Shown in pieces: positions 1-64,000 of a stretch of 64,000 nucleotides of DNA. Under the pieces are notes generated by a model. The model searched no databases and was not told where the DNA came from. It was given only the letters and a program-made list of their open reading frames with translations. Position numbers and translations under genes: made by a program. The DNA is taken from the IMG/VR virus record IMGVR_UViG_2775506840_000002, positions 1-64,000 of that record. The stretch is one strand, 5' to 3'. The stretch's first letter is position 1; the number at the start of each line of letters is the position of its first letter. This stretch comes from a virus. Taxonomy: Duplodnaviria; Caudoviricetes.

Positions 1-819
1 TTAAAATGTATCTGAAACTTCTATAGTCCCTTTTTCTTCATCATAAACCACAAGTATATTTTTAGAATATTCGTCATATCTTAGGTCAAAATATGTCAAA
101 TTTATAAATCCTGTCTCCTTCTTACATTCTATATATATTCCCTCACCAGGTTCTAAATGCATTTTCCCATTAACTACTTCGACCCACCCATCTTGTGTGT
201 CATAGCTTTCTTCTAATAGGTCATCATCACTTTCCCATCTTATATTTAGTGCAGGTTCATTTCCTATATTTTTTATATAAATACTATACCCATCATAGTA
301 TTGCTCATTTAACATATGTACTATTTGTGGGTTTTTATTGCTATCTACAATTTTTTCTGACTCATGCTCGTGGCCTATTGACCTGTTGTTCTGAAAACTG
401 CCTTCTATTTTCTTCACAATTATAAATGGACCAACTGCTCTACTTTTATCATATTTTATTTGATATTTTAATGTATCTTTTTTATCATTCAAAGTATCTC
501 TAACCCAATCTTCATGTTTTCTTTTCATTTCTTCAAGCTTTTGAATAGTATATGTATTGGGTTGATCATCTATTAATTTATGATGTATGCTGCACATTAA
601 TATTAAATTATTATATGTATTTCTTTGTTCTACTGATAAATCTGATTCTCCTCTAGGTCCATTAGTTTCTCTTGCTACAATATGACACTCTTCGCCAATA
701 ATAGATTCATTATCTATTTTTGTCGCATCCATTACCAGTTCATGTCGACATTCTGTGAAATTACATCTGTTCGCAGATTTACCCCATAGCATTTTTCTTG
801 TTTTTATTGTTATAGACAT
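1..819 (-). CDS. HNH endonuclease-domain cargo protein with unknown C-terminal domain
   Basis: N-terminal RCNFTECR...ECHIVA...NLILMCSIHHKLID HNH/Zn motif. Confidence 0.75.
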   Translation of the reverse strand: MSITIKTRKMLWGKSANRCNFTECRHELVMDATKIDNESIIGEECHIVARETNGPRGESDLSVEQRNTYNNLILMCSIHHKLIDDQPNTYTIQKLEEMKRKHEDWVRDTLNDKKDTLKYQIKYDKSRAVGPFIIVKKIEGSFQNNRSIGHEHESEKIVDSNKNPQIVHMLNEQYYDGYSIYIKNIGNEPALNIRWESDDDLLEESYDTQDGWVEVVNGKMHLEPGEGIYIECKKETGFINLTYFDLRYDEYSKNILVVYDEEKGTIEVSDTF

Positions 820-1078
820 CAGTTATCCCTCCATAATATAATAGAAAAATTATATCACAGTATATATTATTTTATTATATTTATTTTCTTTTATCATTAC
901 TTCTTGATAAAATCATCATTTGAACAAAAAAATAGAAGTAGAGCCAACGCTCTACCAATCAACTATTTGTTAATCCTGGTATATCATACAGAAGGGGCTA
1001 TCTAGCCTGTTAGTATAATCGTTTTATTGCTAAGGAGTTGCATTACACCCATACACCATAACAAATTGGTTTTAGCAA

Positions 1079-2230
1079 CTACTTATCTCCACGCAGAGTA
1101 ACAATTGTTGCGTCACTCAAATACATATAGTATGTAAAGTTAGTATCTTCACATATTGCCATTGCCATTTCATATTGATAATCATGTCGCACAGTAGCAT
1201 ATTTTCGATATTGAAGCTCGTGCTCATCCTCTAGTTTAAACACTTCCGAATCCATAGGTTTCATTATTCCAATGATGCTCTGCGTTACTTTGTCTTTAAG
1301 CATGATTATAGGGTAGCCTGAGTTATAACATTTAATGCGTTTGTCATCGGGGTTATCCATTCTATCATAGCAAAGCATCACATGGTATTCATCTTGGATA
1401 CTTGTAGGGTCAACCTCTATGAAGTAGTAGTGGTTCTTAGGAGAACGGAATGCCCGAGCATCCTCCTTCGTTTCAAATACCATGTATGTGTTAGGATTGT
1501 AAATCCTATGAGTCACATACTTGCAGTCATTTGATAAGTAATATTCTTCAATAAACTCACGTGAATCTGAAAGCAATTGTTTACAAAAATCTAAACTTCT
1601 TTTTAAAACTTTCAAAGCATCTTCCTTTATATGCGTACGGCTATCCTTGGTAAATGACGGTATAGAAACACTTCCCGTAGCTGAAAGAATGTCGAAGCGA
1701 TTATCCACATAAATCTGATACCTATGTTTAAGTATGTTATTAAAATCTGCAATATAACCATATTGCGAATCAGATGGTAAACCTTTAAGTGTCTCTAAAA
1801 AGGTTCCTGTATATTCGGGACACGTGCCTATCTTTTGTACTAGCTTGGATAATGTGACACCCTTAATCAACAGGGCATTTTCACCTAGTAAAGCCGAATT
1901 TAACCACTGTGCATAGGTATCAAAAAAGTTATGCAATAACCCCAGTATCTCCATTGTTAGTTTGTCCATAAGGGAGGTAACGCGCATCTCTACACCTAAA
2001 TAGTCAACAGTATTTGTATGTGCTGAATATTTCCCCACCCCAGTTTGTATAGCATCGGAGTATACCTTTGCAACCCTTTCAGCTTCATCTGTCTGGTAGT
2101 TCTCAACTATGTTTTGAAGTGCCTGTAAACTTGTCTCGGCAAAGTATAACTTGTAGTCACATGAGGTATAGAACTGGTATGAATCGGCTACCTTCTTATC
2201 TTTTAATAGTTTTAAAAGCGTATCTGACAT
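1079..2230 (-). CDS. Cargo protein, probable HEPN-like (Cthe_2314-type) N-terminal domain
   Basis: Helical domain with ...FFDTYAQWLN... and NNILKHR motif; lies distal to the endolysin. Confidence 0.5.
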   Translation of the reverse strand: MSDTLLKLLKDKKVADSYQFYTSCDYKLYFAETSLQALQNIVENYQTDEAERVAKVYSDAIQTGVGKYSAHTNTVDYLGVEMRVTSLMDKLTMEILGLLHNFFDTYAQWLNSALLGENALLIKGVTLSKLVQKIGTCPEYTGTFLETLKGLPSDSQYGYIADFNNILKHRYQIYVDNRFDILSATGSVSIPSFTKDSRTHIKEDALKVLKRSLDFCKQLLSDSREFIEEYYLSNDCKYVTHRIYNPNTYMVFETKEDARAFRSPKNHYYFIEVDPTSIQDEYHVMLCYDRMDNPDDKRIKCYNSGYPIIMLKDKVTQSIIGIMKPMDSEVFKLEDEHELQYRKYATVRHDYQYEMAMAICEDTNFTYYMYLSDATIVTLRGDK

Positions 2231-2354
2231 ATATTTTCCCCTCAAATTCTAATTTATCGATCTTACAAATATCTATTTTTCTTATTTTAACTTTATCATA
2301 TTTTTATAATTAAATCAGTATTTGAACAAAAAAATAAAAGGTAGAGCCTAAGCC

Positions 2355-3050
2355 CTACCTACACCTACTCCCATATTTAATTAAGAGACTTCTTACATGA
2401 CTTACATTGTATTTACCTGTGGTCCACAATGTTGCATCTGAAATAACGACCTCCTTGACAAGCTTATCTATTCCACCTAGCTTATTTAACAGTGCTGGTA
2501 CATTTTTAAGATTGATTCTATCTAGCCTATTCCAACTTGCATCATTAATCTGTATTCCACTATCAATGATCTTCGTCACTGCTTTTTTCAGTTCTCCATC
2601 TTCTTTCATAACTGGCTCTTTCCAACCTTTAGGCACTTGAACATGTGGTGAGTCTCCAAAAGCTCCTCCCCATTCTAATCCTAAGTCAGATACAATCTTT
2701 CCACACTTATTAAAGAAAGCTTTATCACTATACTCTTGGCCTTTTACATTCTTACAGAAGTCAAAAGCCATACCATCTAAGTGATTACTATCCAAAGTCC
2801 ATGTAACTTGCTTCTCTGATGGATTAGCATATTTCTCAGCAAATGTTGCAGGTACCCCCATAGCTTTTGCCTGTGCTACTGTTCTACCTTGGCATGCTAA
2901 ATAATATTGTCTTTCTTTAGTTCTTAATGTCTCTACTATGAGCACATTTAACTTTTGCCTCTCGCATTCTTCCATAAAAAGAGCACAAGCCTTTTGAGCC
3001 TGTGCTGATAATTTCTTTACATCCCTACATTGTTTTATTAAATCACTCAT
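2355..3050 (-). CDS. Endolysin, M15-family L-Ala-D-Glu peptidase
   Basis: ETLRTKERQ, SNHLDGMAFD and EWGG..DSPHVQ motifs. Confidence 0.9.
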   Translation of the reverse strand: MSDLIKQCRDVKKLSAQAQKACALFMEECERQKLNVLIVETLRTKERQYYLACQGRTVAQAKAMGVPATFAEKYANPSEKQVTWTLDSNHLDGMAFDFCKNVKGQEYSDKAFFNKCGKIVSDLGLEWGGAFGDSPHVQVPKGWKEPVMKEDGELKKAVTKIIDSGIQINDASWNRLDRINLKNVPALLNKLGGIDKLVKEVVISDATLWTTGKYNVSHVRSLLIKYGSRCR

Positions 3051-3052
3051 TA

Positions 3053-3301
3053 TTACGCACCTACCTTATCTTGAATTTTATCTACTTTGCTTTCGATAGA
3101 TTCTAACTTTACTGTGTATGTACCAATAATCTCTGCAAACTTCTCATTTGCTGCATTTGCCTTACCTAACTCTGTATAGAGTCTCTCTTTATCATTCAAC
3201 TGGGCTTGATACATTTTCCATATAAATAAGCCACACGCTCCTACCATCGTAATAGGAAACCCCAAACTGCTTACTAATGTCTGAATTACATCTACATCCA
3301 T
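3053..3301 (-). CDS. Holin-like membrane protein
   Basis: One N-terminal TM segment (LGFPITMVGACGLFIW) plus coiled coil, directly upstream of endolysin. Confidence 0.7.
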   Translation of the reverse strand: MDVDVIQTLVSSLGFPITMVGACGLFIWKMYQAQLNDKERLYTELGKANAANEKFAEIIGTYTVKLESIESKVDKIQDKVGA

Positions 3302-3360
3302 ATTTTTTCCTCCTACAGCAAAAAAAAGATGATAACTATTAAGTTAATCATCTTTTTTAC

Positions 3361-3819
3361 TTATTTTTGTCTCACTTCTAGAAAGCTTAAAAACTCCCTC
3401 TCTTTTATACTCTCTATCTCAATTCTATATATAGTATCTCTTAGTATTTTGTTAATATAAATTATCATTTCACCTTCCTCTATACTCTTTCCGCACACCT
3501 GCACTTCTTCAGCATATATAGATAAATAAATAGGTGTACGATGATTCTCCACTCTAATAATAATGTTCTCTCCATTACTCTGATATATTTTAATGCGTTC
3601 ATTAGAATTGCAAGAAACATATATTTTCCTTAGAATATGCAATGAATTTTTAATATTTAATTGTTTAATCTCCAATTTATTAACTTGTTTAATCTCTATA
3701 CTTCCTTCTTTAATAAAATCTCCTAAGTTATTTATATAGTCAGAATCTCTAATTTTAAACTTCTTATAAAAATAACTCAAATATGCTATTACTTTTGTTA
3801 CCATTACCTTAGTGCTCAT
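3361..3819 (-). CDS. Hypothetical AT-rich protein inserted between tail and lysis genes
   Basis: 152-aa ORF followed by terminator hairpin at 3320-3358. Confidence 0.5.
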   Translation of the reverse strand: MSTKVMVTKVIAYLSYFYKKFKIRDSDYINNLGDFIKEGSIEIKQVNKLEIKQLNIKNSLHILRKIYVSCNSNERIKIYQSNGENIIIRVENHRTPIYLSIYAEEVQVCGKSIEEGEMIIYINKILRDTIYRIEIESIKEREFLSFLEVRQK

Positions 3820-3993
3820 TAAATTTTTTTCCTTTTATCTCCTAAAATATTTTTCTAAAAATAATAGCATATTTTCTGTAGATTTATGTAGTTTTGTAGC
3901 TAATAATAACGTTTTTTGTAATGAATAACAATTATTATAAACTACTGTCTATTCATTTTCCATTCTTATTCTCCATCCACTCAGCTCATTCTT

Positions 3994-4212
3994 TTATTCT
4001 ATTAACCCAAGTTTCTTTTTGACTTCTTCTTGATACTTCTCTGGAATAACTTTTTTCCCTATTCCTTCTAACTGCCATTCATAATCAGCAATAAGGACTA
4101 CACAGATTTCTGTTTGTTGTGCAGCTGGACACTTTTCTACTTTCTTTCTTCCTGCATCTACTAATCTTGCATTTGCTCTTACTTGTACTGGATATTGTAC
4201 TGTATCAATCAT
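3994..4212 (-). CDS. Small phage protein (XkdX/CD1375-like)
   Basis: ARLVDAGRKKVEKCP and IPEKYQEEVKKKL motifs; position after fibre genes. Confidence 0.55.
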   Translation of the reverse strand: MIDTVQYPVQVRANARLVDAGRKKVEKCPAAQQTEICVVLIADYEWQLEGIGKKVIPEKYQEEVKKKLGLIE

Positions 4213-4244
4213 TGTGATACCTCCTTTAAATTATTTTATTTATC

Positions 4245-4652
4245 TCAGGCCTTTTGGCTTAATAATTGATTAAGTTTCTCATCTATAGAAGTTAATAGTT
4301 CCATAAGTAATAACGAATCGTTACCTGCAGTTGTTACCTTCCCATTTGTATCTAAACCCAGCTCCACGCTCATTAGGCTATCCTCTCCACTTTGTAGGCA
4401 TAACCCATGAGTTCTTTCAATAATCTCTTTCTCCGTTAATGGCCTCTTACAGAGTTTCTCTAAGGTCACACCTTGTGATTCTTCGTGATATACCAATCTA
4501 TACATATAGTCGTCTTGTGGGACTATAGGAATAACTATATCATCAGGAACTCTAATACATCTTGGATCATCCATATACGCTTCAAGACTTTTTACCGAAT
4601 TATCACTGTGTGACCATAATACTGTGTTCTCATCACTTACATAAATAATCAT
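4245..4652 (-). CDS. Hypothetical tail-fibre-associated protein
   Basis: Overlaps the stop of the fibre gene; synteny. Confidence 0.55.
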   Translation of the reverse strand: MIIYVSDENTVLWSHSDNSVKSLEAYMDDPRCIRVPDDIVIPIVPQDDYMYRLVYHEESQGVTLEKLCKRPLTEKEIIERTHGLCLQSGEDSLMSVELGLDTNGKVTTAGNDSLLLMELLTSIDEKLNQLLSQKA

Positions 4653-5521
4653 AGTACAACCTCCGTTCCTAAAATTTTAAGTGTAGCTGTTCCTACATAC
4701 CATCCTGAGAAATATAAACATTGTCCCTCATGTACATACATATCAAATATACAGTTTTTATTATTATTCACCGCTTTGTGACCAATCTCCATAACGGTTT
4801 TCATAGTCATGTACGTTGGTGAACCTATGTTATGTATATTAGTATTTAAAAGAAGCCCTTCCCAACTTGTATAAGAGCTATTTATTCCATGACTAGATGA
4901 TAGTGTAGCCTGTACATCTGGATTGGTGTAAACAGTAATTCTTGAATTATCTGTACCATTTGTAGTTAGGAAACAAACTCTAATTACACCTGACCTTTTA
5001 GCAATAAATCTTCCCATGTAGCTCTGAGCACCATTGCTAAAAGCATAAGCTGTACATAAGGTAGCTAACACATTGCTTGCATGTGGTTGATACACTTTTA
5101 GTCCACTTGTCTCTGCTGTAATATGATTTTTAATAACATCTCTAGCTGAATTTACTGCAGTAGTAATATTTGTCTGAGTTGTACTCATACTTTGATTAAG
5201 ATTATCTAATTTAGCACCTCTAGCATCTGTCCAAACACTTTTTTGTGGCAGTCCATTAATGACATTTAAAATAGCTGTTTTAGCAGAATTAATCCATTCA
5301 TTAATCAAAGTATTAAGCGGTTTAGAAGTATCTGCATTAACTCTTTCGTTGACAACCCGTCTAACATCACCCGAAACATCTATACCCGTTATTTTCTGAT
5401 CTATACTTTTAATTTTTTCTTCTGCACTCGTTCCATCATCCATAAATACAACGTCTGCAGATGTATGAGGATGAAGCACATCTCCATTATCAGCCTGAAG
5501 TTCTCCTTTTAATTTAGCCAT
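4649..5521 (-). CDS. Distal tail fibre / receptor-binding protein
   Basis: N-terminal HPHTSADVVF motif shared with 54348..55316; beta-rich C-terminus. Confidence 0.7.
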   Translation of the reverse strand: MAKLKGELQADNGDVLHPHTSADVVFMDDGTSAEEKIKSIDQKITGIDVSGDVRRVVNERVNADTSKPLNTLINEWINSAKTAILNVINGLPQKSVWTDARGAKLDNLNQSMSTTQTNITTAVNSARDVIKNHITAETSGLKVYQPHASNVLATLCTAYAFSNGAQSYMGRFIAKRSGVIRVCFLTTNGTDNSRITVYTNPDVQATLSSSHGINSSYTSWEGLLLNTNIHNIGSPTYMTMKTVMEIGHKAVNNNKNCIFDMYVHEGQCLYFSGWYVGTATLKILGTEVVL

Positions 5522-5531
5522 GTCATGCCTC

Positions 5532-6128
5532 CTATTCTATTACTTTAAAAAATAGTTTTCTTGGTACTGCATTGGATGTAGTTGTCCCAACTTTAATGCC
5601 ATCACCTGGATCACCTTTAGGCCCCTGTGGTCCTGTTGCCCCCTTTGCACCTGCTGGCCCTTGCGGCCCCGTTGCTCCTGTTTCTCCCCTTGGACCTTGT
5701 GGCCCTGTGGCACCTGTCGCTCCTACTGGTCCCTGTGCTCCAGTTGTTCCTCTAAAGTTTCCTCTTTTAGTCCAAGTTGTAGATGCTGTTTTTTCAAATA
5801 CATCTCCATTAGATGTGTTTAGTGCCCAATCTCCTACTACACCTAATGATGTATCTGGTGTCCCAGTAACATTATGCATTCTAGATCCTGCAACTCCAGC
5901 TGGACCCTGTGGGCCTGTGGCTCCTATAGGACCTTGTGGACCAACTGCTCCCGTTGCACCTTTGGGCCCTGTTAATTTACCTCTATCTAGCTTTTGTTGA
6001 AAGGTTTCTCCATCTGAAAATGTAACAGCATCTGCAGATGTTAATACATCCACTTCTTCGATAACTGCACTTGTATTTTCATCTAATAATTGTACTCTTA
6101 CCTTTTTTAATGCTGACATATTGTTCAC
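5532..6128 (-). CDS. Collagen-like tail fibre connector
   Basis: Gly-X-Y repeats; homologue at 55328..55918. Confidence 0.85.
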
Positions 6129-6131
6129 TCC

Positions 6132-6812
6132 TTATTCTTTTATTTCAATCCCCATATTAGGGCTTACTTTTATAATGCCATTGCTACTTCCACCACTTTG
6201 TCTACTTGTAACTTTAAAATACATCTTCCCCTTTACTCTATCTTGAATAGGAATATCTGAACCTTCTGGTATAACATATGGACTAGATAAATTCTTGATT
6301 TGATTGATTAACTCAGGGTGTGCGACTGGATTAATATTATGATTCTCAATGTCTTCTATAGTTGCATATACTAAACTTTGATTAATTGTGGCACTCACAT
6401 TTATGGCATTTCCTATAATCGTTTCAATAGCCACAAACTTTTCTAATATTTGACTACCACCACTAGAGGGAATATATTCAGCTAATGCTCCTGCATTACC
6501 ATAGCAATAGAGTATTTCTCCTAAGTCTGGATCTGTTGCATAAAGCCCTAACTCTCTCCAATAAAACCCCGTGTCAATGTCCTGATTCGTAAAGGTACCA
6601 CCTATACTTGCAATACCTCCAGTGAGTACTTTTATGTTTGATATAGGAATATCTAGTTTTTTACTTTTTAAATCTGTCAATTCTAAAATAGATTGACTCC
6701 CTAGTTCACCATCACCTATGGCAAGCTTAGTAAAGTTAAGTTTCGTACCAACTTGTGCCTTTGATTGCAGCACCTTTCCTCTTGTTGTAAAATCTACACT
6801 TCCAAAAGCCAT
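6132..6812 (-). CDS. Proximal tail fibre / tail-collar protein
   Basis: TTRGKVLQSKAQ..FTKLAIGDG and GFYWRELGLYATDPDLGEILYCY motifs; follows gpI. Confidence 0.8.
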   Translation of the reverse strand: MAFGSVDFTTRGKVLQSKAQVGTKLNFTKLAIGDGELGSQSILELTDLKSKKLDIPISNIKVLTGGIASIGGTFTNQDIDTGFYWRELGLYATDPDLGEILYCYGNAGALAEYIPSSGGSQILEKFVAIETIIGNAINVSATINQSLVYATIEDIENHNINPVAHPELINQIKNLSSPYVIPEGSDIPIQDRVKGKMYFKVTSRQSGGSSNGIIKVSPNMGIEIKE

Positions 6813-6813
6813 T

Positions 6814-7368
6814 TCATCCCTCCTGTCTAATGATTATTTTGTCACCTGTATGTACTATAAACCCATAATAAAGATTTAGATTTGCACTCATCATCACTAA
6901 TACTTCATGAAGTCGTGTACTTTTCCTTTTTACTGCTTCTACTGCTTTATGAAATTGCTCTGCAAGTTCTCCTGTTACTTTCGTATTGGTTGTAAGTACT
7001 CTAAAATGATAAGGTTGTCCATCATACTCATACCATTCTTCTATTTGGCCATCTCCAAAATAGTCTGCTATAACTTGCTCTATAGCATAATTAGTACCAA
7101 GTGTTCTGAATACCTTATTGCAATTTCTAATTATATTTCTCTTGATATCTGCATTCGCATTAGCATCATACCAAAATATATTTCTTTCTATTGCAATGGT
7201 ATCTAATACTTCTTCTGGTAAGTCCTCTAGTTGTGTCCTTATTAAACTTCTACCGGTATCTATTTCATTTAATATCTCTGTTAGTACTAAACTCATTGCC
7301 TGTGTTGTCTTATCCTGCTTCATTGCTGATGTTTGCAATGTGAGTACATTAACATTACCTAGTTCCAT
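6814..7368 (-). CDS. Tail protein I (P2 gpI-like)
   Basis: GTNYAIEQVI..IEEWYEYDGQPYHFRV motif. Confidence 0.85.
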   Translation of the reverse strand: MELGNVNVLTLQTSAMKQDKTTQAMSLVLTEILNEIDTGRSLIRTQLEDLPEEVLDTIAIERNIFWYDANANADIKRNIIRNCNKVFRTLGTNYAIEQVIADYFGDGQIEEWYEYDGQPYHFRVLTTNTKVTGELAEQFHKAVEAVKRKSTRLHEVLVMMSANLNLYYGFIVHTGDKIIIRQEG

Positions 7369-7372
7369 TAAA

Positions 7373-8485
7373 TCATCCTTTCAATCCTCCATAAATAATA
7401 CTTTTAGTCGTCACTTTAGGAACTTGTGTCTCTTGAATTTCTGTATATATAGGTGATGTAATATCAACTTTATATGCTCCTGCATTTAAAATAAGTTGTT
7501 TTAGATAATCTGGATTAACTGATCTGCCTATTTTAGAATCCTGCCACTTAATATATTCATTTACAGACTCAACAACCTTAGCCTTTATAATGTTTTCACT
7601 TGCTGCATTATCTAAAGCAATGTAATAAGTTAAAGAAATACTATATTCTGATACTGTAGGCGCTGCTACACTCACTTTATCAGTCATTGGTCTTGCCTTT
7701 TTGCTATTACAAGCATTCTTTATTCTTTCTATAATAGCTTCTGATGGCAACTGGCCATTTTTCATTAGTGCTGTTATTAGTATTTCTCCTGGTCTAGGAG
7801 AAGTTACTATAACATCATCAATATCTGTATCTGCACTTTTAGCATGATAGATATAACCTAACTCATGTCCTGCTGTAGATATTTTAGCTGCTGCTAATCG
7901 AATTCTTTCTCTATAACCACTCCAAATATCTACTCCATTATCATCCTCTTCCTCTTCTGATCCACCACTGCTAGTTGTAATATTTGATACGCTCCCAACA
8001 AAAGGAATCATATCAACCAATGTCTTTATCTGTCCTGGTGCAAACCCATTATGATTCACTCCTGCTACAGTTGCCACTACATCTACTTCTAATGATGCAG
8101 TATTCGCGCTAATAAACGTATCAGAAAGAGTTTCAAAGAATAACAACCCATCTGGTGTAACTCTAGTTCCTTTAGGAATATGAACTGTCTGCATTTGAGC
8201 ACTAGATAATCTAAATTCTACTCTACACATTGCCTTTTGAGCTTGTAAGCGTTTTGTATCATATTCTATTCCTATAGCATCAAGAACTTGTCCTTTAGCA
8301 TAGGTAAGTAAGTTTTGTTTAGCACTTTCATTAATTGCATTATAGATACCAACTATAAGCTGTACTTCTTGCTCTAAAAAGATACGTCTTTCATCTCCTG
8401 GATAAAGTACTTCTCCTAATGCTTGTTGAAACTGCACTAGTATTTCATTATATAATTGTTTTGCATCTACTTTTACAAAATTCAA
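7373..8485 (-). CDS. Baseplate J/gp47 protein
   Basis: QNLLTYAKGQVLDAIG, GGSEEE, STAG..GY and RPMTDKV motifs. Confidence 0.9.
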   Translation of the reverse strand: MNFVKVDAKQLYNEILVQFQQALGEVLYPGDERRIFLEQEVQLIVGIYNAINESAKQNLLTYAKGQVLDAIGIEYDTKRLQAQKAMCRVEFRLSSAQMQTVHIPKGTRVTPDGLLFFETLSDTFISANTASLEVDVVATVAGVNHNGFAPGQIKTLVDMIPFVGSVSNITTSSGGSEEEEDDNGVDIWSGYRERIRLAAAKISTAGHELGYIYHAKSADTDIDDVIVTSPRPGEILITALMKNGQLPSEAIIERIKNACNSKKARPMTDKVSVAAPTVSEYSISLTYYIALDNAASENIIKAKVVESVNEYIKWQDSKIGRSVNPDYLKQLILNAGAYKVDITSPIYTEIQETQVPKVTTKSIIYGGLKG

Positions 8486-8796
8486 ATCTCAACCACCACC
8501 TTAAAAGCCATATGTCCCTCTTCATCAATACTTATAAATTTAACACTCTTTATCACTACATCTTCTTCATATGTCTCAATCATTCGATATACTTCTGATA
8601 TGTAAAGCGCAATAGCTTCATCTTTAGGTAAATCTAATATTGATGGATCTAATCCTTTAGTCCTATCATAAGCTACCTCATATCTCCATGTATTGAGTAG
8701 TGTTCTTATATTTTGTAGTTTTCTCTCTACACCCTTTGCATTCCAATTTAAATCATTTCTTTGTAATGTATCTATCTCATATAACAACTTTCTCAC
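8482..8796 (-). CDS. Baseplate wedge gpW/gp25-like protein
   Basis: LQNIRTLLNT..EVAYDRTKG motif; synteny. Confidence 0.75.
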   Translation of the reverse strand: MRKLLYEIDTLQRNDLNWNAKGVERKLQNIRTLLNTWRYEVAYDRTKGLDPSILDLPKDEAIALYISEVYRMIETYEEDVVIKSVKFISIDEEGHMAFKVVVEI

Positions 8797-8799
8797 ACC

Positions 8800-9339
8800 C
8801 TATTTAATTCTATTTAAATCTGCTTTTTGAGATGGACTAAGAACGTTATAAACAGACGTAGTATCTTTTTGCTTAGTACTCTTTGAGCTCTTTACAGCTT
8901 TTGTTTTTTTTGACCTCTTTGTACTTTCTTCTTTTTTACTACCAGCCTTAACAAATTCTTCAAATTTTAATGTTAGTGTAGCGCTAAATAAGTTACCAGC
9001 TGCATCAAAGTTTGTTTCATTTACGGAAACATTTTTTAATATCCACTTTGTATTCATAAGTGGCTTTCCTTTTATCAAAAAGGGATATGCTTTAGCTTCA
9101 TCTTTAACCTGCATCCATGATTCTATTTGTTCAAGAGGCTTAATGCCTAATTCTGCTTCTAGCCTAACCTTTATGCTAAAAGAATCAAGCCCAGCACCTT
9201 TGATATAGGTACTAGGCTTCTTATCCTTACTTTCTTGTGTTTCTGTATCTAATCCTGATTCAAGTCCAAACTCATCAAATGTAACTACCTTTTCACTACT
9301 TACTGTAAATCCCTTAGGGCCAAACATTGCTAAATACAT
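8800..9339 (-). CDS. P2 gpU-like tail protein
   Basis: KPSTYIKGAGLDS..W....V.ET...G pattern; synteny. Confidence 0.7.
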   Translation of the reverse strand: MYLAMFGPKGFTVSSEKVVTFDEFGLESGLDTETQESKDKKPSTYIKGAGLDSFSIKVRLEAELGIKPLEQIESWMQVKDEAKAYPFLIKGKPLMNTKWILKNVSVNETNFDAAGNLFSATLTLKFEEFVKAGSKKEESTKRSKKTKAVKSSKSTKQKDTTSVYNVLSPSQKADLNRIK

Positions 9340-9340
9340 T

Positions 9341-9538
9341 CTAGCCCTCCTTTACCTTTGCACTTATTATTCCATCTGTAAATGTATTTCCATAAAATGA
9401 TACTACTACTTTATCATTTGTTTTTAATGGGCCAACGTGCTCTGCAACATCTAATAGATTTGTTAAAAGTCCTTTTTCTCTTATAAATACTTTTGCCTTA
9501 TCATCTTTGATAACCGATATTTCACCTTTTAAATTCAT
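9341..9538 (-). CDS. Small baseplate spike-like (gpV N-terminal OB-fold-like) protein
   Basis: 65 aa between gpD and gpU, with RBS. Confidence 0.5.
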   Translation of the reverse strand: MNLKGEISVIKDDKAKVFIREKGLLTNLLDVAEHVGPLKTNDKVVVSFYGNTFTDGIISAKVKEG

Positions 9539-9541
9539 GAA

Positions 9542-10432
9542 TCACCATCCTGGAATCGTTCTTAACTTAAGTGAAGTCAAATTAGAACTTATGTTTTGAG
9601 TACATTGAAATACATAGTATTTATTATCTGCCAATCCAAATCCATTTAAATCCACCGTGCATCCTGCTGCAATACCAGGATTAAATTTGATATCAAACTC
9701 CATAATACTCTCGTACTTATTCACTGATCTTAGGCCATTCTTTGCAAATCTCTCTGATTCACCAATGCTATTTGTTTCAATATCTAAGTTTATTATAGGT
9801 CCTATTGTATCTTCACACAGATAAATATAATCACCTATTCTCGCTCCACTATATGTTTTTGTTAACCCATCATAAAATCTAAATTCACCAATAACATCAC
9901 TCATATGAATTTCAATAGGATGTTGAGCTTCCATAAATTTTTCATCATATACCACTAATGAGTTATTAGTAATCTTCATCACATAACCTTCAATCATGCA
10001 TCTTTTACTTATGAATACAAAATCAGACTCCTCAACTTGTGTTAACCTATGGTATCTATAATTATTTATGTTATAAGTTTTAAGCTTTAGTGCATTTTTA
10101 TTAGCAAATTCATTTAGTAGCTCCATTAAAGTGACGTTCTCCCATGACTTTGTGTGCTTTTCTTTAGCCTTAGTCTTAACAGGCAAACAAATCATCTTAA
10201 TACATCCACTTAATTGTTGCATACCATTGATATACATTTGTCCAGATGAGAAACCTTCATGCTTAATTAGCACCATCTGGTTCTTTTCAGGCTTCCATGA
10301 ACTCCACTGATTCTCATGATTATTAAATATTATTTCAACTGAATCAAACTTTTCACCTGATAAGTCATGTATTTTACATGTTTGAATATCTACTTCCGAT
10401 GCTATGTCTTTTCCTTCATATATAAGTTGCAT
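9542..10432 (-). CDS. Late control D / baseplate hub protein
   Basis: MQLIYEGKDI and QVEESDFVFI motifs. Confidence 0.85.
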   Translation of the reverse strand: MQLIYEGKDIASEVDIQTCKIHDLSGEKFDSVEIIFNNHENQWSSWKPEKNQMVLIKHEGFSSGQMYINGMQQLSGCIKMICLPVKTKAKEKHTKSWENVTLMELLNEFANKNALKLKTYNINNYRYHRLTQVEESDFVFISKRCMIEGYVMKITNNSLVVYDEKFMEAQHPIEIHMSDVIGEFRFYDGLTKTYSGARIGDYIYLCEDTIGPIINLDIETNSIGESERFAKNGLRSVNKYESIMEFDIKFNPGIAAGCTVDLNGFGLADNKYYVFQCTQNISSNLTSLKLRTIPGW

Positions 10433-10436
10433 ATTT

Positions 10437-10646
10437 TCACCTCTTCCAAGGAGGGAGTGTTTCTGGAATATCCTCTTCAACAACTGGAACCTTAAGTACT
10501 ACTCCCGCTTTAAAAGTGATTATCTTAGCGTATGAAGGGTTAGCTTGAATAATTAGATGTGATTTAAATTCATCATTGTACATATCCAAAGCAATAATAT
10601 CAAAAGTATCACCATCAACTGTAGTGTACTCAATATAATTATCCAA
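10437..10646 (-). CDS. Tail protein X (LysM-like)
   Basis: YTTVDGDTFDIIA..LIIQANP..LPPWKR. Confidence 0.9.
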   Translation of the reverse strand: MDNYIEYTTVDGDTFDIIALDMYNDEFKSHLIIQANPSYAKIITFKAGVVLKVPVVEEDIPETLPPWKR

Positions 10647-12498
10647 AACTTACAACCTCCTCTTCATACTCTAATTCTTGTAATGCCTGTTTCACTGCTT
10701 CTTTAATATCTAATATAGATTGCTTACTTGTATCACCTGTAACATTAATAACGATATTTGCAACCTTCTGTGCCACTTTTTCAGTAACCGATTTATTCAC
10801 ACCTAAAAATTCTGCTGTTTGATTTAATAAATGAATAGATCTTGGTGTACGTTTTAAAGGTATTGCCATTTCTGGACCTGCTTCACCAAATATAGATGCT
10901 TGTGTTGCAATCCCTCCCATTGCAAATGTAGGAATTGTAGGGATATTAAATCCTAATGTCTTTCCACCCAAGCCTGGTACCCAATCTGGTACGCTAATTT
11001 GTATTTTATTAATACCTTCTGGAATCCTATTAATTCCACCTATAATAAAGTTTACAAATCCTTTAAAGCTTTCCTTTACACCCTCCCATAATCCACCAAA
11101 CCATTCACCTATTCCCCCAAATGCAGACTTCATTCCTTCCCATAGCTCAAACGCTTTGACCTTAACTGTATCCCAGTTTTTCCATAATGCTACACCTACA
11201 GCTATCAGCGCCGCTATACCTAGAACAACCAAACCTATTGGAGATGTGACGAATGCTAATACTGCTCCAAAAGCTCCCATTATCCCTGTACCTATAGCCA
11301 TAATCCCGTTAAGTGCACCTTGAGCTGCTGTCATTGCCCATGTTCCTGCTGTACTTATGCCTTTTACAACAGCATCTTTTGAATATAAAGCCATTAGATA
11401 TAATGTTTCTGCTTTATCCTTTATCTTAGCAAGGGTTAGTAATTTAGTAAAAGATGTAAGTTTTCCTACCCATGCAACAGTTTCTGAAATACTCCTAACA
11501 ATATTTATAGCTTTTATAGATGTCATTACACCAGCTAAAGTTAGTCCTGTTGGTATAATCCAATCTATATTATCTTTCATCCAACCAACAGCATCTCCCG
11601 CTAATCTAAATCCATTTTCTATATTCAATATGACCATGTCTATATCAATTTGCTCTACGAAAGCATTAGCTTTAGCTGTTAAATCTGTCAATAGTGGTAT
11701 GAATTTTGCTAATACAGCACTAGCCTTATCCATGATGTTATTCTTAAGAAGTCTTTTCTGATTCTCCCAAGATGTATCTAACGTTCTAGCAAAGTCTCCT
11801 TGAGCATCTGTAGACATTTCTAATAAATAGTTGTATCTCAATAGCGTTTGCTCTGCTTGTGTCATATCTTTATATGACTTCTTAATGCCTTCTCCTAAAG
11901 CGTATGCCTCTAGATTTGCTACGCTCATATTAATACCTAGTTGTTTGAGTGGTTCAGTCTCCCCTGACATACCAGCTCTAACCTTATTCCAAGCATCCTC
12001 ATGAGATAGGTTGTAGAATGATGAAAAATCCCCAGCCAATTCAGCTAATGTTTTAGACATTATGAGCATATCATCAGCAGCTATACCACTACTCTTAAGC
12101 ATTGCTCCCATACTCCCAGACCATTGTTTAGCCTGTAACTCTGTAATACCAAAAGCCTTTAATGTAGTCTTTGACCAAGCATCAATTTGAATAGCACTTG
12201 ATGAGAATGTAGTATCTACAACGTTTTGCACTTCAATAAGGCTACTTGCAGTTTCTAAAGCTTGTGTTCCTAATTGTTTAACATAGTTCGTTACGGTCCT
12301 TATACCATCATAGACCATGTTACCTATCACAGAACCCTTAATGATATCCCCAAGTCTACTCGCATGCTTTGATGATTCTTGCATACTCTCTCCAAGGTCT
12401 TTAGTTCCTTTAGTTGCTTTAGATAATGCATTTTGCAAACTAGGATCTACTTTACCAGCTAAAGTAATTAATGCCTGTAATTCTTTTTTACTTGCCAC
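10639..12498 (-). CDS. Tail tape measure protein
   Basis: Ala/Gly-rich helical protein with SGETEPLKQLGI, Trp repeats and GEAGPE motif. Confidence 0.9.
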   Translation of the reverse strand: MASKKELQALITLAGKVDPSLQNALSKATKGTKDLGESMQESSKHASRLGDIIKGSVIGNMVYDGIRTVTNYVKQLGTQALETASSLIEVQNVVDTTFSSSAIQIDAWSKTTLKAFGITELQAKQWSGSMGAMLKSSGIAADDMLIMSKTLAELAGDFSSFYNLSHEDAWNKVRAGMSGETEPLKQLGINMSVANLEAYALGEGIKKSYKDMTQAEQTLLRYNYLLEMSTDAQGDFARTLDTSWENQKRLLKNNIMDKASAVLAKFIPLLTDLTAKANAFVEQIDIDMVILNIENGFRLAGDAVGWMKDNIDWIIPTGLTLAGVMTSIKAINIVRSISETVAWVGKLTSFTKLLTLAKIKDKAETLYLMALYSKDAVVKGISTAGTWAMTAAQGALNGIMAIGTGIMGAFGAVLAFVTSPIGLVVLGIAALIAVGVALWKNWDTVKVKAFELWEGMKSAFGGIGEWFGGLWEGVKESFKGFVNFIIGGINRIPEGINKIQISVPDWVPGLGGKTLGFNIPTIPTFAMGGIATQASIFGEAGPEMAIPLKRTPRSIHLLNQTAEFLGVNKSVTEKVAQKVANIVINVTGDTSKQSILDIKEAVKQALQELEYEEEVVSFG

Positions 12499-12651
12499 TC
12501 TCTCCCTCCTTCCTCATAGCTTGTGATTCCTCTACTAGATATCTATAAAACTCAACAAAATCTATAAGAGTCATATTGTAGCAATGTTCTGCAGAAGTAG
12601 ATGTATTAAGCGTTACCCTAGCTATTTGCCTATGAAGAATCTCATCTCCAA

Positions 12652-12987
12652 TTATTCCTCCAAATTCACGTAGAAAAAACTCCTTGCCAGCTTAGCGCCT
12701 TTTTGAATATCCTTTGCACTTAATCTAAATACATCTGACATATCCATCTCTGGATTTGCTTTTACAACAGCACCTGCAAATAAGTACATGTGATAATCTG
12801 TATCTAGTTCTTCAACAGATATCGGGATACCATCTGATTTAATACGTTTACCTACATTTAACTTGTCTCTAGCAGTCATACTTTCAAAGTCGTAAATTAA
12901 CTCTTTTACTTCTTTCCCATCAATAAAGATTGGTTTCGTAAGTGTTAACACGTTTGTTTTTAATGCTTCTACCATTTTTTCATTCAT
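12652..12987 (-). CDS. Tail assembly chaperone; predicted -1 frameshift at T TTT TTC (12673-12679) extends it to 12488
   Basis: Between tube and tape measure genes; -1 frame open for about 60 codons after the slippery heptamer. Confidence 0.8.
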   Translation of the reverse strand: MNEKMVEALKTNVLTLTKPIFIDGKEVKELIYDFESMTARDKLNVGKRIKSDGIPISVEELDTDYHMYLFAGAVVKANPEMDMSDVFRLSAKDIQKGAKLARSFFYVNLEE

Positions 12988-13020
12988 CTCATTTCCTCCT
13001 AAAATAAATTGAGCCACTCA

Positions 13021-13533
13021 TTATAGAGCGGCTCTGATTTTTTCCATGTAATCTATTCCATTAATTTTGTATATGCTGTTAAGCTTATCAATAAGCAATA
13101 CTTCTTTGCCATTGATTACTTGTCTGTATCTCAATACTTCAAACTCAATACTACCATCCATAGTAGCACCATTTTCTATTTTACCTGGATCATATTTTTT
13201 ATTAACTCCAGAAATGAATATCTTAGTTCCCTCTGGAATCATACTACCATCTGCTTGCATAATATCTCGGATAAATCTTAATTCAAGATTTTGCACTCCT
13301 GGCTTTGCAAGTTCAGAAGCACCACTGTTAATTGAACGTGATGAAATAGAAAATACCATACTATTTACTTGACCTGTCATTGGCATATCAATAGGTCCCA
13401 TAATACCTGCACCTTTGATTTCTTGAGTTGGTTTTTCAATTGATGGCAGTTGGCATGATACTTGATCATCAATCTCTACATTATTTGATAGTAACTTATG
13501 TGCTATAATACTACCACTAATTACTTTTGACAT
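13021..13533 (-). CDS. Major tail tube protein (P2 FII-like)
   Basis: GAGIMGPIDMP and IDKLNSIYKINGID motifs. Confidence 0.9.
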   Translation of the reverse strand: MSKVISGSIIAHKLLSNNVEIDDQVSCQLPSIEKPTQEIKGAGIMGPIDMPMTGQVNSMVFSISSRSINSGASELAKPGVQNLELRFIRDIMQADGSMIPEGTKIFISGVNKKYDPGKIENGATMDGSIEFEVLRYRQVINGKEVLLIDKLNSIYKINGIDYMEKIRAAL

Positions 13534-14978
13534 TACTCATCACCTCCAAATAATACATCAATACCTTCTACTGTGTAACAAATCTTAGCTGTTAAGCTTT
13601 TCCCTGGTGGTGTGGTGGTTGTTGCTATATCAAATACAAAGTCACCTTCTACAACATCTGATGTAGGATTGCTTGTCTCTTCAAATACAATTTCTCCTAA
13701 AAGTATTTTCCCTTGCGCAATAAGATTATCTAACCATTCTTGCATATCATTTAAGATTGTATCTTTAAGCGCACGATTCATAGGCTTATCCACTTGAATA
13801 CCATATCGACTCTGGAAAGTATTCGCTATGTACTGTAGCATACGAACGCTACAATCAAATACATTCTTCTTATCAATATCTTTTCCATATTCGTACTCTC
13901 CAGTATGCCCACCCCAAAGTACCCATCTTCCACCCCAGTATGAAAGTGTTCTAATACCTTTATAATTAAGGTCATTTGCTTGTACTTGATCAAATATAAT
14001 AGGTTTTCCATCTGCAAGGCACATACCAACTACATCAACTGGCTTATTTGATGGTGTTTCATATGGTACTCCACCATTCTCATAATCCACCCATTGCATA
14101 GTTACTGTCGCTAATGTAGATAGATGATATTTTTTTGTGCCTTTATAAGCCATAGGCCAGCAAGGACTTTCATTACTACTCACATAGCTTTTTTCAACTT
14201 TAGCTTGCTTAGCATGTTTAATTGTTTTTACAGATGTACTTTCAATATCGCTATTAACAAAAGCATACCAATGGTTATTAATCTTTTGGCTTGCTGCTTT
14301 AAGTGCTGTGTCTACAGTTTCTTTCTCACTCCATCCTGGTGCACAAAATAGAGTAGGAACCATATTGTGAGTTAAATATACGTAATCAACTACGCTAATA
14401 CCTGTTTTAATCCCTGTTTCTGCATCGGTTCCACCTATCAATTCTGATTCAGTAACTAATGCTAAGTCAACTTCCTTAAATGATACCTCTACAGGAGTTA
14501 AAATAGTTCCTTTGATGTCCTTAATTTCTATCCTATTTCCATCACTAGTGTATTTTACATCATAATCTACCCCTAATTGTTTATCAGCTATACTAATGCT
14601 ATCAAGAATCACTTTATTATTCTCTATATAGCCTGTCTTATTTAACAGCGATACTGTAACTGTTTTATTTTCTGTAGCATGTTTTGAAGGATCTAATACA
14701 TTGATTAATACAATAGGCCCTATAGGCTTAATATTATTTCTGAAATGTGCATCAATAGCTTCACACAGTGTAAAACTGCTCCATTCATCATTATATCCAG
14801 CTTGAACCTCTGCAGCACTAAAACTAGAGACTAAGATAGGTGTATTAACTTTATCTGAGTACTCTCTAAATTGATGTACTGGTAGCGTACCGAAATAAAC
14901 AGGTAACGTACCTAATGCCTTTGGTGGAATATAATCCTTTGTAGCCATAATCTCAGCAAATGCTCCATGTTTGTACAT
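13533..14978 (-). CDS. Tail sheath protein
   Basis: YKHG N-terminus, INVLDP, APGWS and SNKP motifs. Confidence 0.9.
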   Translation of the reverse strand: MYKHGAFAEIMATKDYIPPKALGTLPVYFGTLPVHQFREYSDKVNTPILVSSFSAAEVQAGYNDEWSSFTLCEAIDAHFRNNIKPIGPIVLINVLDPSKHATENKTVTVSLLNKTGYIENNKVILDSISIADKQLGVDYDVKYTSDGNRIEIKDIKGTILTPVEVSFKEVDLALVTESELIGGTDAETGIKTGISVVDYVYLTHNMVPTLFCAPGWSEKETVDTALKAASQKINNHWYAFVNSDIESTSVKTIKHAKQAKVEKSYVSSNESPCWPMAYKGTKKYHLSTLATVTMQWVDYENGGVPYETPSNKPVDVVGMCLADGKPIIFDQVQANDLNYKGIRTLSYWGGRWVLWGGHTGEYEYGKDIDKKNVFDCSVRMLQYIANTFQSRYGIQVDKPMNRALKDTILNDMQEWLDNLIAQGKILLGEIVFEETSNPTSDVVEGDFVFDIATTTTPPGKSLTAKICYTVEGIDVLFGGDE

Positions 14979-14992
14979 TACATCACCCTTTC

Positions 14993-15514
14993 CTAACTAT
15001 TTAGTAATTTTTCTATATTGACTTTAGGATAAGCTTTACCAGAAATTCCAAACGTCATATAACCATACCAATATGGATATGGTTGGTCCTGATACATATC
15101 CCAAGATATTTCTTCTCCAATACAAAGTGTATTATTAATAATCTTTTCTTTAACAAGTTGTGATTTTGTTAAATCTATAAGATTTAATAAGTCAACATAC
15201 CCATTAAAATTAGGTGTATATTCTCCTTGTTCCTTATGCTCTCCTGGAGAATACACTGCAAACGATATTTTTATTTTAAACTCGTTTATACTTCCATCAT
15301 CTGAGCCACCATCCATTCCTACTATCAAGCATGGTACATCACCAATATTATCTGGCAACATACCATTAGGAGGTAGCCAGCCTGTGAATACGCTAGGACT
15401 AACTAGTTCGTAAGCAAATATATCATTGTCAGATGCCTTTTGAAGCTTTATCTGTTTTGATACATTTTCTTCAAGGAACGATTTAATCTCGTTTAACACA
15501 TATACACTATTCAA
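14993..15514 (-). CDS. Tail terminator-like protein
   Basis: QPYPYWYG motif; synteny. Confidence 0.6.
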   Translation of the reverse strand: MNSVYVLNEIKSFLEENVSKQIKLQKASDNDIFAYELVSPSVFTGWLPPNGMLPDNIGDVPCLIVGMDGGSDDGSINEFKIKISFAVYSPGEHKEQGEYTPNFNGYVDLLNLIDLTKSQLVKEKIINNTLCIGEEISWDMYQDQPYPYWYGYMTFGISGKAYPKVNIEKLLNS

Positions 15515-16183
15515 CTAATTCGCTCCCTTCACCTTTGATTGTATTTTTTCTAATGCCCTTTGGGTTTCATGCTCTAACCTCTGCTCAAATTTTTCTAAGG
15601 CAAAGTCTTGTATTCTCTTTTCCATTCCTTCTGAGGTAATCATTTGAGGTATAGAAAGTGTTCTAATAGGAGCAATCATTTCACGCTTATATCCTTTTTC
15701 AGCATATCTACCTCTTGTAGATTTCTTAAATACACCTATTCTCCTAAATACATTAAATTGAACCTTATCTTCACCTTTTGCGCCAGTCGTAGCTGTAAAA
15801 CCAACTTTAGAAGGTACTTTAGGGCTATTTTTTTTAATAGTAACCTTAACAACTGCACGTTTACCCTTTCTAATTGCTGTCTTAGGAGTAAAAGGAAAAT
15901 GTGCAAAGCTTAAAAGCTTCCCTTTTGATGTTAGAGAAGCTTTTAAATTTGATTTAGTTGGATAATTAACTCCACCAATAAATGATTTTTTTATCTCTTT
16001 CTGCTTAATAGCATATTCTTTAGGAACTATCCTACCTATTTCAGTTTTTGTCTGATCTAGGCTTCTTTTAAGTGCATGATAAATAGCAGTTTGAGTTTGT
16101 TTAGGAAATGATTTAAGTTCTAAACTAAGTAAGTCTATTTCTTTTGTATCAATCCAAACACTCCCTTTACCCATATTAACCAC
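15515..16183 (-). CDS. Minor tail protein Z-like
   Basis: Basic protein with SIPQM motif; synteny. Confidence 0.7.
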   Translation of the reverse strand: MVNMGKGSVWIDTKEIDLLSLELKSFPKQTQTAIYHALKRSLDQTKTEIGRIVPKEYAIKQKEIKKSFIGGVNYPTKSNLKASLTSKGKLLSFAHFPFTPKTAIRKGKRAVVKVTIKKNSPKVPSKVGFTATTGAKGEDKVQFNVFRRIGVFKKSTRGRYAEKGYKREMIAPIRTLSIPQMITSEGMEKRIQDFALEKFEQRLEHETQRALEKIQSKVKGAN

Positions 16184-16496
16184 CTACTAGGTTTTGATTT
16201 AGAATCACTTCATAGACTCCGTTATCTTCTCTTAACGAAAATACATACATTTGCTTTTCATCAAAAATAACTGGTCCATCTTGCTTAAGTTTTGCACTTA
16301 ACCTTGATTTTGGCACAAAAAATAACAGCTCACCAACATATAAGCCGTCATACTCTTTTTTAGATCTCTCTTCAAGTCTATCATTATCTACTACAATACT
16401 TATTTTCTGTCCGTTAATAATGTGCTCTTCTGTAAATTCATCTATATTGAAAAATGTTTGTTCTAAATCTTTATTTATTTGTTCTTTGAATCCCAT
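16176..16496 (-). CDS. Head-tail joining protein
   Basis: FKEQINKDL..FFNIDEF..H.ING motif. Confidence 0.7.
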   Translation of the reverse strand: MGFKEQINKDLEQTFFNIDEFTEEHIINGQKISIVVDNDRLEERSKKEYDGLYVGELLFFVPKSRLSAKLKQDGPVIFDEKQMYVFSLREDNGVYEVILNQNLVGG

Positions 16497-16510
16497 TTAA
16501 TTTCACCCTC

Positions 16511-17554
16511 TTAGCAAACACCTGTTGCCACTACATATGAATCTACATCGGGCATCCATGGTAACGGTCTTGACGCCAATCTCTCTGTATCAATTTCTTT
16601 TTCATCATCAACAGAGTACTTTGGAACACGTTTTTCCATGTATTTTACCCATTTACCATTTTCCTTTTGTGTAATTGCTCCGTATGTAATATTACCAGAA
16701 CCAGATTGTGCAATAATACAAGTACCTTTTGGCAGTAATTGCTCTGCTACACCATTCGCTTTTACAATATTTGAGTAAGATACTACTTCAATTCCGTATT
16801 TAGTGAATCTACCATATGAAGTTACTCCTCTGCCTTTGTATTGTGCTTCAGCAAAAGAACCTGCTTGTGCTCTTAATTGAATAATTTCCTTTACAAATGA
16901 ATTATTGGCAAATGTTTTCCCAGCATCAGGGTCTAAAAGAATAATGTCAGGCGTTGCTGATGATTTTGTTAAGATATTTTTTTCAATCCATTCTTCAATT
17001 TGTTCAATAGGATTTACTCCTTCTGCTGTCCACTTTTTAGCAGTGGCAACACTAATTTTATTGGTGAATCCAAAATCAACGTTGAATGTCCCAGCTTCTT
17101 TGCCGCTTTCATCATATTCGGTAATGTCAAATGATGATCCTAATAATACCTTTGCGCATAACCATTCTTCTGATAAAGTAATCTCTTGATCCATTTCAAT
17201 TAAGTCTTGCATTAGCATTTCTGCTGCAATTTGATCAGGTGATTTTGTTGTATATGTATTATCCCCTGGTTGTCTCTTCTCTAAGTCTTCTCCAGTCAAT
17301 ACACGTTTAGGTGCTACTCTTGGAGTAGTGATTTCATTTGTTGTATAACCACGTCTAGTTTCAAGTACACCATTAACTCTTGGTGCAACAAACGGCGCTG
17401 CTGATACACCACCTTTGATAATATCAATAAGAGCCTTCTCTGTTTTCGCAAACTTTGGATTGTTAAAGAATGTATCTCTTAAGAAAGTATGTACTGGTGG
17501 TGTTTGTCTTAAAGCTTCTAGCATTGTAGCTGTTTCATAAATATTAATTCCCAT
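16511..17554 (-). CDS. Major capsid protein (lambda gpE family)
   Basis: FLRDTFF, APFVAPR and SRPLP motifs. Confidence 0.92.
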   Translation of the reverse strand: MGINIYETATMLEALRQTPPVHTFLRDTFFNNPKFAKTEKALIDIIKGGVSAAPFVAPRVNGVLETRRGYTTNEITTPRVAPKRVLTGEDLEKRQPGDNTYTTKSPDQIAAEMLMQDLIEMDQEITLSEEWLCAKVLLGSSFDITEYDESGKEAGTFNVDFGFTNKISVATAKKWTAEGVNPIEQIEEWIEKNILTKSSATPDIILLDPDAGKTFANNSFVKEIIQLRAQAGSFAEAQYKGRGVTSYGRFTKYGIEVVSYSNIVKANGVAEQLLPKGTCIIAQSGSGNITYGAITQKENGKWVKYMEKRVPKYSVDDEKEIDTERLASRPLPWMPDVDSYVVATGVC

Positions 17555-17569
17555 TAGTTATTTCCTCCC

Positions 17570-17911
17570 TTATTTTAAAAAGATTCCTAGTTTTTGCAGT
17601 TCTAATTCAAAGGATGTTACTGTAACATCATCACCTACAGTAATTTCACTTGCTTTAAAATCACCACTAATATACATTAAAGCTGTAGTGGTACCAGATG
17701 AGTTTTGAGTTACATCATCACATAAAATCCCTACTGGAACATCCGATGTGGCTGTACACATAGTACCTGTTGCATTAATTAATGTACCCCTTACAAGTAC
17801 ACCTGATCCTGTTGCAATTTCTACCCCCTTTGTATCTATAGGATGCGTGTTCCCTGCAATAAGCTTATCTGGTGTGAATTCACCAACTTTTTGAAATGCT
17901 TTTCTTGACAT
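17570..17911 (-). CDS. Head decoration protein (gpD-like)
   Basis: LVRGTL..GILCDDV..Y.SGDF motif; precedes capsid gene. Confidence 0.8.
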   Translation of the reverse strand: MSRKAFQKVGEFTPDKLIAGNTHPIDTKGVEIATGSGVLVRGTLINATGTMCTATSDVPVGILCDDVTQNSSGTTTALMYISGDFKASEITVGDDVTVTSFELELQKLGIFLK

Positions 17912-18993
17912 TATCTTCTACCTCCCATAATTTTTTGACCTGCCGCAACTAATATGTTTACAGATTCATTTTTATCATCTTTATCACTATTTTGTGGTGC
18001 TGGTTCATTACTAATATTGTTAATACCACTTTCATTAGCATCCTTCATAACATTTTGAAGATGATTTTCACCAATCTTCTTTTGTGCATTAATAATATTA
18101 ATTGCTACTTCACCAGCACTAAGTCCTCTTTCAATGCCATCATCTATAACATCTTCTACGCCCTGCACTGATAAATTTTGAATTGCTTTAATACGTGATC
18201 TTTCATTTGTTACTGCTTCTTTTTGAGCATCTTCTACAATTTGATTATAGATAGATGGATGCTCTTGTTTTAATTTGTCCACCGTCATTATTTCTTCCTC
18301 CTTAGAATTTGTATTTGTATTGTCAATGGTGTTTGTTACACCACTAATACCTAAATTTTTGTTAAGTAATGCTTTCTTCATATTCTCGACACTCCCAAGA
18401 TTGATAAGCTTATCTATAACTTCTTGCTTATTCTCTAAAGAGTTGTAGATCTTTGGTGCTGATACATCATTGTTTATAATTTCATCAATAATACCTACTT
18501 CTAATGCTTGTTCAGCTGTAAACCATGTTGTTTTATCCATCAAAGCAATCATTTCTTCATCTGTTTTTTTATTTCTCATTGTGTATGCTTTTACAATAGT
18601 ATTATCAACCTGCTCTAGAAAACTTGCATTATCACGATGTGATGGAGCATTGCCATGGTTACCATTTGCTGCTCTGTGAATCATTATCTGAGATAATGCA
18701 CTTGCTTGAACTGTATTAGCAGCCATTGCAATAAATGATGCTGCACTCGCTGCAACTCCTACAATCTTTGCCGTTGTTTTCCCTGTATATCCTTTAATAA
18801 GGTTAAATATTTCGTAGCCATCAAATACACTACCACCACCACTATTGATTAAGAAGATTACTTCTCCACCATTAGCTTGATTAAGAGCATTTTCAATCTG
18901 TCTAGGACATGTATAATCCCACTCCATCCAGTCATAAATCCAGGCATAATCATTTGGTATAATGTCACCTTTGATATTAATATTCTTTGGCAT
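17911..18993 (-). CDS. ClpP-like head maturation protease/scaffold
   Basis: INSGGGSVFDG, AASAAS, IMIH and TWFTAEQA motifs. Confidence 0.92.
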   Translation of the reverse strand: MPKNINIKGDIIPNDYAWIYDWMEWDYTCPRQIENALNQANGGEVIFLINSGGGSVFDGYEIFNLIKGYTGKTTAKIVGVAASAASFIAMAANTVQASALSQIMIHRAANGNHGNAPSHRDNASFLEQVDNTIVKAYTMRNKKTDEEMIALMDKTTWFTAEQALEVGIIDEIINNDVSAPKIYNSLENKQEVIDKLINLGSVENMKKALLNKNLGISGVTNTIDNTNTNSKEEEIMTVDKLKQEHPSIYNQIVEDAQKEAVTNERSRIKAIQNLSVQGVEDVIDDGIERGLSAGEVAINIINAQKKIGENHLQNVMKDANESGINNISNEPAPQNSDKDDKNESVNILVAAGQKIMGGRR

Positions 18994-20532
18994 CTATTCA
19001 CTTCCTTTCTCTTTAATTACTGTTACCATACTGAGTTCTTTTCTTGCTTTCTCTTCTCGTATTCGTTGTCTATTATTGTCAAAGAAATCTCCACCATTCA
19101 TCTCAATAGTTTCTTGCTGTCTTGTAGAAAATCCTTGTTCTACTCTTATAGTAGCTGCATTAGCTTCTTTAACTGGATCTAATTGTCCAGGAGAAGGTCC
19201 ACACCAATCACATTCACAGTATACTTTTCTTATAAGTGGGTCTGAAAAGAATCCAGGTGCATAAATGCGACCTTTTGCAACTGCTTCAGTCAGCCATTCC
19301 TCATAAATAGGCTGACAAAAATCATTTGCCAACCATGTTCTACGCATCCTGAACATTTTCCATGCTTCAAGCAACGCACCTCTTGATGCTGAATAATTGT
19401 TAGTGAACTGCTTTAATAGTATTTCTGGTGGTATTTCTAATGCCGCCCCTATTTGTCTTGCCATTGCATTTACAAAACCCTCAAATGCTGTATTGGGCCT
19501 ACCAGGATTAGCAAAACTTGCTTTTTCTCCAGGTGCTAAAGCAACTACTGCCCCACTTCCTAAAGCAATTTCACTTTCTTCCTCTTCGTATGTATTCTCT
19601 TCATTATCCTCTCCCAGTGGTTTTTGATCTGTTGTTTGAGTCTCTATAAATACCGTATACATACCACTAACTACAGCAGCCATAAGTTCTGCATCAGTGT
19701 ATCTACCTAATTGTTTTAGAGTTTCTATAACAGGTGCTAAAAGTGGAACTCCTCTACGTTGTCCAACTCTCTCACTTTCCATACAATGTATAACATTTCT
19801 TCTTCCAGTCTTTTCTCCATATGCACGAACACGCTTTATCTCTCTTCCGTTTGGATTCATAGATGATAACGGATGATAGTTTGCTATATGGTACGCAACA
19901 ATTTCACCATCTGTATCACACTCTACTCCTTGAATGATATTTGACTCATATGTGCTGAATGTTGGATTACATACTCTATCAGCTTCAATAAGTTGTATTC
20001 TTAAATCATAAGGCATTTGTGGCCTAGGCTTATATGGTAATAATGCAAATACATCACCATTCATAATCCATGACAAAAAGGCTAATTGCTGAAGTTCATA
20101 AAAGTTATTTATACGTTCCATATCACATGCTGTAGATTCAGCCCACAAGCTAAATTCTCTCATAGTGTCACGTTCCCACTTCATTGCTTGTTCCTCTGTA
20201 AGTCCAATGAATTCACTATCTATATTTGGTCTTGGTTTTAATCCACTGCCTACAACATTAGTTCTTGTTGTTTTTAGAGCACTTGTTGCTATAGGTGCAC
20301 CACCCATATAACTATCTCGCGAACGCTCTCTTAATGTTGGTAAATGATCTTCTATATCTTCCTTATGGCTTCCTCCACCATGCCTCCATCCTTTGCTTGC
20401 TTTTCTAGTGTGGCTAGCACCATAGTTACCATATCCACTATTAAGTATTTCTAACTTCTTCCTAGCTAATGTTCTATTTAAAGCTGCTTGTGGTGAAAAA
20501 ATGCCTATTGCTTTGTCAATTAATTTCAACAT
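18994..20532 (-). CDS. Portal protein, lambda family
   Basis: LRERSRD, QRRGVPLLAP, NYSASRGALLE and DPVKE motifs. Confidence 0.93.
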   Translation of the reverse strand: MLKLIDKAIGIFSPQAALNRTLARKKLEILNSGYGNYGASHTRKASKGWRHGGGSHKEDIEDHLPTLRERSRDSYMGGAPIATSALKTTRTNVVGSGLKPRPNIDSEFIGLTEEQAMKWERDTMREFSLWAESTACDMERINNFYELQQLAFLSWIMNGDVFALLPYKPRPQMPYDLRIQLIEADRVCNPTFSTYESNIIQGVECDTDGEIVAYHIANYHPLSSMNPNGREIKRVRAYGEKTGRRNVIHCMESERVGQRRGVPLLAPVIETLKQLGRYTDAELMAAVVSGMYTVFIETQTTDQKPLGEDNEENTYEEEESEIALGSGAVVALAPGEKASFANPGRPNTAFEGFVNAMARQIGAALEIPPEILLKQFTNNYSASRGALLEAWKMFRMRRTWLANDFCQPIYEEWLTEAVAKGRIYAPGFFSDPLIRKVYCECDWCGPSPGQLDPVKEANAATIRVEQGFSTRQQETIEMNGGDFFDNNRQRIREEKARKELSMVTVIKEKGSE

Positions 20533-20583
20533 TAATCCCTCCTTTCTTATAAATTTAGGGCTATGTGCAAACCTCACATAGCC

Positions 20584-20817
20584 CTAATCCAATGGTACTA
20601 TTCTATATATCCTATTCCTTGCTTTTTTCTTACTTGATACTTCAATCTTTTCAACTTCATTTTTCCAAAATACTATTTGTTCTCTAATTTCTTTAAGATT
20701 TGCTCGTGTAAGCCTTCTCGAACCTATGGTGTATTCTTGTCCTGATGTTACAGTTAATTCAGCTTCTAACCATGCATTTAGATGGGTTCTTGCTTGTTCT
20801 AATGTCCACGCTGCCAT
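20584..20817 (-). CDS. Head completion gpW-like (DUF6148-type) protein
   Basis: GQEYTIGSRRLTRANL motif. Confidence 0.85.
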   Translation of the reverse strand: MAAWTLEQARTHLNAWLEAELTVTSGQEYTIGSRRLTRANLKEIREQIVFWKNEVEKIEVSSKKKARNRIYRIVPLD

Positions 20818-20950
20818 GATTTTCACCTTCTCTCAATATTTTTTTATTTATTTTAATACCTAGTTTCTTTAACTCATCTATACTACCCGTACCACATCTT
20901 AATGCTTTAAAACATTCTGATATAGTTACATTTTCCATAAATACCTCCAT
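20759..20950 (-). CDS. Small hypothetical protein
   Basis: RBS ggaggt before MENVT; lies between terL and gpW. Confidence 0.35.
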   Translation of the reverse strand: MEVFMENVTISECFKALRCGTGSIDELKKLGIKINKKILREGENHGSVDIRTSKNPSKCMVRS

Positions 20951-20962
20951 AAAAATAAGACC

Positions 20963-22792
20963 CTATAGGCCTTTTGATAATACTCTTCTTTTCTTCTTAA
21001 TTATTTTTTGCTCATACTTTGTTCCAGTAACACCTTGTTTTTTTAATAACTCAAAATTAGGATTAAAAATCTTAATAGCAGCTTGAGCATAGTTCCTTAC
21101 ATCTAGTGATTCATTTCTTATTGATGTACTCTTCTTTTCCCAGTAAATTTTCTTTCCTCTTTTTGTCATTTCTTCTACTTGTACCTCAGAAGTAAGACCT
21201 TTGAAATAATCCTCAGTATAACCTCGTATGTATTCTCCCTCTTCCCCCATAGGAAAATGGCAATATCCATCATTAACTCCACCTATATTTTCAAGCTTTA
21301 ATCTCGATTGTAACATTTCTTTACCATCATCTACACCAAGTATAAATAGTACTGCTTTATTTCTTTTAGTATATGTTTGATGATAGATAAGAGGAATGCC
21401 TACACCACCTTTACCTTTGATAGCATAAATGCGCCTATGCTCTCTAACTTTTGTGAAATCATAAACATCGGATGTATAGTGGCCTCCTGAGTCTATACAT
21501 GTACATGATACTCTTATTCCTGAACCATCTTTAAATCTAAATGTAGTTTGCAAATAATCATCTAACTGATCCCATACTGCCTTTTGTCCTGGGTCACCAT
21601 AGAATACTTTATATTCTATCCCCCAGCTCTCCTCACCAACACCCCATCCAACAATCTCACATTCAAGACGATTATCTTGTGTGTCTACTCCGGCGGTAAG
21701 AACTAATACATCATCTGGAACTTGTGCTTCATAAGTTTCCCTCCTATCTTTAATCACTTCATAATCAAGTTGCTCCTCCTTGGCTTTCTCATATGGCAAC
21801 CCTAACCTCGTATTAACAAATACCCTCATAAGTTCTTCTTTTTTCTTTGCCTTAACATATTCATCGGCTAACCTATCCCATGGTACCCATGGACTAGAAA
21901 AAGAAGTTAAATGAAAACCTCTTGTACGTCTTTCTGGATACTTAGCAATCCATTTGCCTTTTTCTCTTTTCCATTCATATTCAGTATGTACAGAACCACA
22001 GTAGGGGCACGTTAATGTGTAGTTGTTAGGATTAAATAGATCTATCGTAATAGCTACATACTCACCACATGAAATACATTTGTGATGCCACTCTTCTTGT
22101 GTAGACTCTTCATACTCAAATTCTATACGAGATTCACCTTTTACAAGCGGTGATGATACCATTACTACTTTTCTATTCCAAAAGTTTGATGTACGCCCAT
22201 CTGCTAATTGTGATGGATCTCCTCCTGTTCCTGCACTAGGTGGGTAAGCATCTACCTCATCCATTAGGATTACTCTTAATGGTGCAGAACGTAAACTTGC
22301 TTCACTATTTGCACCAGCTATTTTAAGCCATCCACCAGGAAACATCTTCATTAAAGTATTATTTTTACCATCACGCTTACTTGAATCACTTATCTTATTA
22401 GTTAAACAGGGAGTATCTCTAACCATACTCATGACACGTGTTTTTGCAAAATCCTTACATAAATCAAGTTGTGGCATTACATACATCATAGGAGATGGTT
22501 CTATATCTATAAAATATCCAAGCATATTCAGTAAGAATTCTGTTTTTCCAAGCTGAATACCACACATGATGACTGTTTTTTCTGTCCTTACATCACTTAT
22601 TGAATCCATCATTTCACGCTGATAAGGAGCTCTATCAGTATTCCACTTTCCTTTTTCTGCAGAAGCTTCATCAGAAAGCATACGATTCTCATCTGCCCAT
22701 TGTGATATAGTCATTTTCTTTGGCGGTGCAATCATTCTTACTATTTCTTCAAGTACTATCTTAGATAAGTTAACTTGCGACTTTTTACTCAT
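20963..22792 (-). CDS. Terminase large subunit (lambda gpA family)
   Basis: QLGKTE Walker A, LMDEVD Walker B, GVDTQ, DSGGH and RNESLD motifs. Confidence 0.95.
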   Translation of the reverse strand: MSKKSQVNLSKIVLEEIVRMIAPPKKMTISQWADENRMLSDEASAEKGKWNTDRAPYQREMMDSISDVRTEKTVIMCGIQLGKTEFLLNMLGYFIDIEPSPMMYVMPQLDLCKDFAKTRVMSMVRDTPCLTNKISDSSKRDGKNNTLMKMFPGGWLKIAGANSEASLRSAPLRVILMDEVDAYPPSAGTGGDPSQLADGRTSNFWNRKVVMVSSPLVKGESRIEFEYEESTQEEWHHKCISCGEYVAITIDLFNPNNYTLTCPYCGSVHTEYEWKREKGKWIAKYPERRTRGFHLTSFSSPWVPWDRLADEYVKAKKKEELMRVFVNTRLGLPYEKAKEEQLDYEVIKDRRETYEAQVPDDVLVLTAGVDTQDNRLECEIVGWGVGEESWGIEYKVFYGDPGQKAVWDQLDDYLQTTFRFKDGSGIRVSCTCIDSGGHYTSDVYDFTKVREHRRIYAIKGKGGVGIPLIYHQTYTKRNKAVLFILGVDDGKEMLQSRLKLENIGGVNDGYCHFPMGEEGEYIRGYTEDYFKGLTSEVQVEEMTKRGKKIYWEKKSTSIRNESLDVRNYAQAAIKIFNPNFELLKKQGVTGTKYEQKIIKKKRRVLSKGL

Positions 22793-23318
22793 CACTATCA
22801 ACCTTTGGCTCAATTTCATTTATATCTGTTTTTGATAGTTCTTCTAATGCTGCATAAATTTCTTTCGTAAGTATGTCTTGCACCGTTATTAAATTATCTA
22901 TTCCTACTATGCTTGGCGAAACTTTATTAGGTAGCGCTAACATCTTTGATCTAAAATTAATGATTAATCCAGCATATAGCTGTTTAAATTCCTCGACGTT
23001 AACCAAGTCACCCGTAAGCTGCATCAATTCAAGTTCTGCTTTTTTTCTTTTTATTTTTTCAAGCTTTAGTTTCTCATTTTCAGATTCCTTCTTGACCAGG
23101 TTAACATTTTTGTCTTCATTAATTTCTTCTATGTATTCATGATATTTTTGTAATGTTTCAATAAGCTTGTAACTTCCGTTTTTGTAGCGAGGTATTTTAC
23201 CCTCTTGAACCATTTGCCTTATCCTGCGAGGGTCAACTCGGAATATTTCAGCCAATACTTGTGTACCAACGATTGTATCACTATTTATTTCAGTCTTTTT
23301 TTGTTTTGGCTCAGCCAT
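22785..23318 (-). CDS. Terminase small subunit (Nu1-like)
   Basis: HTH LAEIFRVDPRRIRQM plus coiled coil; overlaps terL. Confidence 0.85.
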   Translation of the reverse strand: MAEPKQKKTEINSDTIVGTQVLAEIFRVDPRRIRQMVQEGKIPRYKNGSYKLIETLQKYHEYIEEINEDKNVNLVKKESENEKLKLEKIKRKKAELELMQLTGDLVNVEEFKQLYAGLIINFRSKMLALPNKVSPSIVGIDNLITVQDILTKEIYAALEELSKTDINEIEPKVDSDE

Positions 23319-23384
23319 TATTTGTATCACCCTTTCAGTAGACATTTTAGGAAGGAAACACCTTCTAAAAAAAAATTAGTAACT

Positions 23385-23445
23385 AGAGGAATATCGGGCC
23401 TCGCGAGACCCGCACTTCACCTAACTCCCTCACAGTACCTTTTAC
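23385..23445. other. Putative cos/packaging site
   Basis: GC-rich quasi-palindrome gggcctcgcgagaccc upstream of terS in otherwise AT-rich DNA. Confidence 0.45.
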
Positions 23446-23519
23446 ATTAAAAGAGGGCTCTATCAAGCCCCATTAATTACCTTTTAAACGACTAATTTAT
23501 TAACAAACTATTACCACTC

Positions 23520-23620
23520 TATTAATGTACACATAAACCCTTGTTCCTATTGCAATAACACTAGTTAATGTCAACATTAATCCCTAAAGTAAAGTAGTAA
23601 GTTAAAATACACTGTTACTG
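23520..23620 (+). repeat. Ori/iteron-like array copy 1
   Basis: About 21-bp units ending in attaatccctaaagtaaag; resembles reverse complement of 36300-36460. Confidence 0.65.
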
Positions 23621-23684
23621 CTTAAAAGTCAAGAACTATTTCAACACTCTTTAAAACAGAAAAAATTATTTTTAAAACAGTATT

Positions 23685-24494
23685 TTAATACATAGCTATC
23701 TTATCAATAGACTTATATAAAGTATTCAATAGTTCTTCTGTTATATTTCTAACTTCTTGGTATTGAGATATAACCTCACTCTCTATTTCATCATATCCAA
23801 ATTCTCTATTTATCTGAAGATTACCACATACACGTTCTAACTCTTTGTGACAATCTATTGAAAACCATTGATCAGCGCTCACTGCCTCTTCACATATAAA
23901 TCCATTCTTTACTTGATCCTCTAATTCATATATTTCTACATCTATTGTCGTCCAGTCAAACTCTTCTCCTCTATAAAAATGAATATATTTAATATCCCAC
24001 AGTGAAATATTTGTCATACTTTCCATTTGCAATAAAACTTTCCTAATCTTCTCTTTAAAATCATCTGACATGGTTACTTTAAGCTCATCATAGCCATTTT
24101 TACATAGATTAGTCTCTATATGTTGTTTGATAGAATAATATATACTTCTAGTTCCAGTTGCTAGTATTTTGTCATATTTATTTAAAAGAACTATATATCT
24201 CTCTAATTTTGTACGCATTTTTTTATTCAAGTATATCCTTCTATCTACGCTTATATATTTTTCTATTTCCCTTATGCTATCTGTAATCTCCATAGTTTCA
24301 GATTTATATACCTTTTCTAACTCTTTTCCTAGAGGTATTAGAATATCTTGTACTATCATTTGTTTATTTGCTAACTTAAGCTCATGCCTCTTCACCCTAA
24401 TGCTACTCATATAAGTTACTCCACCACCAATAACAACTCCTACCAACGGTAATGTAGCCTTAATAAGTTCCATAGTATCTTTTGTATCACTCAT
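23685..24494 (-). CDS. Hypothetical cargo protein with N-terminal TM anchor
   Basis: LPLVGVVIGGGVTY hydrophobic segment, RBS. Confidence 0.7.
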   Translation of the reverse strand: MSDTKDTMELIKATLPLVGVVIGGGVTYMSSIRVKRHELKLANKQMIVQDILIPLGKELEKVYKSETMEITDSIREIEKYISVDRRIYLNKKMRTKLERYIVLLNKYDKILATGTRSIYYSIKQHIETNLCKNGYDELKVTMSDDFKEKIRKVLLQMESMTNISLWDIKYIHFYRGEEFDWTTIDVEIYELEDQVKNGFICEEAVSADQWFSIDCHKELERVCGNLQINREFGYDEIESEVISQYQEVRNITEELLNTLYKSIDKIAMY

Positions 24495-24739
24495 TCCTAT
24501 ACCCCCTCGTTATTTTAACTAGAGTATAAAATATGTTTTATTTAAAGTAAACTATTTTCATTTACTCCCCTACATAATAAAAAGAGATAAGGCGTACACT
24601 CTTATCTCTCTTCCTCTTCTCCAAATAGCTCAGTATAATTTGGAAATACAATAGCTTCTTGTTATTTGTTGATAATACTATCTTAGCAGCCTCACCCCTT
24701 TCTTGATTATTTAAATGCGTACTATAAAGAATCTATGAA

Positions 24740-24850
24740 AAATTAGTTTTTGCAACATTAACTCTAGTTATTGCAACATAATGTATGCAATAATCCCTAT
24801 AGTAAAGTATATAGATAGTAAAGTAGTTAGCTAAAATACTACAACAACAT
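24740..24850 (+). repeat. Ori/iteron-like array copy 2
   Basis: gtttttgcaacattaactctagttattg matches the initiator coding strand gtttctgcaacaaaaactctagttattg. Confidence 0.75.
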
Positions 24851-24888
24851 TATTTAGTCAAGCTCTTATTAAAATAACTTTCAGACAC

Positions 24889-24997
24889 AAAAAAGCTACT
24901 AGGTTCACCAGTTCCTAATAGCTTTTTATACTTCAACTTAATGACGATTCGAAGGAAAATACAATGGACTTTGTAATGTTAGTACCTTTTGCTTTTA
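24889..24997 (-). ncRNA. Candidate structured RNA plus terminator, copy B
   Basis: Core 57/61 nt identical to 27285-27345, followed by the same terminator stem. Confidence 0.5.
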
Positions 24998-25024
24998 CAT
25001 ATATTATGAAGAACATGTGAAGAA

Positions 25025-25325
25025 TCAGTTTTTGCAACAAAAGCCCTAGTTAGTGTAACAAAAACCCCAATTAATGTTGCAATAACCCCTATTAATGTTG
25101 TATTAATGCAACATTATGTTGCAAAAACCCTAGTTAGTGTTACATTGAAGTATAGTTTTTACATCTTATCGTTACAAAAACCCTAGTTAATGTTACATTA
25201 TGTATGCATTAATCCCTAAAGTAAAGAAAAGAAGAGTAAAGAAAAGTAAAGTAGAAGAAAGCAGTAGCAAAAATAGTTTCTGCACCATTTTGCTACAATA
25301 ACTAAATACAGCTTGCCGCTACTTG
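25025..25325 (+). repeat. Ori/iteron-like array copy 3 (expanded)
   Basis: Several 21-bp units (gttagtgtaacaaaaacccca and variants), then aatccctaaagtaaag, an A-rich tract and aatacagct, colinear with the initiator linker. Confidence 0.8.
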
Positions 25326-25411
25326 CTATTTAAGCAATAAAAAAGAGCTATAGTAGCTCTTTAGAAATCACTCTCCGGTTATTACTTTAGTTCTTCCTGA
25401 TATTCTTCGCT

Positions 25412-26083
25412 TTATTGCTTTTCTTTTATTAATTCATCTACTGCAAATTCTATAGACATTAAATGTTTTATTCTACGTTTATCAAAGTAAAAGTCATGAT
25501 ATATGTAGACTATTGTAATAAGACTCACTATAATAATAAATACTCTATACATCCATTGGGAATTACTGATACTTTCCAACTCAGCTGTTAACTTATTTTG
25601 TATTTCATCTTTTTCTCTATATATTTTATCACGATTTTGAATATATGTATTAGTGTCTTTTTCTGTAACATACTTTATATCATTAATAACTTTCTTGCTA
25701 CTTTCATATTCCTCATTAATTTTATCTAATCGTTGTTCAAATGTTTTGGACTCGCTTAACTTTGCATTAAACTCATTATAATCTTGATATACTTGGGCCA
25801 TAACTATACCCAGTACAGCAACTAGTATAGAAAATGCACCTATAACTAGTGATGTAAGATCATTAGATTTACAGCTATCTATTTTATATGTGACAATGGA
25901 GTTTATCTTCTCTAAGTCTTTTTCGCGCCACTCATCTCGCTCATTTGATATTAACTCCTTGACATGTTGAATCGTGTCATCATTCAACTTAGGTTTCTCA
26001 ACTCTAATATTAATTTTTTTCTTTTTTTTAAACATCAACTTATCTAGTACGTTATCTGTAATACTATAATAATCGTTATTCAT
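25412..26083 (-). CDS. Hypothetical 2-TM coiled-coil cargo protein
   Basis: Two hydrophobic segments flanking a coiled coil; terminator at 25337-25362. Confidence 0.7.
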   Translation of the reverse strand: MNNDYYSITDNVLDKLMFKKKKKINIRVEKPKLNDDTIQHVKELISNERDEWREKDLEKINSIVTYKIDSCKSNDLTSLVIGAFSILVAVLGIVMAQVYQDYNEFNAKLSESKTFEQRLDKINEEYESSKKVINDIKYVTEKDTNTYIQNRDKIYREKDEIQNKLTAELESISNSQWMYRVFIIIVSLITIVYIYHDFYFDKRRIKHLMSIEFAVDELIKEKQ

Positions 26084-26238
26084 AATACCTCTCCTCTACA
26101 TCTTTAATAATTTTAATATTTTTTAATAAGTAATTAATTTATAAATGCTAGATTTTATATTAATTTACTTATAATTACTTCCGCACATCTATTTACTTGA
26201 ATATGCCCTTATTTATTTTAATATAATTATTTCTCTTA

Positions 26239-26958
26239 TTAAGATTTTTGGTTAACCACATTTTTATAATTATTTATAAAACGAGTTGTTTGTAATAACA
26301 AATTTTCATTTGCCTTCTCAAATTCAACAGGCCAAACATCTGAACAAGAATTACTATGAATATATTGCAGTGCTTCTATTAACTCTTTAGATTCACTCTT
26401 ATCTTCTAATAATATTTTCAAAGTAAAATATATAGCTACCGATTTGCTTCTATTAACAATTTCCTCACCCTTTTTCAAATTACTGTTTAGTACTTTTAAT
26501 TCTTCTATCTCTTCTGCGCTAAATTTATATGTACGGCCTTTTTTCTTCATTCCATGAATCTCTTGCCTTATACGTTCATTCTTCCTACATCCATAATAAT
26601 ATAAGTTTATATCTGAACAATACTCACCTATTAAGCTGGCAATTCTCTCAGTAAACTTTATTCGTGTTTCTATTTCTTGACTATTTTTATTTTCTTCTTG
26701 AATTTTTAGAGTTAAATGTTTATTTTCTTCTTGAATATTTCTAGTTTGATTTGTAGTAATTTTCAATACACTTAACGTCACTAATACGCTAAACATTGAT
26801 GGCATAAAACCTCCCCAAAAACCTATCCAGTCGTTACTTGTACTAATATTACTCATGCTTATATGTGTTGTTAGTAAATATACCAAAGCAGGAGTACTTA
26901 GCATTGTAATTATTATAATTACTATTAATATCTTTATATATTTCTCATATTCTTTCAC
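26239..26958 (-). CDS. Hypothetical membrane cargo protein
   Basis: Two N-terminal TM segments with DWIGFWGG motif. Confidence 0.7.
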   Translation of the reverse strand: MKEYEKYIKILIVIIIITMLSTPALVYLLTTHISMSNISTSNDWIGFWGGFMPSMFSVLVTLSVLKITTNQTRNIQEENKHLTLKIQEENKNSQEIETRIKFTERIASLIGEYCSDINLYYYGCRKNERIRQEIHGMKKKGRTYKFSAEEIEELKVLNSNLKKGEEIVNRSKSVAIYFTLKILLEDKSESKELIEALQYIHSNSCSDVWPVEFEKANENLLLQTTRFINNYKNVVNQKS

Positions 26959-27231
26959 TGTACCACTCTCCCTATTTATAATTAATAATGTGTATTATAC
27001 ATTTAATATTCTATTTATGCTATTATCATTTTTATTTAGATAGTTATACTCACCTTCATAAGTACTCAAATCATACCACCTCATATTTTCTAATATTTTA
27101 AGCTATAATCAATTATAGACTTCTAGGCATATAATTAATCACCTTAAATACACAAATTAATTTAAGGTATATTTTTTTAGATTTAAGGATTTATTTAGAT
27201 AGTCATTTATACTTACACTATTAGTTATATT

Positions 27232-27350
27232 AAAAAAAGCTACTAGGAGCATATACTTCCTAATAGCTTTTTTAATTTTATTTCCTTCAACTTAATGACG
27301 ATACGAAGATAAATACAATGGACTTTGTAATGTTAGTGCCTTTTGTTTTA
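27232..27350 (-). ncRNA. Candidate structured RNA plus terminator, copy A (late-leader)
   Basis: Duplicate of 24889-24997; starts just after the predicted promoter. Confidence 0.5.
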
Positions 27351-27359
27351 ACTTCGATA

Positions 27360-27430
27360 ATAGTATTCTAGCACTTGTAAGTAATACACTTCAACATACA
27401 TATTGCATACTTTTCATATATGTTTTGTAT
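27360..27430 (-). promoter_or_regulatory. Putative late promoter downstream of RinA/ArpU activator
   Basis: Minus strand TTGAAG-N18-TAGAAT with extended TG; short tatg repeats upstream. Confidence 0.5.
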
Positions 27431-27443
27431 GATTATTGTATGT

Positions 27444-27893
27444 TTATAGTATATTTATTAGTTCTAATATAACTGGCTTTCTTCGTTTTGCCATACCATC
27501 TTTAGTTATATCAAACACTTCTCCTGCTTTTTCAAGAGTGTATCTCTTGAAGTATATTAACTCAACTAACTTTCTTTCGTCCTCTTTAAGTAAGCTTAGT
27601 GCATTATCAACCTTTCTTATGTATCTCTCTTTATTTCTAAGTAGTCTATTCATATCATTAATCCTATCAGGAAGATTCTCTTCACGATCTATTACTTCAT
27701 TCTCTACATTTGAATTAAAGGCATTGGTTGCACTTGAAGGTTTAATCTTATTATTACCTGCCCCCTTTATGCCTACTACATCATTTAGTTCCTCTATATC
27801 TATTTTAATGTTTTCTATTTCAACTTTGACTTTTGGATAGTTATAGAGTATACCCTCAACTCTTGCATAATTATTGTCTTTTGCACCTTTCAT
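27444..27893 (-). CDS. RinA/ArpU-family late transcription regulator
   Basis: VEGILYNY and SNVENEV motifs plus C-terminal region-4-like HTH; position before packaging genes. Confidence 0.8.
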   Translation of the reverse strand: MKGAKDNNYARVEGILYNYPKVKVEIENIKIDIEELNDVVGIKGAGNNKIKPSSATNAFNSNVENEVIDREENLPDRINDMNRLLRNKERYIRKVDNALSLLKEDERKLVELIYFKRYTLEKAGEVFDITKDGMAKRRKPVILELINIL

Positions 27894-28028
27894 TTAAAAC
27901 CTCCTAAAATCGTTTCTAAGATGTTTTTCATATGCACCCATATAATTTATCATTCAACAATTTAAAATTAAATTCTAGTATAAAATCTTAGCCATACGCC
28001 CTATGTCTAGATATATGAGTTACTGTAA

Positions 28029-28211
28029 TCACTTTTTAAATGCTCCCCCTATTAATCCAATTAATGCAAAACCTATGTAATAAAAACTTGTTGTTAGTTG
28101 TACTTCTGTAAAAGTCTGACATACTTCAAGTACCATATGATCTACACCAAATAAGCTTAAAAGCCAAGCTACTATTAAACCGCCTATAAATCCTTCTAAC
28201 ATAACTCTCAC
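28029..28211 (-). CDS. Small 2-TM membrane protein
   Basis: Hydrophobic 60-aa ORF with RBS. Confidence 0.6.
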   Translation of the reverse strand: MRVMLEGFIGGLIVAWLLSLFGVDHMVLEVCQTFTEVQLTTSFYYIGFALIGLIGGAFKK

Positions 28212-28282
28212 CTCTATTAATCATACTTGTTCACAATATATGCTGACTCACGCTATTTACATACAAAATAAGATATCAATTT

Positions 28283-28438
28283 CTATTGTTTTAGCATGAC
28301 AACAACAGTTAATACAACAAGTGATGCATTGAACCATCTCCACTTCTTATCTCCATTAAATAAGTAATACATCCCAATAAATAATGTTCCCACTTGAATT
28401 AATGATCTTATAATTATTTCAATCATGGTTACTAACAT
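28283..28438 (-). CDS. Small membrane protein
   Basis: RBS gaggtgag before ATG at 28438. Confidence 0.5.
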   Translation of the reverse strand: MLVTMIEIIIRSLIQVGTLFIGMYYLFNGDKKWRWFNASLVVLTVVVMLKQ

Positions 28439-28683
28439 ACTCACCTCTTCAAAACTAATTTTATTAAATAGCTTCTTACATTCCATAACATTGCTCTTGC
28501 ATATTAGCAGCTACTATAGCTTTTGCTAGTGTCAAAACTCTCTCTCCTTCTTTTCTTTAAAATTTAGTACTAGTAGTAATTTTATTAAACTCAAGTTCAT
28601 ATATTTTATTAAAGACGTGTACGGGTTCCTTTTGAGGGGGATTTAGCATTGTATCTCACAGCGCTTAGAAAGGATGTGGTATA

Positions 28684-28743
28684 ATGCTAGAAACAATATT
28701 AGCCATTCTAGTTGTTACTCTTGTAATAAAGCTATTAGGTTAA
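28684..28743 (+). CDS. 19-aa hydrophobic peptide, type I toxin-like (MLETILAILVVTLVIKLLG)
   Basis: RBS agaaagga; start codon in a hairpin; cassette ends are an 11-bp inverted repeat. Confidence 0.6.
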   Translation: MLETILAILVVTLVIKLLG

Positions 28744-28841
28744 AATATTGCCTGGGGGATACACGTCTTTCTCTATGTTAAAAACATTTTTTATTGAATA
28801 CTTCTATTGAATACTAAAAAGTTATACTTTATAATAATTAT

Positions 28842-28962
28842 CAGATAGGTTTTACACTCCTAAATGTCTACCTATCTTAATTAAGTACCCCTGGCGATTA
28901 TAAAATTAAGATCCACCTCCCGTGGCATGTTATTATATCTATCTGCCAAGGGGTATTTTTTT
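28842..28962 (+). ncRNA. Candidate sRNA with exposed anti-SD sequence
   Basis: TTGAAT-N17-TATAAT promoter, two hairpins, T-tract, no ORF. Confidence 0.5.
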
Positions 28963-29038
28963 GCTCAAAAACTAATTTTATTGTCATACATACTATATTC
29001 TTTTATAATAGAACCTAAATATATAAAAAATAAAAAGG

Positions 29039-29314
29039 GTGGTTGCTCTGCTAAAAATGAATCTATTTAAACATTTTTTAACATGCTTATTTACTAAACC
29101 AAAAGATAAAAGACTTAGCAAAATTTTCTTCTATTACTTTTATATCCTAAACCTTATATGGGGAGTAATTGGATACATTTATAATTTATTTGTAGGAGTT
29201 GGATTTTTAGTAGCTACTAGTAACCTATTGCTATATGCCATCCTCCTACATCTTTTTAGACTTGATGTAATAATCAAGTTCTTTAAAGATATAAAGAAAA
29301 GTAATAAACCATGA
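29039..29314 (+). CDS. Small 2-TM membrane cargo protein
   Basis: Own TTGTCA..TATAAT promoter; opposite strand to phage early genes. Confidence 0.55.
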   Translation: MVALLKMNLFKHFLTCLFTKPKDKRLSKIFFYYFYILNLIWGVIGYIYNLFVGVGFLVATSNLLLYAILLHLFRLDVIIKFFKDIKKSNKP

Positions 29315-29424
29315 AAAAACTATTTTATCTGCTTAAAATTCTTTTATGCTCAAAACTTATATGCAATTGTTGCCTTACACAAGATTTGTTATAATAATTT
29401 ATACAAATATCGGAAGGGGATTTT

Positions 29425-30312
29425 ATGAGTCTTACATTAACGGGTTATTCTAAAAGTCATAGATTATGTGAAAGTTATTTTTTTGTTAATGGACATAAAT
29501 TAGAACATTTTAGAATAGTAAACAAAGGTTATATCAGTTATTCAGATTTGAATGATTGTGTATTTAACTATAGATTGCGACAATATTCTTTTGAGGAACT
29601 AATAGCCAATGATGCTTTTGAACTAGAAATAGCTGATTGTTATACTAGTATTATGTCCAGTGAAATGTTTTGTATGGAATTAAAAGATAGATTTATTTTT
29701 AGGTTATTAGAAACCTTAGAAAATAGTATTAACAAAGCAAGGCTTGAAACAATTAATGCTTCAAGTAAATTTAGCATGGATTTTCTAAATAGTGATATAT
29801 CGTGTCATATGTATGGGTGGTACTATCGTCAACGCTGTTATCAAGCCATTAATGCTATAAATACATATAACTCTATATTTGACATCCTAATGCAATTAAT
29901 TTGGATATATGAGTATTCGTCCCCTCATTCAAGTTCCTTTACATCTATTTTAAAAGAATATAATCGAAATAAATTTATTGCGAAGTATGAACATAAAACT
30001 GACGTTTATAACTTATTCTTCACTAAAAGATATAAGAGAAGTAAAAAATTCCATGATACGAACTCTGAATATGCAACTATAAGAAACTGGTGTAATACTA
30101 TTAAACATAGTGGCAATTTAGAATTTGAGGGAAATAGATTTATGGATAAACCAACATCTAAAGTTATTCTAAATAATGGTGATATACATTCTAGTACAGA
30201 TGCAGAGTATACTTATTTAGATTTAGATCTAGAAGTTATCCCAGAACTTCTAAGCTATCATAAAGCAATTTATGATTTATCTGAAAAAGTTATAGCATAT
30301 ATTTCTAAATAG
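29425..30312 (+). CDS. HEPN-like (Cthe_2314-type) cargo protein
   Basis: AINTYNSIFDILMQLIW and IRNWCNTIKHSG motifs; own promoter and terminator. Confidence 0.6.
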   Translation: MSLTLTGYSKSHRLCESYFFVNGHKLEHFRIVNKGYISYSDLNDCVFNYRLRQYSFEELIANDAFELEIADCYTSIMSSEMFCMELKDRFIFRLLETLENSINKARLETINASSKFSMDFLNSDISCHMYGWYYRQRCYQAINAINTYNSIFDILMQLIWIYEYSSPHSSSFTSILKEYNRNKFIAKYEHKTDVYNLFFTKRYKRSKKFHDTNSEYATIRNWCNTIKHSGNLEFEGNRFMDKPTSKVILNNGDIHSSTDAEYTYLDLDLEVIPELLSYHKAIYDLSEKVIAYISK

Positions 30313-30416
30313 CTTCATTCACATAGTGAGTACTTTATATCTCCAGTATTGAATGCTCACTATGATTCCCTCATTTCCAAAGAACTCACTAGTACCTTCC
30401 TTATAAATCTTAAATT

Positions 30417-30815
30417 TTAGACTTTCAGCAACTCTTTGTGTTCATGAATATTTCCAACCACCTTACCCTTAACACTCCAATAATCTAAATCAGTTCTAAA
30501 ATATGTGCTTTCTATCCATTTAATAGTGAATGTTGCATTTTCAAATAAAACATAACATATTGATTCTTCTCCATGCCTACTTGTAAACAATAGTATGTCA
30601 CCTTCATAGATTTCTTTACCATTCTTATCTTTTAAGCCTGTATACTGCATAAGTTCAACATCATCACTAATAATCAACGTAAGTAACTCAAATGTTTCAT
30701 TCTCAGCATCACTAAACGCAGTCTTTTTAACCTATTCGCCAAATTTCACTATCCCTTCATGTGGCAATATTTTTTTCTGATTCTTTTCCCACGCTCTAAA
30801 CTTAATCTCTCTCAT
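30417..30815 (-). pseudogene. YopX-family gene with one in-frame TAG at 30732-30734
   Basis: MREIKFRAW N-terminus in frame with LMQYTGLKDKNGKEIYEGDI..GNIHE. Confidence 0.8.
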
Positions 30816-30871
30816 CTTCATCCTCCTACCTTTTTGTTGGCCTTAACAATATGGTAAGGACACGAACGTCC

Positions 30872-31054
30872 CTACCAATCCCTTGTAGATCTCATTTCAA
30901 ACTCTTCATACATTTCACATTCACACTTTTCACAATAGCAATCATAGTAATATTCTTCTTCTACTGTTAGCCTTTTACCGCATCTGTCACACCTGCAAAC
31001 CTCTCTGCCTATAACCTTGTCAATCAATTTCAATATCTTGTATTTCATCTTCAT
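30872..31054 (-). CDS. Small Zn-finger protein
   Basis: CDRC...CEKC. Confidence 0.55.
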   Translation of the reverse strand: MKMKYKILKLIDKVIGREVCRCDRCGKRLTVEEEYYYDCYCEKCECEMYEEFEMRSTRDW

Positions 31055-31265
31055 ACAAATCATCCCACCCTTGCATTTGTGCATATGCTCTAATAAGTGA
31101 TTCAAGGTAGAATGTAACCTCTTTTCCACTCATATTGCACATGGACATACTTACATGTATCTCCTCTTCATCTTGTTCTGTAGAAACTACCATACCTTTA
31201 TCAAGTACCTTTTCTGTGCCATCTTTGTACTTAATAATTACTTGCTCTATATCACTTGATCCCAT
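31020..31265 (-). CDS. Hypothetical phage protein
   Basis: RBS aaagga; acidic 81-aa ORF. Confidence 0.6.
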   Translation of the reverse strand: MGSSDIEQVIIKYKDGTEKVLDKGMVVSTEQDEEEIHVSMSMCNMSGKEVTFYLESLIRAYAQMQGWDDLYEDEIQDIEID

Positions 31266-31384
31266 TTAGTTCTCATCCTTTCAAAAATTATTTTTATCAT
31301 ACTATTTGAATTATTTATTATATTACCATATACTTTATCTATCAGCTTTTTAGAGTTGAATTTTAAAAGAAAGGTGGGATAACT

Positions 31385-31693
31385 ATGTCTTCTGATTTAG
31401 AAACTTTAGCAAATCAAAATCCTAATGATCCTAAATTATTTAATTTGCTAAGTGAAAATGAAAAAGAAATATTACTTAAATGGATTGATGATAATTTCTC
31501 TCCTATCCAGTCATTTTTAACTTCAAAAACTTCATACGGTTTAAAGCAAACTTTTGATAGAACTCATTTTTATGTTTGTAATGGAGTATTTAAAGGCGCA
31601 ATGCTTGAAGCTGGATATAAAGTAAAAAATACCGATGATATCAATTGGATATTTAACATTTCTAAAAAATCTCCATACTTTTCGCTTAAATAA
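31385..31693 (+). CDS. Conserved hypothetical cargo protein (TSYGLK..YV.NG.FKGAML family)
   Basis: RBS, own promoter and downstream hairpin. Confidence 0.65.
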   Translation: MSSDLETLANQNPNDPKLFNLLSENEKEILLKWIDDNFSPIQSFLTSKTSYGLKQTFDRTHFYVCNGVFKGAMLEAGYKVKNTDDINWIFNISKKSPYFSLK

Positions 31694-31832
31694 TTAAATC
31701 CCATTTAATTTAGGCATCATGCTTTATACCCTTTTATCAAGTTAAATGAAACGTATTTTGTAATCATTTAGAACATGATGCCATTTCTTTATTAAGCTGT
31801 AGACTAGTAATAAGTTAAATAAAAATTTACTT

Positions 31833-32000
31833 CTAACTATTGTAATATACAACTCTTTTTCTAGAATCTTCTTTTACCTTTTTGCGATATCTTCTTGCAC
31901 TACCCTTAACACCTTTTAATTGCCACTCTGTCAACTCTTTGCCATTGAGTGCCTTATCTACTAGCACTAAAAAGTTTTCTGTTACTGGATACTTTTTCAT
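31833..32000 (-). CDS. Small basic hypothetical protein (55 aa, not in ORF track)
   Basis: RBS gaggt then MKKYPVTENF... Confidence 0.5.
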   Translation of the reverse strand: MKKYPVTENFLVLVDKALNGKELTEWQLKGVKGSARRYRKKVKEDSRKRVVYYNS

Positions 32001-32011
32001 AATCTGTTACC

Positions 32012-32383
32012 TCACCTCAAGTTATTCATTTTTTCCTCTCTCCACTCCGTATACTCTGTTTTCTCTTTCAAATTAAGATTGGCCTTCTCTTCCATTCTCT
32101 TTGTGGTTTCTTCCAGTTCTTGAAGTGTTATAACTCTACTGTTTATACATTCTAAATGTTCTTCCATTCTGTCCTGGTACCTCTGCAATCTTTTGGATCC
32201 AAAACCAAACTCATCATGCAAAGTAATCATTGAAGCTGCTACTATGGTACGTATTGCTATATTTCCAAAAGCTTCTCTATCACGTTGTACCTTTTCTTGT
32301 GCTATTTTATCAGCAACTTCTACTGTCATTTTAGCCATGCTTCTGGCATTACCTTTTTGTTGATATGGTTTAAACCTTTTCAT
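32012..32383 (-). CDS. Hypothetical phage protein
   Basis: LHDEFGFGSKRLQR motif common in Firmicute phage early genes. Confidence 0.7.
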   Translation of the reverse strand: MKRFKPYQQKGNARSMAKMTVEVADKIAQEKVQRDREAFGNIAIRTIVAASMITLHDEFGFGSKRLQRYQDRMEEHLECINSRVITLQELEETTKRMEEKANLNLKEKTEYTEWREEKMNNLR

Positions 32384-32732
32384 GTGTATTCCCCTTTCTG
32401 TATTCCTTTCTTAATAACTCATTCATTCTTCAGTTACTTTCTAAAAACAATCTCTTATAGCACTGAAATTCCAGCGTTATTTGGTTAGATCTCTCCTTTA
32501 ACATCAAAAATTACATTTTTTCTTATATTTTTTTTGAACAATATATTATAGGGTACTCACCCTACTAGGCCTATTTAGGTCTATTTTTTTTGCCTTTTTC
32601 TAAAAAGGAAAATATTTTCCTACTCTTTTTCTATCTTCTTTGTGCCACCGCACAGAGGAGATTTTTTTTTGGAATCGCACGTGTAAATGCACCTTTTCCT
32701 CAAGTAATGACATTCACAAAGGAGGTCGTACA

Positions 32733-32996
32733 ATGAATAAACAACGACAAGAAAAAATCAAATATCCAAACAAAGAAATAAAGCAAATAGCGGAAAAACT
32801 AGGATTTGTGTTAACCAAATATCGTACGTTCAACAATCAACTAATCTTTACCGATGGTAAGAACTTCATCTCACACGATGTTGACCAACATAATGGTGGG
32901 TTTTGGAAAATGGCTAAATCTATTAAAAAGCTAAATTTAAAGAATAGTAGATGTGGAACATTCTCTTGTGATTTGAAAACACGTATAGGTGGTTAG
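32733..32996 (+). CDS. Stand-alone Ntox21-type (CdiA-CT-like) RNase toxin domain
   Basis: AEKLGF..FTDGKNFISHDVDQHNGGFWKMA..R.GT...L..RIG; strong RBS aggagg. Confidence 0.75.
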   Translation: MNKQRQEKIKYPNKEIKQIAEKLGFVLTKYRTFNNQLIFTDGKNFISHDVDQHNGGFWKMAKSIKKLNLKNSRCGTFSCDLKTRIGG

Positions 32997-33039
32997 ATTA
33001 TTTATAGGGGAGCAAATCCCCTTTATAGCAACTAATCTA

Positions 33040-33417
33040 CTACTCTAAAACGTACTTGAATCTTAGCCCTTTACTTTTTATGTATCCATCACGGTTTCTT
33101 ATTGCATTTCTTATTGTTTTACTGCTTATAAAGTTATCTTCTGCTGCAGTTTCTGCATCATCGTACTTATCAATAACCTCTCCTGTTTCGTAATCAATTT
33201 GAGCAACCCTATAATTACATAATGGTCTATTAGGACCATCTGCATATGCAAATCTAAGATGTTTATTATTTAGCTTACCGCTATTCTTTACAATGGCGTT
33301 TGTAACATCTACTCTAAATAATCCAAACTTCTCAAGAGCCTCTTTCATACTTCCATATGTTTCAACAACTTCTCCAGTTTCAAAATCTAGTTGATTAAGC
33401 CTTCTTACCATTGGCAT
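33040..33417 (-). CDS. NUMOD1-like tandem-domain DNA-binding protein
   Basis: Two Q.D.ETGEV...Y.S...A repeats. Confidence 0.65.
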   Translation of the reverse strand: MPMVRRLNQLDFETGEVVETYGSMKEALEKFGLFRVDVTNAIVKNSGKLNNKHLRFAYADGPNRPLCNYRVAQIDYETGEVIDKYDDAETAAEDNFISSKTIRNAIRNRDGYIKSKGLRFKYVLE

Positions 33418-33470
33418 TTATAAAACCTCCTTAGTAGCTTTAAAGAAGGTTTTTCAACCTCCTCTTTTGC

Positions 33471-34004
33471 CTACGCTTCTAGTTCATCTTTATTATTTTG
33501 AATTACTTCATCCATGTTCACTTGTGCTCTACTTTCTGGTTTCTCTTTATCTTCACTTTGATTAACCACTTCTAATTCTTCTATGCTAATTTGAGCTTGT
33601 TGAAGAGGTTTAGCAATAAGCTTACCACCTTCTTCCACCAATTCATGTGTTGTATATGTAACATCACCATCTGTTGTATCTTTTTGTACAAGCTTAGCTG
33701 TAACTCTATGCTTAATACGTGGTGCTTTATAAACAGCTATCTTTGCATTACTTCCATTTCCACTTTCAATAGTCTTGGTAGCTTCTTTTTCCTCACATGA
33801 TATTTTGATTGTAATTGCAATAGTTGCTTCCTCAAATTCTTCATCATAAACATTTGCTGTAGAGTTTTTAACTGCTCTATCAATATCTTTTGCAATCCCT
33901 GCAAACATAGGTGAGTAAAAGCTTAATTCAAGTTCCTGCTTAGCAAGTTTAGCTGCTTCAATTTCTTTTTGTTCATACTCTGTAAGTTGTCTTTCGTTTT
34001 TCAT
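33471..34004 (-). CDS. Hypothetical phage protein
   Basis: 177-aa ORF with RBS in early operon. Confidence 0.7.
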   Translation of the reverse strand: MKNERQLTEYEQKEIEAAKLAKQELELSFYSPMFAGIAKDIDRAVKNSTANVYDEEFEEATIAITIKISCEEKEATKTIESGNGSNAKIAVYKAPRIKHRVTAKLVQKDTTDGDVTYTTHELVEEGGKLIAKPLQQAQISIEELEVVNQSEDKEKPESRAQVNMDEVIQNNKDELEA

Positions 34005-34029
34005 TTTTAACCCTCCAGGTATATTAGTA

Positions 34030-34527
34030 TTAAATTGCTAATTTAAATAATTCGCTTAGATCATAGGTACTACGTACTTTTTTAATTCTTGATGGTATGA
34101 TAACTGCCTTCCCACTTTTTACAATATCTAATTCACTTATGCTTTTCTTACCAAACATTCCGTAATTAGTAATCTCATCAAAGGCTTGAATTGACAAGAA
34201 ATATGTATTATTAGATTTTCTAAAGTTAATGATAAATCCTGCTACACAATGAAGTGCTGCCTTCCTTAAGTTCTTAAGTTGATGAGGTTTTATTGTTGGT
34301 GTTTTACCTTCAAAGCTTAGTGCTGTTGTACCTATGCTTTTAAGTTCTAAAGCATACATCATAGGTTTTTTATACAATACATAATCATAAGGTGATTTAG
34401 GAGCAAACCTCTGTGTACTTGCTGCTACATCAAAACCTATCGCACTATCTGTTAGCCTTAAGCAATATACGTCTTTTGGTATTGAATCCTTAAAGTCTGC
34501 TTCAAACTGTTTACCTACATTAGCCAA
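34030..34527 (-). CDS. recU: RecU-like Holliday junction resolvase
   Basis: GKQFE, PYDY, ELKS and HQLKNL motifs. Confidence 0.8.
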   Translation of the reverse strand: MANVGKQFEADFKDSIPKDVYCLRLTDSAIGFDVAASTQRFAPKSPYDYVLYKKPMMYALELKSIGTTALSFEGKTPTIKPHQLKNLRKAALHCVAGFIINFRKSNNTYFLSIQAFDEITNYGMFGKKSISELDIVKSGKAVIIPSRIKKVRSTYDLSELFKLAI

Positions 34528-35023
34528 TATTAAGCACCCTCTTCCACCATGACTTGTTGATGCATTGATGATATAAATTTTTGTAGTGGTCCATTTGCTT
34601 TTTCCAGTATATTGCTACGTCCTCTGCCTGATTTTTATCCATAAGTAAATCATTAGCACGATCTCTTTCAACTTCATACATATGATAAATTCTTTCAGTT
34701 TCTTTTATCTGTGCTCCATATGACGCATTAGCTGTTGTTGCATCTTTTTTATGGAATTCAACTAACTCTTCTAGATCTCTAATCTTATCAGCTGAATTCA
34801 TACACATAGCCTTTATACTTTGGTCCTTTTGTGTAATTAATTCTTCTTTTGCCATTATAATATCTGATAGATTAGCCACTGTTTTATTGAGCTCTATATT
34901 TTCTTTTTCGAGATTATCAATTTGTATAAACAATTGGTGTAATGTTACTTGTTGATTTTTAACACGTTCTTTGGTGGTTAAAGCTTTACAATTTGAAGTT
35001 TTCTTCTTCATTCTCTTGTTCAT
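34520..35023 (-). CDS. Coiled-coil hypothetical protein
   Basis: MNKRMKKK start; heptad pattern. Confidence 0.6.
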   Translation of the reverse strand: MNKRMKKKTSNCKALTTKERVKNQQVTLHQLFIQIDNLEKENIELNKTVANLSDIIMAKEELITQKDQSIKAMCMNSADKIRDLEELVEFHKKDATTANASYGAQIKETERIYHMYEVERDRANDLLMDKNQAEDVAIYWKKQMDHYKNLYHQCINKSWWKRVLNIG

Positions 35024-35186
35024 CTATTTTCATCCTTTCGTATCCATATATTTCTCTGTACGCTTTTTCTTCAAGGATTAACTTAATGGTCAGTTGACTC
35101 ATGGTTATATCCTGTTCCCTCGCAAGTTTCCTTAATATCTCGTATGCCTCTTCATTAACACGTATACTCCAGCACTCTACTTGCAT
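34986..35186 (-). CDS. Ribbon-helix-helix DNA-binding protein
   Basis: SIRVNEEAYEILRKLAREQDITMSQL. Confidence 0.6.
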   Translation of the reverse strand: MQVECWSIRVNEEAYEILRKLAREQDITMSQLTIKLILEEKAYREIYGYERMKIDEQENEEENFKL

Positions 35187-35190
35187 AGAA

Positions 35191-36051
35191 TCACCCCATT
35201 AATTCTTTGAGCATTTCCTCATTTTTGCTTTTAGCCTTAGTTCTTCTTACACTTTCCTCTGGCATCACTACTTGCATCACCATATCTTCTAATCTATTTA
35301 TAAGTCTATAATCGAATCCTAGCTTATTCATTGGTATGTTAGATGTTATAAGAGTCACTCTCTTATTCGTAAGCCTTCTATTGATAATTCTGTAGAAAAT
35401 ATTGTTTATCCAATCCTTATTTCCCTCAACACCAATATCATCAAGTATCAATACAGGTATGGTTACAAACTCTTCAACAAGTGCTTCTTCACTGCTACCG
35501 CTTTTGTCATTCCATGAATCTCTTATCTTACCCAGTAGATCAACAGTAGTAATAAATCTAACATGCTGCTTTTTGTACTTAACAAGTGAATTTCCAATAC
35601 TTACTGCAAGTCTTGTCTTTCCACTTCCAGCTTCTTTTGAGTAAAAGTAAAGTCCTCTACCAAGTTCCTGCATTTTTTCAAATTTATCTACATACTTCTT
35701 GGCTACACTTACGGCTCTACTCGCCTTTACTTTAGACTCTTCTAGCTTATAAATATCAATATCGAAGTCCTCTATTGCTAAGTTTTGAAACTCTTTTGGT
35801 ATCTGTGCAAAATCAAGCTTGTTATAGATAACTTGCTCTTCATAGCACTTACACTTTTTAGCAAATAACCCCTCCGGTTTATTAACTAAGTAATGTCCTG
35901 AACCATCACATATACCATAAGGGCATCCACATGTTCTTTCTGGCTCAGTCTGTGCTTCTTCATTGAATTCCGTGCTGCTCAGCATATTTTGCGAATTCAT
36001 CTTCAACTGGTTCGCTATCCTCTGTATTTGGTCCTGTGTTATTTGCCCCAT
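35191..36051 (-). CDS. DnaC/IstB-like helicase loader ATPase
   Basis: GSGKT Walker A, LILDDIG Walker B, ITSN. Confidence 0.9.
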   Translation of the reverse strand: MGQITQDQIQRIANQLKMNSQNMLSSTEFNEEAQTEPERTCGCPYGICDGSGHYLVNKPEGLFAKKCKCYEEQVIYNKLDFAQIPKEFQNLAIEDFDIDIYKLEESKVKASRAVSVAKKYVDKFEKMQELGRGLYFYSKEAGSGKTRLAVSIGNSLVKYKKQHVRFITTVDLLGKIRDSWNDKSGSSEEALVEEFVTIPVLILDDIGVEGNKDWINNIFYRIINRRLTNKRVTLITSNIPMNKLGFDYRLINRLEDMVMQVVMPEESVRRTKAKSKNEEMLKELMG

Positions 36052-36856
36052 TTCCTTTCACCTTCTTTTGTTCTTTCTTAAGCTCTTGGTCAGCTATGTA
36101 TTGATTGAGAGTAAGTATTTTCTCTTTAGTACATCTTTCAAGTATGCTTTTTGTGTACTTGAGGTTTCTTACTCCATTCTCAATGGTTTCTGTTAAAGAT
36201 TTTTCTATTAGCTCAATCTCCATACCATCTTCTATATAGCTTGTTAACATTTCAATTTCATATTGACTAGGCATACGTCCAAAAGTACTCTCTAGCATAG
36301 TCGCAATTCTTTTAATGTTAGTAGCAGCTGTATTCTCCTCACTACTACTTTCCTTTTCTTTCTTTTTACTTTCTATTTTCTTTACTTTACTTTGGGGATT
36401 ACTGCTAGCATTAACTTCGGTTTTTGTAACAATAACTAGAGTTTTTGTTGCAGAAACTTCATTTTTGGTTAAAAGTAGGTATTCTTCATAAATTTCCATT
36501 GCGCTTCTACGTCCTATTGCGAATATAAATCTCTGTTGAATTCCATGAGAAGTTAAGATTTTGTACTTGTCATACATTTGCTGATTAAATAACCCCCACT
36601 CTAAACATGAGGTTATTACTGCATTAACTATAGTTTCTGCTGCATTAACTCGTTTACTAAAGATTAATTGCTCCTTTTTAGTCCACTCTAAGTAGTAACC
36701 ACTTTTGTAGATTGACTGAAGTAACTTTATAAAAATTGCAAATCCTACAAGTCCGTGTTCACTTTCTACAAGTTCTAGTTCATCATCTTTTCCAGCAGCA
36801 ACATCCAGTGGAAAGTATTCTAACCCATCCTTTTTAGGCCTTGCCAATTCATTCAC
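35960..36856 (-). CDS. Replication initiator (DUF4373 N-terminus, DnaD-like C-terminus) with internal iteron-like segment at about 36300-36460
   Basis: ARPKKDGLEYFPLDV, ILTSHGIQQRF and YTKSILERC motifs; 21-bp repeats in the linker. Confidence 0.88.
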   Translation of the reverse strand: MNELARPKKDGLEYFPLDVAAGKDDELELVESEHGLVGFAIFIKLLQSIYKSGYYLEWTKKEQLIFSKRVNAAETIVNAVITSCLEWGLFNQQMYDKYKILTSHGIQQRFIFAIGRRSAMEIYEEYLLLTKNEVSATKTLVIVTKTEVNASSNPQSKVKKIESKKKEKESSSEENTAATNIKRIATMLESTFGRMPSQYEIEMLTSYIEDGMEIELIEKSLTETIENGVRNLKYTKSILERCTKEKILTLNQYIADQELKKEQKKVKGNGANNTGPNTEDSEPVEDEFAKYAEQHGIQ

Positions 36857-36862
36857 CCCTTT

Positions 36863-37549
36863 CTAAAAGGGGCATAGGCTTAAATCAATTTCTAGCCCCT
36901 TTTCAGCTATGTAAGTTGATTTATTAGTCAACTCATGTATTTCTCTTTTAAATTCCTCTGCATGACTATTTGAATCACTCAGATGCAATAAAACAATATT
37001 CCTAGTCTTACTTAAGTCATTTGCCTGGAGAAAGTCTTTACAAGTCTCCAGGCTCATATGATCTCGAACTATACGGTCTGCCAGTACTGGATTGAGTCCA
37101 TTATCTACATGTTCATCAAGTATCTCTTTTGAATAGTTACACTCTATAAGCCAATGATTAGTTTCCTTAAACGTGTATTCTATATAACCTGTATCTGTTC
37201 CAAAAATTAACTGACCTAAGCCTTTATGATTAATTTTAAATCCATAACAGGGTACATCATGGTGATTCTTGAATGGTATGTAATTAAATCCACCAAACCT
37301 TAGAACCTCTTCATTCCTGTTAACTGTATAAGGCGAATAAACCTTAATTCCTCTCATAATGTACTGCCCTACATATCCTGCATGGTCCTTATGTTCGTGA
37401 CTTACTAAGCATCCGACTATCTTCCTATAGTCCACATACCTTATGAGTTCTTTAAACGGTACCCCAGCTTCAATCACTAGGGCCTCCGTTTCAGATTCTA
37501 AGATATAACTATTACCAGCCGAACCACTTGCTAATACTTTAAGCCTCAT
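36863..37549 (-). CDS. MBL-fold metallo-hydrolase (phage exonuclease type)
   Basis: ASGSAGN, SHEHKDH and LLHLSD motifs. Confidence 0.88.
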   Translation of the reverse strand: MRLKVLASGSAGNSYILESETEALVIEAGVPFKELIRYVDYRKIVGCLVSHEHKDHAGYVGQYIMRGIKVYSPYTVNRNEEVLRFGGFNYIPFKNHHDVPCYGFKINHKGLGQLIFGTDTGYIEYTFKETNHWLIECNYSKEILDEHVDNGLNPVLADRIVRDHMSLETCKDFLQANDLSKTRNIVLLHLSDSNSHAEEFKREIHELTNKSTYIAEKGLEIDLSLCPF

Positions 37550-37820
37550 CCTCATTCCTCCTAAATTCATCATCTTCTATGAACTTAATATCTTCTCTAT
37601 ATACATGAATGAATGTAGGATCATCTTCTGTAAACCCAGCTTCTTTGATAAAACCTATTACTTTAACTATTTTCGAATTGGCATATCCTTCGCAAAAATG
37701 TAACTCTGCAAGATGTATATTAGGGAACTGCCTTACTTCATCAATACTATATAGTTCTGTCACTTCTCCTGCTCTAGCAAGTGAAAATGTTTCATTAATA
37801 ACCTTTACTCTTCTAGGCAT
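37539..37820 (-). CDS. Hypothetical protein
   Basis: ORF in operon with RBS. Confidence 0.55.
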   Translation of the reverse strand: MPRRVKVINETFSLARAGEVTELYSIDEVRQFPNIHLAELHFCEGYANSKIVKVIGFIKEAGFTEDDPTFIHVYREDIKFIEDDEFRRNEDEA

Positions 37821-37833
37821 TTAGAACACCACC

Positions 37834-38694
37834 TTAAATAGGACATACTATTTCTTCTTGAGTTGGTGCAGTTACTTGCGCTGGTACTTCTTGCTTATCT
37901 TCAACAAATGGTACATCTACAAATTCCTTACTTGCAGTCATTTCCTTTTGTTCTGCTTGTGGTGTAGGTGTAGATTCTTCATCTGCACCTTGATATGTAT
38001 CAATTAGATCTCCATCATCACTGGAGTTAATAAGTGTTTTACAAACCCTTGTGATAATAGTTTTTTTACACATTTCATCCGTAAAGTTTGTGTGTGCTCC
38101 TGACTTTCCTTTTGCATAGCCTTGATTCCATGATTTCTGGATTTGGTCGTAACTCATATATACAAGGTCACCTCTTGTACCATCTTTAAAGATTGGAATA
38201 GCAAATGCACCTGTAATTTTTGACAAATTAACATTAAGTGGATTTGGTTTGTAGGTCTTAAGCTGCATGGTGAGATCATCAATATTGAATTCCATTTCAA
38301 ATTCATCACCTTCATAGATAACAAAAGCCTTTACCTCTTCAAGACCTGAAACTCTTTTAGCAATAGCCAGCTTGCCGAAGTATGAAGTCATAAGCTGAAG
38401 CTTTCCTCCGAATGCTACAAAGTAGCATTGTTTTTTGCTTGGCTCTAGTCCCATCTTAACCATGTCTAAAAGAGAGTTGGCAATACTTTCTTTGGTACAA
38501 CTTTCAAGCACTGGTTTCTTCGCATTATCTACTGTTTCAGCTAAAATTAATGCAGCACTTTGAAGTGCATTTCCTGCTACATAGTTTTGTGGTAATACTA
38601 ATGACTTGTTCTCTTGAAGCTTGTTTACCTTTGCTAATACACTATCTGTAATTTCCTTTTGTGGTTTTACTGCTACTTGGTTATCTGACATCAT
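37834..38694 (-). CDS. recT: RecT-family recombinase
   Basis: SIANSLLDM..GLEP.KKQCYFV and HTNFTDEMCKKT motifs. Confidence 0.88.
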   Translation of the reverse strand: MMSDNQVAVKPQKEITDSVLAKVNKLQENKSLVLPQNYVAGNALQSAALILAETVDNAKKPVLESCTKESIANSLLDMVKMGLEPSKKQCYFVAFGGKLQLMTSYFGKLAIAKRVSGLEEVKAFVIYEGDEFEMEFNIDDLTMQLKTYKPNPLNVNLSKITGAFAIPIFKDGTRGDLVYMSYDQIQKSWNQGYAKGKSGAHTNFTDEMCKKTIITRVCKTLINSSDDGDLIDTYQGADEESTPTPQAEQKEMTASKEFVDVPFVEDKQEVPAQVTAPTQEEIVCPI

Positions 38695-38714
38695 TTGTTC
38701 CTCCTTGGTTTTAA

Positions 38715-38942
38715 TTAATTTAATGGCATTTGAAATACTTCATCATCTTTTGTTTTGTTTTGAATAAAGTTTGCTATAATAGCCATAACTTCTTTTGCTC
38801 TTTCCTTTGTTCCGTAATCCCCTAGATGCACATAATCTTTTCCATAATTATTTACTATTCTTCCGCTCTCCCAAGCCTTTACTGTCTTGCATAATGTTAA
38901 TGTTGTTCCATCTTGACTTCTAATCCAAATACCCTTCATCAT
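38715..38942 (-). CDS. Hypothetical phage protein
   Basis: IWIRSQD..LGDY.T.ERAKEVM..FQMP family pattern. Confidence 0.65.
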   Translation of the reverse strand: MMKGIWIRSQDGTTLTLCKTVKAWESGRIVNNYGKDYVHLGDYGTKERAKEVMAIIANFIQNKTKDDEVFQMPLN

Positions 38943-39100
38943 TTAGTTCCCTCGCTTTTCTTTTTGAATTTACATGTCCAACAATCATTACAAGTTGCAC
39001 ACTTTTTCTCTTTTCCATAATGGCTACACATAGCGCATGCTTTTGAACCATTGCATAAATGATTTTCTTTATCCCAGTTACCACATGTATCACGCTTCAT
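38939..39100 (-). CDS. Cys-rich 53-aa protein (not in ORF track)
   Basis: Start/stop overlaps on both sides; CAMC, CATC and CWTC motifs. Confidence 0.55.
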   Translation of the reverse strand: MKRDTCGNWDKENHLCNGSKACAMCSHYGKEKKCATCNDCWTCKFKKKSEGTK

Positions 39101-40995
39101 TATTCAATCCTCAACTCCTTATCAACTGCACTCACAATAAGGTCGATTACTTGACTTTGAGTTGCTGGAATGTCTGTTACAGATTCTCTATTATCAATGA
39201 ATATAGGCGCATTCATTCCATAGTGTTCACTTAGAACATTTATAATCTCTATACCAGCTTGAACTTGGGCTGCATTATTTGCATTGCTGAAAGGAACTCC
39301 ATTAATAAGTGATTCACAGCACTCTGCAAGTCCACCGTTTATTTGTTGATCAAATAGCTTAAAGCTTACGTTTTTAAACTTGCTATTGATATTAGCTTCT
39401 AGCATTTCTACTTTAGCCTTTGTAAAGTCCTCTATCATGATTTCTACTTGTTCTACATCTGCAAGCTTGCATTGTAAATCCTTAAGTTGCTCCTGAAGCT
39501 CTTTTATTCTTGCAAGCGCTTTAGCATTGGAATCATGCTTAGATACTCTTAATTTGATATTTTGAATATTAATCTCTTCCATTTTGATAGCTTGCTTAAT
39601 GGCTTCATTGTCTACGCTTTCAAATGCTTGTACCTCTTTTTTGAGAACATCTATTTGATTATCTATTTCAGACGTATCACATGGTGTAGTATCTATTGGC
39701 TTCTCAAGTATCTTTTCAACCTCATTAATATTTGATTGAATACTTACTAATTGGCATGCAATCTCTTCAAATCTAGTAGTTAAATTCTGCATGTTCTGCT
39801 GTGTATTTAGTAAATCTGCTTTAATTATGTTTGCTTCATTAAGCAAACGTTCTTGTCTTATAGCTTTCTCTTCTATGTATTTGCTTTTAAGCTTTTCAAC
39901 TTCTTCACTAGGTAGATCCTGTCCACAAGTAGGACAAATAGCTTTATGCTCATCAAAAGTTTCTTCTTCTATTTTCATCCATTCATTACGTCTGTCTGCT
40001 ACTTTTGAAGTAAGGATAACTTCATCTTGTTTTAATGCTTCAATTTTCTTGACAATACTATCTTGCTCATATGTATGATTAGATAACTCACGTTTTAAAG
40101 TTTCTAACCTGTCCTTATTTTGGTTGTATTCTGCATATGTAGATTTATTATGCGCTCTTATAATCTCTTCTTTTGTGCGCTCTAAACTTAGTATTTGATG
40201 TTGTTTTGTACGTATCTCATTAAACTGTGCATCTGTAGCTTCTAATTGTTTTTCTAACTCTGCTTTATATGCTTCTTTTTCATCTATTTTTGCCTGGAGA
40301 ACTTCTAACGGTTCAAGCCCTTCTTCTAGGCTTCTAGTTTGCTCATCAATTCTTGGTGGAATGTTCTCAATATCTGACTTAAGCTTCTTCTTAGTAGCTG
40401 CTAAAGACTTCTTGTATTCATCTGCACTTTTACCTGCTAATGTTTCTTGAAGTTTTTCATAACCCTCTATTTGGTTATCAGCAATATTGCCACATACTTC
40501 AAATAGGAACTTTCTTTTGTCTTGCCACTTCATTGCTTCAAAAGCTAATGGATTGGTTAAAAGCTTAAATGTCTTTTCATTAATAATTTCATTAACGTAC
40601 TCTTGATACTCACTCTTTTTGCAAGGAACCCCATCTATATAGTAGATAGTCTCATGACCACTAAACTCCTGTTCTGCTTGTCCACGCTTCTTAACCCACT
40701 TTTCTCTAAACAACTTTCCTAGTGTGAATGTCTTGCCATTCAATACAAAGTCAGCTGTAACTTCTGTATTAAGAAAATGAATAGGCTCATTGTGTTCTGT
40801 GAGTGGTTTAATCTCGAAGTCCTTACGCTCCTGGCTATCTTTGTCATATAATAACCAACTAAACGCATCTGCTATTGTTGTTTTCCCTGTTCCATTTGCT
40901 CCATATATCCTAGTTTCTGTTGTGTCGAAAAAAATTCTTCTTTCTTTAATTCCCTTGAAATTCTTCAACTCTAGTACTTTTAATAAAAGTTTCAT
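39100..40995 (-). CDS. SMC/Rad50-like ATPase
   Basis: GANGTGKTT, coiled coil with CPTC hook, IFIDN. Confidence 0.88.
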   Translation of the reverse strand: MKLLLKVLELKNFKGIKERRIFFDTTETRIYGANGTGKTTIADAFSWLLYDKDSQERKDFEIKPLTEHNEPIHFLNTEVTADFVLNGKTFTLGKLFREKWVKKRGQAEQEFSGHETIYYIDGVPCKKSEYQEYVNEIINEKTFKLLTNPLAFEAMKWQDKRKFLFEVCGNIADNQIEGYEKLQETLAGKSADEYKKSLAATKKKLKSDIENIPPRIDEQTRSLEEGLEPLEVLQAKIDEKEAYKAELEKQLEATDAQFNEIRTKQHQILSLERTKEEIIRAHNKSTYAEYNQNKDRLETLKRELSNHTYEQDSIVKKIEALKQDEVILTSKVADRRNEWMKIEEETFDEHKAICPTCGQDLPSEEVEKLKSKYIEEKAIRQERLLNEANIIKADLLNTQQNMQNLTTRFEEIACQLVSIQSNINEVEKILEKPIDTTPCDTSEIDNQIDVLKKEVQAFESVDNEAIKQAIKMEEINIQNIKLRVSKHDSNAKALARIKELQEQLKDLQCKLADVEQVEIMIEDFTKAKVEMLEANINSKFKNVSFKLFDQQINGGLAECCESLINGVPFSNANNAAQVQAGIEIINVLSEHYGMNAPIFIDNRESVTDIPATQSQVIDLIVSAVDKELRIE

Positions 40996-41040
40996 CTTAC
41001 AAATACCTCCTAATTGGTATATAATCTAACTGATAAATTT

Positions 41041-41421
41041 TTATTTATCTGCACCAGTATGCTTGCCGGCGGCTGGTGCATTTTTAATTGTATCTAATGC
41101 TCTTTGGTAAACTGCTGCTTCATGAATAAGTTCTTGTACTGCGAATAATACATATTCAACTATTATTTCAAGTTGATGATTGATATCTGCTATAGGCTTA
41201 TTCATCTTAATCATTTCCCAAAGTTCTACTTTATGAATGTGCAACCAATCAAGTTGTTCAAATGCTTCTTCATGTTCTTCTAATGCAAGTCCCCACATTT
41301 CATGATGATTGTGCATGTCACCCCATTTCTCTGTGTTAAACTCAGTTTGTTCTTGCTTAAGCTGCTTGATCATATCAAGTATGTATTGGTCTTTTTCTTC
41401 TTTTGACATTATCTTAATCAT
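41041..41421 (-). CDS. Hypothetical (MazG-like helical) protein
   Basis: HEMWGLALEEHEEA..ELIHEAAV. Confidence 0.5.
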   Translation of the reverse strand: MIKIMSKEEKDQYILDMIKQLKQEQTEFNTEKWGDMHNHHEMWGLALEEHEEAFEQLDWLHIHKVELWEMIKMNKPIADINHQLEIIVEYVLFAVQELIHEAAVYQRALDTIKNAPAAGKHTGADK

Positions 41422-41539
41422 TGCTATGCTCCTTTTTCCTTTCCTCATTTCTAGCTATGTATGATGCTCCTACCATTGATGTAATTCCTATCAAGTAACC
41501 AAATGAAAATATCAAAATATCTTTCATAAGTCCTCCTTT

Positions 41540-41701
41540 TTAGTTAGAAGCTATGTACATTGAAATGCCAAAGATACCAAGTGTTATAAATGATGAGATT
41601 ATATATTGTGTAAAATTAAGTAAGTCACATTCTAATCCGCCTGCAAGGCCCAAAAGCATTACAAATGATAATACCGAAATGGTACCCATTAGCTTTTTCA
41701 A
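41540..41701 (-). CDS. Small 2-TM protein (not in ORF track)
   Basis: RBS gaggtgag, TTG start, LLGLAGGLE motif. Confidence 0.5.
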   Translation of the reverse strand: MKKLMGTISVLSFVMLLGLAGGLECDLLNFTQYIISSFITLGIFGISMYIASN

Positions 41702-41755
41702 TTAACTCTCACCTCATTTTTAATTGCTTGTCCAATTTCATCGCTGTAGATGAAG

Positions 41756-41920
41756 TTAATCATCTACTTCTTGTTTAACATCAATATCTTTAATTGGATT
41801 TACAAACTCGTATCCTATCTTATGTACTGCATTAATAAGCATTTTTGTAAGCATTATCTTCTGTTCTTCTTTCGAATATGAATCTAAATCCTTTCCGTTA
41901 ACTGTATAAATTACTTTCAT
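41756..41920 (-). CDS. Small hypothetical protein
   Basis: RBS gaggtg before ATG at 41920. Confidence 0.5.
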   Translation of the reverse strand: MKVIYTVNGKDLDSYSKEEQKIMLTKMLINAVHKIGYEFVNPIKDIDVKQEVDD

Positions 41921-41994
41921 ACAATCACCTCTATTTATATCTATGTTTGTATAAAATTGTCCTATTAGCACTTTTACAATTTATTTGTATTATG

Positions 41995-42717
41995 CTATGC
42001 TCCTTTCTTCTCAAATAAACTTGTCTGTTCATAAGGTCTTTCCATCTTCAATATCCTTATACTCTCATCAATAATATCCATAGAATTTCTAAGCGTTTCT
42101 ATGTCTATATCCTCCCACTTTCTAGCACCTAACCTAATAAGTACACGTTCTTTAACCAGTTCGTATTCTTCATCAGCTTTGGCAATTCCTAAACGTTTCT
42201 TTATGTAATGGCTGATACTTGATTTATCTGCACATGATGGCTTGTAGTATTCAGAGCATTTCCTTTCTACTTGCTTGATAGCAATTCCTAATTGCTCGTC
42301 TACTAAGCCCATGATTTGCCCTTTGAACTCGGCTAGGGCTTTGTTTATATCTAGTGAATGAACAACTTGTTCCATCTCATTAAAGCGTTTTACGTACTTA
42401 GCTGTAAAAATTATTCCTTTTTCTCCTGTAAATTTATTTGCTAGAAAGTCACAACCTAATCTAGTGCAGTCATAGCATTTTCTTGGTTTACCTTGTGCGT
42501 CTATATATGTACTTTCTATGAAATAATCAGCCAACGGAAAATTCCGCTCGCTAAGAACCGGTATAATCCCCTTCGTTTTCACTGTTCCATCTGTTTTATT
42601 TGTCCCTTCTAACTTTTGTAAAATATCTGAATGTCTAACTTCCATCATCTCAGCAACTTCTACTGTAGTAATTGCTGCTGGCTTTTCTTGTTTCTTACAT
42701 AATGCATTCTTTGGCAT
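41995..42717 (-). CDS. Rha-family regulator / antirepressor
   Basis: EVAEMMEVRHSDIL and NKFTGEKG..FTAKYVKRFNEME motifs. Confidence 0.88.
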   Translation of the reverse strand: MPKNALCKKQEKPAAITTVEVAEMMEVRHSDILQKLEGTNKTDGTVKTKGIIPVLSERNFPLADYFIESTYIDAQGKPRKCYDCTRLGCDFLANKFTGEKGIIFTAKYVKRFNEMEQVVHSLDINKALAEFKGQIMGLVDEQLGIAIKQVERKCSEYYKPSCADKSSISHYIKKRLGIAKADEEYELVKERVLIRLGARKWEDIDIETLRNSMDIIDESIRILKMERPYEQTSLFEKKGA

Positions 42718-42720
42718 ATG

Positions 42721-42975
42721 TCATGCTCCTTTCAGTATTTGTTCTTCTTTCTGAACTTTTTCATTAAAAAAATATGATGGTATCTCTTCTTTTCTTAACC
42801 CTAAGACTTCTACTGAACGATTTATCTCATTTTGTGAAAATTCTAGTTTATTATTTAGTCTGTGGCTAAGTGAGACCCTTCCTATGCCTATCTTTTTAGC
42901 AAAATTATCTTGTGTTCCGCAAACTTCCTTAATTCTGCCTAGAAGCTTATTATAATCAAAACTCATTTTTCTCAC
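42721..42975 (-). CDS. Cro-like repressor (DUF739)
   Basis: FDYNKLLGRIKE.CGTQ..FA motif; divergent from cI. Confidence 0.85.
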   Translation of the reverse strand: MRKMSFDYNKLLGRIKEVCGTQDNFAKKIGIGRVSLSHRLNNKLEFSQNEINRSVEVLGLRKEEIPSYFFNEKVQKEEQILKGA

Positions 42976-42993
42976 TTCCTCTCTTTTTCATTT

Positions 42994-43110
42994 GTTCGTG
43001 TTTCTGAACTAACTAAATCATAAATCATGAATTTTTAACTGTCAATATATTTTTTCGTGTTTCTGAACTTTTTTTATTATTATTGGTGCATAATGTTGTC
43101 TTTTCTGAAC
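42994..43110. promoter_or_regulatory. Lysis/lysogeny operator repeats
   Basis: ttcgtgtttctgaact at 42995 and 43054; partial copies at 43101 and 42741. Confidence 0.7.
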
Positions 43111-43158
43111 ACATATGATATTATCAGAATAGATTAACAAAAAAGGAGCCTTTATATC

Positions 43159-43611
43159 ATGAAGAAAACTATATCAGAAAGAATAAGAGAAGGTTTAGCA
43201 ATAAGAGGCATGAAACAAGCTGATTTAGTTAATAAAACCGGAATTGGTAAATCCTCTATCAGTACTTATATTTCAGGTTCTTATGAACCTAAACAAACTA
43301 ATATCTATAAAATTGCTAAGGCATTAGATGTTAATGAGGCATGGCTTATGGGGCATGATGTTAAAATGGATAGAGATACCTCAGCCCAAGAACTTAATTT
43401 AACTGCAGCCGAACAGGAACATCTTAAGAGATATAGAACACTGGATGAAAAAGGACAACATACGGTAGATACCGTACTATATATGGAGTATAACCGTTGT
43501 ACCAATGACTATTTAATGCCAATAGCGGCACATAATGATAATATTAACGATGAACAATTAGAGAAAATAAATAGAGATATAGAAAACATTTTACTTAAGA
43601 AAAAAAGATAA
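43159..43611 (+). CDS. CI-like XRE repressor
   Basis: N-terminal HTH; AAH motif near C-terminus. Confidence 0.88.
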   Translation: MKKTISERIREGLAIRGMKQADLVNKTGIGKSSISTYISGSYEPKQTNIYKIAKALDVNEAWLMGHDVKMDRDTSAQELNLTAAEQEHLKRYRTLDEKGQHTVDTVLYMEYNRCTNDYLMPIAAHNDNINDEQLEKINRDIENILLKKKR

Positions 43612-43628
43612 TTTTATAATTTTTAAAG

Positions 43629-44153
43629 GTGATTTGCTTGAATGAATATGAAATTTTATTGCACAAAAGTTCTAAAGAAGGACTTGAAGTATTTGAAATG
43701 GCTTTGGAATCAGATTCTGATGCATTATGTGTTGGTGATACATTAGCCTTAAATACAAGACTATTAAGTACAGTACCCGAAAAAAGATGTACTTTAAGTG
43801 AGGAAGTCTGGCATAGCAAAACAACTGTTGGAAATATAATTGATACTCGTGACATTAATAATCTAAAACAAGAATGTTTTGCACGAAAGTGTTCTTTTGA
43901 AGATTTAATTCCGCTTGATAACATTGTGCAAGCATTACTTAATCACTGCTTAAATTTACAAGATGTATGTGAGTACCTGTGTGTAACAGAAAAGTACTTC
44001 TGTGAAGCAATTGCTTACTATAAGCAAAAATATGGTCCATATTATAGATGTAAAGAATACACATTACATTTTGAACCTTTGTCAGTTATAGGTTCATCAA
44101 AAGGAGATGGTTTAAATGACAGCAGCTCTTTATATTCGAGTAAGTACAGATGA
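43629..44153 (+). CDS. ImmA/IrrE-family anti-repressor protease
   Basis: EKRCTLSEEVWH..T.GNIID..KQE..AR motif; between repressor and integrase. Confidence 0.75.
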   Translation: MICLNEYEILLHKSSKEGLEVFEMALESDSDALCVGDTLALNTRLLSTVPEKRCTLSEEVWHSKTTVGNIIDTRDINNLKQECFARKCSFEDLIPLDNIVQALLNHCLNLQDVCEYLCVTEKYFCEAIAYYKQKYGPYYRCKEYTLHFEPLSVIGSSKGDGLNDSSSLYSSKYR

Positions 44154-45576
44154 TCAGCTAGAGTTCTCTCCTGATGCTCAAAAAAGAGCATTACTTGAAT
44201 ACGCTAAAAAGAATAATATATTAGTAGATGAACAATATATTTTTGTTGATGAAGGTATTAGTGGCACAAGTGCTAAGAAAAGACCTGCCTTCCAAACTAT
44301 GATTGCTACAGCGAAGAAAAAGCCTAAACCATTTGATACTATTTTAGTTCATAAATTCGATCGTTTTGCACGTTCTAGGGAAGACTCTGTAGTATATAAA
44401 AGTCTTCTTCGTAAAGAATGCGACATAAAAGTTATATCTATAACAGAACAAATGGAAGATGATAAATTCAGTGTTATTCTAGAGGCTATGCTTGAAGCTA
44501 TGGCAGAATACTACTCTCTTAACTTAAGTGATGAGGTTATGAAAGGAATGACTGAAAAAGCACGTAGAGGGTTACCACAGTCAGAAGCACCATATGGATA
44601 TAGGCGCGATGGAGATAAATATGTTTTAGTAGATGATGAAGCTGAAATTGTAAAAATGATATTCTCAAAATTTAATAGTGGTGAACTTGGATACGGGGAA
44701 ATTTGCAGGTTTTTACTTCTAAATGGAATTACAAATAGAAAGGGTCAATCATTTACTGTTAGTGGAATAAAATATATGCTAGAAAATCCAATTTATTGTG
44801 GTAAAGTTCGCTGGAACTACTCTACTCATAAAGGTGGGCGTAGGAAAAATCCCAAAGAAGAATGGATCATAACCGATGGTGAGCATCAACGTATTATTAG
44901 CGATGAACTATACCAAAGTGTTCAACAAAAGATTGCTTCATTAAAAAAGGCTCCTGGACACTATACTCCTAATAAAGAAATTAAGCACTGGTTAAGTGGG
45001 CTCTTAAGATGTTCAAATTGCAACAAGGTATTAGTGTATAATAAAGGTTATCATAAGTACCCCTTTTATAGATGTAACGGATATAATAAAGGCGTATGCA
45101 CTACCAGCAATATGGGGCCATTACATTTTTATGAAAAAGAAGTTTTGAAAGCATTATCTCTTAAATTTAATGAGCTTAGCCAAGGACTAGGCAACATAGA
45201 TTCAGTAGTTGTAAAAACAAATAAAGAAACATCCAATAAAATTCTTCTTCAAAAACAGTTAGAAAAGGTTAGAAGAAAATATGAAATTGCTAAAAAGGCT
45301 TATTTGGCTGAAATTGATACTTTAGAAGAATATGCAAACAATAAATCAGATATTGAAAAAGAAGAAAGAGATCTATTAGATAAACTTTCTAAAGAAATTA
45401 GTTCTGAGGATGTATCAAAAATTATAACTTCTAAGTTAGAACATGCCATCCAAATATTAAATGATGATTCAAAAAGTAATACTGAAAAAAATACATTTTT
45501 AAAGAGCTTTATAAATAGTATAGATGTAGATAGAAACAATGATATACTAAAGATAAATATGTACGTAGAGTGCTAA
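44116..45576 (+). CDS. Large serine recombinase (integrase)
   Basis: YIRVSTDDQ, DRFARS, recombinase domain, Zn ribbon LSGLLRCSNC. Confidence 0.95.
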   Translation: MTAALYIRVSTDDQLEFSPDAQKRALLEYAKKNNILVDEQYIFVDEGISGTSAKKRPAFQTMIATAKKKPKPFDTILVHKFDRFARSREDSVVYKSLLRKECDIKVISITEQMEDDKFSVILEAMLEAMAEYYSLNLSDEVMKGMTEKARRGLPQSEAPYGYRRDGDKYVLVDDEAEIVKMIFSKFNSGELGYGEICRFLLLNGITNRKGQSFTVSGIKYMLENPIYCGKVRWNYSTHKGGRRKNPKEEWIITDGEHQRIISDELYQSVQQKIASLKKAPGHYTPNKEIKHWLSGLLRCSNCNKVLVYNKGYHKYPFYRCNGYNKGVCTTSNMGPLHFYEKEVLKALSLKFNELSQGLGNIDSVVVKTNKETSNKILLQKQLEKVRRKYEIAKKAYLAEIDTLEEYANNKSDIEKEERDLLDKLSKEISSEDVSKIITSKLEHAIQILNDDSKSNTEKNTFLKSFINSIDVDRNNDILKINMYVEC

Positions 45577-45596
45577 TCATAAGCACTCTTTTTATT
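45567..45596 (+). terminator. Intrinsic terminator after integrase
   Basis: agagtgct-aatcata-agcactct followed by T-tract. Confidence 0.75.
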
Positions 45597-45617
45597 TGTG
45601 TACCTTTAATACTCCAA

Positions 45618-45709
45618 GGTTACCTGGAAAAGTTGCCCCTATGACAGCAGCAGCAATCCTCTATCAAGGTCTTACTCTCATCATGCGCGAACAGGGGGAA
45701 CAAATATGA
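45618..45709 (+). pseudogene. spoVFA: 3' fragment of dipicolinate synthase subunit A, split at attR
   Basis: Reads LPGKVAPMTAAAILYQGL..., the DpaA C-terminal motif; stop overlaps dpaB start (ATGA). Confidence 0.8.
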
Positions 45710-46068
45710 CAGATTTGAAAAATTTAAAATTAGGTGTTGCACTTTGCGGCTCCTTTTGTACGTTTAAGAAAGCAATGGTTATGCTTCAAAATTTAGTTGA
45801 CTTAGGTGTTGATGTCTATCCAATTATGTCTTTCAATGCGTACTCTATTTCTACACGTTTTGGAAGTGCCACTGACTTTATAGATCAAGTTGAAACGATT
45901 ACTGGAAAACCAATCATTCATTCTATTCATGATGCAGAACCTTTAGGACCAAAAAGTATGATTGATGCACTTCTCATTGCACCTTGCACAGGTAATACAC
46001 TTTCTAAAATTGACCATGCAATTGTTGATACACCTGTTGTTTTAGCTGCAAATGCAACCATGATATGA
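45706..46068 (+). pseudogene. spoVFB: 5' part of dipicolinate synthase subunit B, truncated at about 46052 by prophage 2
   Basis: LCGSFCT, STRFG, AEPLGPK, IAPCTGNTLSK and DTPV motifs; stops at 120 aa where AKAHLRN... is expected. Confidence 0.9.
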
Positions 46069-46511
46069 ATATGGGTTTCTATAAGTACACTTTATCAAAT
46101 ACTTGGCATGAGTTAAAAGCAATTAAAACTCTTGGTGATTGTATTAGATTTAATAGACTAAAAGCAAAATTAACTCAGGCTGAGCTTGCGAATAAGATTG
46201 GGTTAGATAAAAATACAATCTACTTACTAGAAAAAAATAAAGCTCTACTACACGTAAAATTTATTTTAAAAATTGAAGAAATCCTATCCTGCTCTTTAGT
46301 TGGATTTGATGAGTATTATGATTTTGCACGAGATACTTCTACATATATCATAAATATTAGAAATAAATTAGGATTAAAACGTAAAGGCTTTAGTAAATTG
46401 ATAGGAGTACATAGTAGTACTTTATTAAAATGGGAAACAGGTAAGTCATATATAACAAGAATGCATATGAACAAATTAAGCTTTTTTTTCCTTGATAATA
46501 ATATTTCTTAA
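46065..46511 (+). CDS. Tandem XRE-HTH protein
   Basis: Two HTHs (LTQAELANKIG; LKRKGFSKLIGVHSSTLLKWETG); start overlaps truncated dpaB stop. Confidence 0.8.
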   Translation: MNMGFYKYTLSNTWHELKAIKTLGDCIRFNRLKAKLTQAELANKIGLDKNTIYLLEKNKALLHVKFILKIEEILSCSLVGFDEYYDFARDTSTYIINIRNKLGLKRKGFSKLIGVHSSTLLKWETGKSYITRMHMNKLSFFFLDNNIS

Positions 46512-46710
46512 TTAACATAGCTAATCTATAAACTATTTATATGTTCAAGGCAATTGCAAGGATGATAGTGATTACTAATAACGTCCCAAAATAGCTAGTA
46601 ATTAGTACTCTTCTTAAATTAAATTTTTCCATAAAAATAGACCACACTCCTTATTTTTCTAGAGTGTGGCCTTTTATTTATATTTTTATACTATAAAAAT
46701 ATATTCTAAT

Positions 46711-47816
46711 CTAATAGCATACTTTGCAAGCCTCGTATCCTTGTTTTTTAGCATCATCAACTGTTAGTTCTCTGCTTGTTGTATTAATATATCTACAAGC
46801 TTTATAATGATATTTTTTACCTGTTCCAGTTACCCAAACCTTTTGGCCTGTTGATTGTATAGTAGTTGACTCTATAATTGTATTAGTAGGATTTGTTGAT
46901 ATCTGTACATTATTTATAGTATTCGATATAGTATCAACTTTAGTTACTATAGGTGTCTGCATCACTTTACCGTCTACTTTTTGTGTAGATATAGTAAGTA
47001 TTTTCTCATCACTAGTAATAATAATATTGCCATTTAAATCAGTTCTATATGTTTTAATGTCTTTAAGTCTGTCGCTTACTTCTTTATGCGGGTGGCCATA
47101 CTTATTGTCCTTTCCACAAGTAATAACAGCTATTTCAGGTTTTACTTTATCCAAAAACTCTTTACTTGTTGAAGTATTACTTCCGTGATGCCCTACTTTA
47201 AGTACATCTATATCTATCATTTTATCTAAGATAGATTTTTCTACATCTTTGCCAGCCAGCATCTCCTGTAAATAAAAATTCATGCTCATCGTTTTTATAA
47301 AGCATTATTAAACTTCTATCATTTACATCTTTAGATTGACTTTTTGTATTATAAAATTGGAATGTACCATTACCTAAAGTAACTATTTTATCTTCTAATG
47401 GTACACTTGGTTTTAAATTTTTATTAGTAGCAGCTTGAACACAATCTTTATAAGTTTTTGTATCAGCACTACCATTTCCAATTAACACTATGCCAATTTC
47501 GAAGTTCTTGATTACTGCATCTAATGCCCCACAATGGTCTGCATCTGGATGAGTTAATACTATGTAATCTAATTTTTTTACCTCTTGCATCTTAAGGTAT
47601 TCTACAAGAGACTTTTCATCATCATTTTCTGCTCCATCTATAAGCATATTTTTACCGTTGTCTTTAATAAGAATTGAATCACTGTTTCCAGTATCAATAA
47701 AAATGTACTTCAACCGATTGTATAATTTGAATTTGCTGGACATTTTTTGCAAATAATGTATTGGTAATTAGTAATAATGACATAATAAATATCAAAAATT
47801 TACTAGATCTCTTCAC
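46711..47816 (-). pseudogene. Secreted ComEC/Rec2-like MBL hydrolase with two frameshifts
   Basis: Signal peptide, VHF|IDTG, THPDADH, GDA|G and VGHHGS motifs; +1 T near 47700 and 4-bp tggc duplication near 47255. Confidence 0.8.
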
Positions 47817-47922
47817 TTTTATCCCTCCATTTTCTGCTATACTATTTCACAAAGTAATATATTTAATACTTTTAATCTTAAAATAACATTGTCCATAAAT
47901 ATATATTTTTAGTCATATCGTT

Positions 47923-48732
47923 TTATACACTTAATTCTTTTTCTTTCTGATATATTAAATCTAATAATCTATTCTTTATCTCATCTTTATTATGTGCATA
48001 ATGAGATCTAGCATGACAATTTGCACATATTGCCGCTACTGATACTGGGTGATCAGGTCCATTATCGGATAATCTAGTAATATGATGAACTTCTAAATAC
48101 ATATCACCATTTTTTTTTACAAATCCTCTTTCTCCGCACAATTCACATACTCCCTGTGAGCGCCTCATAGCATACTCCCTAATCGCCTTACTCCTTTTCC
48201 TTACATTTATTTTTATTTCCTCACTAGACGCTCCCTCAACAGCTTGCTCCATAGCCTTTTTTCTCAATTCTTCTAATGATTGATTTAGATTACTTTCTGC
48301 TAAATCATTAAAATCACAGCCTACATCTATATTATCAATGGGATTTAATTCAAACACTATTGAATTTCTCTCTCTATTGTTTTTATCTATGGCTTGTATT
48401 ATCTCGTAACCCAGGCACATAAATTCGCCAATATATTTAACATATGCTGATTTTACATATTGAAACAGAAATATAGATTTATTATTTTTCAAGTGATCTC
48501 TTACTGCTTTATTTCCTCTTATAAATTGCATATGCCCTATCTGGCCTTCTCCTGTATACTTAAAGGTTCCATATTTAGTCCAACTATCTGCATATCCAAA
48601 TTCATCTCCTGACTCACCTGTAAATATAAATATACAAGGAAAGTTTGTAGGTGTACTTATTCCACCTTGTCCTTGACCTCCATATTCCATATGAATATTT
48701 TTACGCTTATAAACTTCATTTCTAATAAACAT
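47923..48732 (-). CDS. SRA-like plus HNH endonuclease (McrA-like, putative modification-dependent restriction)
   Basis: GGQGQGGIS..GYAD.W..F.YTGEGQ.G N-domain; CELC..EVHH..CANCH. Confidence 0.8.
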   Translation of the reverse strand: MFIRNEVYKRKNIHMEYGGQGQGGISTPTNFPCIFIFTGESGDEFGYADSWTKYGTFKYTGEGQIGHMQFIRGNKAVRDHLKNNKSIFLFQYVKSAYVKYIGEFMCLGYEIIQAIDKNNRERNSIVFELNPIDNIDVGCDFNDLAESNLNQSLEELRKKAMEQAVEGASSEEIKINVRKRSKAIREYAMRRSQGVCELCGERGFVKKNGDMYLEVHHITRLSDNGPDHPVSVAAICANCHARSHYAHNKDEIKNRLLDLIYQKEKELSV

Positions 48733-48856
48733 AACCTCTCCCTCCTTTATCTGACTATACTATATCATAAAATTTATTAGTATATTTAACTATTTCCTAT
48801 AGTATTCCTCTTTACATGAAAAAGCTAGAACCATAGTCCTAGCTAAAATAATAACT

Positions 48857-51811
48857 CTATTTATACAATATACTTGATTTAGTAACCTTTATGTCTGAAT
48901 CACAATAATTTAAATATGTTGCTATTTCTTCTACATTACTTACTTTAGGCCCAAGTATTACTTCTTCTAAATCTATGTCTTTATTAATTTCTATAAATAA
49001 ATGAGGCACCCTCCATGTAGAAATTTTATCTGTTTGCACATTATTACTCCCAAATCTTATAAGTCTTATTTCTTTCTCATATTTATATTGAGCATATTTA
49101 TACAGAAATCTTACTTGATCTAATATATTGCATATTATTTTTCTCATTGTTATATCTCTTACTTTATCTATACCTAAATCATTTAATATAATACAAATTT
49201 CTTCAAAGATTTTTTCATCTATATTCATAAAATCTTCTTCTATATAACTTACTTTGTATAAACAATTTGTTATTTTATTATTTTCTTTTAGCAAAATATC
49301 CTCATCTTCTTTTAAATTCTCTTCTACCCTATGATATGTAAGACTGTGTTTTTCCTCATTATCAAAAAAAGTATTCTTAAATAGTAAACAACACCCTTCT
49401 CCATTCTCACTATACGTTGTCCACATAGGTAAATTATCTTCAGACTCTGAAAAACTTGTTATATACGTTTGACTATAGTTATTTAATATTTTTCTTCCAT
49501 TTTTTGTACTATCTTCATTATACAAAATATCTATAATATCTTTTATAGACTTATACTGATTATTATTTTTACATAGTAATTCTTTATCTATATGACTTAA
49601 TATATTTTTAAAGACTTCGCCCTCCATTGGATCATTCATATAGACCGAATTGTTTAACCTTAATCGTGGCTTACTTTGTTTATCTAAGTCATTTACTCCT
49701 TTATTAGGTTTAATTAAAAAGTTAATCGTATTCATCTTAGTATAATGACAAATTTTTGAGTCTTGATTTACTATTTTAATTCTTGATTTTTTCAGTTCAC
49801 TAACCTTAATAAATAATTTTATAATTTGTATGTATGTATTCTCATCCTTTAATGTGTTCTTTAGATATTCTAAGAAAGATCTATTGTCTTTCTCTAACAT
49901 TAACAAATTTAATTGATCCTTAATATATTCTTTTGAGTCTATTGGAAACAATTTCATTCTCTCAGTGTAGTAGCCCTTATTATAAGGATTTAATTTAATT
50001 GCATTTTCATAATCTGCCAAAGCTTTTTCTAGATTTTCTAGCCTCCTATATACCTCTGCTCTCTCTTTAAATGCAAGGCTATTTTGGGGATCTAGCTCTA
50101 TTGCTCTTGTATAATTTTTTAATGCTTCTTCATTTTCATCCCATAGACCATATATATATCCTCTGCTATAATATGCATTACTGCTATTAGGCTCTAATTC
50201 TACTATTTTATCCGCATCTTCTAATGATTTTAACTTATCATTTAGTTTATTATATAATATTGCTCTATTACTATAGTATATAGACGTATCAGGTTTTAAT
50301 TCAATTGCTTTTGTATAATCTGCTAACGCTTGTTCTAGTCTCTTGGTTATGCTATATAATATTCCTCTACGATTGTAGTACAATGCATTAGTAGGTTTCA
50401 ATTCAATTGCTTTTGTATAATCTGCTATAGCCTTTTCTTCTTCCTTAAGATCTCTATATAGTACTCCTCTACGGTTGTAGTACAGTGGATTATCAGGTTT
50501 CAATTCAATTGCTTTTGTATAATCCTCTACTGCCTTCTCTTGTTCATTAAGTTCTCTATATAGCAGCCCTCTACTACTGTAGTACTGTGAATTATTAGGT
50601 TTCAATTCAATTGCTTTTGTATAATCCTCTACTGCCTTCTCTTGTTCATTAAGTTCTCTATATAGCAGCCCTCTACTACTGTAGTACTGTGGATTATCAG
50701 GTTTCAATTCAATTGCTTTTGTATAATCCTCTACTGCCTTCTCTTGTTCATTGAGTTCTCTATATAGCGCCCCTCTAAACTTATAGTACTGTGCATTACC
50801 AGGTCTCAATTCAATTATTTTTGTATAATCTGCTAATGCCTTCTCTTGTTCATTGAGTTCTTTATATAGGGATCCTCTAAACTTATAGTACAATACATTT
50901 TTAGGCTCTAATTCAATTGATTTTGTATAATCTGCTAATGCCTTCTCTTGTTCATTGAGTTTTCTATATAGCGCCCCTCTAAGTTTATAGTACAATGCTT
51001 TATTAGGATCTAATTCAATTGCTTTTGTATAATCTGCTAATGCCTTTTCTTCTTCTTGTGACTCTCTATATATCATTCCTCTAACCTTATAATACAATGC
51101 ATTAGTCGGATCTAATTCAATTGCCTTTGTATAATCCGCTACTGCCTTCTCTACTTGTGACTCTTTATATATTAATCCTCTATAAGCGTAGTACTGTGCA
51201 TTAGTCGGATCTAATTCAATTGCTTTTGTATAATCTGCTAATGCCTTTTCTTCTTGTGACTCTTTATATATTAATCCTCTATAAGCGTAGTACTGTGCAT
51301 TAGTCGGATCTAATTCAATTGCTTTTGTATAATCTGCTAATGCCTTTTCTTCTTCTTGTGACTCTTTATATATTAATCCTCTATAAGCGTAGTAGTGTGT
51401 ATTAGTCGGATCTAATTCAATTGCTTTTGTATAATCTGCTAATGCCTTTTCTAATTTTTCTTCTTCTTGTGACTCTTTATATAGCATTCCTCTATAAGCG
51501 TAGTACTGTGTATTAGTCGGATCTAATTCAATTGCTTTTGTATAATCTGCTAATGCCTTTTCTAATTTTTCTTCTTGTGACTCTTTATATAGCATTCCTC
51601 TATAAGCGTAGTACTGTGCATTAGTCGGATCTAATTCAATTGCTTTTGTATAATCTACTAACGCCTTTTCTTCTTCTTCCAACTCTCTATATAGTCTAGC
51701 TCTACTATTATATGCGCTGGCATCCTTTCTATCTAACTCTATTTTTCTTGTATAAATTTCTATCTCTCTCTTAATACTATCAGTAGTTTCTTCCTGCATT
51801 TGTGCTTTCAT
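48857..51811 (-). CDS. TPR-array protein with C-terminal DUF2971-like domain
   Basis: About 17 TPRs; HYT, MNDPMEG, LPMWTTY, EKEIR and ILGPK motifs. Confidence 0.85.
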   Translation of the reverse strand: MKAQMQEETTDSIKREIEIYTRKIELDRKDASAYNSRARLYRELEEEEKALVDYTKAIELDPTNAQYYAYRGMLYKESQEEKLEKALADYTKAIELDPTNTQYYAYRGMLYKESQEEEKLEKALADYTKAIELDPTNTHYYAYRGLIYKESQEEEKALADYTKAIELDPTNAQYYAYRGLIYKESQEEKALADYTKAIELDPTNAQYYAYRGLIYKESQVEKAVADYTKAIELDPTNALYYKVRGMIYRESQEEEKALADYTKAIELDPNKALYYKLRGALYRKLNEQEKALADYTKSIELEPKNVLYYKFRGSLYKELNEQEKALADYTKIIELRPGNAQYYKFRGALYRELNEQEKAVEDYTKAIELKPDNPQYYSSRGLLYRELNEQEKAVEDYTKAIELKPNNSQYYSSRGLLYRELNEQEKAVEDYTKAIELKPDNPLYYNRRGVLYRDLKEEEKAIADYTKAIELKPTNALYYNRRGILYSITKRLEQALADYTKAIELKPDTSIYYSNRAILYNKLNDKLKSLEDADKIVELEPNSSNAYYSRGYIYGLWDENEEALKNYTRAIELDPQNSLAFKERAEVYRRLENLEKALADYENAIKLNPYNKGYYTERMKLFPIDSKEYIKDQLNLLMLEKDNRSFLEYLKNTLKDENTYIQIIKLFIKVSELKKSRIKIVNQDSKICHYTKMNTINFLIKPNKGVNDLDKQSKPRLRLNNSVYMNDPMEGEVFKNILSHIDKELLCKNNNQYKSIKDIIDILYNEDSTKNGRKILNNYSQTYITSFSESEDNLPMWTTYSENGEGCCLLFKNTFFDNEEKHSLTYHRVEENLKEDEDILLKENNKITNCLYKVSYIEEDFMNIDEKIFEEICIILNDLGIDKVRDITMRKIICNILDQVRFLYKYAQYKYEKEIRLIRFGSNNVQTDKISTWRVPHLFIEINKDIDLEEVILGPKVSNVEEIATYLNYCDSDIKVTKSSILYK
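50290..51690 (-). repeat. Intragenic tandem repeats of about 102 bp encoding TPRs
   Basis: aattcaattgcttttgtataatc recurs about every 99-111 bp. Confidence 0.9.
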
Positions 51812-51984
51812 CCTAAATCCTCTTTATTATTTTATTATCAATAATATTATATATATAATTACACGATAGTTCAAGATTTAACAATATCTCTTCCAAGTAT
51901 CTATGATTATTTAGATAATATATTTACAACAATCATTGTATACACCTTTATATGTATAAGAATATCTATTGGCTAGTATATTTT

Positions 51985-53217
51985 CTATCTTATGCCATTT
52001 TTTAATTGTTGTATTTTTCTTGCACAGTTAATTATCAATTTAGGTACATTATTAGGTTTTATTTTATCTTTATCTTTCCATACGCTTAATGTATTTACTA
52101 CACCTTCTTGATTTAGTACTTTAAGTGCTTCTTGATATTCATCTTTAGCTTGAACTTTAGTCTCTTCAACTTCTTTCATCATTCTAAGCAAATCATGTCC
52201 ATATGTAGCACTTGGACACCAGTTGCCACCTAATGCTTCTACTGTTGGCGCTTCACCTTTAAGATAACTAAAGTGCCTTGGATCAAGTGTGTTTGACTTA
52301 GGATATCCATTAACACCCGCATAAAGTGCTAGATGATCTATATGTGCCTTAATACCATCTTCCCATGTATCAAAACGTTTGTGTGCTTCTGCAATGGTGC
52401 AATCATCTTTACCTGATGCAGTTTCTTTTAATCCACATGGATTTCTGTAGGTTTCATCTAACACGCCTCCAAACTTACCATAGCCTGTTTCCTTGGTATA
52501 CTGAACAATAGCTACTACTGGATTAATGCCTACTTTAAGACATTCTTTAAAGTAAATAGATAGATTATCAATAAAAATCTGTTTTGGCTTCTTAACAATT
52601 GCCCACTCTTGACACTGTTCTAATGTTGCTGTAGCTGGACCAATAATAGGTGTGCCTCCTACGTTGCTAGTGCCTAACACTTTTAAGATTCCTTCTCCTA
52701 TACCTCTACCCATTAACTTACGTTCTTCAGATGTATCAATAATTTCAACATCCTTTGAATCAATAAAAGCACACTCCACAATAACAGCTGGCATACTTGT
52801 TTGCCTAATCACTCCAAAATAATCATGTCCCGCATCATTTACTTTTGTATATATTTCTTTAGGACGCTTATTTTGGCCAGTAACTTGATTAATTGAGTCA
52901 ACTATCTCTTGTGCCATCTTTAAACTTGTACCACCAGTTACACTATAAATAACTTCTACGCCATCACCCCCTCCTGCATTGGTATGTATAGAGATAAAAA
53001 GAGCTGCTTTATGCTTGTTAGCAAATGCAACTCTTTCATTAATACTTACAGTTTTATCTGTGTCTCTAGTTTGCAATACTTGAATTCCTTTAGACTCTAG
53101 ATACTCTTTGCAAAACTTGCTAATACTAGATACTAAATCTTTTTCTTTTAGTCCGTTAGCACATGCTCCTGGATCAGAACCTCCATGCCCTGGGTCTAAT
53201 ACAACTAATCTACTCAT
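51985..53217 (-). CDS. Endolysin: Amidase_3 plus glucosaminidase-like domain
   Basis: LDPGHGG, SIHTN and VECAFID; ETGYG..NPCGLK. Confidence 0.9.
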   Translation of the reverse strand: MSRLVVLDPGHGGSDPGACANGLKEKDLVSSISKFCKEYLESKGIQVLQTRDTDKTVSINERVAFANKHKAALFISIHTNAGGGDGVEVIYSVTGGTSLKMAQEIVDSINQVTGQNKRPKEIYTKVNDAGHDYFGVIRQTSMPAVIVECAFIDSKDVEIIDTSEERKLMGRGIGEGILKVLGTSNVGGTPIIGPATATLEQCQEWAIVKKPKQIFIDNLSIYFKECLKVGINPVVAIVQYTKETGYGKFGGVLDETYRNPCGLKETASGKDDCTIAEAHKRFDTWEDGIKAHIDHLALYAGVNGYPKSNTLDPRHFSYLKGEAPTVEALGGNWCPSATYGHDLLRMMKEVEETKVQAKDEYQEALKVLNQEGVVNTLSVWKDKDKIKPNNVPKLIINCARKIQQLKNGIR

Positions 53218-53686
53218 CCATCTTACCTCCTATAATAGTTTCTCCCATTGAATCCACTTTGTCTTTTGCCACATTTAGTGCTTTCGTTATAAAAGGTGGC
53301 AAATCCATACCAGCATGTTGTAAATTCTCTAAGTTACTTATAAACTCTCTTACAAATATCCATGCTAGAGTTAATGCTGTAAATATAATTTTTGTGGCTA
53401 CAACTATTCCTAATGTATTGGCTATCTGAATTAGTCCATAATCAAGCAGTAATGATAGTACGATAAGCATTCCCATACCTATCTTTCTATAGATACCCTT
53501 GATTACAAGCTTACTCTCTACCTTTTCATCCTCTCTAGCACCTGCTGCATAAGCACGTGTGAACAGATCAGCAACCATTAATAAAATTACTCCATATAAT
53601 AGAGGTGTAAAAATCCCAAAATAATTTGCGATGCATAAATTAATTGTTGTAAATATAGCAATTACTACTGATTTGATATCTTCCAT
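53210..53686 (-). CDS. Holin (phage holin 4 family)
   Basis: KGIYRKI and EFISNLENL..G..LP motifs. Confidence 0.88.
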   Translation of the reverse strand: MEDIKSVVIAIFTTINLCIANYFGIFTPLLYGVILLMVADLFTRAYAAGAREDEKVESKLVIKGIYRKIGMGMLIVLSLLLDYGLIQIANTLGIVVATKIIFTALTLAWIFVREFISNLENLQHAGMDLPPFITKALNVAKDKVDSMGETIIGGKMDE

Positions 53687-53788
53687 ATTTCCTCCTTAGT
53701 ACAATACTCTATTTTTAAAAAAGGCATAAAAAATAATGCTATCTCTAGTGCCTTTTCTATGCCTTATTTACTTTCTAAAATCATTCTT

Positions 53789-54010
53789 TTATTTACTTAT
53801 TGCTGATACTTCTTCCAAAGTTAGTGAAAATTGCTGCTGTGTATATCCAAGCGTTTCTGCTGCTTCATCTGCATCAATCCATCCCATAGCTAAAAATAAA
53901 GCTGTTAGTTCTTGCATACCTTGTAAATTTTGTGTGCCTTGATCTGTTGCTGCTACTGCAATTCTTACAAAAATATTTTTTTCCACCATTCCGTTTAATT
54001 TCTCACTCAT
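53789..54010 (-). CDS. Hypothetical phage protein
   Basis: Coupled to upstream gene; XkdX-like position. Confidence 0.55.
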   Translation of the reverse strand: MSEKLNGMVEKNIFVRIAVAATDQGTQNLQGMQELTALFLAMGWIDADEAAETLGYTQQQFSLTLEEVSAISK

Positions 54011-54351
54011 TATTTCATTCCTCCGTTTAATAAAGTATTTTTTGCTGTTTGTGTTGCTAACATTCCTATTGCTTCTTCAATTTGTGTTAATCTTACTTCT
54101 GTCTTATCAGGTGCTATATTTGTTTTATTAGCTTCTTTCCATGTTTGAATTTCTTCAGGCGTTGCACCTTCTTCCCATGATCCATCAACTAGTTTAGGCT
54201 TAACATATCCAACTGTTAATGGCACTGTTGTATATGGCACGTTTACTGGCAATGGCAATTCATTTCCGTGATTATCAAATTGTCTTTCAACTAATCTTGA
54301 TTCATCTTCATAAAATCCATTTGCATCTATTATCCATATTTGTTGCATCAT
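54010..54351 (-). CDS. Tail-fibre chaperone-like protein
   Basis: IDANGFY..KPK....W.EGATPEEI. Confidence 0.6.
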   Translation of the reverse strand: MMQQIWIIDANGFYEDESRLVERQFDNHGNELPLPVNVPYTTVPLTVGYVKPKLVDGSWEEGATPEEIQTWKEANKTNIAPDKTEVRLTQIEEAIGMLATQTAKNTLLNGGMK

Positions 54352-55316
54352 AGAATCACCCTCATATAAATATTTTTCACATTATTATTTGTTGTACATA
54401 TTTCTATTTGTCCATTGCTTCTTATAAAACCATGCACATTTGATGTTGCATCACCTCCAACATCTACACCAGTACATGTCATTGCTAATATGGGATGTTT
54501 TGGTACTATTGTAGATATAGCAACAATAGTATTTTTGCCTGTTGCAAATGTTGAACCATCTGTTTTTGATACTCTAAAACTAATATAGGCCGCTGTATTT
54601 GTTGTATAACAATCCTGAAAATCAACTGTTATACCCGTATTAGGTGTTACATTGAATTGTGTCTTTGAAGTTGCTGCAAGCTCTTTCCACCCACTAAAAC
54701 TATTATTCCAACAATCACCAACATAAATTTTATTACTTGGATTATAGCTACTTAGAGTTGCTTTCCAGTCTGCACCTACAGGGGATCTTTCAAAAGTAGC
54801 AATATAAAACTTATTTGCTTCAGGTTGTCCAGTACAATTTTGATGTATATAATAAATACCTGGTAAAGTTGCATGATTTTTAAAGAAATCTATAACATTT
54901 TGATTCTCTATATTAAATCTTTTTGTCATTGTAAAATCTGTTGTTGCAATTTCTTTCCATGCTGTCCATTGCCCGTCTTTTAAAACTCTCTCTTTTACTT
55001 GGCCTATATTGCCGCCATAAACACATTTTGCTCTATGAAAAACAATGCCACTTTGTATAGGATTAACCTCTAAATACCAAACCCCTCCACCAGGTGAATT
55101 TGTACCCCCTCCAATACGATAACGTTGAAAATCAATCAATGTATTATAGTCTGGATTATCTAACCATTTAGCAAATTGAATTCCTATTTTATCAAATAAA
55201 CCATTGATTTGTTCTTCTACTGTTTTACCATCCGGGCCGAATACAACGTCACTCGATGTATGAGGATATAATTCATCCCCATTATCTGCTTGAAATGCTC
55301 CCTTTAATCTTGCCAT
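54348..55316 (-). CDS. Distal tail fibre / receptor-binding protein with knob-like repeats
   Basis: YPHTSSDVVF N-terminus; WTAWKEIAT and FSGWKELAA repeats. Confidence 0.75.
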   Translation of the reverse strand: MARLKGAFQADNGDELYPHTSSDVVFGPDGKTVEEQINGLFDKIGIQFAKWLDNPDYNTLIDFQRYRIGGGTNSPGGGVWYLEVNPIQSGIVFHRAKCVYGGNIGQVKERVLKDGQWTAWKEIATTDFTMTKRFNIENQNVIDFFKNHATLPGIYYIHQNCTGQPEANKFYIATFERSPVGADWKATLSSYNPSNKIYVGDCWNNSFSGWKELAATSKTQFNVTPNTGITVDFQDCYTTNTAAYISFRVSKTDGSTFATGKNTIVAISTIVPKHPILAMTCTGVDVGGDATSNVHGFIRSNGQIEICTTNNNVKNIYMRVIL

Positions 55317-55327
55317 CCTTTCGCCTC

Positions 55328-55918
55328 CTATCCCATTACCTTAAAGAATATTTTTCTAGATACTGCATTTGTTGTACTCGTTCCTACTTTTATTGAATCT
55401 CCTGGATCTCCTTTTTCGCCTTTAGCACCTGTTGCCCCTGGGTCTCCTTTTGGTCCTTGTGCGCCTGTTGCCCCCGGATCTCCTTTTGGTCCTTGTGCGC
55501 CCTGTGCTCCAGTTGTTCCTCTAAAGTTTCCTCTTTTAGTCCAAGTTGTAGATGCTGTTTTTTCAAATACATCTCCATTAGATGTATTCAGTGCCCAATC
55601 TCCTACTACACCTAATGATGTAGCTGGTGTACCAGTAACATTATGCATTTTAGATCCTGTAACTCCAGCTGGACCTTGTGCTCCTGTTTCTCCTCTTGGA
55701 CCTTGTGGGCCTGCTGCACCTGTAGGGCCTTGTGGACCTATTGCTCCCGTTGTCCCCTTAGGACCCGTTAATTTACCTGCATTTAACTTTTGCTGAAAAG
55801 TTTCTCCATCTGAAAAAGTTACACAATCTGCTGACGTTAATACATCTACTCCTTCAATAACTTCGCCAGTACTTTCATCTATCAATTGTACCCTTACTTT
55901 TTTTAATACTTCTGCCAT
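55328..55918 (-). CDS. Collagen-like tail fibre connector
   Basis: Gly-X-Y repeats; close homologue of 5532..6128. Confidence 0.85.
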   Translation of the reverse strand: MAEVLKKVRVQLIDESTGEVIEGVDVLTSADCVTFSDGETFQQKLNAGKLTGPKGTTGAIGPQGPTGAAGPQGPRGETGAQGPAGVTGSKMHNVTGTPATSLGVVGDWALNTSNGDVFEKTASTTWTKRGNFRGTTGAQGAQGPKGDPGATGAQGPKGDPGATGAKGEKGDPGDSIKVGTSTTNAVSRKIFFKVMG

Positions 55919-55932
55919 TTAAAGTTCACTCC

Positions 55933-56226
55933 TTATTCTTTTATTTCAATCCCCATATTAGGGCTTACTTTTATAATGCCATTACTACTTCCACCACTCT
56001 GCCTACTTGTAACTTTAAAATACATCTTCCCCTTTACTCTATCCTGAACAGGAATATCCGAACCTTCTGGTATAACATATGGACTAGATAAATTCTTGAT
56101 TTGGTTAGCTTGATTATGAAGTGTATCATCTGCTTTTTTCATATTTCTATTATGCACTTCTATATCATAGAAATCATCTTCTAGTGGTGTCTCAAAATCA
56201 TAATACTGTGTACGTTCTATACTCAT
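55933..56226 (-). CDS. Proximal tail fibre adaptor
   Basis: DFYDIEVHNRNMKKAD N-terminus; C-terminal ~55 aa nearly identical to 6132..6812. Confidence 0.75.
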   Translation of the reverse strand: MSIERTQYYDFETPLEDDFYDIEVHNRNMKKADDTLHNQANQIKNLSSPYVIPEGSDIPVQDRVKGKMYFKVTSRQSGGSSNGIIKVSPNMGIEIKE

Positions 56227-56756
56227 TTAAGCACCTCCTCTCTCATTTCCCTATGTCTCATTTCTTTAAGCTGCCTATGTGTATATCGTTTTAACTTCTT
56301 ATGCTGATTGTATCTAAGTTCTACAGTAATGAGTAAATTGGCCGGAGCCATTTTCCTTAATAGATTCCTAGCTTCATCTTCCATCCTTTTTACTGTGAGC
56401 TCTACTCTAACAAACATCGTATACTCATTAGAGTTAAGTTGTACACTAAACCCATCCTCACCACAAAGTTGTGTTAGACGTTCTATCATACTTCTATATG
56501 TATAAGGTAATCCGTCTCCCCACTTACTAAGCACTCTAAATCGTCTACTTTCTAGCGTATCATCTGCAAATGGTATAAGGTTAAGTATCTTTTCCCTACG
56601 TGCAATCCCTTCTTCTGTAGCTGTTTGTATAAACTGGTCATTAATAATATTACTCAGTTCATCATTTACCTTTTTTATTTCTCCATCTTCAACGACACCT
56701 ATTGATTCAAATTCTTTTATATTTTGTATAGCTTCAATCCAATAGTCTTTTATCAT
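56223..56756 (-). CDS. Baseplate protein XkdU/YmfQ-like
   Basis: FIQTATEEGI..REKIL..DTLESRR..PANL. Confidence 0.8.
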   Translation of the reverse strand: MIKDYWIEAIQNIKEFESIGVVEDGEIKKVNDELSNIINDQFIQTATEEGIARREKILNLIPFADDTLESRRFRVLSKWGDGLPYTYRSMIERLTQLCGEDGFSVQLNSNEYTMFVRVELTVKRMEDEARNLLRKMAPANLLITVELRYNQHKKLKRYTHRQLKEMRHREMREEVLK

Positions 56757-57811
56757 ACTTTTGTCACCGTCCCCAACTTTGGTATACTGTTAGGTTGTAA
56801 GATTAGGTTATTTAATGAACTGTTTATCTTAGTAAACTGAACATCTAATACACCAGTAACCTGAAGGATACGTGTTTCTATATGCGCGATTCTTACTACT
56901 ATGTTTTCTGCATTCTCCCATGTACTAGATAACTGAGTTAGATATTCATCTATAGCCTTATCTATATACGGCTTTACATCTTCCCAAGTATGGATATCTA
57001 GAAGAGTAATATTACTTTCAACATTTACAACCATTTCATCTACTGCCTGAACAGTTACAACATGCCCTATAGGTGCTATCCCTACCCCTTTGCCTTGATT
57101 TTGTGTAGGATCTATCAGTGTTTGCACCTGGTTAATTAATTCATTGTTAGGCTTCTTGTATTCTGAGTTAATAACTACTAACTTAACAGTTCCACCACCA
57201 TTCCAAGTAGGGTAAACCTTTGTGCCACCTATGCCTTTAACCTGATTTGTTCTTTGCTTGTAATCAGCAATATTTCCACCAAACGCTTCATTCTCTATGC
57301 TGCTAAAATATCTCTTACGTAATGCTTCATCATCTTCTATATCTTCTCCTGGTATGATTATGTCTAATAGCATCGCACTTGTTAATCCATCTATATTGTC
57401 TAGTGGAATCAACGATCCTGAATAGATGTTTCCAACTTTTCCAAGCTGCTCACATTTTAATTCATATTCAAAGCCTACTATTTGTTTAATTACTTGATAC
57501 GTAGTATCTTCAAAAGCAAATCTGCTACCTATAGGAATTTCTATATTGAATTTCCCTTTTCTAATAGCATTTGTTGCCTGTTCCCTGTACACACCACGTT
57601 CACTACACCTTTTTGTAAGGAAATCACCTGTACTAGTATCTGCATAGGTTAACTCAAGAACATTTTTAAGTTCCATATACACTTGAACTAGCTCAAAACA
57701 GGCAGGTGCTATTGCATCATAAATCAATGTGCCTTCACCTTTGTAAATTTCATCAGGTACTTTACTCAAACATCTATTAAGCAATTCTTCATACGTTGGT
57801 ACGTTTATCAT
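56753..57811 (-). CDS. Baseplate J (XkdT-like)
   Basis: EGTLIYDAIAP, GGNIADY, WNGGGTVK and APIGH motifs. Confidence 0.9.
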   Translation of the reverse strand: MINVPTYEELLNRCLSKVPDEIYKGEGTLIYDAIAPACFELVQVYMELKNVLELTYADTSTGDFLTKRCSERGVYREQATNAIRKGKFNIEIPIGSRFAFEDTTYQVIKQIVGFEYELKCEQLGKVGNIYSGSLIPLDNIDGLTSAMLLDIIIPGEDIEDDEALRKRYFSSIENEAFGGNIADYKQRTNQVKGIGGTKVYPTWNGGGTVKLVVINSEYKKPNNELINQVQTLIDPTQNQGKGVGIAPIGHVVTVQAVDEMVVNVESNITLLDIHTWEDVKPYIDKAIDEYLTQLSSTWENAENIVVRIAHIETRILQVTGVLDVQFTKINSSLNNLILQPNSIPKLGTVTKV

Positions 57812-58211
57812 GTATATGCACCTCCCCAAACTCTGTAACAACTGTAAAATCACATGTTAGTAATGTCTTTTCAAATGTTACATGAAAATTATTAATTTCT
57901 TTGATGTACTCATTAACTAACAAGGCTTCTTTGATATATCGTTCTACTTCACTTTCGATAAACTCTCTATCAAAATTCTTGCTAATTAATTCCTCTAGCT
58001 CTACGCCATGATCCCAAGTATAAATAAGATATTTATATCTTTCTGTCATGAGCGCTTTATAAATCCACACTTTAATTGCTTCTTTACCTTTTACTGTTCT
58101 GCCTGTTAACTTGCCTGTTTCAAAGTCAATGCCGTATTCAATAGGTATTCTCTTTTCATCTAAAATTGCCTCTTGCGGTTCCTGTTGATTTATGAAAGGG
58201 AATAAACTCAT
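57789..58211 (-). CDS. XkdS-like (DUF2634) baseplate protein
   Basis: EAIKVWIYKAL.TERY..IY.WD.G. Confidence 0.85.
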   Translation of the reverse strand: MSLFPFINQQEPQEAILDEKRIPIEYGIDFETGKLTGRTVKGKEAIKVWIYKALMTERYKYLIYTWDHGVELEELISKNFDREFIESEVERYIKEALLVNEYIKEINNFHVTFEKTLLTCDFTVVTEFGEVHIHDKRTNV

Positions 58212-58702
58212 ACCAAGCTCACCACCTTGCATAACACGATATAAAGCTGCTCACCATCCATAGGCATTAGTGCTAGTGAGTCACCTTTTTTCAAATAACC
58301 TTTATACTCTACTTCTGATTCTCCATCTAATGTATATTGTCCACTTGATTCACATGCACCAGATAAAGTTGCTTCATTATTGATAGCATGATCATGACTA
58401 GCAAAAGAATCATCGCCAGATCCACCGGATGTATTTTGCGTACTGGATGACAAAGTACCACTCATACTGGACTCACCACTATTTACAAGAGTACCTTTTG
58501 AAGATACTTTAAGGCTTCTTTTGTAACCTTCAACTAGGAAGTCATCTATAAGAAAATCATCAGGATCTAATATCAATTCATCAACTTTTATTTTTAAAGG
58601 GGACTCTGAGATAACTTCGCCCAAACAAATAGAAGGTGGATTTGATTTCGCACCTTCTGTCTGCATCATTGAGATTATCCCTGAGTATGGATCATCATTC
58701 AT
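58208..58702 (-). CDS. XkdR-like (DUF2577) protein
   Basis: LGEVISESPLKI..LKKGD motif with internal insertion. Confidence 0.75.
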   Translation of the reverse strand: MNDDPYSGIISMMQTEGAKSNPPSICLGEVISESPLKIKVDELILDPDDFLIDDFLVEGYKRSLKVSSKGTLVNSGESSMSGTLSSSTQNTSGGSGDDSFASHDHAINNEATLSGACESSGQYTLDGESEVEYKGYLKKGDSLALMPMDGEQLYIVLCKVVSLV

Positions 58703-58713
58703 ATACCCACCTC

Positions 58714-59673
58714 CTATTTTTCATCCATAATATTTTTAAAGTTTAAATTCAGCTTCATAATATGTTGTCCATTGGACCATGTGTGTGTATCGCTATCAAT
58801 ATAGAATACGCCTGTTAGCCCACTTGCACTATCTTTAAGTTGAATACCATTCCCTGTAACACAATCAACATAGCCTAGTGCTGTGACATTAACAGTTTTT
58901 TGAACATCTACGAGCATTGATTGTGCAACAGTTTTGGCTTGCTTATCTTTTTCTTTCGTATAAATATTTTGCAGTAATCCATACTTTTTAATCCACTCAG
59001 CATTTTCAACCATTCCAATATCGTTACCTTTGCCATCATAAATGCGTACCCTATTCACCATGTTCTCAATACTTTCAGTATAGCCACTGTCAATGATATT
59101 ACTTTCGTCCGATAGCATGAATGTACTCATAACAGCACCAATTTCTATAACGTCTAGTTTGCCATCTCTCATTTTGGCCATATACTTTTTATTATTCTGC
59201 TTACTTGCTCCTGTATAGGCACTCATAAAAATATCATAAAGATATTTGTTATTTGCTTTTATATCTTGCTTAATTCCAGTCTTAACAATATTTCCTATAG
59301 GTATTAAGAAGTCATTACATATGGTTCTCGTAATTTCTTCTGCAGTTTTCTTTTTGAAGTTATATACGCCTCTGTTTTTAATTGCATAGATTAAATGATC
59401 ATACGCAGTCACATTAACTGTACTTGCTTGACCAGCTCTAGTATTTAAAAAAACAAACCCTTTAAATAATAGTTTCCCATCATCATTAAAGAGTTTTAAT
59501 ATACTGCCATTCTTAATATAAAGATCTGGTATGTTCTTATCTAATACACTATTAATTAAATCTATATCTAATCTTCTAGCGACTTGATTCTTGCTTCCTG
59601 TCCAAGTTATTTTACCTATGTAATGTGTAATATCACTGTATAAATCCTCTTGATGTAAATATACTTTAGGCAT
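58714..59673 (-). CDS. XkdQ-like baseplate hub protein
   Basis: WTGS..QVARRL and FYIDSDTHTW motifs. Confidence 0.85.
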   Translation of the reverse strand: MPKVYLHQEDLYSDITHYIGKITWTGSKNQVARRLDIDLINSVLDKNIPDLYIKNGSILKLFNDDGKLLFKGFVFLNTRAGQASTVNVTAYDHLIYAIKNRGVYNFKKKTAEEITRTICNDFLIPIGNIVKTGIKQDIKANNKYLYDIFMSAYTGASKQNNKKYMAKMRDGKLDVIEIGAVMSTFMLSDESNIIDSGYTESIENMVNRVRIYDGKGNDIGMVENAEWIKKYGLLQNIYTKEKDKQAKTVAQSMLVDVQKTVNVTALGYVDCVTGNGIQLKDSASGLTGVFYIDSDTHTWSNGQHIMKLNLNFKNIMDEK

Positions 59674-60311
59674 TAGATCAACACCACCGTTCCTTTAACT
59701 AGGTCCATGCCCTTATGCTGGTCTACTTTATTCGTTTTTGCTATAGCATTGGCATTACTCATGCTACCAGTAGCTTTTTTCGCTACCGTATACATGTTAT
59801 CCCCTTTTTGAGCTTTTTGTGTAGAAGGTATAGGTTTAGTTTCTCTTTTAGTTGCTGGAACAGTAATTTTAGCACCATTAGAGGTTGTAATTTCTGTAGG
59901 TTTAACTTGCTTTGTAAAGACATATTCCCTAAGTTCTAGCACAAAGTAAACATCTCTAGTCCCATCTTGTTCTGAAAATGTAAAGTTCTCAATAGTCATG
60001 GCATAATTAACCGATGTTCCTGTAATAATTAACCGGATAGGTTTACCTGAATCCCTCCACTTTTGAATCATCTTTACACATTCATAAGGTTTAGGAAATC
60101 CTGTATACTTACAAAAATAATATTCCTGTGCGGGGAAAAAGCTTGATAGTGAAATGGATGCAAGGCCTTTTTTACCTATCAAGTTTATTTCTCCTAGTGA
60201 ATTTATATTGATAACGGTATTATTATGTCTTTGTGATAATTCAAATTCACCAGGTATAACAGGCAATCTTAATTGTTCTTCATTGTTGTTATATGATAAA
60301 TAAAAGTCCAT
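59673..60311 (-). CDS. XkdP-like LysM tail protein
   Basis: LRLPVIP, SSFFP and C-terminal LysM-like segment. Confidence 0.85.
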   Translation of the reverse strand: MDFYLSYNNNEEQLRLPVIPGEFELSQRHNNTVININSLGEINLIGKKGLASISLSSFFPAQEYYFCKYTGFPKPYECVKMIQKWRDSGKPIRLIITGTSVNYAMTIENFTFSEQDGTRDVYFVLELREYVFTKQVKPTEITTSNGAKITVPATKRETKPIPSTQKAQKGDNMYTVAKKATGSMSNANAIAKTNKVDQHKGMDLVKGTVVLI

Positions 60312-60320
60312 ACGCTCCTC

Positions 60321-62384
60321 CTATCCCATTGATGTATTCATTGAATGCTTTGCTAGATTCATATATAAAAGGTTAGCCACCTTCTCGATATCTGCTTCTT
60401 CTCTTACAGTCATTGAAGCTATATTTATATTAACGCCACCTGAAACTTTTGCATTATCTTCTTGATCTGCTTGCACTTTTGTTTTTATTCGTTCACCTTC
60501 ATGCACACGCACAAGCATATCATTTCTTGGCACTCTATCTAATCCTGTGGCATATCCAGCAACCGACTTAGTGTCTATACCTCCAAAAGTATTTGTCCCA
60601 TTGCCTGTAAATTTATCTTTAAATTTTTGTACAAATGTTCCATGCTCTTTCGTAAGTTCAGAAACCTGCGGGGAATAAAGTCCAGAGGCTGTTAATTTTT
60701 CAATAACACTTGCATAACCCTCTGAAAATTTCTCAGCCATCTTTTCTCCAAATATAAGATATTCATTATTAAGTGCTACATCCTCTTGGATATTTTGAAT
60801 AACATTCATTTGTGACTCTCTTAACTTCTGCATACCCTCGCCCTTTTGATAATTCACTTCGGCTTCTGTCTTTGCACTAAAGATAATTTCACCCATTTTG
60901 GCACCATCACCAGCTGCTTCTGCTTCTGAGAATTCACTTGTTTTCATAGCATTATTAATAGCATCTACAATACTTTTTTGATGTTGATTCTCTAAATCTG
61001 CTTGGAATTCACCTATTAAACTATAAGCTTTTTCCATTTCTTCCCGCATGGGACCATTTAATATGCCTAGTTCTTGTTCAATACCCTCTTTACGCTTTTC
61101 TGTATAGCCTTTGCCCATTGCACTATCTAGCTGTGCCCATGAATCACTTAATGTAGATACTAGACCTGAGTAAGTTTCTGACTGTTTAGCCATATTGCCT
61201 TCAAACTCTTTACCCATTGCATCTACAATGATTTGAGAAGCTTTAGCACCATCTATAGTGCCTTTGCTAATCATTTCATAAATCTCTTTATTAGATTTGC
61301 CAAGTGCTTCTGCTAAATAATCTATAGCAGGGATTGCTCTTTCCGAAAGCTGATTAATATATTCCAAACTTGTTTTTCCGCTAGATTTCATTCGGCCCAA
61401 TGCTGTTGCTACAACATTTTGCCCCTCTTTATCTATATCTAAGGCACTCGATGCATCTCCTATCTTTGTCATGAAAGGTATGATTTCTTCTTGCTTATAC
61501 TTATAACTTAGCAATACTTTCGATGTATCTAATAAATCATTCATTTCAAAAGGCGTCTTTGCGCTAAACTGTTGAATGTCCTTTAAAAACTTATCTGCAT
61601 GCTCAGCTCCGCCAAGTAATGTCCCATATGAAATCATATCGGTTTCACGTTTTGCTGCTAGACCTCGTCCATTTACTAGACTTTCTTCTTGCTCTTCATT
61701 AAATTTTTGATAAATGCGTTGTACTTCTCCAGTAAAGTTTTCATCTTGTCTTTGTCGCTTCTCTGTTCCAGATGTTATACCTCCAGCAAGTCCACCTACT
61801 GCTGCTCCTATTGCAATACCAGCTGGTCCTGCTACTGATCCTAGTGCAGCCCCTGTTGCAGCACCCCCAACAACGCCATTAATCATGCTACCTGTGTTCA
61901 CACCGAACATAGAGGTTATTTCTTGACTAATTCTTCCAGTAAAAGCATTCCCTATCATACCTGCTAGACCAGCACTCGCTATACTCTTCAACCAAGAAGA
62001 TTGTTGCCCCTCCATTGTTTTATTAAAATTCTTGGACTTGTTCATATCATCCATTAGTTGCTTTTCTGCTTTGCTTGCTTCTTTGGCTGCTTGTGATAAT
62101 CTTCTATATTCTTCTTGCAAATCTTCAAGAGCACGTTGCTTCTCTTTAAAAGCTTGTTCAGAACCTGAAACATTCTCTTTTACTGCTTTTTCAAGTTCCT
62201 TAAGCTCTTGCTTTGCTTTAGTCATATCAAATTTAACTTCAGTTCTTTTATCAAATGCTTGTGATTGTATTTTCCTATACTCTGATACATCCCTAGATAA
62301 TCCACCTACAGACTTTCGCATAGATTGAACTGAATGTGTCAAATTATCACTAGCTTTAAATGCTATGGATACGTCTTTGCTCAC
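60321..62384 (-). CDS. Tape measure protein (XkdO-like)
   Basis: FSAKTPFE tape-measure domain; YATG..VHEGE. Confidence 0.88.
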   Translation of the reverse strand: MSKDVSIAFKASDNLTHSVQSMRKSVGGLSRDVSEYRKIQSQAFDKRTEVKFDMTKAKQELKELEKAVKENVSGSEQAFKEKQRALEDLQEEYRRLSQAAKEASKAEKQLMDDMNKSKNFNKTMEGQQSSWLKSIASAGLAGMIGNAFTGRISQEITSMFGVNTGSMINGVVGGAATGAALGSVAGPAGIAIGAAVGGLAGGITSGTEKRQRQDENFTGEVQRIYQKFNEEQEESLVNGRGLAAKRETDMISYGTLLGGAEHADKFLKDIQQFSAKTPFEMNDLLDTSKVLLSYKYKQEEIIPFMTKIGDASSALDIDKEGQNVVATALGRMKSSGKTSLEYINQLSERAIPAIDYLAEALGKSNKEIYEMISKGTIDGAKASQIIVDAMGKEFEGNMAKQSETYSGLVSTLSDSWAQLDSAMGKGYTEKRKEGIEQELGILNGPMREEMEKAYSLIGEFQADLENQHQKSIVDAINNAMKTSEFSEAEAAGDGAKMGEIIFSAKTEAEVNYQKGEGMQKLRESQMNVIQNIQEDVALNNEYLIFGEKMAEKFSEGYASVIEKLTASGLYSPQVSELTKEHGTFVQKFKDKFTGNGTNTFGGIDTKSVAGYATGLDRVPRNDMLVRVHEGERIKTKVQADQEDNAKVSGGVNINIASMTVREEADIEKVANLLYMNLAKHSMNTSMG

Positions 62385-62558
62385 CTTCCCCCTCCTTTTT
62401 ATAGATTTACCAAGGCCTTTGTCTACTTTCAACTTCTATTATGTACATTGCTCTTAAAATCTTAAGTTCACCAGCTGGCATATTGTATACTTTGGAAGGC
62501 TCCCACCCATGCTTCACCCATGCATAGTACATAAGGTTAGCTATTGTATTGCCTTCCT

Positions 62559-62945
62559 CTAGAAGTTTTTTACTTCTTTTACTACATCTCTTCCATAACC
62601 ACTCAATGTATTGATTTCCAAGAAAAGTGAATATACTTCGCCCGGTTTTAAGATTTTTTTAAGTAAGTCTTTAGGTGTAGATGCTCCAAACTTATCCATC
62701 AATTCTTTGTTGTTAAACCTTTTACCTTCAATCCTGCATGATTCAATCACAGTATTGTATTTTGTTTCTGTATGGTTGTTACTAATTTCACTCACATGAT
62801 CAACCTGTTCATCTGTAAGTGCATGGCAAGTAATTACAAACTTTTCACCAAGTATCTTAGACAATCTTTTAATTTCATAATCTTTCTTGTTATTCTCTTC
62901 AAACTTTTTTGCATCTGTTTCCAATAATAAATCAATAATACTCAT
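62559..62945 (-). CDS. Tail assembly chaperone (XkdN-like); predicted -1 frameshift at A AAA AAC (62565-62571) extends it to 62407
   Basis: LKPGE..LSGY..VKN end; -1 frame reads KKLLEEGN..MYYAWVKHGWEPS.. Confidence 0.85.
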   Translation of the reverse strand: MSIIDLLLETDAKKFEENNKKDYEIKRLSKILGEKFVITCHALTDEQVDHVSEISNNHTETKYNTVIESCRIEGKRFNNKELMDKFGASTPKDLLKKILKPGEVYSLFLEINTLSGYGRDVVKEVKNF

Positions 62946-62985
62946 ATCTGCCTCCTTATATTTAGAAGGCTAGGAATTCCTAGCC

Positions 62986-63426
62986 TTATTCTGGTTGAAT
63001 GATATCTAAATAATCCCAATCTGTAAAAGTAAAGTTTTGTGTAATCGTTCCAATTTGATTAGCTGTCCAGTCTGCAAGTGTAAGTGTACTAAACTGACAA
63101 TCTTTTAATACTACCCTTTCAGCGCCTTCTGCATCTGGATCGTCTAATTTACTAATAATAGTAAACACTGGTGTTTTGCCCTTTTTAATCATATCTGAAA
63201 GCTTAATGGCCATACGTGAATTGGTTTTTGTCATTGTGATTGATCCATTTCCATTGGAACCACTTACTTTTTTATGCTTACTTAATGTTCCACACATCGG
63301 AACATCTAAAAAATCTAATGAGATTTCTGCTTTTAATCCAGTAGCTTCACGTACTAACTCACCTTCTAACCAAACTTCTCCAAATGTACCATTAATAGCT
63401 TTTCTTGCATCATACCCTTTGCGCAT
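62986..63426 (-). CDS. Tail tube protein (XkdM-like)
   Basis: INGTFGEVW, KLDDPDA.GAER and FTFTDW motifs. Confidence 0.9.
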   Translation of the reverse strand: MRKGYDARKAINGTFGEVWLEGELVREATGLKAEISLDFLDVPMCGTLSKHKKVSGSNGNGSITMTKTNSRMAIKLSDMIKKGKTPVFTIISKLDDPDAEGAERVVLKDCQFSTLTLADWTANQIGTITQNFTFTDWDYLDIIQPE

Positions 63427-63440
63427 ATATACTCACCACC

Positions 63441-64000
63441 TTAAATATTGAAATTAATTTTAATGTCTTCTATTGCATTAAGAATTTTAAAGTTAGATGC
63501 CAAGAACACAAACGTCTGTGTATTAGCCTCTTTGATTTCTTTTTCTGACATATCATCTACTAGTTGCCCTTTACCTTTTAGATAATTGATTTGTGCCTCC
63601 ATATCAATACCTGTAGTAATATTTTCATCCAACAACTCATCATTTCTAAGCGCCTCTAAGTAGGCTTGAATAGATACAATCAAGTTACATTTGTTGTCAT
63701 AGTTATTGGCAAACTTCCCAATATAGCTATCTTCGCATGTTCTGCGAATATCTGAATAGATTAGATCCATAATATCTACAATCTTAATAGATTTATAATC
63801 CTCACTCTTAGTTGCTCCTACAGTTGTTAAACTGTTTACAGCTCTACCTACTTTTACCTTTTCGCCATCATGGAAAATAATAAATTCTCCTGCATCAATT
63901 TTCTTGTCTAGATCTGACTTTATAAACTTTGGCACATCGTCAACCTCTGATAGATGATAATAGGTAGCACTTTGCTGCAATGGTGTACCAGCTAATAGTC
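63441..64000 (-). CDS. Tail sheath protein (XkdK-like), 3' part
   Basis: RAVNSLTT, IKIVDIMD, YIGK..N and NAIEDI motifs; ORF runs off the window. Confidence 0.85.
   Translation of the reverse strand, partial: LLAGTPLQQSATYYHLSEVDDVPKFIKSDLDKKIDAGEFIIFHDGEKVKVGRAVNSLTTVGATKSEDYKSIKIVDIMDLIYSDIRRTCEDSYIGKFANNYDNKCNLIVSIQAYLEALRNDELLDENITTGIDMEAQINYLKGKGQLVDDMSEKEIKEANTQTFVFLASNFKILNAIEDIKINFNI

What the first reader, a model, noticed from the sequence alone, without database searches (positions are those of the whole stretch)
23520..25325. Three non-coding, divergent copies of the phage's own origin-like segment placed 11-13 kb from the initiator gene (possible decoy origins or antisense)
Seen: the initiator linker (coding strand of 36300-36460) reads gtttctgcaacaaaaactcta gttattgttacaaaaaccgaa gttaatgctagcagt aatccccaaagtaaag, then an A-rich tract and aatacagctgctact. 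The same colinear layout occurs three times in intergenic DNA: 23520-23620, 24740-24850 and an expanded array at 25025-25325. All are inverted relative to the gene, differ in unit sequence and number, and lack other rep sequence. Established: lambdoid origins lie inside the initiator gene, and cloned phage origins can inhibit phage by titration (lactococcal Per). Inference: a protein-free panel of decoy iterons against related superinfecting phages, a copy-number control, or auxiliary origins. Leftward late transcription across them would also make RNA antisense to rep mRNA.
Basis: partly seen in the sequence, partly recalled or inferred. Interest (0 to 1): 0.85.

Follow-up and report, generated by a model that had tools for sequence, protein, structure and literature searches.

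The report
Spare replication-origin copies beside phage packaging genes
A prophage carries three gene-free copies of the replication origin that normally sits inside its replication-starter gene, placed where early genes meet late genes, a layout best known from Bacillus phage SPP1 and so interesting but not a new kind of element.

Summary
Three noncoding + strand segments (c1 23516-23625, c2 24735-24850, c3 25025-25325) are homologous to the origin-like linker of the minus-strand initiator gene (36320-36466). Alignment scores are 14-17 sd above dinucleotide shuffles. Only the origin part was copied; no other rep sequence flanks them.

Each copy has dyad iterons, an AATCCCTAAAGTAAAG box and an (AAAGK)n tract. 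c3 is intact and expanded, while c1 and c2 are eroded.

Related prophages keep one or two such copies at the same place, beside the late-activator gene and terS: G001, G011, G023, G045, G040 and G052. Across IMG/VR the layout is rare, with a distant second copy in 4 of 75 records examined.

A near-identical prophage (G052) has two copies and different accessory genes. Its breakpoints lie at the copies' edges.

The best reading (confidence 0.55) is secondary binding sites for the phage's own initiator, that is oriR-type second origins as in SPP1. The copies were multiplied by cassette recombination. The decoy and antisense readings are not favoured.

This scan has reported comparable second-origin copies in unrelated phages. 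I class this as a new variant of a known kind.

The parts
35960..36856 (-). Initiator gene (298 aa): Lin1244_N (DUF4373) N-terminal domain plus a DnaB_2/DnaD C-terminal domain
   Evidence: Pfam gives Lin1244_N E 2e-28 and DnaB_2 E 6.6e-12. PHROG phrog_2562 'replication initiation protein' scores E 9.5e-65. NCBIfam DnaD_dom also matches.
36320..36466 (-). Gene-internal origin-like segment: iterons at 36417-36460, box at 36385-36400, A/G-rich pentamer tract at about 36350-36384, hairpin at 36320-36349
   Evidence: Sequence read. R1 scores 50.4 bits, E 2.2e-14. Iteron matrix hits score 23.1 and 25.8. The hairpin folds at dG -10.9 with z -4.3.
36609..36652 (-). Second pair of iteron-like dyads inside the N-terminal coding part of the initiator gene
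   Evidence: Matrix hits of 16.9-19.0. Weak R1 iteron-only matches lie at the equivalent place in many other records.
23516..23625 (+). c1: eroded noncoding origin copy next to the cos-like site. It has three diverged iterons, an intact box (23579-23594) and a truncated tract.
   Evidence: R1 scores 36.0 bits. It lacks 57 nt (one iteron and most of the tract) that are present in the G052 counterpart, which scores 63.2 bits.
24735..24850 (+). c2: noncoding origin copy with two iterons of the phage's own type, a box with one mismatch (24792-24807) and a decayed tract
   Evidence: R1 scores 29.7 bits. Matrix hits score 23.7 and 13.0. Its iteron part best matches the own rep, rank 1 of 51.
25025..25325 (+). 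c3: expanded, best-preserved noncoding copy. It has five or more iterons (25027-25184, one pair inverted), a box at 25211-25226, an intact purine-rich tract to about 25270 and an inverted repeat at 25263-25296.
   Evidence: Matrix hits score 27.0, 27.1, 21.0, 16.7 and 15.6. R1 scores 36.2 plus 12.5 bits. The tract is 80% purine, against 75% in rep.
24889..24997 (.). Duplicate of the segment just downstream of the late-activator gene (27233-27350), including its bidirectional terminator-like hairpin. It separates c3 from c2.
   Evidence: Local alignment score 134. The hairpin folds at dG -17.2 with z -3.2.
25342..25362 (-). Terminator-like hairpin after orf223, upstream of c3 for leftward transcription
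24575..24609 (-). Terminator-like hairpin between c2 and orf269
   Evidence: listed on the + strand; minus strand, dG -15.8, followed by a U run.
23454..23471 (-). Terminator-like hairpin after c1, before the cos-like site and terS
23685..24494 (-). orf269: accessory gene between c2 and c1. It is a membrane-anchored protein with no known family.
   Evidence: No hits in Pfam, PHROGs, PADLOC or NCBIfam. It is 97.3% identical in G052.
25412..26958 (-). orf223 and orf239: accessory genes between the late activator and c3. They are absent from G052, which has 917 other letters there.
27444..27893 (-). Sigma-70 region 4 / RinA-like late activator gene
   Evidence: Pfam Sigma70_r4 E 3.7e-5. phrog_36 'transcriptional regulator' E 1.9e-20. 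It is 40% identical to the G001 counterpart.
20963..23345 (-). terS (22785-23345) and gpA-type terL (20963-22819), the start of the late operon
23384..23423 (.). G+C-rich palindrome between terS and c1, a candidate cos site
   Evidence: Inverted repeat I10. It lies within the stretch that is 99% identical in G052. The cos function is inferred from the gpA-type terminase.

Best explanation
The three segments are noncoding copies of just the origin part of the phage's DUF4373/DnaD-type initiator gene. That part comprises dyad iterons about 21 bp apart, the box AATCCCTAAAGTAAAG, an A/G-rich (AAAGK)n tract and a short hairpin.

They sit at the early/late boundary, between the late-activator gene and cos/terS. 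A small clade of related prophages keeps one to three such copies at that same place.

Most likely they are secondary binding sites for the phage's own initiator, that is oriR-type second origins. In SPP1 the initiator binds both the gene-internal oriL and a noncoding oriR about 13 kb away among late-region morons. Initiator bound at oriR is proposed to stall the fork and trigger the switch to recombination-driven concatemer synthesis. This phage has the matching toolkit: a RecT-like annealase, a Holliday-junction resolvase and an SbcC-like protein.

c3 is probably the working copy here. c1 and c2 look like redundant, eroding copies.

The number three is a by-product of recombination between related phages that exchange accessory-gene cassettes using these copies as joints.

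What is shown: the homology, the noncoding state, the conserved position, the copy-number variation and the breakpoints at copy edges.

What is inferred: initiator binding, origin firing or fork arrest, and which copy is active.
For: 1. Homology is real and limited to the origin segment.

2. The full anatomy persists without coding constraint.
- All five full noncoding copies (c1, c3, and those of G001, G040 and G011) read CCCTAAAG, which would be a stop in the rep frame; the G011 box begins T instead of A.
- The G023 and G045 noncoding copies instead keep CCCCAAAG.
- The pentamer tract is intact in c3 and in the G001, G011, G023 and G052 copies.

3. The position recurs.
- In G001 the copy lies between the late activator and HNH-terS.
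- In G011, G023, G045 and G040 it lies directly upstream of the sigma/ArpU-like activator that precedes terS-terL.
- G052 has two copies in the same interval.

4. Iterons match the phage's own initiator type.
- In the window, matrix hits fall in c2, c3 and rep only, plus 2 borderline hits elsewhere where shuffles give 1-7.
- In G052 both noncoding copies carry two strong hits of 21-24 bits.
- The iteron parts of c2 and c3 rank the own rep 1st and 2nd of 51.

5. Different copies are intact in the two near-identical prophages. In the window c3 is intact and c1 is eroded. In G052 c1' scores 63 bits. This fits selection for at least one good copy.

6. SPP1 precedent (PMC6316719 passages of sections 3.5 and 3.7; PMC3485210 abstract and introduction). 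I confirmed the SPP1 gene-38 / 4.9-kb repeat match myself.

7. RecT-like, HJ-resolvase and SbcC-like genes are present.
Against: - No binding or replication data exist.
- The layout is rare. A distant second full copy (E at or below 1e-7) was found in only 4 of 75 IMG/VR records holding this origin type. G002, a complete relative with a 55% identical initiator, has none. The extra copy is therefore dispensable.
- Copy number and sequence change between prophages whose flanks are 97-99% identical. c1 differs from its G052 counterpart by 57 nt of indel and 6 substitutions in 101 aligned positions, whereas orf269 is 97.3% identical. That looks like weak constraint.
- Orientation relative to rep is not conserved: inverted in the window and G001, direct in G011, G023 and G045.
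- The iteron parts of c1 and of the G001, G011 and G023 noncoding copies do not rank their own rep highly (18 of 51, 30, 28 and 26 of 51).
- The tract is only slightly more AT-rich than the genome (0.72 against 0.67), so calling it an unwinding element is weak.
- In SPP1 itself the role of oriR is a proposal, not a demonstrated fact.
Confidence: 0.55

Rival explanations
1. Neutral recombination scars. The origin core is a stretch of homology shared by many phages. Exchanges of accessory-gene cassettes at the early/late boundary leave copies behind, and these copies do nothing and decay.
For: - All three structural differences between the window and G052 have breakpoints at copy edges: 23415/23536, 24775 joined to 25174, and 25344.
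- c3 is separated from c2 by a duplicate of the activator-downstream segment, which is the signature of an unequal exchange.
- c1 and c2 are eroded.
- The extra copy is absent from most phages with this origin type.
Against: - Scars would not be expected to keep iteron phasing, box and pentamer tract intact in at least one copy per genome.
- They would not be expected to occupy the same junction in lineages with different activators and terminases.
- No copy was found anywhere else in these genomes.
Confidence: 0.22
2. Regulatory or copy-control sites. Initiator bound next to the late-activator gene and the late operon couples late transcription to replication. Alternatively, it pairs with the rep copy (handcuffing) to limit initiation, for example in the lysogen.
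For: - The copy always lies within about 30-200 bp of the late-activator gene. In G011 and G040 it abuts that gene's ribosome-binding site.
- Extra iteron arrays that restrain initiation are established for iteron plasmids such as P1 incA (recalled, not checked here).
Against: - Control arrays need only iterons, yet these copies also keep the box and tract.
- The side of the activator gene and the orientation vary between lineages.
Confidence: 0.1
3. Decoy origins against superinfecting relatives (Per-like). Variant: incoming initiators fire them and amplify the neighbouring accessory genes.
For: - Cloned phage origins inhibit related phages (PMC6356513 passages).
- The copies differ in iteron sequence, and c1 best matches other phages' origins.
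- The copies flank membrane-protein accessory genes of unknown role.
Against: - The Per effect is described as copy-number dependent, whereas these copies are single-copy in a lysogen.
- c2 and c3 match the phage's own allele rather than foreign ones.
- The accessory genes hit no defence model convincingly.
Confidence: 0.08
4. Antisense control. Leftward transcripts through the inverted copies pair with the rep mRNA.
For: Predicted duplex energies are -72.5, -90.0 and -117.3 kcal/mol, against shuffled means of -34.4, -30.7 and -51.7. c1 lies in the 3' untranslated part of orf269, before the terminator.
Against: - Terminator-like hairpins precede c3 and c2.
- The longest exact runs shared with rep are only 11-14 nt.
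- In G011, G023 and G045 the copy has the same orientation as rep, so no antisense RNA would arise there.
Confidence: 0.04

Closest known systems
Bacillus phage SPP1 oriL / oriR with origin-binding protein gp38 (G38P)
   Same: - One origin lies inside the initiator gene, and a diverged noncoding copy with the same layout (direct repeats plus an A-rich part) lies about 12-13 kb away.
- The noncoding copy sits in a segment with three moron genes bracketed by transcription signals (PMC6316719, sections 3.5 and 3.7).
- I confirmed the sequence match between gene 38 and position 4876-4953 of the SPP1 record.
- RecT-type recombinase and HJ resolvase genes are present in both phages.
   Different: - The initiators are unrelated at sequence level (BLASTP E 1.1). 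gp38 hits Pfam Phg_2220_C; this protein hits Lin1244_N plus DnaB_2.
- There are three copies here against one in SPP1.
- The copies are inverted relative to the gene here, but co-oriented in SPP1.
- This is a temperate cos-type phage, whereas SPP1 is a lytic pac phage.
- Here the copies lie at the early/late junction next to cos, not between head genes.
Iteron control loci of plasmids and plasmid prophages (for example P1 incA; recalled, not checked here)
   Same: Extra arrays of initiator-binding repeats lie outside the origin proper. c3 has more iterons than the gene-internal origin.
   Different: Control loci are iteron-only. These copies also carry the box, the pentamer tract and the hairpin. 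The phage integrates by a serine recombinase rather than living as a plasmid.
Per (phage-encoded resistance): cloned origins of lactococcal and Streptococcus thermophilus phages, such as the 302-bp Sfi21 element
   Same: A noncoding, origin-like piece of phage DNA that can bind replication proteins of related phages.
   Different: Per is an effect of multicopy plasmids and depends on copy number (PMC6356513 passage). Here the copies are natural, single-copy per genome and mostly match the phage's own allele.
Lambda ori inside gene O (recalled)
   Same: An iteron origin embedded in the linker-coding part of the initiator gene.
   Different: Lambda has no second noncoding copy, and its initiator belongs to a different family.

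Membership tests
SPP1-type two-origin layout (oriL in the initiator gene plus noncoding oriR) | Repeats plus an A-rich part inside the initiator gene | tested here: met
SPP1-type two-origin layout (oriL in the initiator gene plus noncoding oriR) | A second, noncoding copy with the same internal organisation | tested here: met
SPP1-type two-origin layout (oriL in the initiator gene plus noncoding oriR) | The second copy lies about 12-13 kb away among moron genes bracketed by transcription signals | tested here: met
   The distance is 11.1-12.9 kb. There are three accessory ORFs and four terminator-like hairpins. SPP1 description.
SPP1-type two-origin layout (oriL in the initiator gene plus noncoding oriR) | The initiator binds both copies | not testable with these tools
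   Needs EMSA or ChIP. The only indirect evidence is iteron matrix matches.
SPP1-type two-origin layout (oriL in the initiator gene plus noncoding oriR) | Initiator homologous to gp38 | tested here: not met
   BLASTP E 1.1. The Pfam families differ.
SPP1-type two-origin layout (oriL in the initiator gene plus noncoding oriR) | The two copies are co-oriented, as in SPP1 | tested here: not met
   Inverted in the window and G001. Co-oriented in G011, G023 and G045. SPP1 is co-oriented.
Lin1244_N (DUF4373) initiator genes with a gene-internal origin | A Lin1244_N domain followed by a linker that carries iterons, CAAAGTAAAG and (AAAGK)n | tested here: met
   for the window. Among other box-holding ORFs, 7 of 8 have Lin1244_N. 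Of 20 loci found only through N-terminal peptides, 16 have an R1 match at the linker.
Iteron-only copy-control locus (P1 incA type) | An array of iterons without the rest of the origin | tested here: not met
   Each copy also has the box and at least a remnant of the tract.
Per-type decoy origin | Present in many copies per cell | tested here: not met
   There are three single-copy segments in an integrated prophage. Copy-number dependence is described.
Per-type decoy origin | Inhibits replication of related phages | not testable with these tools
   Needs plating assays.
Decayed initiator pseudogene | Flanks retain other parts of the rep gene | tested here: not met
   blastn similarity is confined to 36466-36342. 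tblastn outside the linker gives E of 0.45 or worse.

The most novel reading that the evidence does not exclude
In this clade the noncoding origin copies may be the fixed joints of a cassette-exchange system at the early/late boundary. The origin core is shared by Lin1244_N initiator genes across several phyla. It would double as a portable recombination-and-replication module, so that accessory genes travel with an initiator-responsive origin. A resident prophage could then amplify those genes, or soak up initiator, when a related phage infects.
Probability: 0.1. Interest if true: 0.75.

Novelty: new variant of a known kind. Interest (0 to 1): 0.45.

Why it matters
What a second origin does in a phage is still unsettled, even for SPP1. 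In SPP1 the idea that initiator bound at oriR stalls the fork and starts concatemer synthesis remains a proposal.

This locus offers a natural series for testing that question:
- 0 copies (G002)
- 1 copy (G001, G011, G023)
- 2 copies (G052)
- 3 copies (the window)

All of these have one initiator subfamily but different orientations, so replication, packaging and late expression could be compared across them.

The survey also yields a practical by-product. Lin1244_N/DUF4373 initiator genes, which are very common in phages of Firmicutes and are also seen in records labelled Bacteroidota, Lentisphaerae and Gammaproteobacteria, carry a recognisable DNA signature: iterons, then CAAAGTAAAG, then (AAAGK)n. 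This signature marks their origin and is conserved at the nucleotide level. My three literature searches found no description of it.

Tried and rejected
**Searches that found nothing**
- BLAST of the 2-kb region and of c3 against the 50,697 phage records found no match.
- No RNA holder is listed for the region. The two DNA runs are contigs from one sample and show the same variant as G052, so they add no independent case and no depth profile.
- The accessory genes orf269, orf223 and orf239 gave nothing convincing in Pfam, PHROGs, PADLOC or NCBIfam. The best was CARF7 at E 5.9e-4 and 17 bits for orf239. I ran no further search on them.
- Literature searches found no description of the box or of two origins in DUF4373 phages: 'DUF4373' with 'origin of replication' and 'phage' gave 0 papers; the 13-mers of the box gave 5 papers, the 4 listed all unrelated; 'replisome organizer', 'second origin' and 'iterons' gave only SPP1 and unrelated systems. 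Subscription journals and supplements were not searchable, so this does not prove absence. PMC3445015 was opened but gave nothing I used.

**Hypotheses tested and dropped**
- Decayed whole rep pseudogenes: rejected.
- Each copy matching a different foreign initiator allele: not supported for c2 and c3, open for c1.
- A conserved, covarying hairpin after the tract: the rep copy folds well (z -4.3), but the c3 region does not stand out (z -0.05). I make no claim here.
- The tract as a classic AT-rich unwinding element: only 0.72 AT against 0.67 for the window, so this is left as inference.

**Left unexamined**
- G028 has two weaker R1 matches (E 1.6e-6 and 2.7e-4) that I did not examine.
- L179 has an R1 match 4.5 kb upstream of its initiator gene that I did not follow up.
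- L160 (G053) shows the same pair of matches as G001 and is not counted as a separate case.
- G054 was listed as limited and not scored, and I left it.

**Papers: what I saw**
- PMC6316719: passages returned by 'find' (sections 3.1, 3.3, 3.5, 3.7 and the Figure 1 legend).
- PMC3485210: abstract and introduction passages.
- PMC6356513: one introduction passage and one discussion passage.
- Recalled only, not seen: Missich et al. 1997 on G38P binding, P1 incA, lambda ori in gene O, and the original lactococcal Per papers.
Full report
**Setting**

The window is the first 64 kb of a 91,927-base provirus record. The genes of the prophage concerned run on the minus strand, in this order:
- SbcC-like protein, RecT-like annealase and a metallo-hydrolase
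- the initiator at 35960-36856 (Pfam Lin1244_N/DUF4373 plus DnaB_2/DnaD)
- a DnaC-like loader and a Holliday-junction resolvase
- small early genes
- a sigma-70-region-4/RinA-like late activator (27444-27893)
- three accessory ORFs of no known family
- terS (22785-23345) and a gpA-type terL

A G+C-rich palindrome at 23384-23423, just upstream of terS, is a plausible cos site (inferred).

**The observation**

Each aligns on the + strand to the coding (minus) strand of the initiator linker.
- Local scores are 56, 64 and 73. Shuffle means are 19-22, sd about 3, and shuffle maxima 32-35, so z is 14-17. The opposite orientation scores 17-31.
- A 16-mer, AATCCCYAAAGTAAAG, occurs four times in the window at up to 2 mismatches, once in each copy. 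The expectation is 0.12.
- No ORF of 40 aa or more overlaps the segments.
- Similarity to rep ends at 36466-36342. Nothing else of the gene is detectable in the flanks by blastn or tblastn.

They are therefore copies of the origin segment alone, not decayed genes.

**Anatomy**

Each copy has the following parts.
- Partly palindromic iterons of the form AGTTTnTG-N4-CAAAAACT, about 21 bp apart
- The box
- A purine-rich tract with a five-base period, (AAAGK)n
- In rep, a hairpin

With a weight matrix made from six iterons, 16 of 18 hits in the 64-kb window fall in c2, c3, the rep linker and a second pair inside the N-terminal coding part of rep (36609-36652). The other two hits are at threshold, where shuffles give 1-7.

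The three copies differ in state of preservation.
- c3 has at least five strong iterons, an intact box and an intact tract (80% purine, as in rep).
- c2 has two iterons, one mismatch in the box and a decayed tract.
- c1 has diverged iterons and a truncated tract.

**A widespread origin core**

The box is not peculiar to this phage.
- An exact scan of IMG/VR found 102 stretches holding it.
- 62 of these lie in frame 0 (reading NPQSKVK) of an open frame of 200 codons or more. Several lie in frame +1 (reading IPKVK), and a handful are noncoding.
- 55 distinct sequences have the pentamer tract downstream, with variable iterons upstream.
- Of eight such ORFs tested, seven have a Lin1244_N domain, with varied C-termini.

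In a sample drawn independently of the box, 20 genome-contig loci were found only through N-terminal peptides. A sequence-only model of the core (R1) finds a match at the linker in 16 of the 20. These include records labelled Muribaculaceae, Lentisphaeraceae and Paraperlucidibaca. In the sequences printed, the constant part is CAAAGTAAAG plus pentamers, with Ser mostly AGT and Val GTA.

This points to constraint on the DNA rather than on the peptide. The gene-internal origin of DUF4373 initiators is thus a conserved cis element. Three literature searches found no description of it.

**Extra copies in relatives**

I searched whole records that hold this origin type with R1.
- Among the first 50 records, a distant second full-length match occurs in G001, G011, G023 and G045 (E 1e-10 to 2e-13).
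- Among 25 further records, none has a second match at E of 1e-7 or better.
- G002, a complete genome whose initiator is 55% identical, has none.

All four positive records have initiators 46-60% identical to the window's. In every case the extra copy is noncoding and sits at the early/late junction.
- In G001 it lies between the activator homologue (40% identical) and HNH-terS, inverted relative to rep.
- In G011, G023 and G045 it lies directly upstream of a sigma/ArpU-like activator that precedes terS-terL, in the same orientation as rep.
- In the fragment G040 the copy is likewise just upstream of an activator-like gene preceding terS-terL, but its rep gene is not on the contig.
- In G024 the initiator is split, and the single origin lies in the gap between the two ORFs.

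**A near-identical prophage with two copies**

A genome contigs record titled Holtiella tumoricola strain CC70A (L159, G052) encodes a 99% identical initiator. Its flanks are 97-99% identical to the window. Between the activator and terS it differs in three ways.
- 780-891 other letters lie between the cos-like site and c1.
- c2 is fused to the end of c3 (24775 joined to 25174).
- 917 other letters replace orf223 and orf239.

Every breakpoint lies at the edge of an origin copy. G052's c1' scores 63.2 bits, with four iterons and a long tract. The window's c1 lacks 57 of those letters. Both G052 copies carry two strong iterons of the own-rep type.

In the window, the 109 bases between c3 and c2 duplicate the segment just downstream of the activator gene. 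So 'terminator segment plus origin copy', the arrangement seen in G001, is present twice.

The simplest history is unequal exchange between related phages. Each would have carried one copy at the junction but different accessory cassettes. The fact that different copies are intact in the two prophages fits selection for at least one good copy.

**Interpretation**

The closest known case is SPP1.
- oriL lies inside gene 38.
- A noncoding oriR with the same layout lies about 13 kb away, in a segment with three morons bracketed by transcription signals.
- gp38 binds both origins.
- gp38 bound at oriR is proposed to stall the fork and trigger recombination-dependent concatemer synthesis (PMC6316719 and PMC3485210 passages).

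I verified the SPP1 sequence match, and that the two SPP1 copies are co-oriented. gp38 and this initiator share no detectable sequence similarity and hit different Pfam families, so this is an analogue and not a member of the same protein family.

I therefore read the copies as secondary initiator-binding, oriR-type elements (confidence 0.55). c3 is the likely active one.

**Rivals**

- Neutral recombination scars: 0.22.
- Regulatory or handcuffing sites next to the late activator: 0.10.
- Per-like decoys or infection-triggered amplification: 0.08. This is weakened by single-copy dosage and by c2 and c3 matching the own allele.
- Antisense control: 0.04. Pairing is thermodynamically possible. 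It is undercut by terminator-like hairpins before c3 and c2 and by the direct orientation in G011, G023 and G045.

**Evidence against my reading, stated in full**

- The layout is rare (4 of 75 records) and dispensable (G002).
- The copies evolve quickly by indels.
- Orientation varies.
- Several noncoding copies do not rank their own rep's iterons highly: c1 18th of 51, G001 30th, G011 28th and G023 26th.
- The tract is barely more AT-rich than the genome.
- Nothing about binding or firing has been measured.

**Novelty**

This is a new variant of a known kind. It is an SPP1-like two-origin layout in an unrelated initiator family, with up to three copies, a fixed site at the early/late junction and visible cassette exchange at the copies. 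Earlier follow-ups in this scan reported comparable second-origin copies in T1-like, Dhillonvirus and Streptomyces phages. I did not test those.

Noticed in passing
window 36350-36400 (-) and loci L160-L178: Lin1244_N/DUF4373 initiator genes from several phyla share a nucleotide-level origin core at the linker: iterons, then CAAAGTAAAG, then (AAAGK)n. Ser is mostly AGT and Val GTA. Of 20 loci found through N-terminal peptides alone, 16 have a model match there. Three literature searches found no description of it.
   Followed up: partly
window 36609-36652 (-): A second pair of iteron-like dyads lies inside the part of the initiator gene that codes for the N-terminal domain. Weak iteron-only matches lie about 200-250 bp upstream of the main origin in many other records.
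   Followed up: partly
window 23384-23423: A G+C-rich palindrome (around GGGCCTCGCGAGACCC) lies in 33% G+C DNA between terS and c1. It falls within the stretch that is 99% identical in G052. It is a likely cos site for the gpA-type terminase.
   Followed up: no
window 24889-24997 and 27233-27350: The segment downstream of the late-activator gene, including a bidirectional terminator-like hairpin, is duplicated between c3 and c2. This marks an unequal exchange.
   Followed up: yes
L158 (G024) 6600-7700: In a complete 35-kb phage the initiator is split after the Lin1244_N domain (136-aa ORF). The single origin lies in the noncoding gap where the linker would be.
   Followed up: partly
L179 2401-2508: A record titled Lentilactobacillus kosonis has a noncoding-looking origin-core match 4.5 kb upstream of its Lin1244_N gene. 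It may be another case of a detached or second origin.
   Followed up: no
window 23685-24494, 25412-26083, 26239-26958: Three accessory ORFs with predicted membrane segments and no family assignment sit between the origin copies. Two of them are replaced by other DNA in the near-identical prophage G052.
   Followed up: partly
G028 26661-26764 and 30623-30648: Two weaker origin-core matches lie 4 kb apart in one IMG/VR provirus. I did not examine them.
   Followed up: no

Follow-up and report, generated by a model that had tools for sequence, protein, structure and literature searches.

A free-standing Ntox21 ribonuclease gene in an accessory cassette of a temperate Clostridia phage, possibly kept silent in cis

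We focus here on a short cassette (positions 32384-33039) in a 64,000-nucleotide stretch of phage DNA (positions 1 to 64,000 of IMG/VR record IMGVR_UViG_2775506840_000002; hereafter the window), which holds a single toxin-like open reading frame behind a structured leader and lies between two genes read from the other strand (Table 1). The carrier is a temperate phage of a gut-type Clostridia bacterium, and its provirus record is 91,927 bp long. A CI-like HTH gene (43159..43611) and a serine recombinase gene (44116..45576) lie on the + strand, like the toxin gene, whereas the Cro-like, Rha, DnaD-like, DnaC-like, RecU-like, sigma-like and terminase genes lie opposite, on the - strand. A sequence-only reading of this DNA had placed the gene antisense to early genes, and the neighbours on both sides as well as the replication genes, all on the - strand, agree with that. 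It had also seen no downstream partner ORF; in fact, only 43 nt separate the toxin stop from the convergent gene (which ends at 33040), and no same-strand ORF of at least 30 aa with a ribosome-binding site lies on either side of the toxin. The right neighbour is present in other prophages and genomes that lack an Ntox21 gene, and in three prophages (L146, L147 and L148) its homologue is directly followed by co-directional genes with no opposite-strand cassette. From the left, the neighbour's 19 pattern matches in IMG/VR yielded none that could be confirmed, and thus no empty site from that side. The segment is a phage moron, an accessory cassette that sits between two early genes and points the same way as the repressor and integrase: it is absent at the same position in related prophages, runs in the opposite orientation and carries a hairpin after its ORF, and the promoter scan found no convincing promoter of its own. 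The term "domesticated", which the sequence-only reading had applied to the gene, is therefore unsuitable, because this is a phage-borne cassette, inserted relative to related prophages, and not a host gene.

Table 1. Coordinates of the toxin cassette and of the genes on either side of it, in window positions.
Feature	Position	Strand	Remark
Left neighbour, 123 aa, phrog_17690 phage protein, pI 9.0	32012..32383	-	outside cassette
Divergent intergenic region, from gene 32012..32383 (-) to toxin leader	32384..32547	.	
Small hairpin, AGGGT/ACCCT core	32548..32565	.	scan: weak - strand terminator-like site
Terminator-like hairpin T1, 7 pairs, loop 4, then 8 T	32566..32591 (stem-loop 32566-32583)	+	scan
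Terminator-like hairpin T2, 13 pairs, loop 4, then 8 T	32633..32671 (stem-loop 32633-32662)	+	scan
Ribosome-binding site AGGAGG	32720..32725	+	7 nt before ATG; read from sequence
Toxin ORF, 87 aa	32733..32996	+	start ATG 32733; stop TAG ends 32996
Post-stop hairpin, between convergent genes	33004..33025 (stem 33006-33011 / 33017-33022)	.	inverted repeat I5
Right neighbour, 125 aa, two homing-endonuclease-like DNA-binding repeats, pI 7.8	33040..33417	-	outside cassette

The identity of the toxin was addressed by profile and structure searches, both of which the sequence-only reading had suggested. The ORF matches Pfam Ntox21 (PF15526) with E 3e-20 and 72.8 bits, against a gathering cut-off of 25 bits, residues 19-86 aligning with profile positions 2-70 of 71 (69/71 positions), and the match is also obtained on the DNA (72.4 bits). 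Ntox21 is the sole Pfam domain above threshold in the protein, with no N-terminal MuF domain. The top PDB sequence match is chain A of 4ntq (E 1.2e-4), the CdiA-CT(ECL) toxin, and within the DxDxH...GG.WK motif (D49, D51, H53, G55, G56, W58, K59) residues D49, D51, H53 and K59 align, residue for residue, with D203, D205, H207 and K214 of that chain, which form its published active site (PMC9086364). The same four residues are invariant in 22/22 aligned relatives. An AF2 model (pLDDT 87.4) again has 4ntq chain A as its top Foldseek match (E 6.7e-4, probability 1.00, TM 0.62/0.71), and colicin E3 RNase chains rank after it as weak matches (E 0.7 or more). The earlier assignment of an 87-aa ORF with a strong ribosome-binding site to an Ntox21-type RNase thus stands, with its motif and all four catalytic residues. 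So does the claim that a delivery domain is absent, since only about 11 poorly modelled residues precede the domain's first helix; without an export or entry domain, the toxin can act only in the producing cell. Judged by its sequence, the ORF encodes a complete, free-standing Ntox21 RNase domain with an apparently intact active site, and its modelled fold is of the CdiA-CT(ECL)/colicin E3 RNase type. CdiA-CT(ECL) is described as cutting 16S rRNA between A1493 and G1494, in the decoding centre, as colicin E3 does (PMC9086364); the window toxin is a predicted 16S rRNA endonuclease of this type, which would presumably share that target and be toxic.

A sister prophage, L002, allows the gene to be compared with its surroundings. 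At the toxin ORF, 48 of 264 nt differ between the two (81.8% identity), against identities of 94.4-99.2% in the flanking genes, 95.0% in the upstream spacer, 94.7% in the leader and 88.4% in the 43-nt 3' spacer. For this one sequence pair, the toxin ORF has dS 0.73, dN 0.12 and dN/dS 0.17; the corresponding dS values are 0.013-0.048 for five genes of the right flank and 0.215 for the left gene. A dN/dS of 0.17 over 48 substitutions argues against decay, and on this measure the ORF is a real gene, apparently under purifying selection; antisense frames over it are not conserved between the two prophages. The sharp replacement of the ORF allele between otherwise near-identical prophages suggests ongoing diversifying exchange at the locus. 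Outside the ORF, a single difference is seen in the 81 nt from 32484 to 32564, T1 carries a T-to-C change that turns a G-U pair into G-C, the 35 nt before the ATG are identical and the stem of the post-stop hairpin is conserved. A 55-aa ORF at 31833..32000 was considered as a co-diverging partner and rejected, because its apparent divergence stems from 23-nt and 1-nt deletions that truncate the L002 copy.

Two terminator-like hairpins precede the gene. The first, T1, is the hairpin with eight T that the sequence-only reading had pointed out, and the scan scores it as a + strand terminator-like site; the second, T2, is stronger and absent from that reading, and its 5' arm could also pair with the ribosome-binding region (32626-32644 and 32715-32733, inverted repeat I4, 74% complementary). 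Positions 31200-33600 hold 3 terminator-like sites against 0.9 +/- 0.9 expected (50 shuffles). The 216-nt leader folds with z = -4.73, none of 200 shuffles being equally good. Among its independent counterparts, the L031 leader also folds well (z = -3.45; 0/200) and has two upstream + strand terminator-like hairpins against 0.1 +/- 0.4 in shuffles, and the L032 fold is weak (z = -1.84; 9/200), with no upstream terminator detected by the scan. Each of the three minimum-energy folds is predicted to pair the Shine-Dalgarno bases. The scan gave no convincing promoter on the + strand (11 promoter-like matches against 10.7 +/- 3.1 by chance), the sole 10-of-12 match overlapping the start codon; T1 and T2 may thus only shield the gene from transcription that arrives from upstream, or terminate a different RNA, instead of attenuating the toxin's own mRNA. 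None of the sequencing runs recorded as RNA contains the stretch. The hairpin that had been reported at the end of the gene is present, and the scan does not score it as a terminator because its T-run is short; L031 and L032 have clear terminators 3' of the toxin ORF. Leader frames were considered as genes (48 aa in the window, 59 aa in L031) and taken as non-coding, having TTG starts and no ribosome-binding site and spanning the terminators; in the window, the sole upstream same-strand frame (32590..32736) starts with TTG and spans both. A 16-nt stretch (32536-32551), exactly common to the window and the independent cassette L031, holds TATTAT on the + strand (32544-32549) and TATAAT on the - strand (32545-32550). 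It was rejected as a wider regulatory motif: none of its 60 exact IMG/VR matches lies near an Ntox21 ORF, and they extend over short AT-rich stretches only.

Relatives of the toxin were gathered by exhaustive HMMER search, a word-indexed protein search having returned 3 proteins including the query. Five stand-alone loci have context (the window, L002, L031, L032 and L033), and in 5/5 the toxin is a lone opposite-strand gene in a phage replication or late-regulator region, with no same-strand ORF downstream. The toxin ORF is the only protein that the window, L031 and L032 neighbourhoods have in common; the left neighbour, for one, has no homologue beside the toxin in L031 or L032. On the tree, the 7 stand-alone proteins fall in one clade (SH-aLRT 79), and the stand-alone label requires 3 changes against 8.9 when shuffled, with 0/500 shuffles as low. 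Unrelated temperate phages have repeatedly acquired members of this small stand-alone clade, oriented against lytic transcription. The clade is rare, with clusters of 1-2 members on 1-24 contigs, as might be expected of a burdensome passenger no less than of a useful weapon. Neither tblastn nor megablast found a match to the toxin in 50,697 phage records; it has no PHROG, NCBIfam or PADLOC family, its model has no structural match in BFVD at E 0.001 or better, and none of 48 pattern matches to it in IMG/VR was confirmed. PADLOC 2.0, applied to the toxin and six other ORFs, returned no defence-system model, only a weak homing-endonuclease match to the right neighbour.

To our knowledge, Ntox21/colicin-E3-type rRNases are weapons delivered into other cells, and every producer is shielded by an immunity protein that binds the toxin tightly. 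Free-standing copies, apparently under purifying selection and with no recognisable immunity, raise the question of how a ribosome-cutting enzyme is carried safely, and what for. Three answers are possible, namely an immunity family yet to be described, an antitoxin RNA that counters a BECR-fold toxin, or silencing in cis alone, relieved by a trigger that senses phage. The second and the third, if true, would each add an interbacterial toxin domain to the effectors of prophage-encoded defence or exclusion.

The best explanation as a whole, which we hold tentatively, is that the cassette is a free-standing Ntox21 kill switch of a temperate phage, silent in cis. The gene would be kept essentially silent, so that the carrier cell survives, by two intrinsic terminators in a structured leader and by predicted pairing of the ribosome-binding site, perhaps reinforced by convergent lytic transcription. 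Once a trigger overrode this control, the RNase would be set free and translation would stop; superinfection by a phage, failing termination, or an antitermination or RNA-binding factor encoded by a phage are candidates for that trigger. The locus would then act as a one-gene kill switch of the abortive-infection, exclusion or addiction type. Leader silencing, trigger and benefit are what we infer from the arrangement of the locus, and a role in phage defence is suggested by analogy only. In a bolder version, which we consider speculative and distinctly improbable, the cassette would be a terminator-gated suicide ribonuclease: an E3-type rRNase that lacks any protein antidote, is restrained by RNA alone (T1/T2, the masked ribosome-binding site and possibly the terminated leader as an RNA antitoxin) and is fired by an invader's antitermination or RNA-binding factor or by a collapse of host termination. 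If true, this would be the first RNA-controlled system (type III-like or attenuator-only) on a BECR/Ntox21 toxin, and it would sense infection in a new way, via its effect on transcription termination.

As to an immunity gene, the other Ntox21 loci serve for comparison. In 47 of these 51 canonical loci a same-strand ORF lies directly downstream (at least 60 aa, starting -30 to +250 nt from the toxin stop), which bears out the earlier statement that Ntox21 is usually paired with an immunity gene; as that reading had also noted for the window, none lies directly downstream here. The downstream ORFs fall into three families, and the domain ends open frames of 150-2066 codons in 22/29 genome loci. 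Profiles of the three families, run against six-frame ORFs of the provirus, L002, L031 and L032, gave best E-values of 0.012 to 0.56, and Imm41 and Barstar were not found in the 92-kb provirus. In a sister host genome (G001, a 4.7-Mb draft), family 1 reached E 0.37 and Imm41 E 0.41 at best, with no match to CdiI_N, family 3 or Barstar; CdiI_N (PF18228) is absent from the provirus as well. The sequence-only reading had named a cognate immunity gene elsewhere as the finding that would speak against it, and the five families tied to Ntox21 were not found in the provirus record or in the draft sister genome, which together define the scope of this search. PrfH-type ribosome repair, considered as a host safeguard, gave no match over the cut-off in the sister genome; its two matches to that search, in frames of about 355 aa, are presumably ordinary release factors.

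Immunity proteins are very diverse, so profile searches leave room for a new family. The first alternative is an ordinary toxin-immunity pair, in which an undescribed immunity gene elsewhere in the prophage or the host chromosome would allow the toxin to be freely made, for example for bacteriocin-like release at lysis or for prophage addiction. The immunity proteins of BECR toxins are described as sharing little with one another (PMC9086364), the largest family found here has itself no Pfam model (0 families in 5/5 members scanned), many prophage ORFs are unannotated, and the left gene exceeds the right-flank genes in dS between the window and L002. On the other hand, the canonical partner lies directly downstream of the toxin and nothing is found there in any of the five stand-alone loci; only the toxin is common to the window, L031 and L032 neighbourhoods; the right neighbour occurs where there is no Ntox21; and neither neighbour is acidic (pI 9.0 and 7.8), set against a toxin of pI 10.0. 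Moreover, an 87-aa RNase domain has no means of entering other cells. We regard this pair as unlikely, though a contender to be taken seriously.

Second, the leader itself might act as an RNA antitoxin of a type III-like kind, comparable to AbiF-RCd22, in which short leader RNAs, terminated at T1 or T2, would build up, reduce read-through into the toxin gene and inactivate the RNase by direct binding. The same layout, a structured non-coding leader followed by a terminator and a toxin ORF, is reported from a Clostridia prophage (PMC12373285). The window leader is strongly structured, it diverges from that of L002 by 5.3% as against a dS of 0.73 in the ORF, the enzyme binds RNA, and the searches for a protein partner gave none. 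The leader, however, shows a single 21-nt repeat in two copies (76%) in place of a tandem repeat array, and no Rfam family at or near its gathering score, the best being DUF805b (15.3 bits against 35.6, E 0.62), with no abiF motif. Furthermore, the leaders of the window, L031 and L032, which represent three lineages, share little beyond the 16-mer and a short stretch before the ribosome-binding site, and the leader may be conserved simply because it has recombined independently of the ORF. A neutralising leader RNA therefore seems to us distinctly doubtful.

Third, the enzyme may be no self-poison at all, being either a repurposed RNase with a narrower or different substrate (in RNA processing or host takeover) or a weakly active remnant that is being lost. 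Its rarity and its location in the phage early region would suit this, and a separate stand-alone clade could have shifted its specificity. We give the idea little credence, because the four catalytic residues and GG.WK are kept, the low dN/dS extends over all 48 substitutions, the gene opposes the lytic operon and is aligned with the lysogeny genes, and the double terminator, present independently in L031, suggests that expression must be prevented.

Finally, an orphan C-terminal cassette serving as recombination stock for a full-length polymorphic toxin is very improbable indeed: stand-alone toxin cassettes are known at polymorphic toxin loci (PMC3482391) and partial Ntox21 frames occur in 6/29 genome loci, but all six of those short frames keep an immunity-type ORF downstream, whereas the window gene has its own ATG and AGGAGG and sits in a prophage early region, and the sister host genome has one Ntox21 match only and no full-length toxin.

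The closest characterised relative is the founding Ntox21 domain, CdiA-CT(ECL)/CdiI of Enterobacter cloacae ATCC 13047 (PDB 4NTQ), with which the window toxin has in common the Pfam family, the D-x-D-x-H...K active site and the predicted fold, at 35% identity in the structural alignment. CdiA-CT(ECL), on the other hand, forms the end of a huge protein for contact-dependent inhibition, with cdiI (CdiI_N, PF18228) as the next gene, whereas the window toxin stands alone, with its 87 aa, in a prophage of Gram-positive type; neither its provirus nor the sister host genome yielded a CdiI_N match. Unlike the window toxin, colicin E3, of related fold and weak structural match, also carries domains for receptor binding and translocation, and its immunity gene (Im3) lies next to it. 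MuF polymorphic toxins are likewise paired with immunity genes. They resemble the window toxin as polymorphic-toxin domains carried by temperate phages of Firmicutes and differ from it in being fused to an N-terminal MuF domain (PMC5576092). The window toxin thus has neither the C-terminal tip placement nor the directly downstream immunity gene of a polymorphic toxin system, nor the adjacent co-transcribed protein antitoxin gene of a type II toxin-antitoxin pair. The two terminator-like hairpins and the strongly folding leader upstream may or may not amount to the non-coding RNA gene of a type III or AbiF-RCd22-like system, and neither tandem repeats nor a known antitoxin RNA motif was found there. 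In AbiF(Cd)-RCd22 of a C. difficile prophage, a structured non-coding leader is reported to lower transcription into the toxin gene (PMC12373285); there too a prophage toxin lies behind a structured leader with no protein antitoxin, but AbiF is Abi_2/HEPN-like, whereas the window toxin is a BECR Ntox21 domain, and no abiF RNA motif was found in its leader. BECR-fold RNase domains related to Ntox21 are described as defence effectors in the Menshen antiphage system (PMC12065111), where, unlike the window toxin, they are the C-terminal parts of NsnC in a three-gene system. With no relation in sequence, AbiD1 of Lactococcus lactis is the functional model that we propose for the window toxin: a single-gene abortive-infection effector that is described as being repressed through its unstable mRNA and its poor, structured translation start and activated by a phage protein (PMC2661086).

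P0001, the stand-alone protein encoded in the window (33.1% G+C; the first 64 kb of the 91,927-bp provirus record), matches Pfam Ntox21 (PF15526) at E 3e-20 and 72.8 bits (cut-off 25), over 69 of the 71 profile positions. Its closest relative of solved structure is 4NTQ chain A, CdiA-CT of Enterobacter cloacae (E 1.2e-4), whose D203, D205, H207 and K214 fall opposite D49, D51, H53 and K59 of P0001, four residues without any variation in an alignment of 22 relatives. The sections of a review that deal with CdiA-CT give these four as its active site and describe a 16S rRNase that cuts at A1493/G1494, as colicin E3 does (PMC9086364). An AlphaFold2 model made from the 22-relative alignment (mean pLDDT 87.4) finds 4ntq_A as its top match in the PDB (E 6.7e-4, probability 1.00, 35% identity), and RNase chains of colicin E3 come next as weak hits. 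By sequence and model, P0001 is an Ntox21 RNase with an intact predicted active site. With about 11 residues, poorly modelled, ahead of the first helix of the domain, the protein is too short at its N-terminus to hold a secretion or entry domain. The sequence-only reading had proposed an Ntox21-type RNase with a strong ribosome-binding site, a DxDxH motif and no delivery domain, and the evidence on ORF, domain, active site and fold shows it to be right on each checkable point. An alternative 118-codon frame from a TTG at 32640 was rejected: this start falls within a hairpin, and no ribosome-binding site precedes it.

In the early region, the - strand genes run from right to left through a Cro-like DUF739 protein, Rha, an SMC/AAA ATPase, and DnaD-like and DnaC-like replication proteins to a RecU-like resolvase; to the left of the latter lie the + strand toxin cassette (32384-33039) and then - strand genes for YopX, a sigma-70-region-4 protein and the large terminase. 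From this layout, and with the CI-like protein and the serine recombinase on the + strand, the toxin gene is co-oriented with the lysogeny genes, against the lytic operon. The right neighbour has homologues at three further sites, two of them in other prophage regions of the sister host genome and one in a different genome; at each site it is immediately followed by a co-directional gene. Judged from sequence, the toxin cassette is an insertion. The two other + strand genes listed below may be further lysogeny-expressed accessory genes; they lie outside the stretch shared with the sister prophage locus L002, whose sequence departs from that of the window to the left of 31820. The 55-aa ORF is dispensable or no gene, because 23-nt and 1-nt deletions cut its L002 copy to about 23 codons. 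For the 631-aa ATPase, only AAA_23 and AAA_15 reach curated Pfam cut-offs, with AAA_21 (putative AbiEii toxin domain) below, and it could be of recombination or defence type. The 'provirus' record may comprise two elements in tandem, or include host DNA that lies between them.

Features of the toxin region and of the wider provirus record
Feature	Position	Strand	Remarks
Accessory gene candidate	29425..30312	+	295 aa, amid - strand lytic genes; no Pfam, PHROG or PADLOC match
Accessory gene candidate	31385..31693	+	102 aa, phrog_9576 (unknown function), amid - strand lytic genes
Small ORF	31833..32000	-	basic, 55 aa, between early genes
Hairpin T1	32566-32583	+	followed by 8 T; terminator-like by scan
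Hairpin T2	32633-32662	+	13 pairs, followed by 8 T; stronger than T1; terminator-like by scan
Ribosome-binding site	32720-32725	+	AGGAGG, 7 nt 5' of toxin ATG
Spacer	32726..32735		ribosome-binding site to toxin ATG
Toxin ORF	32733..32996	+	ATG start, 87 codons
3' hairpin	33006-33022		G+C-rich, 6 bp, 3' of toxin stop codon; not a terminator by scan
Right neighbour	33040..33417		
ATPase	39100..40995	-	631 aa, SMC_N/AAA_23/AAA_15/AAA_21-type, early region
CI-like HTH protein	43159..43611	+	
Serine recombinase	44116..45576	+	
Long gene run	46711..64000	-	beyond the serine recombinase, continuing in the whole record
TPR-repeat protein	48857..51811	-	984 aa, many TPR repeats, C-terminal DUF2971; just outside lysogeny module
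Second recombinase	90212..91924 (whole record)		at record end; 53% identical to one in metagenome locus L031

Taking as partner the first same-strand ORF of at least 60 aa that starts -30 to +250 nt from the toxin stop, we find one in 47 of the 51 other Ntox21 loci, and all but two of these 47 belong to three families. Family 2 (six loci) is CdiI_N (PF18228, all three scanned) and family 3 (10 loci) a 111-aa family of gut RHS-type loci. Family 1 (27 loci by a motif filter plus two look-alikes; about 150-200 aa), the commonest partner in L003-L039 and L058, has a conserved N-terminal W-R-I-T-K-Y-N-P ... E-W-T-S motif, matches no Pfam model in the five members scanned, and looks like an uncurated immunity family. 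Searched as profiles (families 1 and 2) or as a sequence (family 3) against the 1,589 ORFs that six-frame translation gives for L002, the metagenome loci L031 and L032, and the entire provirus, none of the three has a match (best E-values 0.012-0.56). Neither Imm41 nor Barstar, partners named in the part of the Ntox21 literature consulted (PMC3482391), occurs in the provirus. The 4.7-Mb draft sister host genome has a single Ntox21 match, the prophage copy, and contains no family 1 (best E 0.37), CdiI_N, Imm41 (best E 0.41), family 3 or Barstar. The missing partner of the sequence-only reading is thus borne out, for the families searched, in both provirus and draft genome. Neither neighbouring gene is a likely partner: the right one is found elsewhere without the toxin, both are missing next to the L031 and L032 toxins, and neither protein is acidic. 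Such profile searches reveal known immunity families only, and a wholly new one would escape them; set beside the partners of the other loci, a protein immunity of unrecognised kind appears unlikely, if still worth considering.

The leader of the toxin gene is rich in structure. The scan of 31200-33600 calls three terminator-like sites, versus 0.9 +/- 0.9 in shuffles, among them T1, the leader hairpin already picked out by eye; the hairpin noted at the ORF end is also present, with no terminator call. A 216-nt stretch beginning at 32545 has a folding energy of -54.5 kcal/mol (z = -4.73; 0 of 200 shuffles as good), with the Shine-Dalgarno bases predicted to pair with a pyrimidine stretch upstream, and the 5' arm of T2 is complementary to the ribosome-binding region too (inverted repeat I4). 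In the same interval no convincing + strand promoter for the toxin was located, promoter-like matches being at chance level and the best one overlapping the toxin start codon. L031, whose flanks are unrelated to those of the window, has two + strand terminator-like hairpins 5' of its toxin (2 versus 0.1 +/- 0.4) and a strongly folding leader (z = -3.45), and has two sequences in common with the window, an exact 16-mer immediately ahead of the first hairpin and a short stretch ahead of the ribosome-binding site; its leader lends independent support to a guarded toxin leader. The direction of the 16-mer is ambiguous because it holds a -10-like hexamer on each strand, and the 16-mer alone was rejected as a wider motif after a motif search. 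In L032 the upstream hairpins are AT-rich only and the leader fold is weaker than in the window and L031, and the predicted fold likewise pairs the Shine-Dalgarno bases. The spacer ahead of the ATG contains, in the window and L002, a hexamer that we take to match conserved bases of 16S rRNA immediately 3' of the site cut by colicin E3; its absence from L031 and L032 makes chance the probable cause. A true RNA antitoxin could be accommodated in so strongly folded a region, which has no Rfam match, and we think it quite unlikely.

Free-standing copies of this domain are rare. When 1.84 billion representative proteins are searched exhaustively with HMMER, 651 relatives reach the threshold of E 0.001 or better; among the best 150, the domain is nearly always at the extreme C-terminus, and 18 are at most 110 aa long, several such short ones being, by eye, evident fragments or located after a Hint-type cleavage motif. 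Of 29 confirmed loci in representative genomes, 22 have the domain ending open frames of 150-2066 codons, six are short partial frames and one, L002, is a complete small gene like that of the window. Among 39 metagenome loci, the small kind comprises L031 and L032, both of 81 aa, plus L033, which is truncated; in all three the toxin is a lone + strand gene amid - strand phage genes, with no same-strand gene 3' of it. As read from translations, the L031 toxin separates DnaC-like, replication and antirepressor genes from a sigma/ArpU-like regulator, an integrase-like gene and HNH; the phage genes around it are VRR-NUC, a regulator, HNH and terminase in L032, and VRR-NUC and a primase/helicase-like gene in L033. 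By BLASTP, the toxin ORF is the sole local protein common to the window, L031 and L032. In a quick maximum-likelihood tree of the C-terminal 80 residues (154 rows: P0001-P0153 minus the 50-aa P0068, plus two locus ORFs), whose 80 columns resolve poorly, seven small proteins form one clade (SH-aLRT 79, just below the tool's line of 80), and the 'stand-alone' label requires 3 changes versus 8.9 for shuffled labels (none as low in 500 shuffles). The clade is rare, its 90% clusters having 1-2 members on 1-24 contigs. Within the order to which the host belongs, 3 of the 401 genomes sampled contain any Ntox21.

The L002 contig, recorded as Holtiella tumoricola, has the same prophage region as the window. 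Nucleotide identity is 94.4-99.2% in flanking genes, 95.0% in the upstream spacer and 94.7% in the leader, versus 81.8% in the toxin ORF (48 differences in 264 nt) and 88.4% in the 43-nt 3' spacer; divergence begins right 3' of the ATG, the preceding 35 nt being identical. By the Nei-Gojobori method, the toxin ORF has dS 0.73, dN 0.12 and dN/dS 0.17, and dS is 0.013-0.048 in five right-flank genes and 0.215 in the left gene. The ORF is therefore, for this single pair, a far older allele than its surroundings; from one pairwise comparison, it is an allele apparently swapped between conserved arms and retained under purifying selection. Given this dN/dS and the invariant catalytic residues, we regard a repurposed or decaying RNase as improbable. 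A recombination cassette is highly improbable.

Lacking any apparatus for entry, an RNase domain of this kind is confined to acting in its producer cell. Unprotected rRNases of the CdiA-CT(ECL)/colicin E3 type are lethal, as established for those two, and P0001 would be expected to be lethal without protection. An intact, selected gene that is repeatedly found alone, in lysogeny orientation and behind terminators leads us to propose, tentatively but as the likeliest reading, that the prophage carries it as a kill switch, silent and controlled in cis, whose regulation, toxicity and function we infer. A trigger such as superinfection would release the silent gene, and the outcome could be abortive infection or exclusion, or prophage addiction.

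The Ntox21 domain is a known one, and automatic annotation has already caught it: at NCBI the L002 protein carries the label 'toxin C-terminal domain-containing protein', so that calling the domain is nothing new. In the portions of the main texts covered on Ntox21, CdiA-CT/colicin E3 and phage polymorphic toxins, we found no phage-borne stand-alone RNase of the Ntox21 or colicin E3 type. What is new, as far as that literature goes, is the organisation: a phage-borne, free-standing clade without recognised immunity, inserted in opposition to lytic transcription and with terminator-rich leaders. Related BECR-fold RNases do serve as effector domains in the Menshen defence system, as described in the relevant part of that report (PMC12065111). 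Two known systems, as outlined in the sections of their reports consulted, are used here as models for the proposed kill switch: AbiD1, a single toxic gene with a structured, poor translation start that is activated by a phage protein (PMC2661086), and AbiF-RCd22 of a C. difficile prophage, whose leader RNA both neutralises the toxin and reduces transcription into its gene (PMC12373285).

What the first reader, a model, noticed from the sequence alone, without database searches (positions are those of the whole stretch)
44116..46511. Both genes of the dipicolinate synthase operon (spoVFA and spoVFB) appear split by two separate prophages
Seen: after the serine integrase and its terminator, the frame LPGKVAPMTAAAILYQ... 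(DpaA C-terminus) starts abruptly at about 45618 within the dyad ccaagg-tta-cctgg and runs into dpaB by ATGA overlap. dpaB breaks at gctgca-AA-tgcaac (about 46045-46058), an inverted repeat around a dinucleotide, where AKAHLRN should follow, and prophage 2 cargo begins. Established: serine-recombinase elements that split mother-cell genes and excise during sporulation are known (skin in sigK, SPbeta in spsM, vfbin in spoVFB). Inference: here two large prophages gate adjacent genes of one operon, so DPA synthesis would need two excisions, an AND gate on spore maturation. I do not know of a described spoVFA-splitting element or a doubly gated operon.
Basis: partly seen in the sequence, partly recalled or inferred. 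Interest (0 to 1): 0.9.

Follow-up and report, generated by a model that had tools for sequence, protein, structure and literature searches.

The report
Two prophages split one spore operon
Two separate, complete prophages, each with its own serine integrase, sit inside the two neighbouring genes for the spore chemical dipicolinate in a Holtiella-like bacterium, so both would have to cut themselves out before the enzyme can be made.

Summary
The record is a 91,927-bp IMG/VR "provirus"; the window is its first 64 kb. It is a composite of two unrelated myovirus-type prophages separated by 433 bp of host DNA (45620-46052). That island holds the last 29 codons of dpaA and codons 1-115 of dpaB, and is 433/433 identical to Holtiella tumoricola CC70A.

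Prophage 1 ends with a 486-aa large serine recombinase (44116-45576) and interrupts dpaA at ..SLPG|KVAP... Prophage 2 starts at 46053, interrupts dpaB at ..VVLAA|K.., and ends with a second recombinase of 552 aa at record 90269-91927.

The distal gene halves are outside the record. They exist in near-identical strains:
- CC70A carries prophage 1 only.
- One public assembly has both sites empty.
- A metagenome contig with an 86%-identical integrase 2 shows the expected right junction plus dpaB 3'.

Joining the halves in silico restores full-length ORFs. In the host family, 17 of 47 genomes have a recombinase element in dpaA or dpaB, and two have both.

Sporulation-timed excision, and so the AND gate, is inferred only. 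I found no sporulation promoters and no directionality factor. My literature searches found no described dpaA-splitting element. I rate this a new variant of a known kind.

The parts
1..45619 (.). Prophage 1. Its left end and attL lie outside the record. Myovirus-type, with its own packaging, head, sheath-tail, lysis, recombination and lysogeny modules.
   Evidence: PHROGs: terminase large subunit 20963-22819 (5e-228), portal 18994-20577, major head 16511-17554, tail sheath 13533-14978, tape measure 10639-12498, endolysin 2355-3050, RecT-like 37834-38694. It is 98% identical to the CC70A prophage over 35689-42355 and 43506-46052.
43629..44153 (+). ImmA-like metalloprotease gene of the lysogeny module. 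It overlaps the start of integrase 1.
   Evidence: phrog_87 metallo-protease, 2.3e-25; ORF table.
44116..45576 (+). Integrase 1: a large serine recombinase of 486 aa.
   Evidence: Pfam Resolvase, Recombinase and Zn_ribbon_recom. It is 99% identical to the CC70A copy. The next nearest of 251 order genomes is 52% identical.
45567..45589 (+). Terminator-like hairpin over the integrase 1 stop codon.
45600..45629 (.). attR of prophage 1: phage arm 45600-45619, then the 10-bp stretch TTACCTGGAA (45620-45629) that is shared with attL of CC70A.
   Evidence: The phage arms at attL (CC70A) and attR (window) are imperfect inverted repeats of each other.
45620..45709 (+). dpaA 3' remnant: 29 codons (LPGKV...GEQI) plus the stop codon.
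   Evidence: tblastn to intact DpaA residues 260-287. 100% identical to CC70A.
45706..46052 (+). dpaB 5' part: codons 1-115 plus two bases of codon 116.
46045..46075 (.). attL of prophage 2: host arm ..gctgca, central AA (46051-46052), then phage arm TGCAACCATGATATGAATATGG.
   Evidence: The reverse complement of this phage arm nearly equals the phage arm at attR of contig L124, whose integrase is 86% identical.
46053..64000 (.). Prophage 2, left 18 kb. It runs on to record position 91927, where integrase 2 (552 aa, 90269-91927) ends the record at its own stop codon.
   Evidence: PHROGs: endolysin 51985-53217, holin 53210-53686, baseplate 56753-57853, tail proteins, tape measure 60321-62432. 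Beyond the window: sheath, major head, portal, terminase (7.1e-101), replication, repressor, metalloprotease, integrase (phrog_95, 1.6e-120). Shares with prophage 1 only a 952-bp tail-fibre segment at 78% identity and two short matches of 95 and 78 bp.
46065..46511 (+). First gene of prophage 2: a double HTH (XRE-type) regulator.
   Evidence: Pfam HTH_3, 9.4e-17, 2 stretches; phrog_8.

Best explanation
Shown: a Holtiella-like spore-former (family Cellulosilyticaceae by the titles of related records) carries two independent temperate phages integrated in tandem in its dipicolinate synthase operon. Each was inserted by its own large serine recombinase (LSR) through attP x attB recombination at a short core inside a coding sequence.
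- Prophage 1 (more than 45.6 kb) sits near the 3' end of dpaA, 26 codons before the stop.
- Prophage 2 (about 45.9 kb) sits in codon 116 of dpaB.
- The two recombinases are unrelated in sequence (about 25% identity) and recognise different sites, so the two excisions are chemically independent.
- Precise excision restores each ORF.

Inferred: as with skin (sigK), SPbeta (spsM) and vfbin (spoVFB), the recombinases are probably made in the lysogen from the lysogeny module. A phage-encoded directionality factor, made in the mother cell or after DNA damage, would then switch them to attL x attR excision. The operon (sigmaK-type promoter upstream of dpaA) would be rebuilt only in the terminally differentiated mother cell, while the spore keeps both prophages. 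DpaA and DpaB are both needed, and dpaB is cut off from its promoter by prophage 1. DPA synthase therefore needs both excisions, which is a logical AND.

My odds: about 0.9 for the structure, about 0.55 for developmental excision.
For: Structure:
- Two LSR genes lie on the record.
- The host island is 433/433 identical to CC70A, with sharp breaks at 45620 and 46052.
- Each prophage has a full and different gene set with almost no DNA similarity to the other.

Site 1:
- CC70A has the same integrase next to the same dpaA 3' remnant. Its dpaA 5' part (HMM positions 3-268) is on another contig and ends ..SLPG followed by phage DNA.
- The two junctions share TTACCTGGAA. Joining there gives a 290-aa DpaA that aligns 1-287 without gaps to an intact homolog.

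Site 2:
- The 86%-identical integrase in contig L124 is followed, 36 nt after its stop codon, by a phage arm that mirrors the window's attL arm, and then by dpaB 3' encoding KSLMRNGKPIILAISTN, as in CC70A.
- The 82%, 57%, 52%, 46% and 41% homologs all sit directly upstream of dpaB 3' halves.

Natural empty sites:
- A contig of run X3 covers only 45612-46052 (1 difference). It continues on both sides with the uninterrupted dpaA and dpaB sequences.

Specificity:
- LSRs cluster by target. The dpaB-site and dpaA-mid labels each need 1 change on an 18-row tree, and 0 of 500 shuffles were as low. Branch support is only 75/99 and 53/81.

Recurrence:
- 17 of 47 family genomes have an element in dpaA or dpaB.
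- In G025 all four gene pieces lie on one 1.44-Mb contig, and both genes rejoin to full length without gaps.

Constraint on split genes:
- Split dpaB genes compared with each other give dN/dS of 0.056-0.139 (0.056-0.10 among G023, G025 and G027).
- Small 4.7-kb elements still keep an intact LSR.

Host:
- CC70A has sigK, spoIVA and spoVAD above the curated cut-offs and no second dpaA or dpaB.
- An AC-N17-CATAGGTTA match lies about 45 nt upstream of dpaA in CC70A. This is a consensus match only.
Against: - The distal halves and the left end of prophage 1 are not in the record.
- The parent contig was not found, and no public run holds both junctions (best share of words 0.61). The two junctions are therefore linked only by this one contig.
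- There is no sequence sign of sporulation control. SigmaK-like motifs number 14 against 11.7 +/- 3.2 in shuffles, and sigmaE-like 2 against 1.4 +/- 1.4.
- None of the 20 small ORFs I scanned matched an excisionase or directionality-factor family.
- Both prophages carry repressor plus metalloprotease modules. By recalled analogy with ImmR/ImmA of ICEBs1, that fits ordinary damage-induced induction.
- Both prophages look intact and recent, and strains with empty sites exist, so no long co-evolution is shown for these two.
- dS is mostly saturated, and how long those genes have been split is unknown.
- Three of the family genomes with a split dpaB (G023, G025, G027) also have a second dpaB-like gene.
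- DpaA of this family scores under the TIGR02853 cut-off (best 245.9 against 319.65 bits).
Confidence: 0.55

Rival explanations
1. Ordinary lysogeny that simply knocks out the operon. The two phages use dpaA and dpaB only as safe integration sites, because the genes are dispensable in vegetative growth. They excise only on prophage induction. Lysogens would then make no DpaAB in the mother cell and would either form DPA-poor spores, sporulate poorly, or make DPA by another enzyme.
For: - Both prophages have complete lytic gene sets and repressor plus metalloprotease lysogeny modules.
- Sporulation promoter motifs are not enriched, and no directionality factor was recognised.
- Occupancy varies among near-identical hosts: both sites empty in X3, prophage 1 only in CC70A and in X1/X2. 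That points to recent, reversible infection.
- Recalled, not checked here: some clostridia that lack spoVF make DPA with EtfA.
Against: - 17 of 47 family genomes tolerate such elements, at three precise sites.
- Some elements have shrunk to 1.6-4.7 kb and can no longer be phages, yet they keep the recombinase and open gene halves.
- Split dpaB genes show dN/dS of about 0.06-0.14.
- The published cases (skin, SPbeta, vfbin, yin) all excise in sporulation (passages read).
- The host keeps spoVAD, sigK and spoIVA.
Confidence: 0.3
2. Assembly chimera. Two single lysogens of one species, one with prophage 1 in dpaA and one with prophage 2 in dpaB, were joined across the shared 433-bp island. In that case no single cell has both genes split.
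For: - Hosts carrying prophage 1 but not prophage 2 exist.
- No public run holds both junctions.
- The origin and read support of the record are unknown to me.
- 433 bp is shorter than many insert sizes but longer than a read.
Against: - The record is one contig that runs more than 45 kb on each side of the island.
- Double occupancy is real in relatives. In G025 all four pieces lie on one 1.44-Mb contig, and G012 has both junction types.
Confidence: 0.08
3. Decaying operon in a lineage that is losing sporulation. On this reading the insertions are just hits in pseudogenes.
For: - Some family genomes show degenerate states. G028 has an integrase with an internal stop and no dpaA or dpaB 5' found.
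- G031, G032 and G033 have dpaA 5' halves only about 30% identical to an intact DpaA.
Against: - The island is 433/433 identical to the intact-gene strains, and both remnants are open.
- The joined ORFs are full length.
- CC70A keeps sigK, spoIVA and spoVAD.
- The insertions are at exact recombinase sites, not at random places.
Confidence: 0.04

Closest known systems
vfbin, the spoVFB (dpaB)-intervening element of Bacillus weihenstephanensis KBAB4 (Abe et al. 2013; I saw it only as cited in passages of PMC4191935, PMC10747680, PMC5595907 and PMC6957869; the paper itself is not held)
   Same: It is an element inside dpaB/spoVFB that carries a serine recombinase. By those passages it is excised in sporulation so that the gene is rebuilt.
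   Different: Prophage 2 lies in a member of the Clostridia. By gene content it looks like a complete phage rather than a defective element. Whether the insertion point or the recombinase is homologous to vfbin's could not be tested here.
SPbeta prophage in spsM of Bacillus subtilis 168 (SprA integrase, SprB directionality factor; PMC4191935, passages read)
   Same: It is an active, full-size temperate phage with a large serine integrase at one end, inserted in a sigmaK-dependent mother-cell gene. Excision follows two routes: DNA damage and sporulation.
   Different: It has a different target gene and a single element per gene. SprB has a mother-cell promoter, and no such factor or promoter was found here.
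skin elements in sigK of B. subtilis (SpoIVCA) and Clostridioides difficile (CD1231/CD1234; PMC5025042, passages read)
   Same: A serine recombinase rebuilds a mother-cell gene. The elements range from prophage-like to much reduced, as do the 1.6-47 kb elements seen in this family.
   Different: The target is a regulator (sigmaK), not an enzyme operon, and there is one element per locus.
Heterocyst-specific excision elements of Anabaena (nifD, fdxN and hupL elements; recalled from memory; cyanobacterial elements are mentioned in general terms in the PMC5025042 passage)
   Same: Several independent elements, each with its own recombinase, must all leave nitrogen-fixation genes in a terminally differentiated cell. 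This is the closest precedent for an AND requirement.
   Different: The setting is cyanobacteria and heterocysts, not endospores. The elements are not complete phages, and they lie in different operons rather than in two adjacent genes of one bicistronic operon.
yin element in yabG of Clostridium botulinum V73 (PMC10747680, abstract and passages read)
   Same: It is a prophage with a serine recombinase in a sigmaK-dependent sporulation gene of a clostridium. Integrated and excised forms coexist.
   Different: It has a different target and is reported as unique to one strain. The dpaA and dpaB sites here are used across a whole family.

Membership tests
Sporulation-gene intervening elements (skin / SPbeta / vfbin / vrin / gin / yin kind) | The element lies inside the coding sequence of a mother-cell sporulation gene. 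| tested here: met
   dpaA is broken at ..SLPG|KVAP.. and dpaB at ..VVLAA|K... That dpaAB is sigmaK-dependent is established for B. subtilis. For this host there is only a consensus-like motif.
Sporulation-gene intervening elements (skin / SPbeta / vfbin / vrin / gin / yin kind) | The element encodes its own site-specific recombinase next to an att site. | tested here: met
   Integrase 1 ends 43 nt before the attR1 core. Integrase 2 ends the record, and in homologs attR follows 36 nt after the stop codon.
Sporulation-gene intervening elements (skin / SPbeta / vfbin / vrin / gin / yin kind) | Precise excision restores an intact gene. | tested here: met
   Tested in silico with the distal halves of CC70A: DpaA of 290 aa, and DpaB identical to the CC70A protein. 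A natural empty-site allele exists in run X3. This is not the same genome as the record.
Sporulation-gene intervening elements (skin / SPbeta / vfbin / vrin / gin / yin kind) | Excision takes place in the mother cell during sporulation. | not testable with these tools
   No run holds the doubly split form, and the runs laid were contigs only. Assemblies G014 and G008 hold both occupied and empty junctions. That could reflect excision or a mixture of strains.
Sporulation-gene intervening elements (skin / SPbeta / vfbin / vrin / gin / yin kind) | The recombinase or its directionality factor is under a sporulation sigma factor. | tested here: inconclusive
   The motif scan was at chance level. 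Of 20 small ORFs scanned, none fell in an excisionase or RDF family. RDFs of serine integrases share no common family, so a blank result is weak evidence.
Large serine recombinase (phage serine integrase) | An N-terminal resolvase catalytic domain, a recombinase domain, and a zinc-ribbon/coiled-coil C-terminal part. | tested here: met
   Integrase 1 has all three Pfam domains. Integrase 2 has Resolvase (1.1e-40) and Recombinase (1.2e-21) and matches phrog_95 integrase over residues 10-542. I did not scan integrase 2 for the zinc ribbon separately.
Large serine recombinase (phage serine integrase) | Short att sites with imperfect dyad symmetry around a central dinucleotide, and no long direct repeats. 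| tested here: met
   Site 2: host ..GCTGCA, AA, phage TGCAACCATG.. at attL, and phage ..CATGGT(A/T)GCA, AA, host at attR in 8 relatives and in L124. Site 1: a shared 10-bp stretch flanked by inverted phage arms. The exact crossover dinucleotide of site 1 is not resolved.
vfbin specifically | The same insertion point in spoVFB and a homologous recombinase. | not tested
   The paper is not held, and no Bacillus genome was reachable from my handles.
Dipicolinate synthase subunits DpaA / DpaB (NCBIfam TIGR02853 / TIGR02852) | A score above the curated equivalog cut-off. | tested here: inconclusive
   DpaB: intact CC70A scores 253 bits against a cut-off of 229, so the feature is met. The window fragment scores 133 bits because it is truncated. 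DpaA: 0 of 47 family genomes reach 319.65 bits, and the best is 245.9. The DpaA assignment therefore rests on the best sub-threshold match plus the conserved position directly upstream of dpaB with overlapping stop and start.

The most novel reading that the evidence does not exclude
The dpaAB operon of Cellulosilyticaceae is a family-wide landing pad with three separate recombinase sites: dpaA middle, dpaA 3' end, and dpaB codon 116. Each site is served by its own clade of large serine recombinases. Elements at these sites run from complete phages down to 1.6-4.7 kb cassettes that have been taken over by the host, and one of these carries an agr quorum-sensing module. Where two sites are filled, as in this record, G025 and G012, spore dipicolinate synthesis is placed under a true two-input AND gate of two orthogonal, phage-encoded excision switches in the mother cell. 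Each phage would then be able to veto or time spore maturation independently.
Probability: 0.4. Interest if true: 0.8.

Novelty: new variant of a known kind. Interest (0 to 1): 0.68.

Why it matters
Prophages that leave a sporulation gene only in the mother cell are a textbook example of phage-host co-option, but few target genes are known: sigK, spsM, spoVFB, spoVR, gerE and yabG.

This finding would add three things:
- dpaA as a new target, with two different sites.
- The spoVFB case extended from Bacillus to the Clostridia.
- Two unrelated elements stacked in one bicistronic operon, so that one enzyme depends on two independent recombination events.

That is directly testable, because Holtiella tumoricola CC70A is a cultured strain that carries one of the two elements. 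It would also supply natural, orthogonal pairs of serine integrases and att sites.

There is a practical point too. The IMG/VR record is a composite of two phages plus host DNA, so its size and its "98% complete" label should not be read as those of one virus.

Tried and rejected
- Distal halves on the record: TIGR02852 gave one match, the 5' fragment. TIGR02853 gave none at E<=10.
- Parent contig: an exact 39-nt pattern from the record's right end found 0 stretches in metagenome contigs.
- Public runs: 20 of the 24 listed rows hold some part of 45400-46300, with a best share of words of 0.61. Of the 4 runs laid (all Logan contigs), none bridges 46052/46053 into prophage 2. Parts of the stretch without cover in those runs prove nothing.
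- IMG/VR relatives: integrase 2 gave 1 locus (50% identity) with only 33 nt downstream. Integrase 1 gave 19 loci (31-64% identity on the best segment). I checked the 18 loci other than L089 and found no dpa remnant downstream, so these target other sites or are free phage contigs.
- Isolated phages: the best matches were 39.0% (integrase 1) and 39.5% (integrase 2). No close cultured relative turned up.
- Sporulation promoters: the motif scan was at chance level.
- Directionality factor: 20 small ORFs, chosen by eye from the early regions, gave no excisionase or RDF family in PHROGs. The conserved small ORFs of the G025 and G027 mini-elements have no homolog on the record.
- Comparison with vfbin: the paper is not held.
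I did not use structure prediction, complex prediction or the large protein searches, because no claim here rests on a fold or on binding.
- dN/dS: one search tried 5 split and 8 intact dpaB genes. My motif rules captured only 4 split and 3 intact ones, and the others were dropped, not judged. dS is above 1 in 19 of the 21 pairs and not computable in one more.
- Tree: the broken G028 integrase and the CC70A copy of integrase 1 were left out.
- Partial matches I did not count: G039's are contig ends that read through the site. G018, G077 and G100 were not examined.
- I considered homologous recombination between the two prophages as a cause of the arrangement and rejected it. They share only 952 bp at 78% identity, and the junctions are exact recombinase sites.

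Full report
**What the record is.** The window is the first 64,000 bases of a single 91,927-base record that the tools label an IMG/VR provirus. It has no N and is one contig. Its ends are gene ends. The left end is the stop side of a minus-strand ORF (1-819), and the right end is the TGA of a recombinase gene. The provirus caller therefore trimmed the flanking host DNA away.

**The observation.** A 486-aa ORF at 44116-45576 is a large serine recombinase (LSR) with Resolvase, Recombinase and Zn_ribbon_recom domains. A terminator-like hairpin lies at 45567-45589. From 45620 a frame reads LPGKVAPMTAAAILYQGLTLIMREQGEQI*, and there is no open frame upstream of it. Its stop overlaps, as ATGA, the start of a 120-aa ORF (45706-46068) that matches the first half of the flavoprotein/DpaB family.

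I compared this with the closest genome found, Holtiella tumoricola CC70A (locus L006; the name comes from the tool's record title). The stretch 45620-46052 is identical at 433 of 433 positions. Identity stops sharply after gctgcaAA at 46052, where CC70A goes on with the rest of dpaB (..AAKSLMRNGKPIILA.., 195 aa). Only the guessed continuation (AKAHLRN) differs from the real one (AKSLMRN).

**Two different prophages.** To the left of the island, PHROGs finds a terminase, portal, major head protein, tail sheath, tape measure, endolysin, RecT and an ImmA-like metalloprotease. To the right it finds a second, different set: endolysin, holin, baseplate, tail proteins and tape measure. Beyond the window the right-hand set continues with sheath, head, portal, terminase, replication initiator, repressor, metalloprotease and a second LSR of 552 aa at record 90269-91927. 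The two halves share only one 952-bp tail-fibre segment at 78% identity and two short matches. The two LSRs are about 25% identical. In both prophages the integrase is the last gene on the right and points toward the host gene's 3' part. The record is therefore a composite: prophage 1, then 433 bp of host DNA, then prophage 2.

**Site 1 (dpaA, 3' end).**
- CC70A carries the same integrase (99% identical) next to the same dpaA remnant, and its dpaB is intact.
- Its dpaA 5' part lies on another contig (HMM positions 3-268 of 287). It ends ..VPAPSLPG and then runs into foreign DNA that begins with a metallo-beta-lactamase-fold gene.
- That left junction and the window's right junction share TTACCTGGAA. 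The element arms on either side are imperfect inverted repeats of each other.
- Joining at the shared stretch, inside a script, gives a 290-aa protein that aligns to an intact family DpaA over 1-287 with no gap.
- CC70A has no other dpaA or dpaB. The next dpaB-model hit scores 26 bits.

**Site 2 (dpaB, codon 116).** The right junction of prophage 2 is outside the record, so I looked at relatives of integrase 2.
- In the 47 genomes of the host's family, the closest homologs are 82, 58, 57, 52, 46 and 41% identical. All lie directly upstream of a dpaB 3' half that starts at the same codon (K of KSLMRN).
- A metagenome contig (L124) has an 86%-identical integrase. Its stop codon is followed by 36 nt that end in ..CATATCATGGTAGCA, then by AA and a dpaB 3' part encoding KSLMRNGKPIILAISTN, the CC70A residues.
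- The reverse complement of the window's element arm at 46053-46074 is nearly the same as that arm. The phage site is thus a near-palindrome around a central AA, the usual look of a serine-integrase attP.
- The window's dpaB 5' part joined to CC70A's 3' part reproduces the CC70A DpaB exactly.

**Natural alleles.** Public runs gave three states in near-identical hosts.
- A contig of run X3 matches only 45612-46052 (1 difference). It continues on the left with the dpaA 5' sequence seen in CC70A and on the right with ATCTCTTATGCGTAATGG.., so both sites are empty.
- Contigs of X1 and X2 (one sample) follow prophage 1 from 43506 to 46052 and then leave the window's sequence exactly at 46052. Prophage 1 is present and prophage 2 is not.
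- The record itself has both. No run holds the doubly split form (best share of words 0.61), so the record's linkage of the two junctions has no independent support.

**The family picture.** I searched the 47 species genomes of the host's family with the DpaB and DpaA models and with integrase 2, and read the junctions.
- The dpaB site is occupied in 8 genomes: G004, G012, G014, G023, G025, G027, G028 and G044.
- A second site in the middle of dpaA (..ILNA.PT|AEGA..) is occupied in 10 genomes: G008, G012, G025, G031, G032, G033, G036, G042, G045 and G047. The recombinases there are 35-49% identical to integrase 2.
- The dpaA 3' site is occupied only in G001 (CC70A).
- That makes 17 of 47 genomes with at least one element, and two (G025 and G012) with both genes split.
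- In G025 all four pieces lie on one 1.44-Mb contig: dpaA 5', an element of about 45 kb, dpaA 3' plus dpaB 5', a 4.7-kb element, and dpaB 3'. Both genes rejoin to full length without gaps.
- On a tree of 18 recombinases, the dpaB-site and dpaA-mid labels each need a single change, and 0 of 500 shuffles were as low. Support is moderate (75/99 and 53/81). Integrase 1 is a distant outlier.
- Its nearest relatives in 251 genomes of the order are at most 52% identical.
- In that order sample, 148 of 251 genomes have dpaB. The fragmentary dpaB matches listed outside the family came from 2 genomes that I did not examine, and 3 further matches were not listed. Use of these sites therefore seems concentrated in this family.

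**Does excision serve sporulation?** This part is inference.

Points for:
- The published elements of this kind all do so (passages of PMC4191935, PMC5025042, PMC5595907 and PMC10747680).
- Elements at these sites include small remnants (1.6 and 4.7 kb) that cannot be phages, yet they keep the recombinase and open gene halves.
- Split dpaB genes compared with each other give dN/dS of 0.056-0.139 (0.056-0.10 among G023, G025 and G027). dS is saturated and the age of the splits is unknown.
- Assemblies G014 and G008 contain both the occupied and the empty junction.
- CC70A keeps sigK, spoIVA and spoVAD above the curated cut-offs.
- A sigmaK-consensus-like motif lies upstream of its dpaA.

Points against:
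- SigmaK/sigmaE-like motifs on the record are at chance level.
- None of the 20 small ORFs I scanned falls in an excisionase or directionality-factor family.
- Both prophages carry repressor plus metalloprotease modules that fit ordinary induction.
- Both look recent.
- G023, G025 and G027 also hold a second, divergent dpaB-like gene, 45% identical in G025.

**The AND logic.** It follows from the anatomy if excision does occur. The two recombinases and their sites are unrelated, so each excision is separate. Prophage 1 removes the last 26 codons of DpaA. It also puts more than 45 kb and a terminator between the operon's promoter and dpaB. Prophage 2 removes the last 80 codons of DpaB.

**Literature.** The library searches were: 'intervening element + spoVFB + sporulation' (5 papers), 'dpaA + serine recombinase + prophage + excision' (0), 'spoVFA + intervening' (2, neither about a split gene), 'dipicolinate synthase + prophage + attB' (3), 'dpaA + prophage' (12; I opened only the top hit, which uses dpAA for a dinucleotide, and judged the rest from their listings) and 'spoVFA + prophage' (3). 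They show vfbin in spoVFB as the only dipicolinate-synthase case, and no dpaA/spoVFA-splitting element. The original vfbin paper is not held and supplements are closed, so this is 'not found', not 'not in print'.

One aside comes from the Epulopiscium genome paper (PMC3416734, passages read). Its authors compared Epulopiscium with Cellulosilyticum lentocellum. They could not recover spoVFA and found a sigmaK promoter only at spoVFB. A split dpaA would be one possible reason, which I did not test.

**Verdict.** The structural reading is well supported: two serine-integrase prophages, one in each gene of dpaAB. The developmental AND gate is plausible but unproven. The dpaB half is a new member of a known kind. 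The dpaA sites and the double occupancy make this a new variant of the known kind of sporulation-gene intervening element.

Noticed in passing
L060 3799-8545 (G025) and L063 2343-7000 (G027): The 4.7-kb elements that split dpaB in these two genomes are syntenic. Besides the recombinase they carry AgrB (PF04647, 4.6e-36), a conserved ORF of 55-61 aa, and a GHKL histidine kinase. This is an agr-type quorum-sensing cassette riding inside a sporulation-gene intervening element.
   Followed up: partly
L067 (G033), L090 (G031), L091/L092 (G032): These genomes have 1.6-kb inserts at the dpaA middle site. Each holds only a 325-344-aa recombinase (Resolvase plus Recombinase domains, C-terminal part missing), in the opposite orientation. 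The dpaA 5' halves there are only about 30% identical to an intact DpaA, so these may be decaying or a different arrangement.
   Followed up: partly
G014 (L065, L066, L107) and G008 (L095, L096): Both the occupied junction (attR) and the empty site (attB) are present at contig ends of the same assembly. This fits either excision in the sequenced material or a mixture of strains.
   Followed up: no
window 1-819, 47923-48732, 48857-51811: The left-end cargo of both prophages looks like anti-phage defence: an HNH effector (PADLOC PDC-M68A, 1.1e-35), a type IV restriction-like HNH protein (3.7e-16), and a 984-aa TPR protein with a PDC-S31-like C-terminal part (2.4e-10).
   Followed up: partly
window 46711-47752: A metallo-beta-lactamase-fold gene is split into two overlapping ORFs of 192 and 176 aa, so it is probably frameshifted. 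A 79%-identical intact 359-aa copy is the first gene at the left end of the dpaA prophage in CC70A, so cargo modules move between these phages.
   Followed up: partly
whole record (1-91927): The IMG/VR 'provirus' with CheckV completeness 98 is two prophages plus 433 bp of host DNA. Its boundaries were cut at gene ends inside prophage 1 and at the integrase 2 stop codon.
   Followed up: yes
G023, G025, G026, G027, G033; L104: A second full-length dpaB-like gene sits away from dpaA in five family genomes. It scores 247 bits on TIGR02852 in G025 but is only 45% identical to Holtiella DpaB. Its function is unknown, and it could buffer a split dpaB.
   Followed up: no
window 5390-6305 and 55185-56106: The only long similarity between the two prophages is a 952-bp tail-fibre segment at 78% identity. 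Logan contigs of three laid runs (X1, X2 and X3) show 'goes back' joints there at 55500-55723, which suggests a variable repeat.
   Followed up: no
G012:C113 (L102) versus the other dpaA-mid elements: At the dpaA middle site the recombinase gene lies next to the 3' half in the same direction in most genomes. In G012, G031, G032 and G033 it lies next to the 5' half in the opposite direction, so this site may accept the element in both orientations.
   Followed up: no
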